DNA from: an uncultured bacterium
Lineage (GTDB): Bacteria > JAGOEH01
Direction of reading: 5' to 3'
Length of the DNA stretch: 37,016 nt
NCBI GenBank assembly: GCA_964632485.1
Contig: CAZWDO010000001.1
Coordinates: 419,631 to 456,646 of the forward strand
Below are positions 1 through 37,016 of the stretch, piece by piece. The notes beneath the pieces were generated by a model, which saw nothing but the letters and a program-made list of their open reading frames with translations, was not told where the DNA came from and did no database searches. Both the position numbers and the translations under genes were made by a program. The stretch's first letter is position 1; each line of letters begins with the position of its first letter.

Positions 1-2452
1 TAATTTCATTAATTGCCAACGAACAAAGCGGTTGGGGGATATATACAACCGCTTGGACCTGCAACCGAGCGCCATCTGCGTTATCATTGATTACCAGCGT
101 ATCGAAAATCGCTCCCACCGACGTTGCAGCAAAATAAAGTATTATGTTGCTTGTTCGCCCAGGCTCAATAGAAATCCCACGGGAAGGGACTAATTTTAAG
201 TCCACATTGTATTTTAAAGATAGTGAATATAATTGATAAACTGCATCCCCTCGATTGCCTATCGTAAAAACGCAAGCTGTTGTACAGTTGACCACAATAC
301 GGTTCAGATTAATCGATTCCAGGAAATATTCAGGGCGCGGACGTGGTGCAAGATTGCTATTGAGAGCGCCGGGAGTTCCATATTCGTCGATGCTGTTCAT
401 CCAGTTGCTCCCCTGTAAATTGTCCAGTTCCGGCGAACGCAGTTCCAGTGAGTAGGCCGTTCCCCCGGCTCTGGGCCAGGTATCGTCAACTAAATAGTAC
501 ACAGAGTCCAGCCGAAGACCATCACTATTGACCAATACCACGGATTCTCCGTTATTGAGTAGAGTACCGCCGAATTCATGCTCCGCGGATTGCCGATAGA
601 AATTCTGAAACGCGGCCGCATCTCCCGCGATGACTATATACGAATTCGCCTCAATGCGGCTTCCCGGCGGAAAGGTATAGTCAACGCCCCCTGAAACTTG
701 ATATCCATCCAGATCAATATTTTGATTTTCGCGATTGTACAGCTCGATATATTCAAGAGTATCGCTGCCAGGATTGTCATACATGATTTCATTGATTACC
801 AATTGATAAAATGGTTGCCGGTCACGAGCGGTTCCCCGGACGATCAATTTCGCGCCTGAGATATTGTCCGCGATATCAAGCGTATCGCTCCAGTCGCCGG
901 AAACGGTTGGAGAAAAAGTTATATTAAAGTTAAGCGTTGCGCCGCCGGAAAGTGTTAATGAGGAAGGCAGATCGCATTGAAAATAGAAACCGTGACGCCA
1001 TTGACTGCCGCTAATGATATAATCGGTAGAGCCTTCATTGGTCAGAACTCCCGTAAGAGTGATCGTCTCATCGGTATAAACCGTTTGGAAATCGAAAATA
1101 GTAGGCGACCATACAGGTTGCGGCCGGGGAATCGCCACGCTGTTAATAGCGCGGGGAGTACCGCCCGGCGCTAAACTGGCGCTCCAGTTTTCACCCTGGC
1201 TGTTATCGTACATAGGTCGGTTCAATTCCAACGAATACCCCTGTCCATTAGCGGTTGAGGGCCAGGTCGTTCCGGTTTTATATGCTACACTGTCAACTTG
1301 ATTCGAATCAGCATTTATCAGTTCAATCATTTCACCGCTATTTGACAGCGTGCCGCTATTCCACTCGAAATCTGGCGCTTGACCGTAATAACCGGTAAAA
1401 GCGGAGGCATCTCCGGCAATAACCAAATAGGTACCCGCTGCCAATGCCGTACCCGGTGGGAATGTAAAAACCACCCCCTGGCTGAATCCCCACCCGCTCA
1501 AATCGATGGATTCAGCGCCATAATTCGTCAGTTCGATAAATTCAGTCGTATCGGTCCCGCTTTCCAACGGGTTATACATAATTTCATTGATTGCGACCGA
1601 AGGCGGGGCAAAAGCGCTAATTCCGCGTCCCCATAGCGGGATACGATGATCGCCGTCATTATCATGAAAAATCAGCGTATCGGGATAATATTGCTCAAAC
1701 AAGGGAGTAAAATTGATCACAAAAGAGACAGCTTCGCCACTCACGAGATTTTGGGGTAGAACGGCTGAAACACTATAGATACCGGGCTGTGATTGCGTGA
1801 TACTGTTGATGGAGTAATCTCCACTGCCGATATTGGTAATAGTTAATTCGAGCGCGCGCGTCGAATTGATTAACACCCGCCCAAAATTCGGTGGGAGCGG
1901 ACTGAATTGCGGATTGGGTTGTGGAATCAAGGGGGAGTTTATGGCTCCGGGAGAACCACCCCAATCTTTGGAAACGCTCCAACTGGTTCCCATATTTCGA
2001 TCCGCCAAACTATCATTGAGTTCGATCGAGTAATCGGCATCAAAATTTTTCGGCCAATCCCCGGTAGTTTTATATTTCACCGAATCGATAGTAATGCCGA
2101 CGGAATTTTGAAGGACCAGCGTTTCGCCGGAATTGTTCAGACCCTGACCTCCCTGCCATTGCCATGCGGTTAGAAAAGGATAGCGCGAATGCAACGCGGC
2201 GGTATCTTTCCCCACCACGAGATAATCCCCGGCGCTTAAAATAACTGACGGAAAAACATATAGGATACCCGCCGTGAATTGCCAACCGGCCAGATCGATC
2301 GCTTGATCGGAAGCATTATAAATTTCTACAAATTCATACACTTCCTGATTTGAAATTTTACTTGTTTTGTACATGATTTCATTGATATGGACCGATGCGT
2401 CAACAATTACAATAAAAGAACCGATGATAAGAAAAAAAAATATTTTACTCAT
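1..2452 (-). CDS. Secreted multi-lamin-tail-domain (LTD) protein with Ig-like spacers; partial, runs off the left edge
   Basis: Not in the ORF track. ATG at 2452 gives MSKIFFFLIIGSFIVIVDA (signal-peptide-like). In-frame INEIMY motifs have their Met codons at 2374, 1579 and 784, each followed by E(F/Y)(I/V)E(L/I), IDLxG(W/Y), LxNxGE and G(S/T)P motifs typical of bacterial LTDs. A fourth AINEI begins at the window edge. Confidence 0.85.
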   Translation of the reverse strand, partial: MSKIFFFLIIGSFIVIVDASVHINEIMYKTSKISNQEVYEFVEIYNASDQAIDLAGWQFTAGILYVFPSVILSAGDYLVVGKDTAALHSRYPFLTAWQWQGGQGLNNSGETLVLQNSVGITIDSVKYKTTGDWPKNFDADYSIELNDSLADRNMGTSWSVSKDWGGSPGAINSPLIPQPNPQFSPLPPNFGRVLINSTRALELTITNIGSGDYSINSITQSQPGIYSVSAVLPQNLVSGEAVSFVINFTPLFEQYYPDTLIFHDNDGDHRIPLWGRGISAFAPPSVAINEIMYNPLESGTDTTEFIELTNYGAESIDLSGWGFSQGVVFTFPPGTALAAGTYLVIAGDASAFTGYYGQAPDFEWNSGTLSNSGEMIELINADSNQVDSVAYKTGTTWPSTANGQGYSLELNRPMYDNSQGENWSASLAPGGTPRAINSVAIPRPQPVWSPTIFDFQTVYTDETITLTGVLTNEGSTDYIISGSQWRHGFYFQCDLPSSLTLSGGATLNFNITFSPTVSGDWSDTLDIADNISGAKLIVRGTARDRQPFYQLVINEIMYDNPGSDTLEYIELYNRENQNIDLDGYQVSGGVDYTFPPGSRIEANSYIVIAGDAAAFQNFYRQSAEHEFGGTLLNNGESVVLVNSDGLRLDSVYYLVDDTWPRAGGTAYSLELRSPELDNLQGSNWMNSIDEYGTPGALNSNLAPRPRPEYFLESINLNRIVVNCTTACVFTIGNRGDAVYQLYSLSLKYNVDLKLVPSRGISIEPGRTSNIILYFAATSVGAIFDTLVINDNADGARLQVQAVVYIPQPLCSLAINEI

Positions 2453-2510
2453 TCTTTTTCCCCTGTTCAGAATGATAAATATAACCGATTATCGGGCAGT
2501 TAATAAAAAT

Positions 2511-2539
2511 ATAATAAGACTTTCAGTTTGAATTGTCAA
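2511..2539 (-). promoter_or_regulatory. Putative sigma70 promoter of the LTD gene
   Basis: Minus strand TTGACA (2539-2534), 17-nt spacer, TATTAT (2516-2511), about 60 nt upstream of the ATG. Confidence 0.6.
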
Positions 2540-2551
2540 TATTTTTTTTCC

Positions 2552-2585
2552 AAAAAAAAAACCCGACCTAAATGAGGGCCGGGTT
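2552..2585 (-). terminator. Rho-independent terminator
   Basis: Minus strand CCCGGCC-CTCATTTA-GGTCGGG stem-loop (one G-U pair) followed by T10. Confidence 0.65.
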
Positions 2586-2621
2586 GACTTTTAACTATTT
2601 TTTTATCAATAATAACTTTAA

Positions 2622-2804
2622 ACACGCCTGGGTACTTGACCTATTGATGATTCAGAGCATTTAAAACAATTACCAGGTTTTAAAGCGGGATTTACCATCA
2701 TTAAGGAAAACAACTGTATCACCGCTTTGGATGATTACAAAAAGTTCCTGTCGATAGGCATATCTAACCGCGCCTTTATCAATTACAATTCCGCACCTGG
2801 CGCT
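2622..2804 (+). ncRNA. Candidate 6S-like (rod-shaped) non-coding RNA
   Basis: About 180 nt intergenic. Nested pairings CGCC-TG-GGT / ACC-T-GGCG (ends), ATTGAT 2643-48 / ATCAAT 2778-83 and AAAGCGG-GAT 2682-91 / ATC-A-CCGCTTT 2718-28 surround poorly paired segments. A plus-strand TTGACT (2584-89), 18 nt, AATAAT (2608-13) lies just upstream. No covariance search was run. Confidence 0.35.
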
Positions 2805-2858
2805 AAATCCATCAATCTGATCGTTACTGAATAAACTCAGCGCGAAGATTTAAGAAAG

Positions 2859-3794
2859 CTATGAAATATCAGGGGGTTGTGTTCCGGGTTTTCCTTCATT
2901 CAAATTATGAAAAAAGCGTTGCGTCGGATATGCAAAATCGATATCCGTATGGGAGGCGAATTCATTCAAAATATCTTCCCAAATTTCATGTTCCGTGGTT
3001 CGGCGGCGACGGGGATCACATAGAAACCGAAGTGTCAGACATACTCCGCTCTCTTTGACGCTGGTATAGACAATGGGAGTCAGCTTGCTATAATAGATTA
3101 AAAACCGGCGGGACGCTTCTCTCACTTTTAATTCCGCTTCTGCGGTCAAATGTTCGCCGTGCCGATTAACAATACGATTAAGTAGATCCTTGGCTTTTTT
3201 CCAATTGCTTTCGAATGTAATTGTAACGGCGATTTCATTCCAAATATATTTAAAACCAGAACTATAATTAGCCTGAGGCAAAGTGAAAACCCTGGCGTTT
3301 GGAACATGGATAACCCGTCCGGTACTTTGGTCGGCCTTGACCCAGTTGCCGATTTCCATAAGTGAAAACTGAAAGATTCGCAGATCAATGACATCCCCGG
3401 CGACTTCTCCAATCTGAATTCGGTCGCCCACTTTGAAGGGTTGGCGCCATACAACAAATAGCCCACCCGCCAGATTGACCAGAGGATCACGCAAGGCAAT
3501 TGCCAAACCGGCGGACATTAAACCTAAAAACGTCGCCAGGGATTGAATTCCCTCGAACCAAAGCCGGCCGACAATAATTATACCGAAAGTAGTTATCAGA
3601 TAAAGAGTTGTTTTGCGCCAACGGTAGCGAAACCGGATATCATTGTTCCGGCGATAAATCCATAGCAACACTAAACGCCGAATTGCCCATAACAAAATAA
3701 TAGCTATTATTGAAATAATCAACCGATGAGTCGTCGCGGCAGAAAACCCCAGATGGGTTTCTACCCAGCTATAAATTTGAGACCAAAGCATCAA
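2859..3794 (-). CDS. MscS-family small-conductance mechanosensitive channel
   Basis: N-terminal TM helices, GLAIALRDPLVNLAGG, PFKVGDRIQIG, VPNARV and DFAYPT motifs. Confidence 0.92.
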   Translation of the reverse strand: MMLWSQIYSWVETHLGFSAATTHRLIISIIAIILLWAIRRLVLLWIYRRNNDIRFRYRWRKTTLYLITTFGIIIVGRLWFEGIQSLATFLGLMSAGLAIALRDPLVNLAGGLFVVWRQPFKVGDRIQIGEVAGDVIDLRIFQFSLMEIGNWVKADQSTGRVIHVPNARVFTLPQANYSSGFKYIWNEIAVTITFESNWKKAKDLLNRIVNRHGEHLTAEAELKVREASRRFLIYYSKLTPIVYTSVKESGVCLTLRFLCDPRRRRTTEHEIWEDILNEFASHTDIDFAYPTQRFFHNLNEGKPGTQPPDIS

Positions 3795-3803
3795 TAGTAG
3801 CGC

Positions 3804-4673
3804 CTAATCAAGTTGTTTAGGGATAAAACTAAGTAACAATTCAATTTCAGCCGCCCACCGCCCTTCATCGGGCGTTTCCAGGATGAGGGGGATTTCTACA
3901 AACCGTTCATCCCTCATAATACACTTAAAACATTCTAACCCCAGAATACCTTCTCCTAAATTTTCATGCCGATCGACACGGCTGGACAATCCTTTTTTGG
4001 TATCATTCAAATGCATGGCCTTAAGATAATCCAGACCAATGATCCGGTTGAATTCAGCAAAAGTCTTTCCGAAGGCGGAAATATCACTGATATCATACCC
4101 GGCGGCAAAAGCATGGCAGGTATCAAAACAAACGCCCACGCGCCGTTTATCCCTGACCTGGGAAATAATATCGCGGATATGTTCAAATCGATAACCAACA
4201 GCGCTCCCCTGGCCAGCAGTAATCTCAATAACGGCCATGACCCGGGGAATCTTTTCCAAACTCAGATTGATACTCTCCGCAATTTTTGCCAGGCATTCTT
4301 CCTCGGAAATCTGATTGAGGGTATTGCCGGGATGAAAATTCAACATAAGTAAACCCAATTCATAACAGCGTTGCATCTCATCCATAAATGCCTGGCGGGA
4401 ACGATTCAAACCTTCTTCCTCCGGATGGCCCAGATTAATTAAATACGTATCATGGGGAAGAATATGCTCGCTCATAATTCCTAAATTAAGACATTGCTGC
4501 TTGAACTGCTCAACACTTTTTGGTTTTAAGGGAGGCGCCTGCCAACGCCGTTGGTTTTTTGTAAATAGCGCAAACGCATTGGCTCCAATATCCGCCGCCC
4601 GCTGCGGCGCCAATTCGACTCCGCTTTCCACACTCACATGGGCTCCTAAATACCAATTTTTAATATCACTCAT
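3804..4673 (-). CDS. nfo: Deoxyribonuclease IV (AP endonuclease)
   Basis: [52 protein letters not shown] and LETP motifs. Confidence 0.96.
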
Positions 4674-4802
4674 TATATTTCCTTAATTTAATTTTTCAAT
4701 ATTACTTAAAAAAGAACTTTCCCGGATAACGCTCGCCAGACGGTGAAAAATTCCGGATGCCGACCTACTATTCGCGAGGTATAGAACAGATGGATTCTTT
4801 TA

Positions 4803-6107
4803 CTACGGCCAGACTAAGTTGAATTGCTCGTCAGGATGCAAATGGGAACCCAAAATTGATCGGATTCGCTGGAAACGGCTGAAATACAGCCCGTAATTGG
4901 AATCCGAGTTTAACCGCCGGGTGTTGAGTATCGCCATATTCTCCTGCGCAACATAGAGCTGCTTATAGGTTGCCAAATATTTACTGAGGTTGATTAAATG
5001 AATATCACGCTTTCTCCATCGGGATGGCGAATAATAATTATTGATAGTCCAACAAGCCGTGATCACTATTTTTTCTAATGAGCAACGCTGCGAGCCGCTT
5101 TCAGAGACCCTGTATGTTAAGCGGGGAATGATCACATCACGCGAATCCCCTTCCGCGACAGGATGCCGCAGGTACTGATATTTTCGGTTTTGGTTACTGA
5201 TAAAATTACCCAGACTATAAAAAATGGCTGTCTGGCGTCCATCAGAGGTTTCATATAAATCAACCGGTTGAAGTACATGGGGATGACATACAAGAATGAG
5301 GTCCGCGCCAGCCTCCAGCAGTTCCCGGGCTTCCCGTTGCCAACGAACATCCGGATGATTCATGTATTCTGTTCCAAGATGACACAGCAGGATTAATAAA
5401 TCCGTTTTCTCCCTGGCATGGCGGACCTGCTCGCGCGCCTCTGAAAACTGATAGATATTCACCCATGATTCATGCGCATGATTATAGTTATTGTTCAACA
5501 ATTGAGTATAGGCCAGGATACCAACATTTATCGCCGCAATTTTGATTTCAACCAGACGTTGCGCTTCTTTTTTTGTGGAGCCAATGCCTGCGTAATTCAA
5601 ATTATGTTTTTTACAAAAAGTTAACGTTTCTTTCAATCCTTCCGCGCCCATATCGTAAACATGATTGTTAGCAAAATTGAAAAAATTGAAGCCGTTTTGT
5701 AATAAACCGTTAATTGCAGCCGTATCGCTATTGAGTACGAAATCAGGCTGAAAAATAGAACGGCTATAAGCGAGTGGAGATTCAATATTTATAATGGCCA
5801 GATCGGATGGAATTTGATCGGCAACTTGTTCGAACAAGTAGCTATATGCTGATTGTTTTTTTCTGGCCATTTCTTTTTGATGGTGCTGCGCGCTTCTGAT
5901 CACATCGCAGTGGGGAATAAAATCACCCACTGCCGTAATCGTCAGTTTAGTCTCTTTTTGAGGTTGTCGGGATGTGGCCCGCGAACAACATAAACCGCAA
6001 AAAATCAATCCCAGCGCGCACATGATGTAGCGGGAAAAATACATTTTTCCTTTTTTATCCATAAGGAATTCCATCCATTTTGAATTCAGAAGGATTAGGT
6101 GTTGCAT
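4803..6107 (-). CDS. CapA/PgsA-family metallophosphoesterase-fold protein, probably a lipoprotein
   Basis: AVGD, NIESP, ANNHVYD, HLGTEY, HPHVLQP and YSLGNFIS motifs. Hydrophobic stretch ending in Cys residues. The true start may be a downstream Met. Confidence 0.88.
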   Translation of the reverse strand: MQHLILLNSKWMEFLMDKKGKMYFSRYIMCALGLIFCGLCCSRATSRQPQKETKLTITAVGDFIPHCDVIRSAQHHQKEMARKKQSAYSYLFEQVADQIPSDLAIINIESPLAYSRSIFQPDFVLNSDTAAINGLLQNGFNFFNFANNHVYDMGAEGLKETLTFCKKHNLNYAGIGSTKKEAQRLVEIKIAAINVGILAYTQLLNNNYNHAHESWVNIYQFSEAREQVRHAREKTDLLILLCHLGTEYMNHPDVRWQREARELLEAGADLILVCHPHVLQPVDLYETSDGRQTAIFYSLGNFISNQNRKYQYLRHPVAEGDSRDVIIPRLTYRVSESGSQRCSLEKIVITACWTINNYYSPSRWRKRDIHLINLSKYLATYKQLYVAQENMAILNTRRLNSDSNYGLYFSRFQRIRSILGSHLHPDEQFNLVWP

Positions 6108-6150
6108 TTCATGAGTTAATGCCTGAAACAGATTGAGTTTGATTAAAACG

Positions 6151-7434
6151 TCAATCGATTAAATTCTCCCTATAGGCCACTACGTACGTGCACATGACAT
6201 CACCCGTTACGTTATTCATCGTTTCAAACATATCGAGAATCGGATTGATTCCAAGCGCAATGGCCACAATAACCGCAGTCTGCTGGTCGTTCAAACCCAA
6301 TGAGTTCAGGATAATGAACAATAACATCAGGCTTCCGCCAGGAACTCCTCCGGCGCCAATAGCCGCTAATACCGTGGTGATGACCGCCAGGAAAAGTTCG
6401 CTCAAAGATAACGGGATATGATAGAGATTCATCGCGAGAACCGCAAACATCGGCAAATGGATGCAGACCCCATCCATATTAACAGTAGCACCCAAGGGAA
6501 GTGAGAATTCCGCCAATTCACGCCTGACTTTCAAGGTGTCAATAGTCGTTGCCAAGCTTACCGGTAAAGTCGCTGCGCTACTGCGGGTAACAAAAGCAGT
6601 TACCATTACTGAACGGATATGCGAAAAAAAAGCTATCGGGGAGTGCCGTGTAAAAATAATCACTAATAATCCATAAATTCCAAATATCATCAACAGGACG
6701 GCGCCGGAAACTCCCAGCAGAATTTTCAAATAGGGACGAATCAAATCGATTCCAAATGTGGCAAAATTGATGCAGGATAAGGCTAAAATACCGATGGGCG
6801 CATAAGCCATTATCCAATCGATTATTATAAATAAGGTTTCATTGATTTCCCGAAGCAGATTCAGAAACAATGGCGATTGCGGTTCATTTTGATCCAGCCA
6901 TAACCGGTAGGCCAATCCAAAAAGAATGGCAAAGGCGATAATCGAAAGAAAATTTCCCTGGCTGAGCGCTTGAAAAGGATTTTGGAAAATATCCCCGAAA
7001 AGCTGAAACAGATTGGCTGACGGTGGCGTCACCATTGGGGCTGCTGCCTGTACCCTTTCGATCAGTTTAAGCTCCAAAGAGGATTGCCCCGGATTTACCA
7101 ACAATGCGATGGCCAATCCCACAATCGCCGCCAGCAGAGAGGTTAATAAATACCAAAGGATGACGCGCCCGCCAATTCGTCCAAATTTCTTCAAGGGTAA
7201 ACTGGCTGCCCCCTGAACAATGGAAACCAACACGATTGGGATCACGATCATTTTCAGCATCCCTATGAATAGCGTTCCCAAAGGTTCAATCCAGCGGATT
7301 ATGAGCTGCGTGTCCCCAATCAATTTTTTGGCTTGAAGATACCATAACGCCAACCCTAAAATTGTTCCCAATAAAAAAGCCAGAATCATTTTCCAGGCTA
7401 ACGAAAGGTTACGATAAGCTCTATAAATACTCAT
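6151..7434 (-). CDS. Dicarboxylate/amino acid:cation symporter (DAACS/GltP family)
   Basis: LKMIVIP, AFVTRSSAATLP, LPLGATVNMDG, GVPGG and LDMFETMNNVTGD motifs. ATG at 7434 has a GGGAG RBS; the track starts at an upstream TTG (7455). Confidence 0.93.
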   Translation of the reverse strand: MSIYRAYRNLSLAWKMILAFLLGTILGLALWYLQAKKLIGDTQLIIRWIEPLGTLFIGMLKMIVIPIVLVSIVQGAASLPLKKFGRIGGRVILWYLLTSLLAAIVGLAIALLVNPGQSSLELKLIERVQAAAPMVTPPSANLFQLFGDIFQNPFQALSQGNFLSIIAFAILFGLAYRLWLDQNEPQSPLFLNLLREINETLFIIIDWIMAYAPIGILALSCINFATFGIDLIRPYLKILLGVSGAVLLMIFGIYGLLVIIFTRHSPIAFFSHIRSVMVTAFVTRSSAATLPVSLATTIDTLKVRRELAEFSLPLGATVNMDGVCIHLPMFAVLAMNLYHIPLSLSELFLAVITTVLAAIGAGGVPGGSLMLLFIILNSLGLNDQQTAVIVAIALGINPILDMFETMNNVTGDVMCTYVVAYRENLID

Positions 7435-7530
7435 AACATATCTCCCACTAATCAATCCGATCCGATACTGTCAATTAATCCGGTAGTGATCCTATAAACG
7501 AAACAACCGTCCGGAAGAGATTTTTTCGAA

Positions 7531-10500
7531 TTACCTCGCAGGCGCAGAACTTTTAGTAAGCTTCACCCACGGCACTAAACGATCAAGCGAAGATTGTCCC
7601 TGATGCATATAGCGTGGCTGATCCTTGCTCCGGTAATCACTTTTTTCACTAAAGCCATGATCAGCGCATAAATAAAAAGAAAAACCTGTTGGAATAGGTT
7701 GAAAAAACTGTTCCAGTCGAGAAAGGGTTTCCTGAAACAGCAAAGCGAGCTCATTTTTTTCCGTATGCAGCTTTTCATCCAGGAAACCAACAATAAATGC
7801 CCGTCGATGGTGATTTCCCATTGTATCAAGGCAACTATTCAAAAAATGCGGATAATGGTAATCGCGTTCGACTGATTTAAACAATTCTATATTTAAATCC
7901 GCCAAAACAGCATAGAAGGATTGCGTAGTTGTCGGCATGGGACTGAGCAGAAAACTTTCATATTCACAAAGCCAGTGTGGAGCCGACCAAAGCGATTCAC
8001 GCAATCTTAGATAAAAATCGATCCGCAATCCATCGATCACCAGCAAATTTATTCCGTGTTCATCGCCGACCGTTTTACGAATTTTAGTCTCAAGCTGGTT
8101 GGACGCCTGATCCCACTGCGACAACTGTTCCTGAAAAAGCGATTCAAAGGCCTGGGCTTTATCAACCCGTTGCTGCCGCTGCCAGATACTAATATCGAAA
8201 TCGATTCGTTGTGTTTTCCGATTTTCCAGGTCTAATAGTTGCAATTGCAATTCATCCCGAAAAAAAACGACAGCGTTAGCGCAAAATCGGGGAAATTGCT
8301 GCCAGGAAGTTACGGGTTTAAGCAATCGGTCATGAATATCACGCAACTGGTTCAGCCAGTCGGACAGTACGTTTCGCCCTATCAGAGCCGGTAGTTTATC
8401 CCGCCGAAGAAAAAAAGAAAAATCATTCAGCAATACCACAGCCGCCCGCATTTGTAATTGAGGGAAATTCGATGCCTGGTTTATAAAATGGATCAATGCG
8501 TCAAGTTCCGCCTGCGCAAAAAAAGTACCCTCGATAATCGACTGCAGGATTTCATTCCCCAGAAAATTTTCAAGATCAAATTCCTGCGGTAATAAATCAA
8601 ATTGCGCGTTTAATTCCACCAATTCCTTTTCCCCATGGCCAATATTGAAGGTAAGAGGACTCCAATGAGTCGGAATTTTATAACTCTGCGCAAGGGAATA
8701 AAGAAACATAATAATCAATTCTGTAAATATCTCTTCGGGCGATTGCGGTAAAGCGAGAGAACGTATATACTGCTGCAGGAAAGCAGGCAGAGGTTGGAGA
8801 CTGCCAGTGGTTTCTTCTTGCTGGCTTTGCCAGACACCCGTATCAAAAGACAAAAAAGTCTCTTCGCTCTTCTGATCAATAGATAACCAATCGTCAATCA
8901 AGCGTCGCGCCTCACTATATAGCAATTTTTTCCCGGCAATTTTAGAAATTAAAGTGGATATCTCTTTAGCAACAATAACCGTTTTATCACTCAACGCTTC
9001 ACGAATTAAAGTGATAACAGGGGGAATCAGCGTCTGTAAAAGCTCAGAAATCGCCGGAGTTTCCCGCCAATTGGAATGGATTATTTTATTTAAGAGCGAT
9101 GCCTGTTGGGTTTTACCCCAATCAACCAATCGGACCTGATAGCGAACGATTTTTTGCTGAAATTCAGGTTTTGAAAAATGGTCGATGTAGCTATGAATAC
9201 TCTCCATGAGTTTACAGCGAATCGCTTCAATTTGCTCTTCCCAATCGGAAACAGGGACAAACGATGGATTGGCCTGACAAATGCAAAAAGGCTGCCGCTC
9301 TAGTTCCCGTTCCGGATCACGGCTACAGAACTGTCCGATCAACCGTTCCGTTTGTTGGCGAATATCCTGAAAATCGGGTTGCGCCGAAATTAGTTGAATT
9401 TGATTTAATCGGTCAAGAAGTTGCCACTGGATGGTTTGCTGAAGTTGCTGCAGTGCAGCCAATCGTTCCGGAGGAAACCATTTTTGATGGGTTTCACTAT
9501 AAAGCTGCCGATATAAATTTCGAAATGATTCAAAAGATTTGAACAGGGTTTGAATCATCTGCGGAGTAACCGTTTGTTTCAGTTTTTTAAATTGGTCCGA
9601 TAACTCCTCATAATCACTTTCCAGAGGCGTATTCTGGATTACCGCAAAAATCTGAGGACAGTTCAGGTAATCGAAAATAACAACAACCTGGGGGAAATGG
9701 TCATTAACTAATTCCCGGGTTTGGTGAAACTGTGTTAAAAAAAATTCAAGCTCTTCAGGTTCCTTAATGGCCGTCAGCAGATTATCCAAACCTTGCTTAG
9801 ACGATAATCCCGGCTTGATAAGGGTAATAATTGAGGCCAATGAATACAAATGGGTTAAAACATTCAGGAAACTGGTTTCGCCGAATGGAGGGGTATGCGA
9901 CAAGGTTTTTAATTGATTGATCAACCAATTCAGAGAGGGTTCATTTTGCTGCTTGAATTCAATCAGCTTGGCCCAGGCGTTTTCCTGTCCCTTGAAATGC
10001 AGTTCAGATGGCTTTATTTTCCCAATCAGAGATTTTAATTTGTCATGTTGGCTCAAAAACAATTCTGAAACCTGCGAACCGGGAGCAATACGCCGGCATT
10101 CGCGTATTTTAGAGAGCGAAAACTCATCGCTGCGCATTGCGCGCTGCTGCAAAATCAGCTCCACATATCCGGCCTGCGCTAAAAAATAGAGGCTTAAAAT
10201 TAGTTGATGATGAGAAACCCCGAAATCAGAGAATCGGCGATTACGGTATAATTCACTATAAGACGGCGTCGAGTTTTCGATAATTTTCAATAATTCGCGT
10301 AAAAAAGGTGAATTGCCCGGATTCGGATCGATCATGAATTCCTGACCCATGCTTTTAATAAGTCCCAGTTTTTCGGTCAAATTCTTGAGCAACGTGCCAT
10401 GAGAAATAGAAGCAAGAAAAAAATGAATTCCAGTCAGATTGGTTTGTATATGATCAATCAGCTCGCCAACGGTTTCGAGAGGCGGTTCCGGTGTGGCGGA

Positions 10501-12753
10501 CTTAATTTTTTTATGATCCGGATAAAGCAGATCAAGCGCATGATAAGCCAGAAAGCGAGTCAGTGTTTTAAGGTCCACGGCTAAACGCGCCGTCTCATCA
10601 AGTACCCGGAGTTGATCGCAGGAATGGACACGGGGCGGGAAATAGGCTTTCAATATAATATCACGACATTTTTTTTTCGCTTGGTCCAGCATACGCGCGA
10701 TTTCATCATTTTGACCCTCAAAAAAAGCTGGCTGCTCTTGAACCAGTTTATTAAAAGTCAACGTCTCAGCATACCAACGGGTAATATCCTCCCGTTCCGC
10801 CGTCCCGAGAGTATCCGGCTGCCAATAGAAAACCCGGCGGATCAGTAACGGGGCATGCTCGCGCAACACGCGCCAAAGTGGATCCATGCGCTCATTATGA
10901 ACGACCGGGAATCCCAATACCAGCACCAGATCGATATCCTCATCCTCAACTCCCTGGCGCCACTGCATGGCGAGTTCCTGATTAACGCGATCAGGCATGG
11001 AAAGTTGGATGCGAATACGACGAGAACTGTCCTGCCAAAGCGCTGAAATTTGATCATATCGGTTATAAAGCGATCCCAGGGATAAAGGTTCGCCGTCAAC
11101 ACTCTGTAAAAGTTCGCTCAACGCAATATCGGAAAGATTAAGATGGCGTTGCATCAAACGCGCAACCTCTTCCTGAAAACGGTCGGCAACCGATTGAGTC
11201 ATTGTCAACTGGACAATATCTTCAAATGCGTTATCGACAGACACCCTTTTTATATAACTTGAACGGGCCGCTAATTGCTCAATTAAATACTGAATAAAGG
11301 CTAAATTGGCCCCGGGATCAACCGGATCGATACCCTGGCCCAAAATTTCTGCAATCGCGCGGATGGTGAGTTTGGGAAGATTGAGACTGATCTCCGTCAG
11401 GATAAGCAACCGGACGAGATCAAGCGCTGCCTCTCGCTCTTCCGGCTCGGTGAAAACCCGGGGAACAGTATATTGATAGTCCCGCCAGACATGATCGATA
11501 TAGCGATGAGTTTGGCGGTTTTCCTGAATTTTGTCGCTAAAAGCGGTAAAGATGGCGGCAGGAGTCAATAAACGATCAGCGGGTTGTTCCAATAACGGCA
11601 AATTTCCGGCCTCGCCATGCAAGGCCTGGTGGAAAAATTCGATCATCCCACGCGTTTTGGAAAAAAGATTAGTCAGGCTCTCCAGATAATAGAGAGTGCT
11701 GGGGTGAATCGGATAGATTTCCAGAAACTCAGGAAATGAAATATTCCAGGATGGAAAATATGAGCGGAACTGTTCAAACACATCGTGGATAACGGATTCA
11801 GCGCCAGGCAATTTTATAACTAAACGCTGAGAAAAAATAGCGCGGATATGAACGACTGAAAGCTGGATACGTCGGTGATACCGATCACGGATTTTATGCA
11901 AGGCCATTTCCGATGCCCGGGTCGTTTCCTCGATCTCTTCCTGCATACTTAAAATAACCCGACAATGGAACGGCAAATTCCATTCTCCCAGAAATTGAAG
12001 GAACCGAATGTCTTCACTGCTATTGTCCTGCTGGGAACGGGAACGCAGGAACTCGGAGGTTTCATCCAGCAGCAGTACGAGTCCTGCAGGGAAATGGGTA
12101 CGAATCAATTCATCGAGGGACAGAAAAAAATCCCGGCGTGAAAAAAAGGGCGCAAAAGGAATTTTCTTCTGTTCCAAAAACTCCATCAAGGCGTTTACAA
12201 AATTTTCCGTTGGAGATGACGCAATTTTTTGCTCATACTCTTCAACCAACGCAGAGGAAAAGGAGATGCGGAACTGTTCCAAAATATGTTCCTGCCACGA
12301 CGAAGGAAAAGAAACCCGCAATCGTTGGAATTCCCGCTGAATGGCGTCAAGGATCGCATTTTCCAAAGAAACCTGCGCCGAATAATTCATCAGCGGAATG
12401 CCGACCGTTAGCAATTTCCCGCTGGGAAAGGCCTGATATCGATCAAGTTGGGGATAATTTCGTCGCAGTTCGGCGAAAAATTCCGGGTATCTGCATACTC
12501 CCCCCAAATACGCCAGAAAATGACTTTTGCCGGAACCGTAACCCCCTTTGAGAATAAATCCTGCGCTCTTCCCTTCGTTGAATACTTGTAGAAAAAGCTC
12601 TAATCCGGCAAAGACCTCATCAGTCAAAACAAAACTATTGACGATTTGAGACTTTAAATCATCAGGCGCCGCCGCCATCGCCTCCTGCAAGCGGATAACA
12701 GTCTGGATAGCAGGCGCGCTGATCAACTGACCGATCTTGGGAAATTGCTTCAT
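7531..12753 (-). CDS. 1740-aa BrxC/DUF6079-like P-loop ATPase fused to a C-terminal PglZ-like alkaline-phosphatase-fold domain
   Basis: Walker A GGYGSGKS (aa 70-77), Walker B LVLLLDE (D230), KIRDRY and YPIHP (aa 347). C-terminal IDGLR (D1574), SPMPTTT, LDEKLH, ADHGF and HQGQS..LVP motifs. Confidence 0.8.
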   Translation of the reverse strand: MKQFPKIGQLISAPAIQTVIRLQEAMAAAPDDLKSQIVNSFVLTDEVFAGLELFLQVFNEGKSAGFILKGGYGSGKSHFLAYLGGVCRYPEFFAELRRNYPQLDRYQAFPSGKLLTVGIPLMNYSAQVSLENAILDAIQREFQRLRVSFPSSWQEHILEQFRISFSSALVEEYEQKIASSPTENFVNALMEFLEQKKIPFAPFFSRRDFFLSLDELIRTHFPAGLVLLLDETSEFLRSRSQQDNSSEDIRFLQFLGEWNLPFHCRVILSMQEEIEETTRASEMALHKIRDRYHRRIQLSVVHIRAIFSQRLVIKLPGAESVIHDVFEQFRSYFPSWNISFPEFLEIYPIHPSTLYYLESLTNLFSKTRGMIEFFHQALHGEAGNLPLLEQPADRLLTPAAIFTAFSDKIQENRQTHRYIDHVWRDYQYTVPRVFTEPEEREAALDLVRLLILTEISLNLPKLTIRAIAEILGQGIDPVDPGANLAFIQYLIEQLAARSSYIKRVSVDNAFEDIVQLTMTQSVADRFQEEVARLMQRHLNLSDIALSELLQSVDGEPLSLGSLYNRYDQISALWQDSSRRIRIQLSMPDRVNQELAMQWRQGVEDEDIDLVLVLGFPVVHNERMDPLWRVLREHAPLLIRRVFYWQPDTLGTAEREDITRWYAETLTFNKLVQEQPAFFEGQNDEIARMLDQAKKKCRDIILKAYFPPRVHSCDQLRVLDETARLAVDLKTLTRFLAYHALDLLYPDHKKIKSATPEPPLETVGELIDHIQTNLTGIHFFLASISHGTLLKNLTEKLGLIKSMGQEFMIDPNPGNSPFLRELLKIIENSTPSYSELYRNRRFSDFGVSHHQLILSLYFLAQAGYVELILQQRAMRSDEFSLSKIRECRRIAPGSQVSELFLSQHDKLKSLIGKIKPSELHFKGQENAWAKLIEFKQQNEPSLNWLINQLKTLSHTPPFGETSFLNVLTHLYSLASIITLIKPGLSSKQGLDNLLTAIKEPEELEFFLTQFHQTRELVNDHFPQVVVIFDYLNCPQIFAVIQNTPLESDYEELSDQFKKLKQTVTPQMIQTLFKSFESFRNLYRQLYSETHQKWFPPERLAALQQLQQTIQWQLLDRLNQIQLISAQPDFQDIRQQTERLIGQFCSRDPERELERQPFCICQANPSFVPVSDWEEQIEAIRCKLMESIHSYIDHFSKPEFQQKIVRYQVRLVDWGKTQQASLLNKIIHSNWRETPAISELLQTLIPPVITLIREALSDKTVIVAKEISTLISKIAGKKLLYSEARRLIDDWLSIDQKSEETFLSFDTGVWQSQQEETTGSLQPLPAFLQQYIRSLALPQSPEEIFTELIIMFLYSLAQSYKIPTHWSPLTFNIGHGEKELVELNAQFDLLPQEFDLENFLGNEILQSIIEGTFFAQAELDALIHFINQASNFPQLQMRAAVVLLNDFSFFLRRDKLPALIGRNVLSDWLNQLRDIHDRLLKPVTSWQQFPRFCANAVVFFRDELQLQLLDLENRKTQRIDFDISIWQRQQRVDKAQAFESLFQEQLSQWDQASNQLETKIRKTVGDEHGINLLVIDGLRIDFYLRLRESLWSAPHWLCEYESFLLSPMPTTTQSFYAVLADLNIELFKSVERDYHYPHFLNSCLDTMGNHHRRAFIVGFLDEKLHTEKNELALLFQETLSRLEQFFQPIPTGFSFYLCADHGFSEKSDYRSKDQPRYMHQGQSSLDRLVPWVKLTKSSAPAR

Positions 12754-13790
12754 AGCGCCTCAGTCTCTTCCGCGCTTGAATTGGCTCCTTCTTCATCGTC
12801 TTTGATACTTTTGGACAAAGGCTGAACCGGCAGGGAGGTCTGCAGCTTACGAATTGTTCCCCAAAGTCGGTTATATACCGGTGAGCGGTTGATCAATTCT
12901 TTGAGATGCTCAATCACTTCCAATTGGCGGTGGCATTGCGCCGCGCTCTTGGACACCATATTTAAAAATGGATTGTTCAGATAGTTGCGATCAGGCAGTT
13001 CCAGAAACAACTGCAATGCCGGGGAATACCTGCCCCATTTGTAATAGACCCAGGCTAAGCGGTTTTTCAAATATTCCGAGGAGTCAAGTTGCAATGCCTG
13101 CAATAAATAGCGCTCAGCTTTCTCCCAGTTTTTTTCCGCGATAAACTGTTCGGCCAGATTTTTACAGGTTTCGCCATCGGCAATCTGCCCGGAATATTTC
13201 AGACTTTTTTCCCAATTAACCGCGCTCACTCCTTTTTCTTCCATAAGATAGCGTTTTTTTTGGGCCATATAAAAAGAGCTTTCCGGGTTCAAAAGCAGAG
13301 CCGCATCGAGACATGCCAGGGCTTGCTCACGATTTTCCAGTTTCTTATAAATCTGAAATCCGAGGTAACGCAATTCATGGCGGTCCGAAATCGCTTGCCG
13401 CGCTTTTTCAAAATAAAAGGCCGCATTCTCCAGTTGACCGATTTTATTCAACAGACGGGCCAATTGCCAGCAGACTTGCGGGTCGTCGCTTTGATGGTAA
13501 ATATCCATCAGCAAATCAACCGCTTTTTTATAATCCTGCTTGACTTCGAATAAATAGGCTTTTCGCGCCAGATAGTAGGTATTATGCGGCTCATTTAATA
13601 AAAGTCGCGCTAAAATCCGTTCAGCCGGTTCCAAATTGCCTTGATGCAGATAGTAATCCATTTCAATTGACAAGACCATAGGATGATTGGGATCCTGTGA
13701 AGAAAGCTGGGTAATCAGAGTATTGGCTTCTTCATATTTTTTCTGGTGGAGCAGATGCCGGGCTAAACGTATCTGTTCAGATAATTGCAT
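12750..13790 (-). CDS. Tetratricopeptide-repeat protein
   Basis: Repeated helical TPR-like units (KYEEANTLI, NLEPAERILARLLLNEPHN, QLENAAFYFEKA, NWEKAERYLLQALQLD). No signal peptide. Its stop overlaps the next ATG (ATGA at 12753-12750). Confidence 0.88.
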   Translation of the reverse strand: MQLSEQIRLARHLLHQKKYEEANTLITQLSSQDPNHPMVLSIEMDYYLHQGNLEPAERILARLLLNEPHNTYYLARKAYLFEVKQDYKKAVDLLMDIYHQSDDPQVCWQLARLLNKIGQLENAAFYFEKARQAISDRHELRYLGFQIYKKLENREQALACLDAALLLNPESSFYMAQKKRYLMEEKGVSAVNWEKSLKYSGQIADGETCKNLAEQFIAEKNWEKAERYLLQALQLDSSEYLKNRLAWVYYKWGRYSPALQLFLELPDRNYLNNPFLNMVSKSAAQCHRQLEVIEHLKELINRSPVYNRLWGTIRKLQTSLPVQPLSKSIKDDEEGANSSAEETEAL

Positions 13791-13881
13791 CGTTTTTCCG
13801 ATTTGTTTGAGATATTATGTAATTTTCAATTTAATATTTTTATATGTTTCGGCGTTCCCACTTTTCTCCTCAATGATCCGG

Positions 13882-14865
13882 TCATACTTTGGCGCGGGCA
13901 ATAATCACAATATTTTGAGTAAAAATTGAATCCCGATGAAATTTTAAAAGAAATTCCAGTTTAGCCAGCCAATAAAAAAGGCGACGGATGATGATATGCT
14001 TCGGGTCCAGTCCAAACGGAGTGGGATACTGGAAGTAATGACCAACATAATGATGCCAGACAGGCAATTGGATAGGGGGCGCAATATGACGTGCCAACAC
14101 GTTGAATCCATTTTTTTCCAACATTTGGGCTAATGACTTGAAACTATAGTGCACGACATGTTCATACGAATCAAAAAGATCATACTGCCCGGTTTTTTTT
14201 AGTAATCTGGCCAGCTTTAGTTTCAATAAACTAAACTTGCCATTTGGCACCTTGATGAAGAGAATACCATCCGTTTTGAGCAGGTTCCGCGCGGCGGCCA
14301 GCAGTTCACTTGGATTGGGAATATGTTCGAACACATCAGTCATAGTGATAATATCGATCGAGTGAAGTGGAATATTGGCTTTCTCCAGAAACGTATTGAT
14401 AATTTCCAGATGGAAATATTCCTTTGCCAGTTTTGAGAGCGTGGGCGAGGGTTCAACCCCCAACGTATCGAAACCGGCTTTACTGGCATGCCGCAGGAAA
14501 AACCCCATACTTGAACCGACATCCACGAATTTACCGGTGGTTTTGATTTTCTTGATCAAACCGATATCATGCAGATAATTCGGGTCCCGATGATGTCCTT
14601 TTTTCCCTAAAAAAATCAACCGGGCTTCTTCAAAATATTTTTCACTGTCGCCCCAATAAACCTGTTCCGGATTTTTCAAGCGAGGGTTAGTAAAAACCAA
14701 TCCACAACTTTTACATCGGCTAATACCCAGATGTCCGCGCTCACGATAAATCAAATCGCTCTGATCATGGCTACAGAGAGGACATGCGACCTGATCTACA
14801 TCCTGCTCCGTGTAAAAATCCTTTTGGGTACCGCCATGCACGTAATCCTGGGTACTGATTTGCAT
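13882..14865 (-). CDS. Class I SAM-dependent methyltransferase with an N-terminal Zn-ribbon
   Basis: CPLC...CKSCG, VDVGSSMG, GVEPS, DVFEHIPNP and LFIKVPN motifs. Confidence 0.88.
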   Translation of the reverse strand: MQISTQDYVHGGTQKDFYTEQDVDQVACPLCSHDQSDLIYRERGHLGISRCKSCGLVFTNPRLKNPEQVYWGDSEKYFEEARLIFLGKKGHHRDPNYLHDIGLIKKIKTTGKFVDVGSSMGFFLRHASKAGFDTLGVEPSPTLSKLAKEYFHLEIINTFLEKANIPLHSIDIITMTDVFEHIPNPSELLAAARNLLKTDGILFIKVPNGKFSLLKLKLARLLKKTGQYDLFDSYEHVVHYSFKSLAQMLEKNGFNVLARHIAPPIQLPVWHHYVGHYFQYPTPFGLDPKHIIIRRLFYWLAKLEFLLKFHRDSIFTQNIVIIARAKV

Positions 14866-14890
14866 TGTCTATCCTTTCACTTATAAAATT

Positions 14891-16990
14891 TTAACGAACA
14901 ACAGTAAACGATAAAGAGGACTTCGGGGAACCATCCAGAATTTTTAAAATATATCGGCCAGAGGGAAGCTCCTGAACATTCACTGAAGTTCGAGCCGAAT
15001 AACAGACACCATGAGAACAAACCCGTCCCAGCAGGTCAAAAATTTTGTAATGAACTGGCGACTGGGCCCCGCGAGATGTATGTAGAGTAAACCTTCCGTG
15101 ATTGGGGTTGGGATAAAGTCCCGCCAAAAGAGTTTCGGACAATGCGTAAGTCACAGAAATCGCAGAGACTGAAAAATCGTGCCGGGCCAGTAACCCGCCC
15201 TCACCACAAATCCAAAGGCATTCATTCAGCTCCACTAAGGAAGTTACAGCCGATGGGGCTTGCTCGGACCAAACCATCTGATCTTGCGAGCTCGAACAAC
15301 GGCAGACAAAACCGTTTTCAGTGGCCAGACAAATATCTCCCGACCGGGTAGAGGCCACTGCCTGAATATCACTGTTATCACTGGTCCTAAAAATAGTATC
15401 AACACGAGTAAACCCGGGAATTAACGAAACCAGGAATTTCCCGGCGGCGGCATAAAGAGTTCCATCATCAGCAACGGTTGCGGCCAGGATCGGTGAGGTT
15501 GCGGAAAATTCGAGCGCAGCAGCGGAATCATTCTCCTGATAGCGCCATATTACGCCGTTACCCGTCGTCTCATCTTTCCCCCAGGTATAAAACGTATCAT
15601 TGCGTATCATGCCTCCCAGAAGCATATAGTTACCAGACAAAATATCCGAACGGTCCTGCCAGGAATAGCCTCCATCATGAGTATATAGCAGCGAATCACC
15701 GATCAGCCAACCGGTCGCGCTGTCGGCAAAAACAAATCCCTTCCAGGTAACGGAAAATGGATTATTAAAATAATTCCAATTTTCGCCGTTATCTTCACTT
15801 AAATAAATGCGTTTACCAGCGCTTCCGATTCCGAGTATTCGACCCGTTGATGGAAAGGCCAGATTGCAGGGAGTAAACGGCGTTGGGTGGTAGCAACAAT
15901 TATGATCAGTGAGGGTATAGGAAAGATAGATCCCGGTAGTGGCATTGCTAAGTACTACACATTCCGGAGTAGCTGAAAGACCTGTGAAACTGAAATCCTC
16001 AGCGTTCGGCGTCAGGAGTTGTGTGGCATTGGAAGAATGGCTTGCCATCATACCCCAATCGCCCGCGCCAATCAACGATCCATCGGGAAGAGTGGCGAAA
16101 GCATTGAGAGCAAAAGCGGTAGTATCCAACAAGGACCAACTTACACCCCCATCCCGGGTTGCCATTAGGGCAGGTTGGACGGGAGATCGGGTCTTACCGG
16201 TTGCCCAACCCGATAAGGAATCAGTGAAACTAAACCGGTTGGGACGAAGATTATCCTGAGCAGGAGCGTAGATCATCGCCCAGGTCATCCCGCTATCCTC
16301 GCTTCTCCAGAGCGAATCGCAACCGGAACCCGTTAAAAGTCCCAGCCATCCCCGTTCATGATAAAAAAAAAGGTCGGCATTCGTATAAGTGGTTTTTAAG
16401 GATTGCCAGCATAGCGTCCAGGTTGTCCCGCTATCAGTCGTCGAGAACAAATAAAAAAAATTGGTTACCAAATTTTTACCGCAAATAATTCCCCGTTCGC
16501 TGCTCCACCAGTGCTGCGCATAAAAACGGAACACCCCGTCTTGTTCTCCGGGGGCTGGAAGCCCATACCAACTAATTCCTCCGTCGCGGGTCATCATGAT
16601 CGTATCGCCGATTGCGACGGCGGTCAGACTGTCAATCGCAATAATATCCTTCCAATATTGCGTCGAGCCCTGGTGGTCAAAACTCGTCCAAAGAGTTCCA
16701 CCATCTGAGGAGCTATAGAGTTCATCATCCTGGTAACGGATAGCGAAAAGTCGGGTACCGCTTGAGAAGAGCCGGAAAAATTTCAGCGAATTAACAAATT
16801 CAAAATGGTTATTACCGGGATTGTAGGAATAGAGATGGTCTGCAGCGATCAAAAGACGCTGGTTAACCAATTTCAAATCTTCAATATCACCATAAATCTC
16901 CGCTCGTCGAAGAATTTCCCACCCTGAGATTATTCCTGGTAAAAACAAAATTATGCAGTAAATAGAAAGATGTAGCACTCTAATCATCAT
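14891..16990 (-). CDS. Secreted BNR/YCF48-like beta-propeller protein with a T9SS (Por) C-terminal sorting domain
   Basis: Signal peptide; many (S/T)xDxGx(T/S)W Asp-boxes; C-terminal YPNP...IFDLLGR...LPSGRYILKI. Confidence 0.85.
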   Translation of the reverse strand: MMIRVLHLSIYCIILFLPGIISGWEILRRAEIYGDIEDLKLVNQRLLIAADHLYSYNPGNNHFEFVNSLKFFRLFSSGTRLFAIRYQDDELYSSSDGGTLWTSFDHQGSTQYWKDIIAIDSLTAVAIGDTIMMTRDGGISWYGLPAPGEQDGVFRFYAQHWWSSERGIICGKNLVTNFFYLFSTTDSGTTWTLCWQSLKTTYTNADLFFYHERGWLGLLTGSGCDSLWRSEDSGMTWAMIYAPAQDNLRPNRFSFTDSLSGWATGKTRSPVQPALMATRDGGVSWSLLDTTAFALNAFATLPDGSLIGAGDWGMMASHSSNATQLLTPNAEDFSFTGLSATPECVVLSNATTGIYLSYTLTDHNCCYHPTPFTPCNLAFPSTGRILGIGSAGKRIYLSEDNGENWNYFNNPFSVTWKGFVFADSATGWLIGDSLLYTHDGGYSWQDRSDILSGNYMLLGGMIRNDTFYTWGKDETTGNGVIWRYQENDSAAALEFSATSPILAATVADDGTLYAAAGKFLVSLIPGFTRVDTIFRTSDNSDIQAVASTRSGDICLATENGFVCRCSSSQDQMVWSEQAPSAVTSLVELNECLWICGEGGLLARHDFSVSAISVTYALSETLLAGLYPNPNHGRFTLHTSRGAQSPVHYKIFDLLGRVCSHGVCYSARTSVNVQELPSGRYILKILDGSPKSSLSFTVVR

Positions 16991-17099
16991 ATTTCCCCCG
17001 GAAATGTTTGCTTAATATTACAATGGAAAACAACCACATCATCCCGTTTCCGAAAAAACCTTTGCCCGGCAATTCCATCACCTTATAAATCCACATATA

Positions 17100-17232
17100 G
17101 TCCAACATCGCTGCGCTCGTTGGACAGTGGGAGGCGCGGCTTGGCGGCTGTCGCTGAGCTACATCGTACAGCACACGGATAAGCGCATAGCAGGAAATTT
17201 CCTGCGGAAACTTTGCCAACCCGCCCCTCCCA
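17100..17232. other. GC-rich, multi-stem palindromic element of unknown class
   Basis: Hairpin GTCCAAC/GTTGGAC (17100-25). A 16/18 inverted repeat (17128-45 / 17215-32) encloses a GCTGT/ACAGC hairpin and the perfect 16-bp palindrome GCAGGAAATTTCCTGC (17190-205). Confidence 0.6.
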
Positions 17233-17481
17233 ATAAAAAAAAAATGATTAAAAAAAAAATTGATATGATATCTTAACTGATAATTTTCAAGGCTAATCTC
17301 GCAAATTCCGGATAATTTAACTACGAGTTACAGTTTTAATCAGTTGTTAATTCTAAAAATTTTATCAGAATTTCAGGATCTAAGCGCCAGGAACTGCCGA
17401 AACCGCCAAAAAACCCATGTTTTTTTATTAAATGCAGAGATAGCTGAGAAACCGACAATTCAATATTCAGAGCTCTGTGGC

Positions 17482-17805
17482 TTATTCGCGCAGCGATAAG
17501 CCGTCCGCGCTCGCGGTCGGCTTATCGCCAAATGGACAGGGCAACATTCCCCGGTCCCACTGAATTTGAATCGTGTATGGACCGAACTGGACGGGGTTCT
17601 CCAGCCCATCCTTCCCTTTTTCGATTAGTTCCGCAAGCTTCAGCGCAATCATTTCGGTAGTAACGTGTCGTCCCTCCAAAACCTTGGCATCTTCCGCCAC
17701 GATTTCATGGATATGGCGATCATCATGACCCAAAAAGCCTTCCCGACTGATTTTCCCGGGCAAAAAATTTTCTTTTAGTTTTAACTCTTCCGGAGTTTGT
17801 TTCAT
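17482..17805 (-). CDS. Conserved hypothetical protein, possibly C-terminally truncated
   Basis: RBS AAGAGG, 11 nt after the upstream stop. PGKISREGFLG and RGMLPCPFG look like conserved motifs. The last 14 codons coincide with a DNA hairpin. Confidence 0.65.
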   Translation of the reverse strand: MKQTPEELKLKENFLPGKISREGFLGHDDRHIHEIVAEDAKVLEGRHVTTEMIALKLAELIEKGKDGLENPVQFGPYTIQIQWDRGMLPCPFGDKPTASADGLSLRE

Positions 17806-17816
17806 GGGCGCCTCTT

Positions 17817-18353
17817 TCAGGATTTCCGCACAAAGTTTTTATCCAAATAGGCACCAATTTTCACAACAATATCTTCCGCCATATTTTTCAAATCCTCTTT
17901 CGTGGCGAACTGTTTCATGTCTTCCTTAGTAGCGAATTTCTTCAAATCCTCTTTTGTAGCATACTGCTTTAAATCTTCTTTTGTGGCGAACTGTTTTAAA
18001 TCCTCTTTCGTCGCCATAGTCTCCTTTACAATCGCCATATCGGTTTTGAGTTCAGCGACATCCGTTTTGAGTTCAGCAATATCGCCTTTTACAATTGTCA
18101 AATCCACTTTAAATTCCGTAACTTCTTCAGTCAACGCATTCAGGGCGGCATGCATTTTTGCGCTGTCCGCCTGGGTGTTATATTTATTTTCATGATAATC
18201 GGCAATAAAATTATACAATAGCAGGCCCAGGTCTTTATTTTTATTTTCCGGTTTTTTAAGTTCTGATTTCAATGGTTCGACGACTTCTTTGCGGGTTACA
18301 TCCAAAATAAAAGCGCGAAGTTCCACCTGATCGATTTCATGCAGATGAATCAT
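17817..18353 (-). CDS. Coiled-coil protein with tandem ATKEDLKQF-type repeats
   Basis: GGAGG RBS; five ATKED(L/M)K units at 9-aa spacing, preceded by D(I/V)AELKT heptads. Confidence 0.8.
   Translation of the reverse strand: MIHLHEIDQVELRAFILDVTRKEVVEPLKSELKKPENKNKDLGLLLYNFIADYHENKYNTQADSAKMHAALNALTEEVTEFKVDLTIVKGDIAELKTDVAELKTDMAIVKETMATKEDLKQFATKEDLKQYATKEDLKKFATKEDMKQFATKEDLKNMAEDIVVKIGAYLDKNFVRKS
17890..18080 (-). repeat. Intragenic 27-nt and 21-nt tandem repeats
   Basis: 27-nt period at about 17890-18017; near-identical 21-nt units C(G/C)GTTTTGAGTTCAGC.... at 18041-18081. Confidence 0.8.
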
Positions 18354-18593
18354 AACCTTCCTCCATAGAAAATTCGATTTACATTTGAAGCTGTTACTTA
18401 CATTTCATTCCGTTTCAAGCGCAAGCTGACCATCTTAAGCAGTTCTGTCAGCAAGGGGCGGAGCAAATAGATTATATAGCGCATAGCCGCATTCTAAGAC
18501 CGGCGGAAATCCAAACCATTTATCAAAAATTCGCGCGTCGATGGCCGAACTCTAAAAATTAAACTTCCTATATCCGCTTCGGTTCCCTTTATT

Positions 18594-19703
18594 TTACGCA
18601 AAAGGATCGAAGAAAATGCGATCATTGGAAATACCATTTTTATTAAGTACAGCCATACAAGCTTTGACCATACCGGGACTACCGCAAAGATACCCCTGGG
18701 CTTGCGTCATATTGCGCTTACTAATATGGCGGTGCACGACATCGGTAATCAGGCCGGTTTCCCCTTTCCATTCTTCTTCAGCAGTGGGAGCAGAAAGCGC
18801 GGGAATGAAACGGAAATTTGGCGCTTGTCGTTGCAGTTCATTCATCTCATCGAGATAAAAAAGATCCTTAGTCGTGCGGGCCCCAAAGAAGAAAGTAGCT
18901 GGACGGGGATTTTGAGTTTGGACCATATCATGCAACAGAGAAACCATCGGCGCCATACCGGACCCCCCGGCGATCATGATAATTTCTCCCTCAGCGGGTC
19001 GCATGAAGAAATCACCCATCGGTCCGATGAAGGACACTTCATCACCTTCGCGCAAATGGCGATGCGCCCAAGTCGTGCAAATACCGTCAGGCACCTGTCG
19101 AATCATCAATTCAATATAATTTGGGGTAAATGACGGAGAACAAATTGAATAGGCGCGAATCACACTTTCTTTGACATCGCCATAAGGCTTGCTCTCCAGT
19201 TGTACATATTGCCCGGCCTTAAAATGGATCTGTTCGTTACTGCCAAGTCTTAACTGCAACAGTTTTATATCATAGGTCAGGTCTTTTAAAATAGCGACTC
19301 GGGCGCGAAATTGCCGGATATTAAAGAGTTCATCAGGGATTTCCATCATCATATTTCGCTTGAGCTTGACCTGGCAAGCCAATCTGATCTGGTTTTGCCG
19401 TTCTGTTTCACCCAGCAACGGTTCTTCAGTGGGTAAAAGATTCCCAGCTCCTTCGGTAATTTTGCATTTACAGTAGCCGCAGGTACCGCGTCCACCGCAA
19501 GCGGAGGGTAAATAAATTCCCTGGCTTTTCAATGTGGATAACAGGCTGCTACCCCCCTTGAGGGTTAATTTTTTTTCCTGGTTAATCGTAATCTCATAAT
19601 CCCCATAATTTGCGAAAATGCGCTCGGCCAGCGCCAGGATCAAAGCCAGCAATCCATTCAATCCGACCATCGCAGCGACCGTGATGAGTATATTCTGCAG
19701 CAT
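18594..19703 (-). CDS. nqrF: NqrF-like NADH-oxidising subunit (N-terminal TM, 2Fe-2S, FAD and NAD domains)
   Basis: CGGRGTCGYC...RLACQ, RAYS, AGGSGMAP, YLCG and C-terminal FDPF; last gene of the nqr-like operon. Confidence 0.85.
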   Translation of the reverse strand: MLQNILITVAAMVGLNGLLALILALAERIFANYGDYEITINQEKKLTLKGGSSLLSTLKSQGIYLPSACGGRGTCGYCKCKITEGAGNLLPTEEPLLGETERQNQIRLACQVKLKRNMMMEIPDELFNIRQFRARVAILKDLTYDIKLLQLRLGSNEQIHFKAGQYVQLESKPYGDVKESVIRAYSICSPSFTPNYIELMIRQVPDGICTTWAHRHLREGDEVSFIGPMGDFFMRPAEGEIIMIAGGSGMAPMVSLLHDMVQTQNPRPATFFFGARTTKDLFYLDEMNELQRQAPNFRFIPALSAPTAEEEWKGETGLITDVVHRHISKRNMTQAQGYLCGSPGMVKACMAVLNKNGISNDRIFFDPFA

Positions 19704-19723
19704 GTTGAATGTCCTTTCAATGA

Positions 19724-20314
19724 TTACTGGATTTGAACGATACCGGAGAAGCCGACAAAAGCGATAGCCATCAACCCGGAGATAATCAGCGTGATGCCGG
19801 GTCCACGCAACGCTTCAGGAACACGGCTCTCATTCATCCGTTGGCGAATACCAGCCAGGGCCAGAATGGCTAACAGCCAGCCCAAGCCACTGCCCGCGCC
19901 AAACAAAACGGATTGCAGAAAATTGTACTGCCGGATCACCATAAAAAGCGCCGCGCCAAAAATCGCGCAATTAACGGTGACCAACGGAAGAAAAATTCCC
20001 AACGTTATATATAAACCTTCCGAATAACGTTCGATAATCATTTCCAGCACCTGGACCACGGCGGCAATCACCACGATAAAAGCTACATACCACATATACT
20101 CAATACCCAGCGGCACAAGTAGATAATAATAGACCATATAATTGATGGCATTCGTGATGGTCATGACAAACGTAACCGCCATGCCCAATCCGGCGGCGGT
20201 TTTAACCTGCCGCGAAACTGATAGAAAAGAGCACATGCCCAAAAAATTACTGAGCAGGATATTGCTGGTGAAAATGGAAGCAAAGAAAATAACAAGCGGT
20301 GAGAGATTAGCCAT
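19724..20314 (-). CDS. nqrE: NqrE/RnfA-family membrane subunit
   Basis: FLGMC, LGIFLPLVTVNCAI, ALAGIRQR and GLMAIAFVGFSG motifs. Confidence 0.88.
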   Translation of the reverse strand: MANLSPLVIFFASIFTSNILLSNFLGMCSFLSVSRQVKTAAGLGMAVTFVMTITNAINYMVYYYLLVPLGIEYMWYVAFIVVIAAVVQVLEMIIERYSEGLYITLGIFLPLVTVNCAIFGAALFMVIRQYNFLQSVLFGAGSGLGWLLAILALAGIRQRMNESRVPEALRGPGITLIISGLMAIAFVGFSGIVQIQ

Positions 20315-20326
20315 AATTTTTACCTC

Positions 20327-20959
20327 CTATTTCACTTTTTTAGCGCTGAGGTTATTTGCCACCCAGATAAAAGAAGCGAGCATAAAAAATCCGCCCGGCG
20401 CCATGATCATAATTGCCCAGGAAACCCAGCCTTCACTATAACCCAGCGCTTTAAACAGCGGGTCTAAAAACGGGTACCCGAATACCGTGCCAAATCCCAG
20501 CAGTTCCCGAATGAAAGCGATAACCAACAGAATCCAGGAGTAGCCGATTCCCGACATAATACCGTCTATCAACGCCGGAATCGGTTTGTTGGCAGATGAA
20601 AAGGCTTCCAGACGCCCCATTACGATACAATTGGTGATAATCAAGCCCACATAGGGACCTAAAGCCCGGCTGATATTGGGGACATACGCTTTGAGGAAAA
20701 TATCAACAATGATGACGTAGCCGGCAATGATCAGGGTTTGAGTGATCATACGGACCCGGGGAGGAATCATATTGCGAATCAACGAGACCGTAAGCGCTGA
20801 CAGTCCGGTAGTAAACACAAGTCCGATTCCCATAATAAATGTATTAATAAAAAGGTTAGTTACCGCTAATGTCGAACAGATACCCAGAATCTGCACGGTT
20901 ACCGGATTTTCTTTCCAGAGATCATCCCGGACGATCTCTCCGATATTTTTAGTTTTCAT
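20327..20959 (-). CDS. nqrD: NqrD/RnfE-family membrane subunit
   Basis: NPVTVQILGICSTLAVT, YVGLIITNCIVMGRLEAF and RELLGFG motifs. Confidence 0.9.
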   Translation of the reverse strand: MKTKNIGEIVRDDLWKENPVTVQILGICSTLAVTNLFINTFIMGIGLVFTTGLSALTVSLIRNMIPPRVRMITQTLIIAGYVIIVDIFLKAYVPNISRALGPYVGLIITNCIVMGRLEAFSSANKPIPALIDGIMSGIGYSWILLVIAFIRELLGFGTVFGYPFLDPLFKALGYSEGWVSWAIMIMAPGGFFMLASFIWVANNLSAKKVK

Positions 20960-21708
20960 GGTTCCACTCCCGGGTTGACTATTTGACTAAGCCAATGAAC
21001 ATAAAAATGAATATCAAGGTTAACCATATCCAACACACCTTTCGAGGTCATACTGGCGCCGGTGATGGCTTCAATATCGGATGTGGGAGTTTCCAGATTA
21101 CGTGTGGTTTTTTTACTAACTAAACGGACCGCATGAGAGTTGTTGGATAAAGAACTAATATCCAATCCGCGGAAATGCCGTTTGAACCATTCTTCCATGA
21201 TGCGAGCGCCTAATCCCGGAGTTTCGCTTTGATGAATAAAATCGATCCCGACCATCCGCTGGAAATCCGGCGCAATCACACCGAATGCCTGGATGGATCC
21301 CCATAAGCCTTTTCCATATAGTAAAATGCCATAGCCGATCAGATTGCCGACGCTGTCGCGTCCGATATAAACCGGGATAGAATCGTTCCAGGGTAACATG
21401 GTTCCATCCAATCCCTGTCGATCCTTTGAAGTGAGCGCATAGGTTTTCAACTGAATATGCGTGTTGAAGCTTTGAAGTACCTGATCTTCCCGCCATGGTA
21501 AATCAGCGGTTCCAATACCAGGCGCCAGGGAATTTCCGTCAATCCCGGGTGGTAACAAATTAAACCCATACAATACCGACTGATAAAATTCTATTTTTTG
21601 ATTAAGCTCAATCCGTTCCCGTGTGGTTTCATTTAATATGGCCAACGCCGTTATGAAAACGGTTGAAATGATCAGCATAAATAGTATCATTGAAATTGCT
21701 TTTTTCAT
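20956..21708 (-). CDS. nqrC: NqrC/RnfG-family FMN-binding subunit
   Basis: N-terminal TM, GKGLWG, ETPGLG and the flavinylation-type motif EAITGASMTS. Confidence 0.87.
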   Translation of the reverse strand: MKKAISMILFMLIISTVFITALAILNETTRERIELNQKIEFYQSVLYGFNLLPPGIDGNSLAPGIGTADLPWREDQVLQSFNTHIQLKTYALTSKDRQGLDGTMLPWNDSIPVYIGRDSVGNLIGYGILLYGKGLWGSIQAFGVIAPDFQRMVGIDFIHQSETPGLGARIMEEWFKRHFRGLDISSLSNNSHAVRLVSKKTTRNLETPTSDIEAITGASMTSKGVLDMVNLDIHFYVHWLSQIVNPGVEP

Positions 21709-21718
21709 CGTCCCTCCT

Positions 21719-22687
21719 CTAAGCCTTCTTAAATATCAGATCGATGATGGGATTGAACATGTTCCCCAGGAGAATCGCGAACATCATTCCTTCGGGAAAA
21801 AGCGAAAACGATCGGATGATGATAGTGAAAAAAGCGACAAGAAAACCGTAAATCCACTGGCCGGAATCAGTTTTCGCCGCGGAAACCGGATCGGTGAGCA
21901 TATAGAAAGCCCCCAGGATAATACCACCGGAAAGCAGTCCGTAAAGCAAATCCGGAGTTTTAAGGGGGAAAAGCGCATGGAAGATCGGCTGCATGACCAG
22001 AAACGACGTAAAAAAACTCAGAACAATTCGCCAATTGGAAATTTTTTTAAAAAGCAGCCACCCCCCACCCAAGATCAAAAGCAGAGCTGAAGTCTCGCCA
22101 ATACAGCCGCCGCCGATCGGCAGCGTTTCTCCAAGTTTGACTACCGTTCCATTAATATTGCCAAAAAGAAGTTTATAATAAGGAAGTTGGATCGATAGCC
22201 CGTCCCTGAATATGGAGAGCGGAGTGGCGCTGGTCAGGGCGTCGAATTGATAGCGCCAGGCAGCCAATCCAGCGGGAAACTGAGTAAAATCAGCCGCGCT
22301 GGTCCAATGCGCCGTCATTTGGGTCGGAAAAGCGATATAGATAAAAGCCCGTCCCGCAAGGGCCGGATTGAAAATATTAAAGCCGAATCCGCCAAAAGCC
22401 ATCTTGGCGAAAATGACGGCAAAAATGCAGCCGACGGTAACAATCCATAACGGAATAGACGGGGGAAGAGTCATAGCAAATAAAGTAGCGGTCACCCATA
22501 CCGCTTCGGACACTTTGGCTGTTTTTTTAGAACGGACAAACAACCATTCTGTTATCGTACACGTAATCATCGAAGTCAACCACACAACCAGAGTGTACCA
22601 GCCATAAAAAAAAATACCGGCAACGATGGCCGGTATTAAACTATATACAACCTGCCGCATGACGGGTTGTTTTTGAAACTGTATCAT
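21719..22687 (-). CDS. nqrB: NqrB/RnfD-family membrane subunit
   Basis: KMAFGGFGFNIFNPAL, DALTSATPL (FMN site), GCIGETS, MLTDPVS and PEGMMFAILLGN motifs; AAGGAGG RBS. Confidence 0.88.
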   Translation of the reverse strand: MIQFQKQPVMRQVVYSLIPAIVAGIFFYGWYTLVVWLTSMITCTITEWLFVRSKKTAKVSEAVWVTATLFAMTLPPSIPLWIVTVGCIFAVIFAKMAFGGFGFNIFNPALAGRAFIYIAFPTQMTAHWTSAADFTQFPAGLAAWRYQFDALTSATPLSIFRDGLSIQLPYYKLLFGNINGTVVKLGETLPIGGGCIGETSALLLILGGGWLLFKKISNWRIVLSFFTSFLVMQPIFHALFPLKTPDLLYGLLSGGIILGAFYMLTDPVSAAKTDSGQWIYGFLVAFFTIIIRSFSLFPEGMMFAILLGNMFNPIIDLIFKKA

Positions 22688-22734
22688 ATTCCTCCTTGGG
22701 CTTATGCCTTTTTCATGCTGTACCCCCGCTCCTC

Positions 22735-22998
22735 GTCATTCCGGCCTCCGTCATTCCGGGCTTGACTCGGAATCCATGGGTCATCTCCCTCCGTCATTCC
22801 CGCGGAAGCGGGAATCCATCTTTCCCCTCGCCCCCTTAGGGGAGAGGGCAGGGTGAGGGGGATTGTCATTCCGGCGACACTCTCCGTCATTCCGGGCTTG
22901 ACCCAGAATCCATGGGTCACCTCCCTCCGTCATTCCAGCGGAAGCGGGAATCCATCTTTCCCCTCGCCCCTTGGGGGAGAGGGCGGGTGAGGGGGGAA
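22735..22998. repeat. Tandem duplication (two units of about 130 bp) of a composite REP-like palindrome cluster
   Basis: Units 22735-22862 and 22865-22998 each contain GTCATTCCGGGCTTGAC..GAATCCA, GTCATTCC(C/A)GCGGAAGCGGGAATCCA and CCCTCGCCCC..GGGGAGAGGG..GGGTGAGGGG. Confidence 0.9.
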
Positions 22999-23574
22999 TC
23001 AATAATTCTCTTCCATTAATTCGAAAAACGACTGAGGGTGAAGACATGCCGGACAGGTTTTCGGCGCCTCGCCGCCCTCGGCAGTATAACCGCAATTGCG
23101 GCATTTCCAAACCATCGGTTTTTCTTTTTTGAAGACCATACCCTTTTCAATGTTATCAACCAATTTATTGTATCGGTTCTCATGCGCTACTTCGACCAAC
23201 GCAATCATTCGAAAAGCGGCGGCAATTTCTTTGAATCCTTCATTTTCAGCGATTTGAGCGAACTCGGGATATAAAACCGTGTGTTCATGGTGTTCTCCAG
23301 CCGCCGCTGCTTTCAGGTTCTCCAGGGTCGTCCCGATCATGCCAGCGGGGTAAGCCGCTGTAATTTCAACATCCCCGCCCTCAAGAAACTTGAAAAAGCG
23401 CTTGGCATGTTCTTTTTCATTCTCCGCCGTTTCCTGAAAAATAGCGCAAATCTGCTCGTAACCTTCTTTTTTAGCTTGTGAAGCAAAATAATTATAACGA
23501 TTTCGAGCTTGAGACTCGCCCGCAAAGGAAGCTAGTAAATTTTTTTCTGTTTGAGTTCCTTTTAAACTCGGCAT
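22999..23574 (-). CDS. rbr: Rubrerythrin
   Basis: FAGESQARNRY, ENEKEHA, EVAHE and C-terminal WKCRNCG...CPACLHP. Confidence 0.96.
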   Translation of the reverse strand: MPSLKGTQTEKNLLASFAGESQARNRYNYFASQAKKEGYEQICAIFQETAENEKEHAKRFFKFLEGGDVEITAAYPAGMIGTTLENLKAAAAGEHHEHTVLYPEFAQIAENEGFKEIAAAFRMIALVEVAHENRYNKLVDNIEKGMVFKKEKPMVWKCRNCGYTAEGGEAPKTCPACLHPQSFFELMEENY

Positions 23575-23595
23575 ATTCTATCCTTTCTCTGTTAT

Positions 23596-23642
23596 GTCAT
23601 TCCGATCGCTATTATGTCATTCCGGGCTTAACCCGGAATCCA
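23596..23642. repeat. REP-like palindrome with a partial duplicate
   Basis: GTCATTCCGGGCTTAACCCGGAATCCA (23616-42), preceded by a direct repeat of TTATGTCATTCCG. Confidence 0.8.
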
Positions 23643-23678
23643 CAGGTAAAAAATTCAGCGGTTTTCAGCCCGCGTTGC

Positions 23679-23939
23679 TCAGTCCTCAACTTCCAAATTT
23701 TCCAGTTTTGCTTTGACACCGGGCAATAAATTCAACTTACGGGTCATTTCCTGATGTTTATCCGGATCACCCACTAACTCCAAAATAATCAAACCGTGTT
23801 CCGTGCAGTTATCCAGCACGCCATCGTGAATGCCCAGCCGGGTCTTGATCAGGCATCCCCATTCGGTTAAAATCTGTTGGACTTTCACAGCGGATTGTTT
23901 CCGTCCGTCCACCAGAACCAGCAATAGGTCTTTCTTCAT
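23679..23939 (-). CDS. Small ACT-like protein (TM1266 / iron-only hydrogenase regulator-like)
   Basis: VQQILTEWGCLIKTRLGIH...GLIILEL signature; AAGGAGG RBS. Confidence 0.75.
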   Translation of the reverse strand: MKKDLLLVLVDGRKQSAVKVQQILTEWGCLIKTRLGIHDGVLDNCTEHGLIILELVGDPDKHQEMTRKLNLLPGVKAKLENLEVED

Positions 23940-23968
23940 GGCATCCTCCTTACATTAAATTATTTATT

Positions 23969-24138
23969 GTCATTCCCGCACAATTGGAAATCCATTTTTT
24001 CCTTTATTCCTTGCAGCGGCGCGGCTTCAGCTTTCTTTTGTCTGTCATTCCGGGCTCCGATCCTGCATCCACGAGTAACCATCAGCGTCATGCCGGACAC
24101 CGATTGCCAGTGCGGCTCCGCACCCGGCATCCACGGGT
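23969..24138. repeat. Cluster of degenerate GTCAT-headed REP-like palindromes
   Basis: Copies start at 23969, 24044 and 24087. Confidence 0.75.
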
Positions 24139-24175
24139 TATGCACCCATCAATCCCCGGCGCTGCTTCAATCTCC

Positions 24176-24203
24176 AATATAACTATTTCGTGTCCCCTGT
24201 CAA
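24176..24203 (-). promoter_or_regulatory. Putative sigma70 promoter upstream of the ACT-like and rubrerythrin genes
   Basis: Minus strand TTGACA (24203-198), 16 nt, TATATT (24181-176). Confidence 0.5.
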
Positions 24204-24246
24204 GTTAATAAAAAATTTATCTGAATATTGATCGCCATACAATTGA

Positions 24247-24471
24247 TCACAACGCACCGTAAAATTCATCAAGCGAGATACCGATATCCTTCGCGATTTG
24301 GCGAACTATTAAAGGCGAGATATCCCTTCCTTGATGAACTGGCAATGTTGTCGCCCTTCCATCAACATGACGAAAAAGTCTATGGGACCCTTTCTGCCTT
24401 CGTTCAGTAAATCCCAACTTTTTTAAAATAGCTATCAACTCAAATGGCTTTAAAACCGGATACTTTCCCAT
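24247..24471 (-). CDS. hicA: HicA-family toxin
   Basis: LKKLGF..RQKGSH..FRH..TTLPVH..DI motif; 74 aa. Confidence 0.92.
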   Translation of the reverse strand: MGKYPVLKPFELIAILKKLGFTERRQKGSHRLFRHVDGRATTLPVHQGRDISPLIVRQIAKDIGISLDEFYGAL

Positions 24472-24474
24472 CTC

Positions 24475-24684
24475 TCAAGCAACCATGATATTCTGAATGC
24501 CAACAAATTGCGAATCTGAATCCGGTTCGCCTTCTTCTAATAGCATGCCAATAACTTCCTGAAGATTTTCATTCAATTCATCCAAGGTTTTTGCCTGAGA
24601 ATGCGCTCCCGGGAAACCCGGAACGTATCCCACATATAGTCCGGTATCATGACATCTTTCAATCACAGCGCTATATACCTTCAT
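24475..24684 (-). CDS. hicB: HicB-family antitoxin (short form, no DNA-binding domain)
   Basis: YSAVIERC..YVGYVPGFPGAHSQAKTLDELNENLQE. ATG at 24684 has an AAGGAG RBS; the track start at 24726 overlaps the upstream gene. Confidence 0.9.
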   Translation of the reverse strand: MKVYSAVIERCHDTGLYVGYVPGFPGAHSQAKTLDELNENLQEVIGMLLEEGEPDSDSQFVGIQNIMVA

Positions 24685-24709
24685 GGCATTCTCCTTTTGA
24701 CGCACATTT

Positions 24710-25657
24710 TCAATTGCCTGTCGCACGCTCAGCCAGAAAACTATAAACCCGACGCGAAAGCTCCTTCATCAGCGGCAGGGCGCGTTCTTCGGGCACGGGC
24801 AGGAAACAGGCGATCGCATAGTGGACCCGACCATCCCGAACGATGCCCGCATCATGGGTCCAATAGGCGTACCAGCCGGTTTTGTTGTAGAACATGGTCG
24901 TCCTTGGCAGTCCCGCCGCTAATTTTGAATTATCCAGTTGCCGGCCCAGGTAGGATTTTAGTTTGAGGCTGACCCAGTTTGAAATCAGTTGGTATTGCTC
25001 AATACGCACCATGAAATCGACGGCATGGAGAGCGCAGGTCTCCGTGCCTCGAACCGTGTCATAACCCGGGTCCTCGAATTTCCTGCTCAGGAATTTGCGG
25101 GTGACCTCGCTGCCGAACCAACCGTAACGGTGCATGATGGAATCGATAAAAGGGCGTCTGGCCAGATCGATCACGCAGTTGGCGGCGGTATTGTCGCTGC
25201 GCGAGATCATCAGATCGAGCAGGTAATCGATCGTAACCGTATCGCCTTCTCGCAGAACCGGTCGTGGGTCAAAGGAGATTTCGCTGCTATGATCCCGTAC
25301 GTTAGGGGCATGCAAAACATAAGAATCGTACAAACCATGCTGGCCATTTTCAATCGCCGCCAACAATCCCATAGCCGCATACATTTTATAGACACTGGCT
25401 GGATAAATGAAATTATCGGCATGAACGCCCCCCCAGCGCGGTGTCTTTTGCGACAAATCTACCACTGCCAGCGAAATGGTTTCCATACCATCCTCACCGA
25501 CATCAAACACACTGTCAAGCTGCAAATCGTGAACGATGGCCGCCAACTCGCGTGTCAGCCCGGCATCTTCCCGCCACTCATTCGGTGCTCCAGCTTGCGC
25601 TTCAATAATTAATCCATTCAAAGTAAAAAATAAGCAAAACAAACAAATATTTTTCAT
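24710..25657 (-). CDS. Secreted serine hydrolase, class A beta-lactamase-like fold
   Basis: Signal peptide; SVYK (SxxK), SDN, NKTG and HDAGIV motifs. Confidence 0.87.
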   Translation of the reverse strand: MKNICLFCLFFTLNGLIIEAQAGAPNEWREDAGLTRELAAIVHDLQLDSVFDVGEDGMETISLAVVDLSQKTPRWGGVHADNFIYPASVYKMYAAMGLLAAIENGQHGLYDSYVLHAPNVRDHSSEISFDPRPVLREGDTVTIDYLLDLMISRSDNTAANCVIDLARRPFIDSIMHRYGWFGSEVTRKFLSRKFEDPGYDTVRGTETCALHAVDFMVRIEQYQLISNWVSLKLKSYLGRQLDNSKLAAGLPRTTMFYNKTGWYAYWTHDAGIVRDGRVHYAIACFLPVPEERALPLMKELSRRVYSFLAERATGN

Positions 25658-25895
25658 ATCTATTTCCTTGGTAATCGAATTTACCCAATTGAAAGCTATT
25701 AAAGCGCGTTAAGCGGTTAGCTATTCAACACAGCTATAGAAACTACCAGCGACACAGGTAGAAAACTTCCGATACTCGTCAGCCAGGTTGTTTTAAAAAA
25801 GCCTTGCATGGAGATGCAATATCTGGATAGGACTGCTAAACATACTGGTTAATGATAGCTAATTTAACGGCTAATAGGATAGCGCCCAGCAAATA

Positions 25896-26954
25896 TCAGA
25901 GTATCGATTGAAATAGCTGGTCCCAAAGTAAAAATACTTTATCCTGACTATAAGTCAAACTCGCAAATTCATGGGTTTTATCCGCCATACGCTGACGCTC
26001 TTCAACAGATATATAGCTAAACTGCAAAAGCTTTACTTCCCACTGCTCGAGTGAGGCGCATACCATATCGATTCCAGCGCTATTCATCATGCGCGTATAC
26101 GCCGGAGTCGCGCTGGTCAGAGTTGGAATGCCAATCTGCCAGAACAATACTAATTTATTTTCAGGTTTACCCATAGCCAATCTATCATCGGGATCAATTG
26201 GAATAATCGCCAGATCACATTGAGTGATCATATCTACAAAACTCTCTTTTTTCCACTCATGAAAGATAATGGGGCATTTAACCGACTTAAAAATATTCAA
26301 AGTTTTTCGACAAAAAAAACGTTTCGCATACGCATAATAAAACGGATCGGTTACAATGTGAAGTTCTACCTGATCAGCCAGTCGATTTAATATCTCTTTG
26401 ATTATCAGTATATTAAATGCCGTGTAGGGTTGTCCCTCCCATACGAGTTTTAACCGCTTTCCCTGAGTATATTCATTCTTTCTGGATGCAATTTCGTTAG
26501 CGAACACATCAAGACTGATATGAACATTTTTATTCCACCGCTTAATATATGTTTTTTGTTCATCCGTGGAACACACAACCGCATCCGCGACTTGGCAAAT
26601 TTGACGGATGGCCGTTCGATAATTCCAGTAGAAACGGCTGCTATTACCGCATAGAAATTTTCCTATACCACGCAACTGTGATTTCAAAGACCATGATTCG
26701 AAAAAATAAGAATCCACCAATTCAAAAATGACGCGAGTTCTATCTCCATATTTCGTTTTATAATTGATCCAGCGCGGAATATCACAATTATAAGTAAGAT
26801 AAACAATATCATACCAATCATTCGGATCGGCAACGGCAAATGGCACCCTACGATTATCGGCCCATGCGCAAAAACGACGGCGGTCTCCGGGTTCGCTTAA
26901 ATCACTGCTTAGAGGCCCATAACCAATTTTTTTTTCTCGCAAACTACCGTTCAT
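25896..26954 (-). CDS. Putative GT-B glycosyltransferase
   Basis: ADAVVCST, LVWEG and CDLAIIP...KPENKL..FWQIGIP motifs; end of the sugar cluster. Confidence 0.65.
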   Translation of the reverse strand: MNGSLREKKIGYGPLSSDLSEPGDRRRFCAWADNRRVPFAVADPNDWYDIVYLTYNCDIPRWINYKTKYGDRTRVIFELVDSYFFESWSLKSQLRGIGKFLCGNSSRFYWNYRTAIRQICQVADAVVCSTDEQKTYIKRWNKNVHISLDVFANEIASRKNEYTQGKRLKLVWEGQPYTAFNILIIKEILNRLADQVELHIVTDPFYYAYAKRFFCRKTLNIFKSVKCPIIFHEWKKESFVDMITQCDLAIIPIDPDDRLAMGKPENKLVLFWQIGIPTLTSATPAYTRMMNSAGIDMVCASLEQWEVKLLQFSYISVEERQRMADKTHEFASLTYSQDKVFLLWDQLFQSIL

Positions 26955-27873
26955 TCACCAAATCCTGACCTTGATAGAGAAACCAGTCCACGGATTTTTT
27001 AAGTCCAAGATCAAGGGGAGTAACCGAAAAGTTCGGTATAATACTGATCAATCGTTTCAACGAGGGTTGTATCACCGGATAATCGGTTACCTGATGGTTT
27101 TCAACAATCAAGTTGCTCTTGCCCATAATCTCTCCAATCAATCGACAAATTTCATAAATTGAAACCGTATGCCCTGATCCACAATTGATGGCTCCTTCGA
27201 GATCACTGAACAATATAGCGCATAATTGTTCGGCTAGATCATTAGTATAAATATAGTCTCGGCGAGCGCCGCCATTTTTCGGTTCAAAAAAAACCCCCCG
27301 GGAAAGAGCGTCAATCACTTTACCAATCAGTCGCTGAGGTCGATCATGCGGACCATAGACAAAGAAAATCCGGGGCCAGGCAAACTCAGTTTGTTCTTTT
27401 TTAAAGAATTCGGTCAACTTATCATAGAGTTCGGTTTTGCATTGCGCATAAAGAGTTTCCGGTAAACGAGGCGTGGCTTCTTCATCACAGAACTCGGTCA
27501 ACACCTGGCCATATTCCAGACAAGTGCCAACAGCGATAAACCGTTTACCTCCGCAACGGGCAAATGTTTTTGCGAATTCAAAAGAAGCGTCCCGCCATTC
27601 TATATTGATGCGCGCGTTCAAATAGTCCCGAGGATTGGTGTACCAGGCCAGATGCAAACAGATATCTGGATCGATAGTCTTTAATAAATTCTCCAGGTTT
27701 TTCGCATATGCCCCGCTCGACAATAGATTAAATTGATGAAAAAAATATCCCGATTTTTGACAATTCCACGGATGAATATCCAGATGATGGAGTTCGACAG
27801 GCCACCCCAGCAGCCGATAGGCCACAAATCTACCAATAAAACCATTGGCGCCGGTAATCAGTATGCGTTTCAT
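26944..27873 (-). CDS. NAD(P)-dependent epimerase/4-ketoreductase (extended SDR)
   Basis: ITGANGFIG, HLAW, GTCLEYG, YAQCK (YxxxK) and RDYIY motifs. Confidence 0.88.
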   Translation of the reverse strand: MKRILITGANGFIGRFVAYRLLGWPVELHHLDIHPWNCQKSGYFFHQFNLLSSGAYAKNLENLLKTIDPDICLHLAWYTNPRDYLNARINIEWRDASFEFAKTFARCGGKRFIAVGTCLEYGQVLTEFCDEEATPRLPETLYAQCKTELYDKLTEFFKKEQTEFAWPRIFFVYGPHDRPQRLIGKVIDALSRGVFFEPKNGGARRDYIYTNDLAEQLCAILFSDLEGAINCGSGHTVSIYEICRLIGEIMGKSNLIVENHQVTDYPVIQPSLKRLISIIPNFSVTPLDLGLKKSVDWFLYQGQDLVNER

Positions 27874-27882
27874 TCTATTTCG

Positions 27883-29139
27883 TTATCCTTGAAACCGGAG
27901 GGCATCCGAGTTCGCAAACAACTGAAGCTGGGGAATAGCGATTACAAACCCCCCCCCCCATTCACGGATATAGCTCAATTCTTCCATGATTTCTTCCTGA
28001 ATATTCCAAGGCAAGATCAACACATAATCCGGTTTAAAATCCCGGATAGTATCCGGTCTCACGATCGGTATTCGGGAACCCGGCAGAAACTTGCCTTGCT
28101 TATGGGGTGATTTATCCGCCACAAACGGCAAGAGGTCAGGTTTAACACCGGCATAGTTGAGAAGTGTATTACCTTTGGCGGCGGCGCCATAACCGCATAT
28201 CTTTCGACCCTGATGAACGTTTTCAAGTAAAAACGTCAAAAAATCATATTTGACCCGGAAGATTTTCGATGCAAAACTCCGATAATAGACTGCCGAACGA
28301 AATCCTTTGCGATCCTCCAGTTGCAGCAAATCCATAACGCGCGACGAGCTTCCGTAACGGAAGTTTTCGCTGTGACAGAGAAACAAGCGCAGCGATCCAC
28401 CATGAGTGGGAATACGTTCCACATCAAAAATACGGAATCCATGGGCGCTGAAAATCGTATCGACAGTCGTCAGTGAAAAATATGAAAAATGCTCATGATA
28501 TATCGTATCGAACTGGTTTTCTTCGACTAAATTCAGCAAGTGAGGGAATTCGAAAGTCATGATTCCTTCGGCATCCAATATAGCTTTTAAACCCTTGATA
28601 AAATCATTCAAATGAGGAACATGCGCCAGCACGTTATTACCTAATATTAAATCCGCGCGGTAGCCTTCAGAAACTAGGCGATGGGCTAATTCCATCCCAA
28701 AAAAATCGATAATTGTTTCAATACCTTTATCCATCGCGGCCCGGGCCGTGGAACGGGTGGGCTCGATGCCCAGTACGGGAAGCCCCCGCTCCTTGAAAAA
28801 CTGAAGCAGATAGCCATCATTGGAAGCAATTTCCATGACCTTTGAGGATGAATTTAAAGCGAACCGGTCGATCATCATTTCTGTATAGGACCGGCAATGG
28901 TTGAGCCAACTTGATGAAAAGGAAGAAAAATAGGCATAGGAATCGTTAAAAATCGCTTCCGCTTTTTGATATTCATCTATCTGCACCAGAAAACAGTGAT
29001 CGCAGACATAGAGTTTAAGAGGGAACCACAGCTCGGGCGCTGATAAATCGTTCTCGTTGAGGTAAGCGTTGGAGGGAGGATTGGTTCCCAGATCTATGAA
29101 CAGATTGGTTAAGGGAGTTTGACAGAAACGGCAAAGCAT
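27883..29139 (-). CDS. NDP-hexose C-methyltransferase
   Basis: CRFC..CDHC, EIASNDG, NNVLAHVP, FDTIYHEH, THGGSLR and GYGAAAKGNTLL motifs. Confidence 0.92.
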   Translation of the reverse strand: MLCRFCQTPLTNLFIDLGTNPPSNAYLNENDLSAPELWFPLKLYVCDHCFLVQIDEYQKAEAIFNDSYAYFSSFSSSWLNHCRSYTEMMIDRFALNSSSKVMEIASNDGYLLQFFKERGLPVLGIEPTRSTARAAMDKGIETIIDFFGMELAHRLVSEGYRADLILGNNVLAHVPHLNDFIKGLKAILDAEGIMTFEFPHLLNLVEENQFDTIYHEHFSYFSLTTVDTIFSAHGFRIFDVERIPTHGGSLRLFLCHSENFRYGSSSRVMDLLQLEDRKGFRSAVYYRSFASKIFRVKYDFLTFLLENVHQGRKICGYGAAAKGNTLLNYAGVKPDLLPFVADKSPHKQGKFLPGSRIPIVRPDTIRDFKPDYVLILPWNIQEEIMEELSYIREWGGGFVIAIPQLQLFANSDALRFQG

Positions 29140-29691
29140 TTAGGTGTCCTTTGAAGGGATGATATCCTGGAGAAAGGGCAGGGATTGATCGCGAGCCGAT
29201 ATATGACGAACCGGCAAGGGCCAGGCAACATTCAGAGCTGGATCATCGAAGCGGATGCCAAGATCTAACTCCGCCTGGTAAAAGGCAGAATGTCCGTAAA
29301 AAACTTCGCAGCTATCGCATACAGTCATAAACCCATGGGCGCAGCCAGGAGGAATCACCAGCATCTCGTCCACCTGTTCATTCAGCTCAAAACTTAGCCA
29401 ATGCCTGAAAGTCGCCGAACAGAACCGCAAATCCGCCACTACGTCATAGATTCTCCCTTTCTGACAGCGTACGATTTTGTATTCCCTGACATCCAGATTC
29501 ATGAAATGCAGCCCGCGCAAAGTGCCCTGGTGGAAATTCCGTGAAAGATTGAACTGCGCCCAATCACCCGGAAGACCGTTTTGAACGAATTCACGAGAAC
29601 AGAACAGACGCGTGAAAGAGCCCCGATCATCCTGATACGGCTCCAGTACGACATGCCACAAGCCGTCAATAGCCGTTTTCTTAAATTTCAC
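29140..29691 (-). CDS. rfbC: RfbC/RmlC-like NDP-4-keto-6-deoxyglucose 3,5-epimerase
   Basis: DDRGSF, GTLRGLHF, DVVADLR and IPPGCAHGF motifs. Likely start is GTG 29691, overlapping the rfbG stop. Confidence 0.88.
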   Translation of the reverse strand: MKFKKTAIDGLWHVVLEPYQDDRGSFTRLFCSREFVQNGLPGDWAQFNLSRNFHQGTLRGLHFMNLDVREYKIVRCQKGRIYDVVADLRFCSATFRHWLSFELNEQVDEMLVIPPGCAHGFMTVCDSCEVFYGHSAFYQAELDLGIRFDDPALNVAWPLPVRHISARDQSLPFLQDIIPSKDT

Positions 29692-30801
29692 AGACCCATT
29701 CCTGGGATTGCCGTCTGGCATCCATAACATAGTCAACGAGTTGGTCAATGGTCAATACACGTTTTTCTTCAAGCCAGGCTTTATACCATTCAACCGTACG
29801 GATGATGGTTTGATCTTCCCAAACCGGATTCCATCCCAGCAAATAGTGAGCGCGAGAGGCATCGAGCTGCAGCGTTCGCGTTTCCTTGTACTGAACGGAT
29901 GTTTCGACATCAAAATGAAACCGAAGCCGGGGCCAGAGGCTCTGCATTTGCTCAACCATTTTTTTTACTACAACACCTCGTTGATATAGTGGGCCAAAAT
30001 TCCAACTAACGCCAAAATCGGTATGGCCTTCCGCCATCTTTTTCGCTAGTATCAGGTATCCCGTCAAGGGCTCCAGCGCGTGCTGCCAGGGACGAATAGA
30101 AGAAGGATTACGGATTAAAGTGGAACTATCGTTCATGCAACCGCGAATCAAATCGGGAATCAAACGATCTTCTCCCCAGTCGCCGCCTCCAACGACGTTC
30201 CCGGCACGGACGGTGGCGATCAACGTCTCATGGCCCGCGCCATATTTTTCCGGAGGAAAAAAGGCTGAGCGGTACGATTGGACAACTATTTCCGCGCAGC
30301 TTTTTGAAGCGCTATAGGGATCGTTGCCACCCAGCGGATCATGCTCCCGGTATCCCCAAATAGACTCANNNNNNNNNNATAAACCTTGTCCGTGGTAATG
30401 ATCACAAGCGCTTTCAGTCCCGGCAATTGACGGCATGATTCCAACATGTTAAGCGTTCCGTTCAAATTGGTTTCAAATGTATTGACCGGTTCCCGATAGG
30501 ACCTTCTTACCAGTGATTGAGCGGCGAGGTGAAAGATTATTTCGGGTTGGAATGTCTCCAATTGCCGGTGTAGCCATTCAGCATGGCGAATATCTCCCCA
30601 GCGATGATCGCCCCCCGGATTTAAGAGCTGGAAATGGCTGGGTTGAGTAGGTATATCCAAAGAGATTCCCATTAACCGCGCTCCCATTTTTTCCAGCCAA
30701 TAATAAAGCCAACTACCTTTAAAACCGCTATGTCCCGTTACCAGTATCCGTTTATTTTCAAAAAATCTATTAAAACAATTTCGAATTACCAAATTTTCCA
30801 C
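29681..30801 (-). CDS. rfbG: CDP-glucose 4,6-dehydratase, split only by an assembly N-gap
   Basis: TGHSGFKGSWL, HLAAQSLV and TTDKVY before the gap; WGYRE..LGG.DPYSASK, RAGNVVGGGDW and RPWQH after it. Confidence 0.92.
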
Positions 30802-31583
30802 GGCGCGTTTCCTTCATTCCAGAGTTGATTTAAAACACGATGCTCACGACTGGTATCCATGGGCTCCCAGAACCCGTCATGCAAATACGCATAAAGCTCT
30901 TGTCGCTGGACTAATATATCCATCGGATCACGCTCCAGCATGACATCGCCACATACGTCCAAAATATCGAAAAAAGAGCGATTAAACACAAAAAAACCAC
31001 CATTGATCGTCCCCCCGCCCGCATCCGGTTTTTCATTGAACGCTTTTACCTGGCTCAGGGAACCGAGCTCAATGCTACCGAAACGGCTTTTAGGGCGAAC
31101 ACAGGTTACAGTGGCTGTTTTCCCATGGTTAATATGAAAACGGATTTGGGAATCAATGTTTATATCAGCTAACCCATCACCATAAGTAACCATGAAATAG
31201 GGGGTTTGCACATATTGTCGGCAGAGCTTGACCCGCATGCCGGTTTGCGTCTCCTCACCGGTTTCAGCAAAGGTGATATGCCAGTCACTGATATCAAACG
31301 GCGATAAATAGTCAATAACCTGATGTTGATTCTCGAAACCAAGTGAAAAATCTGAGTTCATAGCGCGATAATTCAAAAAAAAATTCTTGATCTCCCAGCT
31401 TCGATGGCCTAACGCCAAAATAAAATTCTTGAAACCGTAAGCAGCGTAGATTCTCATGATGTGCCAGAGAATGGGTTTTCCACCGATCGGGACCATGGGC
31501 TTGGGAATGTTTTCGGCGATATCGGCAATGCGCGTGCCTTTTCCGCCGCAAAGGATAATGACGGGGAATTCTTTGTCGATCAT
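30786..31583 (-). CDS. rfbF: Glucose-1-phosphate cytidylyltransferase
   Basis: ILCGGKGTRI, PKPMV.IGGKPILWHIM, TYGDG, INGGFFV and GFWEPMDT motifs. Confidence 0.94.
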   Translation of the reverse strand: MIDKEFPVIILCGGKGTRIADIAENIPKPMVPIGGKPILWHIMRIYAAYGFKNFILALGHRSWEIKNFFLNYRAMNSDFSLGFENQHQVIDYLSPFDISDWHITFAETGEETQTGMRVKLCRQYVQTPYFMVTYGDGLADINIDSQIRFHINHGKTATVTCVRPKSRFGSIELGSLSQVKAFNEKPDAGGGTINGGFFVFNRSFFDILDVCGDVMLERDPMDILVQRQELYAYLHDGFWEPMDTSREHRVLNQLWNEGNAPWKIW

Positions 31584-31766
31584 ATTTTTCCTTTAATTAT
31601 TATATGTAGTCCATCATTACCGCTTGACAATTTATTACCCGAGAATTGACGTGTCCTTGTTCATACAGCTATCATCCATTTTCTGATAACGATTGCCGGA
31701 ACAATTATAAACCAATATCTCGAATTGCTCAGTTCATCCACAGGTACAAGAACCTATTGGATTCTA

Positions 31767-32333
31767 TTAGTTTTCCATTTCACTAGGCGGATTGACCCGG
31801 ATCGGTTCCTCATCTTCATATAAAAACGCCATTTCACCTTCCAAACAGTGCTCATCCAGAAAATTTTTCCAGACATGGGATGGCAGGTCGGAATCAAAAA
31901 TCAGCGCCCCATGAGGGCTGAAGAAGCCGCCCCGGATATGATCGCGCATAGCGTCGAAAAACGAAGGGAGTTCGCGGCTATTTCCGGGCATGAAAAGCAG
32001 GTAGTGATGATCAAATACCGCTCCGGCATTGGTCCGGGTTTTAGCGGGACCGGGCTGCAACGGCTTGAACAGCAGGGGTTGAGCCCCGGCTGCGTAATCC
32101 GAGGGATTGAACAACAGATACGGATTCCAGAACGTCAGATAGAGCAAAATAATGATACTGGTTACAGTAAACAAACCGGCGATGACGACAATGGTGAGCA
32201 GCAGCAGCCACTGCATATTCGGCTGAAGGTTTTTCGCAGGGATCAAACCGGCGGTCAATACCGCTTCCAGAAATCCTAAAAATAGCCCGACGATTTGCAG
32301 CGGGCGTTTCATACTATCGATGCGCGACGCCAT
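31767..32333 (-). CDS. Hypothetical membrane protein (two N-terminal TM helices plus a small soluble domain)
   Basis: GGAGG RBS, 15 nt after the protease stop. Hydrophobic segments PLQIVGLFLGFLEAVL and WLLLLTIVVIAGLF..., then PYLLFNPSDY. Confidence 0.7.
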   Translation of the reverse strand: MASRIDSMKRPLQIVGLFLGFLEAVLTAGLIPAKNLQPNMQWLLLLTIVVIAGLFTVTSIIILLYLTFWNPYLLFNPSDYAAGAQPLLFKPLQPGPAKTRTNAGAVFDHHYLLFMPGNSRELPSFFDAMRDHIRGGFFSPHGALIFDSDLPSHVWKNFLDEHCLEGEMAFLYEDEEPIRVNPPSEMEN

Positions 32334-32348
32334 AAAACCTCCATAAGA

Positions 32349-33656
32349 TCAGCGTTCCAGCCGTTTGAAAAGCGCTTCAAGAAAGTTAAGCCAGGCGGGG
32401 AAATCCCGACTGAATTCCAGTTTAGCATAATGCTTGCGGCTTTTAGTAAAAAGCGAACGTTTATTGGGAAACCAGAGGGAGAGTCCCGTGCTGTGCGCGA
32501 CCGTTCGGTGCCGGTGAACATCCGCCAATACTGTTTTTTCATAAAATTTGAAGAATTGATCCGTAACCGGGATCATCGCGACGCTCAGCGGATGATCCGG
32601 CATCTTCTCCCGCAGATGTTCGAGCGTCAGCTTCACCAGGTCTCCGATATCGACGTAATCGCCAAAAGTGAAGGTTTGAACGCCATGTCGGATCAAAAGA
32701 CACACTTCCAGGTTCTCGGAGAGCAGCCTCGAAAAGAGCGTGGCCCATTGGTCGAAGACCGATGCCAGATCTTTCAGCCCGGCCGCGGCGATCACGGATT
32801 GCGTAATCGGCTCGTCCGGATACAGCTTATAATAGTCGCGATAGGCTTTGACATGGGATTTAGCCAGTTCCGGTAACGAAAAATCGCCCTTGTTCCCCGC
32901 GAAAAAAGCGGCCAATTTATGATACGGCCATCCCGCGAAGGGTTCTGTCTCTTCCGAGCCGAAAACGGCGCCGCATAAATCGCGCAGTTGGTAGGCGACC
33001 TCCAGCATATTCATGAGGCAGGCATCGAAGCCGATGATCGCCAGATTGAAGTTCGGTTGTTTTTTGCGAACCTTCAGCAGCGTTTTCCGTATTTCAAGCA
33101 AATCCAGCGAATTGCCGGTCATATCGTCCCAGGCAATGTTGCGGACGTGAGGCATTGGAGTATCCAGGGATAATGGTTCAGCCAGCATTTCAGGGTGAAA
33201 GAAAACCGTATGGCGCGCGAGGCCGTAGAGCCGGTTGGCGGGTTGATTGTGGCGCGGATTGGATAACAGGTATTTTTGCGATTCCGGGTCCACCTGCAAT
33301 TTCTCGAGGATGCGCCGATATTTGAAGCCTCCGCCATGATTCCAGATAATCAAGAAATAGTTTTCAGCGGGATAATGTTGCGCGCCCCACTCCAAAAACC
33401 TGGCCAGAGTTTTGGGATTGCCGCTATCGGTTTCGCCCAGTTTTTGGCGAATAATGGCATGGGCTTTTGCATCGGCCTCCGGCTGGCTGATTTCATAGCG
33501 GATCGTTTCCCGATAATATCCTTCACTGTCGAATTCCACCAGAAATGTCGTATCATCACTACTACCAATCTGACACAATTCGTCGATATCTTCAAAACCA
33601 GCCTGAGAGAGATTGTTGTCCCCGGCCATATAGATCATGACCACCCATTTTTTCAT
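32349..33656 (-). CDS. Clostripain-family (C11, clan CD) cysteine peptidase without a signal peptide
   Basis: WVVMIYMAGDNNL, IWNHGGG (catalytic His), GFDACLM (catalytic Cys), SEE and GWPY motifs; AAGGAG RBS before ATG 33656. Confidence 0.9.
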   Translation of the reverse strand: MKKWVVMIYMAGDNNLSQAGFEDIDELCQIGSSDDTTFLVEFDSEGYYRETIRYEISQPEADAKAHAIIRQKLGETDSGNPKTLARFLEWGAQHYPAENYFLIIWNHGGGFKYRRILEKLQVDPESQKYLLSNPRHNQPANRLYGLARHTVFFHPEMLAEPLSLDTPMPHVRNIAWDDMTGNSLDLLEIRKTLLKVRKKQPNFNLAIIGFDACLMNMLEVAYQLRDLCGAVFGSEETEPFAGWPYHKLAAFFAGNKGDFSLPELAKSHVKAYRDYYKLYPDEPITQSVIAAAGLKDLASVFDQWATLFSRLLSENLEVCLLIRHGVQTFTFGDYVDIGDLVKLTLEHLREKMPDHPLSVAMIPVTDQFFKFYEKTVLADVHRHRTVAHSTGLSLWFPNKRSLFTKSRKHYAKLEFSRDFPAWLNFLEALFKRLER

Positions 33657-33720
33657 GGCTTCTCCTTTCTTAGGTATCATGCGGGTTGAAACCTGCGGCG
33701 TTGCTGTTGGATTTGCTATT

Positions 33721-33876
33721 ACCCATGGATGCCGGATCGGTGTCCGGCATGACGCTGATTACTCTGTCATTCCGGGCTTGACCCGGAATCCACTGGTCAA
33801 CCATTCCTCTGTTATTCCGGGCTTGACCCGGAATCTATCATTTACCCATGGATGCCGGATCGGTGTCCGGCATGAC
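33721..33876. repeat. A-B-B-A cluster of REP-like palindromes
   Basis: Identical 33-nt ACCCATGGATGCCGGATCGGTGTCCGGCATGAC at 33721 and 33844 flank two GT(C/T)ATTCCGGGCTTGACCCGGAATC copies at 33766 and 33811. Confidence 0.9.
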
Positions 33877-33886
33877 CTTTCCCCAG

Positions 33887-35158
33887 CTATTTTATCTCCA
33901 GTACAACACCCTGAATGTCGATTTCCGTAAAAGGTACCGTGATCGTATTGCCAATTTTTAATGGCGTGCGATTGAATATCCAACCATAAGTATCCTTCAC
34001 GCATAATAAATTTAGAGTAAGATATACATGATAGGAAATCTCTTCCTGAAACGCTTTTCCGCGGAACCAACCGATTCCAATTTGCTTGCTGAGCGAATCG
34101 ACCCGGACGATCCGAGAGATCTCAATCCCCGCAGTATCTTCCATCACCAGCCCTTTACGAATGAAGGGAATCTTTTCAGTTAATTCATAGGGGATTTTAA
34201 ATTTAACCTCTTTGATTTCTTTGACCTCTATGACCCTTATGACCTCTTTAACCTCTATGACCTCTTTGACACGCAAAGGCTCTAAACGGCTCTTCACTGA
34301 ATACTTATCGGTAGTAAATGTAAAATTCGCATTCATGCCCATGGGCTGGCCGTTCCATATCAATGAAGCGCCATTCCAATAGCACAACATATCGAGACAT
34401 ACGCGAAGGCGATATCGTTTCAGCGGGAACTGGGTATAAGCGCTGGAATAGAGCTGCGCTTTGATCGAGTCCGTTTCTACCGTATCAATCGCGGTAATTT
34501 TGGCAATTTTCTTTTCATTCACAACCATTGTATCGCCAACTTTTATCCGCGGTAATTGTGCGGGATGCACCTGATAAAAAGAGACCGCTTGCTTCAACCA
34601 TAACGTATCGTCATAGACCGGCGGGGGAAGCGGAGGGGACGGAGGGGGCGGAGGATTATAGACCTCCACCAGGGCTCGAAATGTATCTCCCGCGAAATAC
34701 AAATCAAATTCTTTATGAAAATTTTCTTTATAATCATTTGTCGTAAAAATTATATCTCTGAATGCAAATCTGTTGGCGAGAACCTGGGCGCGAACCGCCA
34801 TATCCGCGAAAAGCTGAGTATAGGAGGAATCGGGTACGGCGATTTTCCCCCGCCCATCCCCGGTAACAATCGAATCCAGTTGCGGTTCCACTTTGTGAAC
34901 CGCCGTCAAACGCGCCATAACCTCCCCTGCCTGATTGATCTCCTCCAACCCGACTTTAATCTTTTCCGCCTTTTGCGCATCCAATTTTTTAAATACAACC
35001 GGCAATACCCTTTCCTCGATGGCCAATTCCGGTTTGTGTGTGAAGAGCTTGTAAGCAAAGTATAAAGTCGGCAGCAGCAATGCCAACAGGATCAGCACAA
35101 TCAAATCGATCAGATTGATAATCCCGAAAAGCTTTCCTTTTTTATCGATCAATGTCAT
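33887..35158 (-). CDS. DUF4330-like membrane-anchored protein with about three repeated domains
   Basis: LIDKKGKLFGIINLIDL plus a TM helix at the N-terminus; repeated (K/R/F)I(K/R)xG motifs; Pro-rich and VKE-rich linkers. Confidence 0.72.
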   Translation of the reverse strand: MTLIDKKGKLFGIINLIDLIVLILLALLLPTLYFAYKLFTHKPELAIEERVLPVVFKKLDAQKAEKIKVGLEEINQAGEVMARLTAVHKVEPQLDSIVTGDGRGKIAVPDSSYTQLFADMAVRAQVLANRFAFRDIIFTTNDYKENFHKEFDLYFAGDTFRALVEVYNPPPPPSPPLPPPVYDDTLWLKQAVSFYQVHPAQLPRIKVGDTMVVNEKKIAKITAIDTVETDSIKAQLYSSAYTQFPLKRYRLRVCLDMLCYWNGASLIWNGQPMGMNANFTFTTDKYSVKSRLEPLRVKEVIEVKEVIRVIEVKEIKEVKFKIPYELTEKIPFIRKGLVMEDTAGIEISRIVRVDSLSKQIGIGWFRGKAFQEEISYHVYLTLNLLCVKDTYGWIFNRTPLKIGNTITVPFTEIDIQGVVLEIK

Positions 35159-35169
35159 GGTCTTCCCTT

Positions 35170-35595
35170 TTAGCTGAATTGCTTTTCAAAATGTTTGGGG
35201 TTATATTGCGAGGGATCCTTGGCAATCCAATACGATGTCGCGCTGGGATCCGGTTTCCAGGGAAAAAAACGTTTTCCTAAAAGTTTGAAAATGAGTCCGA
35301 TCGGCGTGATAACCAGATAAAAAAACAAACCCAGGATCACATGGGTCATAATCAAACTCAAAACAGTGGCCAACGCCATCCAGACGACATAGAGCGTCTG
35401 GCTCAGGCGCGGAAATGTCAAGCCCGCTATCAGGAACAGAGCGCCGATCCCCAGCATCCAGCCATGGAACGGGTTGCCTTTCCAAAACATGATCCCGCCG
35501 ATGATGCCGAAAACAGCGGCGAAAAGAAAATTGAAGTCGCGAAGTTTTTTCGGCGTCGGCTGAGTATTCTTCTTCAAATTTTCCATGAAAGCCAT
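35170..35595 (-). CDS. SxtJ-family membrane protein
   Basis: KLRDF, WMALA, FFYLVITPIG, SYW and C-terminal FEKQF motifs. Confidence 0.82.
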   Translation of the reverse strand: MAFMENLKKNTQPTPKKLRDFNFLFAAVFGIIGGIMFWKGNPFHGWMLGIGALFLIAGLTFPRLSQTLYVVWMALATVLSLIMTHVILGLFFYLVITPIGLIFKLLGKRFFPWKPDPSATSYWIAKDPSQYNPKHFEKQFS

Positions 35596-35638
35596 AACTT
35601 AATTCCTTCCTGTGATAGATATTGATGAACATTGATTG

Positions 35639-35959
35639 CTATCTGCTGTATAGGGCTTTTCCCAAGCGTCGGATAGGGTCGAGCAAATCCGGATTCTCAA
35701 TTTGGTCATAAAGCGAAAGATCAAACGTATAGGGTAAAAGCAAATCGTCCAGCAACTGGCTTGCCCGTAACAGAATTTTCAACGTCAGTTCGTCGCCGGG
35801 CAACACGATATCGATATCAGAGCCCTTTTTATAGCAGCCCTTCGATCGTGAACCATAGACAATCGCCTGATTGATCTCGGGGATATCGCGAAACAGCGCC
35901 ACAATTTTTTCGATGGTCTGATTATCAAGGCCAAACTCCAGATGATCAGAGATGGCCAT
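35639..35959 (-). CDS. Minimal nucleotidyltransferase (MNT antitoxin-like)
   Basis: YGSRSKG...SDIDI and LDDLLLPYTFDL motifs. Confidence 0.88.
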   Translation of the reverse strand: MAISDHLEFGLDNQTIEKIVALFRDIPEINQAIVYGSRSKGCYKKGSDIDIVLPGDELTLKILLRASQLLDDLLLPYTFDLSLYDQIENPDLLDPIRRLGKALYSR

Positions 35960-36295
35960 TCAGCGGCTCTCTTTTATGAGCAATTCATCCATTCTCTGTT
36001 CAAAAAGAAAAAACAGCTCAGCATATTCTTCGTTGATCAATCGCCCGATTTCATTCGCCGTATCTTCATTATATGTATGGGAAGTAAGTATCCGACTCTG
36101 AACCATACGCATCCAGCCCTCGCCGTCCTGGATAAACGCGACGAAGTCCGTTACATAATCAACTCTGTCCGTCGCTTTCGTTTCATTCAGGATGATTCGA
36201 TCGTCATAAACCGCTATAGCGTCGAATTCCCTCATATAATGAGCATTGACATCGCATTTCTTCCGGCAGCGGGTAATGAAATGATGACAATCGTT
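35960..36295 (-). pseudogene. Chimeric remnant: PD-(D/E)XK-like fragment joined to the C-terminal half of a HI0074-type HEPN protein
   Basis: REFDAIAV..IILNETK followed in frame by IQDGEGWMRM..SRILTSHTYNE (Rx4H). The HEPN N-terminal half is absent. Confidence 0.6.
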
Positions 36296-36321
36296 TTAGC
36301 GCTTTTATCATTGTAAAGATC

Positions 36322-36582
36322 TCATGCGGAATGAAAGTTCCCCGCAGTCAATCTTTCATACAAGAATTCAGGCGAAATATCAAATCCGCATTTCCAAGCC
36401 AAAGTAGGCCACTCATCCAAATAAAACTCGGCAAATTTGTCTACATCACGTAATGGCTTTGCAATATCATATTTAAAAACAATATCTTTCAAGTTCAATT
36501 CGCCTTCATCGCCTGTATTGAATTTGATATAAACAATATAATCCTTGACATATCGGGCTTCAGTCAAAAATACGCATTCCAT
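36322..36582 (-). CDS. DUF2442-domain protein (putative antitoxin)
   Basis: ARYVKDY..IKFNTG, TLAW and DISPEFLYE motifs. Confidence 0.85.
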   Translation of the reverse strand: MECVFLTEARYVKDYIVYIKFNTGDEGELNLKDIVFKYDIAKPLRDVDKFAEFYLDEWPTLAWKCGFDISPEFLYERLTAGNFHSA

Positions 36583-36595
36583 TGGTTTAACTCAT

Positions 36596-36844
36596 TTATA
36601 CCAAGGGTTCGAGTTTTTTGAATAATTTTGTTTCCCACATAGACATCAATTCCTTTTGATGCAATTCCGCCCATTCCTCGACCAAACCTCGAACTTTCGC
36701 AGGGACGTAACCTTCAATAATATTCAGGTTGGCGATGCTCATGGTCGCCTTAAATTCATTGTAGCGAATATGGATATGAGGAGGGTTATGTTCTTCAAAA
36801 TACATCAGGATGACGATACCTAAAAATCTGCAAATTTCCGGCAT
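36596..36844 (-). CDS. DUF4160-domain protein (putative toxin)
   Basis: MPEICRFLGI...EHNPPHIH...EWAELHQKELMSMW. Confidence 0.9.
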   Translation of the reverse strand: MPEICRFLGIVILMYFEEHNPPHIHIRYNEFKATMSIANLNIIEGYVPAKVRGLVEEWAELHQKELMSMWETKLFKKLEPLV

Positions 36845-36887
36845 TCAATTAACCTTTCCTCAAATCATTAAAAAAGCTGCATTTAAC

Positions 36888-36928
36888 GGCTATTGATTAA
36901 ATATATAGCCCATTACTATATTTGTCAA
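36888..36928 (-). promoter_or_regulatory. Putative sigma70 promoter with an overlapping inverted repeat
   Basis: TTGACA (36928-23), 17 nt, TATATT (36905-00). The inverted repeat GGCTAT (36888-93) / ATAGCC (36905-10) brackets the -10 box. Confidence 0.55.
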
Positions 36929-37016
36929 GCCGATATTGAATTCGAACATAAAGGAAGAGCTGATTGTCCCGGGAAAGATATATGATTTGACCGCAACCTG
37001 AACACGGGCAAGCCCT

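Follow-up and report, generated by a model that had tools for sequence, protein, structure and literature searches.

A Gene Pair Encoding a TPR Protein and a BrxC–PglZ Fusion, Related to the BREX Core, in an Uncultured Bacterium

Introduction

BREX loci carry a DNA-modifying enzyme, either a PglX/PglXI methyltransferase or, in type 4, a PAPS reductase, and the gene list of type 3 BREX is brxF, brxC, pglXI, brxH, pglZ and brxA. The PglZ domain of PorX, a response regulator of type IX secretion, hydrolyses cyclic and linear oligonucleotides. How BREX stops phages is unresolved, including the trigger of PglZ and the action of BrxC on DNA. Published work places BrxB:BrxC:PglZ at the BREX core, with PglZ as a nuclease (PMC13326643, PMC12205998). 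In this type 1 core, studied in Acinetobacter and E. fergusonii (PDB 9zn5, 9zll, 9zdx and 9nv3), ATP regulates both the self-association of BrxC and its binding to DNA, and BrxB connects the AAA+ domain of BrxC to PglZ (PMC13326643), and PglZ is a DNA nuclease that also cleaves cyclic and linear oligonucleotides (PMC12205998). In the abstract of Rakesh and Krishnan 2026 (PMC12839542), BrxA-like and BrxB-like (inactive STAND) components are reported as universal in BREX; the same source describes type 3 BR, composed of a DUF499 ATPase, PglZ and iSTAND, and a HerA/FtsK-centred capture system composed of PglZ, DUF6079, STAND, DUF4007, HerA, GNAT and TGT.

The locus analyzed here lies in a stretch of 37,016 nucleotides from an uncultured bacterium (hereafter the window) and encodes the same two enzymes as the type 1 core, its BrxC part being homologous end to end. 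As in type 1 BREX, the Y-x3-Y-x3-H motif and the Cys triad common to proteobacterial BrxC, as well as the metal and nucleophile residues of PglZ, are kept. Unlike type 1 BREX, the two enzymes are in one polypeptide with PglZ C-terminal to BrxC, the module has a dedicated TPR partner instead of BrxB, BrxA, PglX and BrxL, and its PglZ, of about 170 residues, lacks the N-terminal BrxB-binding and other domains. With the type 3 BREX found on contig C19 of the same genome the fusion shares the DUF6079 kind of BrxC and the best PADLOC model, but that system has six separate genes, including those for a DNA methyltransferase and a helicase, and its BrxC has no Cys triad. Among solved structures, PorX (8ted, 8tfm, 7pv7) comes closest to the C-terminal domain in both profile and fold, and the match takes in the helical segment ahead of the PglZ core; unlike the fusion, it has a receiver domain, acts in signalling and contains neither an ATPase nor a DNA-binding scaffold. 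The systems described in PMC12839542 likewise combine a BrxC-like ATPase with PglZ outside canonical BREX, PglZ being reduced in some of them, but consist of three to seven separate genes in which PglZ and the ATPase are encoded apart. In the main text of that paper (supplementary tables not covered) the terms TPR, tetratricopeptide, BrxC-PglZ and PglZ-BrxC did not occur, and no description of the TPR and BrxC–PglZ fusion arrangement was found in the literature searched.

The pair offers biochemistry and cryo-EM a natural minimal subject: BrxC and PglZ share a chain, the single partner is small, and methyltransferase, helicase and protease are all missing. The fusion fixes the stoichiometry and geometry of ATPase and nuclease, and the module separates the core's own action from what methylation adds, so that it could help to explain how the BREX core works.

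Results and Discussion

Structure of the Gene Pair

The first-pass annotation of the window had described a 1740-aa single ORF coupled through an ATGA overlap to a 346-aa TPR ORF. Both ORFs and the overlap were verified in the sequence (Table 1), the 4-base overlap being read directly on the minus strand as ...gcgctATGAagcaa... The ATPase motifs named there, GGYGSGKS, LLLDE, KIRDRY (residues 287–292) and YPIHP (residues 347–351), were all present, as was the C-terminal PglZ-type motif set. The locus almost certainly represents a self-contained two-gene module, in which a cytoplasmic TPR protein is predicted to be translated along with one polypeptide composed of a complete BrxC-type AAA+ ATPase and DNA-binding scaffold, a helical connector and a minimal PglZ core, by homology a metal-dependent phosphodiesterase/nuclease.

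Table 1. Positions in the window of the two genes and of the features of their products.
Feature	Positions	Strand	Basis or remark
BrxC–PglZ fusion gene	7531..12753	(−)	1740 aa + stop, uninterrupted ORF
TPR partner gene	12750..13790	(−)	346 aa; Pfam TPR matches, upstream orthologues in other phyla
ATGA overlap	12750..12753	(−)	TGA stop of TPR gene shares bases with ATG start of fusion gene
Complete BrxC/DUF6079-homologous body, residues 5–1228	9070..12741	(−)	hhalign
Predicted AAA+ ATPase module, ~residues 1–450	11404..12753	(−)	Pfam DUF6079, PADLOC BrxC, PDB BrxC chains; invariant R291 of KIRDRY
Walker A GGYGSGKS, residues 70–77 (K76)	12523..12546	(−)	Motif and conservation
Walker B LLLDE, residues 227–231 (D230, E231)	12061..12075	(−)	Motif and conservation
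Y-x3-Y-x3-H (Y1081, Y1085, H1089) and Cys triad C1143-x13-C1157-x-C1159	9277..9513	(−)	Near end of BrxC body; candidate metal site
Family-specific connector, mostly helical, residues 1229–1564	8062..9069	(−)	No BrxC counterpart in hhalign
Predicted compact PglZ/alkaline-phosphatase-fold catalytic core, residues 1565–1735	7549..8061	(−)	Profile, AF2 model, Foldseek, conservation
PglZ-core residues D1574, R1577, D1579, P1607-T1608-x-T1610, D1659, H1663, D1698-H1699-G1700, H1717			

The BrxC Part

Comparison by hhalign of the fusion family (40 rows) with canonical BrxC (15 rows) aligned fusion residues 5–1228 with residues 1–1163 of the 1165 of BrxC (probability 100%, E 1.5e-51), and in relatives the DUF6079 profile was covered up to position 1236 of 1238. 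The BrxC/DUF6079 homology that had been placed at about residues 1–450 is thus present, but its extent had been set too small, since the whole of BrxC is covered. The N-terminus passed Pfam DUF6079 (3.9e-34, 117.8 bits against a cut-off of 23) and matched PADLOC BrxC (4e-25, best model PDLC02482) and the BrxC chains 9zn5_A, 9zll_A and 9zdx_C of the PDB (E 1e-13 to 2e-11). The NCBIfam equivalog cut-offs were not reached (BREX_BrxC, 46.3 against 400 bits; PglY, 19.4 against 1700 bits), and the fusion is therefore considered a distant branch and not an equivalog of the named BREX proteins.

In the family alignment, the Walker A residues G70, G73, S74, G75, K76 and S77 were each conserved in 41/41 sequences, and the same was found for D230 and E231 of Walker B and for R291. 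As judged from the sequence, the N-terminus has what defines an AAA+ ATPase of the ORC/Cdc6 type, namely Walker A and B motifs and a conserved Arg, and the multidomain BrxC body of about 1200 aa (wHTH, alpha+beta domain and C-terminal helical region) is predicted to be present behind it. Residues Y1085, H1089, C1143, C1157 and C1159 were also invariant (41/41 each) and align in canonical BrxC with Y-x3-Y-x3-H and C-x14-C-x2-C; 13/15 of the canonical sequences have these Cys residues. This invariant Y/H/Cys3 cluster, which canonical BrxC shares, suggests an element with a structural role and possibly a bound metal; metal binding is inferred and not shown. The cluster goes unmentioned in two BrxC papers, the words "zinc" and "cysteine" each occurring 0 times in PMC13326643.

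The Connector and the PglZ Core

The connector was modelled by AlphaFold as helices at low to medium confidence, with pLDDT < 50 around model residues 178–226. BrxC-only relatives stop near residue 1305.

For the C-terminus, the single-sequence evidence was poor: Pfam PglZ (PF08665) searched against the last 240 residues remained below its gathering score (E 0.24, 11.8 against 25 bits), and a PF08665 search of the own genome left the fusion gene of the window unmatched at E ≤ 1. The case for PglZ is accordingly built on the family profile and the fold. The profile A2 (37 rows) matched in the PDB both PorX (8ted_A, 2.7e-11; 7pv7_D, 2.1e-7) and BREX PglZ (9nv3_C, 1.4e-7; 9zn5_B, 9.8e-4). In the AF2 model the core shows six strands alternating with helices at pLDDT of about 85–95, and in a Foldseek search with this model ranks 1–15 among the matches listed were all PorX (best 1.3e-8), followed by BREX PglZ 9zn5_B (7.2e-6) and then by YejM, ENPP6, NPP, EptC and MCR-1 of the alkaline-phosphatase superfamily. 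The C-terminal PglZ/alkaline-phosphatase fold proposed by the first-pass annotation is supported by both approaches.

Conservation within the core was 40/41 for D1574, 39/41 for T1610, 38/41 each for D1659, H1663, D1698 and H1699, and 37/41 for H1717. With few exceptions, the rows shown have T or S in the T1608 column, which aligns with the catalytic Thr of PorX, of which the mutants T271V and T272A are named in PDB titles. By these alignments the metal-binding Asp/His set and a Thr/Ser nucleophile are kept in the putative PglZ core, from which activity is inferred. The core is much smaller than BREX PglZ and lacks its BrxB-binding N-terminus, and its substrate could therefore differ. The HGG motif reads HQG in the protein of the window; G is found at that position in 35/41 sequences.

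The TPR Partner

The TPR protein matched TPR_19 (7.3e-19) and TPR_2 (1.3e-13), with TPR_14, TPR_1 and TPR_8 also above the Pfam cut-offs; no hydrophobic N-terminal signal was visible in its translation, and PADLOC gave no match to it. Orthologues of about 311–386 aa align over their full length and, in other phyla, immediately precede the fusion gene. By BLAST clustering, a cluster of about 334-aa TPR proteins was found in 43/58 loci, 45 of its 46 members being upstream (median gap, 0.5 bp); apart from it, no neighbour cluster occurred in more than 8/58 loci. In a six-frame search with a family HMM, an orthologous TPR gene was detected in 47/52 loci and lay within 300 bp of the fusion start codon in 39/52, only loci with at least 1100 bp of upstream DNA being counted. 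The HMM is circular for the 42 loci of its source cluster, five loci being newly added. The linkage, on which the first-pass interpretation depended, is conserved in homologues to this extent.

Two BrxC-only relatives (L024 and L041), which have neither connector nor PglZ, keep the TPR gene, and the TPR docking site is therefore placed within the BrxC body. Modelling of the TPR protein with the ATPase had been proposed as a check of the first-pass annotation. An interaction was predicted with fusion residues 1–600 at a score of 0.54, against 0.00 for the best control, with a contact agreement between runs of at least 89% and a partner pLDDT of at least 81. The mark used was reached by 58/80 solved complexes and 2/110 mismatched pairs; at a score of 0.60 or less, however, it was reached by only 7 of the 80 solved complexes and by both passing mismatches. 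The predicted docking of the TPR protein on the N-terminal ATPase third thus has weak support only, from one chosen fragment.

Genomic Context

The pair is flanked, as had been described, by an SDF/DAACS transporter (Pfam, 7.6e-105) and a class I methyltransferase of the Methyltransf_23 family (6.3e-23); Nqr, rubrerythrin and sugar-nucleotide genes are also present in the window, and no mobile-element genes were found in it. Among 28 of its ORFs scanned with Pfam (five unmatched) there was no DNA N6/N4 methylase, BrxA/B/F/H/L-type protein or integrase, in agreement with the earlier reading, and the matches to NF033452 in this genome are on other contigs. Across related loci, the small-molecule methyltransferase of the window gave one weak match (3.4e-6). 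A DNA methylase was absent from the 25 most frequent Pfam families of 146 flanking ORFs, no family occurring in more than three of them; PADLOC gave at most 3/146 per family, with no BrxA or BrxB family recurrent among the neighbours. Most of these flanking genes have housekeeping functions (aldolase, cyclophilin, threonine synthase, aspartokinase, transporters).

The claim that no methyltransferase accompanies the module held for the window and, as a recurrent neighbour, for related loci, but PADLOC identified a complete type 3 BREX (BrxF, BrxC, PglXI, BrxHI-type helicase, PglZ and BrxA) on contig C19. A second DUF6079/BrxC was absent (E ≤ 1e-8) from 33/36 other carrier genomes, which are MAGs of unknown completeness. 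Homologues were thus not found inside complete BREX loci, a placement that would have marked the locus as a remnant, since no neighbour but the TPR gene recurs. BrxC and PglZ are encoded together, as in BREX, but fused in one ORF; the DNA-modifying enzyme and the BrxA-like and BrxB-like components of BREX are missing from the locus as far as its sequence allows them to be recognized.

A total of 209 representative relatives was obtained at E ≤ 1e-3, most of them 1500–2000 aa long; of 149 relatives listed, 79 have at least 1500 aa, and 70 of those 79 contain the PglZ motif pair. Identity between phyla was 21–25%. The family is carried by 1/3 genomes of the phylum of the window and, in another order, by 23/72 species genomes, with 36–63% identity among matches covering most of the query. 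When phylum labels were mapped on the protein tree (FastTree; kin share labels, long-branch joins flagged), 15 changes were required, the minimum being 12 and the shuffled mean 22.2, and in 0/200 shuffles were as few obtained. By tblastn no match was found in 72,556 plasmids or 50,697 phages, and none of 17 BrxC relatives on IMG/VR viral contigs reaches past query residue 450. Because of the housekeeping neighbours, the tree that tracks taxonomy and the absence from the viral and plasmid sets, the family fits poorly to a classical mobile defence island, and the context data lean somewhat away from one. A few relatives are broken, the PglZ part of L043 being interrupted by a frame break and L048 being fragmented.

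Proposed Function and Alternatives

The sequence data establish the anatomy of the module, intact catalytic residues in both putative enzymes, conservation of the pair across many phyla and the lack of a linked methyltransferase or other BREX gene. By analogy with type 1 BREX, the BrxC part would bind DNA and assemble under the control of ATP, and the covalently tethered PglZ core would nick or cut the bound DNA; with such a tether a BrxB bridge would be unnecessary. The TPR protein would dock on the N-terminal ATPase third and control assembly or activation, in a role analogous to that of BrxB or BrxA. The sensor or adaptor function of the TPR protein and the defence or domesticated role put forward in the first-pass annotation are likewise inferences. 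Since there is no modification enzyme, the choice of target cannot rest on an epigenetic mark; either the TPR protein would have to sense a trigger, or the BrxC domains would have to recognise features of the DNA. We regard the restriction of invading DNA, by a methylation-independent BREX relative that is rather stably inherited, as the most likely role; it is an analogy for which there are no experimental data on the family, and we give it, together with the mechanism, an even chance. A further-reaching proposal is possible, although we consider it doubtful: an autonomous BREX core without an epigenetic mark, in which BrxC–PglZ, switched by a TPR partner that replaces BrxB/BrxA at the ATPase, would recognise and nick a DNA target, and which would long have been kept as a lineage-stable chromosomal pair in many, mostly uncultured, phyla. 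If this is true, the pair stands either for a kind of immunity that does not depend on methylation or for the cellular activity that was recruited to give BREX.

The same housekeeping neighbours and location outside a defence island, the taxonomy-following tree, the persistence in blocks of related genomes (as in the order with 23/72) and the lack of plasmid, phage and viral-contig copies would also suit a domesticated, non-immune factor of chromosome maintenance. Its DNA-binding scaffold, driven by ATP and with a nickase tethered to it, would then serve DNA processing, repair or the restart of replication, and the pair would be passed on vertically within some lineages and have disappeared from others. 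A non-immune pair would be an example of the BREX core put to cellular use. We think this explanation rather unlikely, though not to be set aside, because the patchy occurrence among kin in both groups surveyed is unusual for core maintenance, the low identity between phyla indicates fast evolution like that of conflict genes, and BrxC is not known outside BREX-type conflict systems. The better sequence and fold matches to PorX than to BREX PglZ, the reduction of the domain to its catalytic core and the cleavage of cyclic and linear oligonucleotides by type 1 PglZ, stated in a section heading of PMC12205998, raise another possibility: the PglZ core may act on nucleotides and not on DNA, and the module would then be a phosphodiesterase, gated by ATP and DNA, through which a signal is produced or removed. 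This is improbable in our judgement, as the core shares its chain with a full BrxC DNA-binding scaffold, there is no linked gene for a cyclase or an effector, and BREX PglZ is described as a DNA nuclease (PMC12205998).

The resident type 3 BREX, whose BrxC also matches PDLC02482, leaves room for the fusion to be an accessory effector acting in trans and borrowing PglXI for self/non-self marking. The two loci are, however, on different contigs, the resident BrxC is similar only over residues 6–360 (22% identity), and most other carrier genomes have no second BrxC, so that such a role appears very improbable here and is already disfavoured as a general rule. There remains the suspicion, raised with the first-pass annotation, that the fusion is a misassembly. 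It might likewise be two genes read through as one, or what is left of a decaying BREX. Apart from the few broken relatives, no evidence for any of these was found, and we regard all of them as practically excluded. The frame is open over 1740 codons and the catalytic residues are conserved. Contigs from an independent 2012 marine sample cover positions 7649–10556 with 163 substitutions and 0 gaps, and also positions 12254–12832, so that both the BrxC/PglZ and the TPR/fusion gene junctions are bridged without indels, and the same architecture is found in relatives from dozens of independent assemblies of many bacterial phyla.

Gene Pair and Genomic Surroundings

The analysis supported the structural reading of the first-pass annotation, and the pair formed by the 346-aa TPR gene and the 1740-aa gene downstream of it (the fusion) is a minimal core derived from BREX and accompanied by a TPR partner, which is widespread but rare and whose function is untested. 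Both ORFs (see table) were found as annotated, with the TGA stop of the TPR gene sharing bases with the ATG of the fusion (minus strand ...gcgctATGAagcaa...), and all motifs that had been named were present in the fusion translation: GGYGSGKS (residues 70-77), LLLDE, KIRDRY, YPIHP, DGLR at 1574 and DHG at 1698. Several TPR models of Pfam matched the small upstream protein. The neighbouring genes, previously called a DAACS transporter and a small-molecule methyltransferase, were assigned by Pfam to SDF/DAACS transporters and to Methyltransf_23 enzymes of class I, respectively.

Pfam annotation of 28 window ORFs showed, inter alia, a lamin-tail-domain protein, an Nqr/Rnf operon, a rubrerythrin, a class A beta-lactamase-like protein, a sugar-nucleotide cluster and a C11 peptidase. 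No DNA methylase, other BREX gene or integrase was detected among these 28 ORFs, and the earlier statement that the window lacks a pglX-type methyltransferase, further BREX genes and an integrase was thus upheld. The GC content across the locus was unremarkable.

Coordinates of the features of the window, of the BREX and PglZ loci elsewhere in its genome (G000) and of two broken copies in related loci
Feature	Location	Strand	Remarks
Fusion ORF	window 7531-12753	-	uninterrupted, 1740 codons
Y/H/Cys signature of fusion	window 9277-9513	-	residues 1081-1159
TPR ORF	window 12750-13790	-	346 codons, same strand as fusion ORF
Class I methyltransferase	window 13882-14865		Methyltransf_23/UbiG-like
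Neighbour gene	window 14891-16990		bears T9SS sorting domain
Nqr/Rnf-type respiratory operon	window 18594-22687		NqrB/RnfD-like, FMN-binding, two Rnf-Nqr membrane subunits, ferredoxin-reductase subunit with 2Fe-2S domain
Rubrerythrin	window 22999-23574		comes after Nqr/Rnf-type operon
Sugar-nucleotide/surface-polysaccharide-type cluster	window 25896-35595		NAD epimerase, C-methyltransferase with Zn-binding domain, dTDP-sugar isomerase, nucleotidyl transferase; adjoins C11 clostripain-like peptidase, DUF4330 protein and small SxtJ-like protein
Type 3 BREX	locus L010 (contig C19 38000-57999), 5332-17515	one strand	genes overlap or abut: BrxF 168 aa, DUF6079 BrxC 1224 aa, PglXI methyltransferase 883 aa, BrxHI-type SNF2 helicase 933 aa, PglZ 612 aa, BrxA 254 aa
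Third PglZ-domain gene of G000	locus L001, contig C4 93573-94166	-	524-aa open frame, PF08665 9.8e-16
Separate PglZ end of broken copy	locus L043, 14856-15182		108-aa frame, overlaps 1637-aa ORF
Two pieces of broken copy	locus L048, 4507-6741 / 9848-11518	opposite strands	556-aa N-terminal piece and 744-aa piece (matches residues 877-1215)

A misassembly, which would have refuted the reading of the fusion as one polypeptide, was rejected on the basis of contigs carrying a variant of the fusion locus in two runs (X2, X3) of an independent 2012 marine sample. Over the 2908 bases of 7649-10556, which lead from the BrxC body across the connector and into the PglZ core, one contig differed by 163 substitutions without any gap or indel, and another covered 12254-12832, across the junction of the TPR gene and the fusion.

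The BrxC Part of the Fusion

The N-terminus of the fusion passed the Pfam DUF6079 model (117.8 bits, cut-off 23), matched the PADLOC BrxC model (4e-25) and was far under the NCBIfam BrxC/PglY equivalog cut-offs, which places the fusion on a distant branch. In a profile-profile comparison of 40 family members with 15 canonical BrxC proteins (14 from fetched loci and the BrxC of G000 itself), residues 5-1228 aligned to canonical positions 1-1163 of 1165 with a probability of 100% (E 1.5e-51); hence an entire BrxC is present, beyond the ATPase alone. Residues Y1085, H1089, C1143, C1157 and C1159 were invariant in 41/41 full-length relatives and aligned with a Y-x3-Y-x3-H + C-x14-C-x2-C signature carried by 13 of the 15 canonical proteins. 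This cluster could be a metal site, metal binding being inferred only; the BrxC papers examined contain no discussion of it.

The PglZ Part and the Connector

With the single fusion sequence, the Pfam PglZ model gave a non-significant match (E 0.24), too weak to serve as sole proof, and profile and fold tests were used instead. An alignment of 37 rows (A2), comprising residues 1300-1740 and their counterparts in relatives, matched in the PDB PorX (E 2.7e-11) and the BREX PglZ structures 9nv3_C (1.4e-7) and 9zn5_B (9.8e-4). The AlphaFold2 model of residues 1300-1740 had a mean pLDDT of 76.5, rising to ~85-95 over the last 170 residues, which were modelled as six strands alternating with helices. 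When this model was compared with the PDB using Foldseek, ranks 1-15 among the matches listed were all PorX (best E 1.3e-8), followed by the BREX PglZ 9zn5_B (7.2e-6) and then by YejM, ENPP6, NPP, EptC and MCR-1 of the alkaline-phosphatase superfamily. The PglZ assignment of the C-terminus made from motifs was therefore borne out by both profile and fold. Residues D1574, T1610, D1659, H1663, D1698, H1699 and H1717 were conserved in 37-40 of 41 relatives, and T1608 aligned with the threonine of PorX to which the mutants T271V and T272A of PDB titles refer. T1608 and H1717 correspond to T538 and H741 of the PglZ studied in PMC12205998.

The C-terminus of the fusion is a minimal PglZ core. BREX PglZ, as described in PMC12205998 and PMC12839542, has an N-terminal BrxB-binding part and other domains, whereas the core of the fusion is devoid of them. 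Residues 1229-1564 are a family-specific, mostly helical connector.

Distribution of the Family and Linkage to the TPR Gene

A HMMER search with residues 541-1740 against 1.84 billion representative proteins gave 209 proteins at E ≤ 1e-3, 33 of them at ≤ 1e-30. Among the 149 listed relatives (query excluded), 79 had at least 1500 aa, with the PglZ motif pair in 70 of these, and 21 had 1300-1499 aa. In 17 of the latter no DHG motif was present in the last 120 residues; most of these ended near the position of residue 1305 and so represent BrxC-only forms.

From a one-genome-per-species scan, which gave at least 418 relatives among at least 600 pattern matches, the best 80 loci were retained, and 58 of them contained a family member above 140 bits. 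These 58 loci span Spirochaetota, Bacillota (mainly Halanaerobiales), Thermodesulfobacteriota, Acidobacteriota, Calditrichota, Fidelibacterota, Cloacimonadota, Nitrospirota, Actinomycetota, Dormibacterota, Vulcanimicrobiota and others. One locus, L062 (the unpublished genome G076), is counted in the 58 loci, the 41 conservation rows, the 37 rows of A2 (and thereby contributed to the PDB profile matches, the AlphaFold2 model and its Foldseek comparison) and the 36 carrier genomes and supplied 3 of the 146 flanking ORFs; it was excluded from the tree and from the BrxC profile-profile comparison, and no conclusion rests on it.

BLAST clustering of the ORFs within 8 kb revealed a TPR protein of ~334 aa in 43/58 loci, its members being located upstream (45/46), on the same strand (39/46) and at a median gap of 0.5 bp; the next most frequent neighbour cluster occurred in just 8/58 loci. 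With a family HMM applied to six-frame translations, the TPR gene was found in 47 of the 52 loci having at least 1100 bp upstream. The HMM had been built from 42 cluster loci and is circular for these, the other 5 of the 47 being new. In 39/52 loci the gene lay within 300 bp of the fusion start codon (33 same strand, 6 divergent). The TPR protein of the window was matched over its full length in related loci, e.g., residues 2-317, indicating an orthologous partner rather than any TPR protein. The TPR linkage, whose absence in homologues would have refuted the first-pass annotation, is conserved. The family HMM did not detect the TPR gene in five of the 52 loci (L033, L034, L039, L055 and L060).

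Several loci depart from the common arrangement. BrxC-only relatives of 1335-1382 aa, ending at the start of the connector of the fusion, were found in L033, L035, L039, L024 and L041. In the first three of these the TPR gene is missing; a 223-aa gene overlaps the start instead, and a 207-aa gene lies just downstream on the opposite strand. In L024 and L041 the TPR gene is retained. A shorter fusion of ~1400-1440 aa is present in L064, L065, L067, L068 and L090, and the contig end truncates those of L042 and L059; all seven loci have the TPR gene divergent, on the opposite strand, and not translationally coupled. The copies in L043 and L048 are broken, which could be due to real decay or to assembly errors.

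Relation to BREX Loci and to a Modification Enzyme

Had the homologues always been located within complete BREX loci, the pair would have been a remnant. This is not so: the TPR gene is its sole recurrent neighbour, and DUF6079 (E ≤ 1e-8) was confined to the fusion gene in 33 of 36 carrier genomes, which are MAGs of unknown completeness. A second DUF6079 match was found in the other three, as a 1237-aa frame in G066 and as fragments in G059 and G075. The closest ORFs flanking the pair, up to two per side, were collected (182 in total), and the 146 of 90-800 aa were kept. No Pfam family occurred in more than 3 of these 146, the commonest being aldolase, cyclophilin, PLP enzymes and PIN; DNA methylases, integrases and transposases were absent from the 25 commonest Pfam families listed for them, and no PADLOC family recurred in more than 3/146. 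The class I methyltransferase of the window was considered as the missing modification enzyme and rejected, since it is of a small-molecule type and gave one weak match (3.4e-6) in related loci; it is no conserved neighbour of the pair there.

The pair might alternatively act in trans with a resident type 3 BREX. The genome of the window is one of the exceptions, having a complete type 3 BREX on contig C19 with a BrxC that matched DUF6079 at 892 bits; as a general rule, trans-action was rejected on account of the 33/36 carrier genomes without a second DUF6079 match. The resident BrxC resembles the fusion over the ATPase only (22% identity) and, unlike the fusion, has no Cys triad, which argues that the fusion is no recent product of the resident system. 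A third PglZ-domain gene of this genome, on contig C4, is of a size that suggests a type IX secretion response regulator of the PorX type.

Proposed Mode of Action

According to the literature, type 1 PglZ uses metal ions to nick and linearise DNA, and its activity is inhibited by ATP and lost upon T538A replacement (PMC12205998), self-association and DNA binding of BrxC are controlled by ATP, and BrxB joins the BrxC AAA+ domain to the PglZ N-terminus, competing with BrxC-BrxC contacts (PMC13326643). A covalent tether between BrxC and PglZ would account for the loss of both BrxB and the PglZ N-terminus, and the TPR protein is the sole candidate regulator of the fusion. DNA binding, cleavage and TPR control by the pair are all inferred by analogy.

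For a predicted complex of the TPR protein and residues 1-600 the score was 0.54 (best control 0.00), the runs agreeing in at least 89% of contacts, with a partner pLDDT of at least 81. The mark applied was passed by 58/80 solved complexes and by 2/110 mismatched pairs; at scores of 0.60 or lower, it was passed by just 7 of the 80 solved complexes and by both of the mismatches that passed at all. The model thus lends only weak support to docking of the TPR protein on residues 1-600. A putative docking site within the BrxC body agrees with the retention of the TPR gene in L024 and L041, which have neither connector nor PglZ.

Defence or Another Role

The components of the pair point to conflict systems, whereas its genomic context points elsewhere, and whether it is a defence system is uncertain. 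Its neighbours, in the window and in related loci, are housekeeping genes. In a FastTree phylogeny of 45 rows (L062 omitted) covering residues 1-1300, 15 phylum-label changes were required, as compared with a minimum of 12 and a shuffled mean of 22.2, and none of 200 shuffles was as low. Shared labels among kin and the flagging of some long-branch joins limit this result to a hint, from sequences, that descent of the family may have been mainly vertical. No tblastn match to residues 541-1740 was obtained in plasmid and phage collections, which is weak evidence, since a single query at 22-30% identity is insensitive and cultured hosts dominate these collections. A search of IMG/VR viral contigs with another family alignment (A1) gave 17 BrxC relatives, none matching past residue 450 and hence none of the fusion type.

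The distribution is patchy: the fusion was present in 2/41 genomes of the "relatives" set (the window's own counted), in 1/3 genomes of the window's phylum and in 23/72 species genomes of the order to which genome G054 belongs, there in runs of adjacent list rows. We read the pair as an accessory module inherited rather stably, its role being open. No paper on a pair of TPR and BrxC-PglZ proteins was found in the full-text literature, subscription journals not being covered; two preprints refer to PglZ merely incidentally or within a reference. The main text of PMC12839542 contains no occurrence of TPR, tetratricopeptide, BrxC-PglZ or PglZ-BrxC, and its supplementary locus tables may hold such fusions.

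The pair is absent from G001 and G002, the only genomes of the same family and the same order, respectively; in both, the transporter and the methyltransferase that flank the pair have orthologues, which lie on different contigs. The lineage of the source organism is very sparsely sampled and has type IX secretion markers, its phylum being represented by just 3 GTDB species genomes and its family by just 2.
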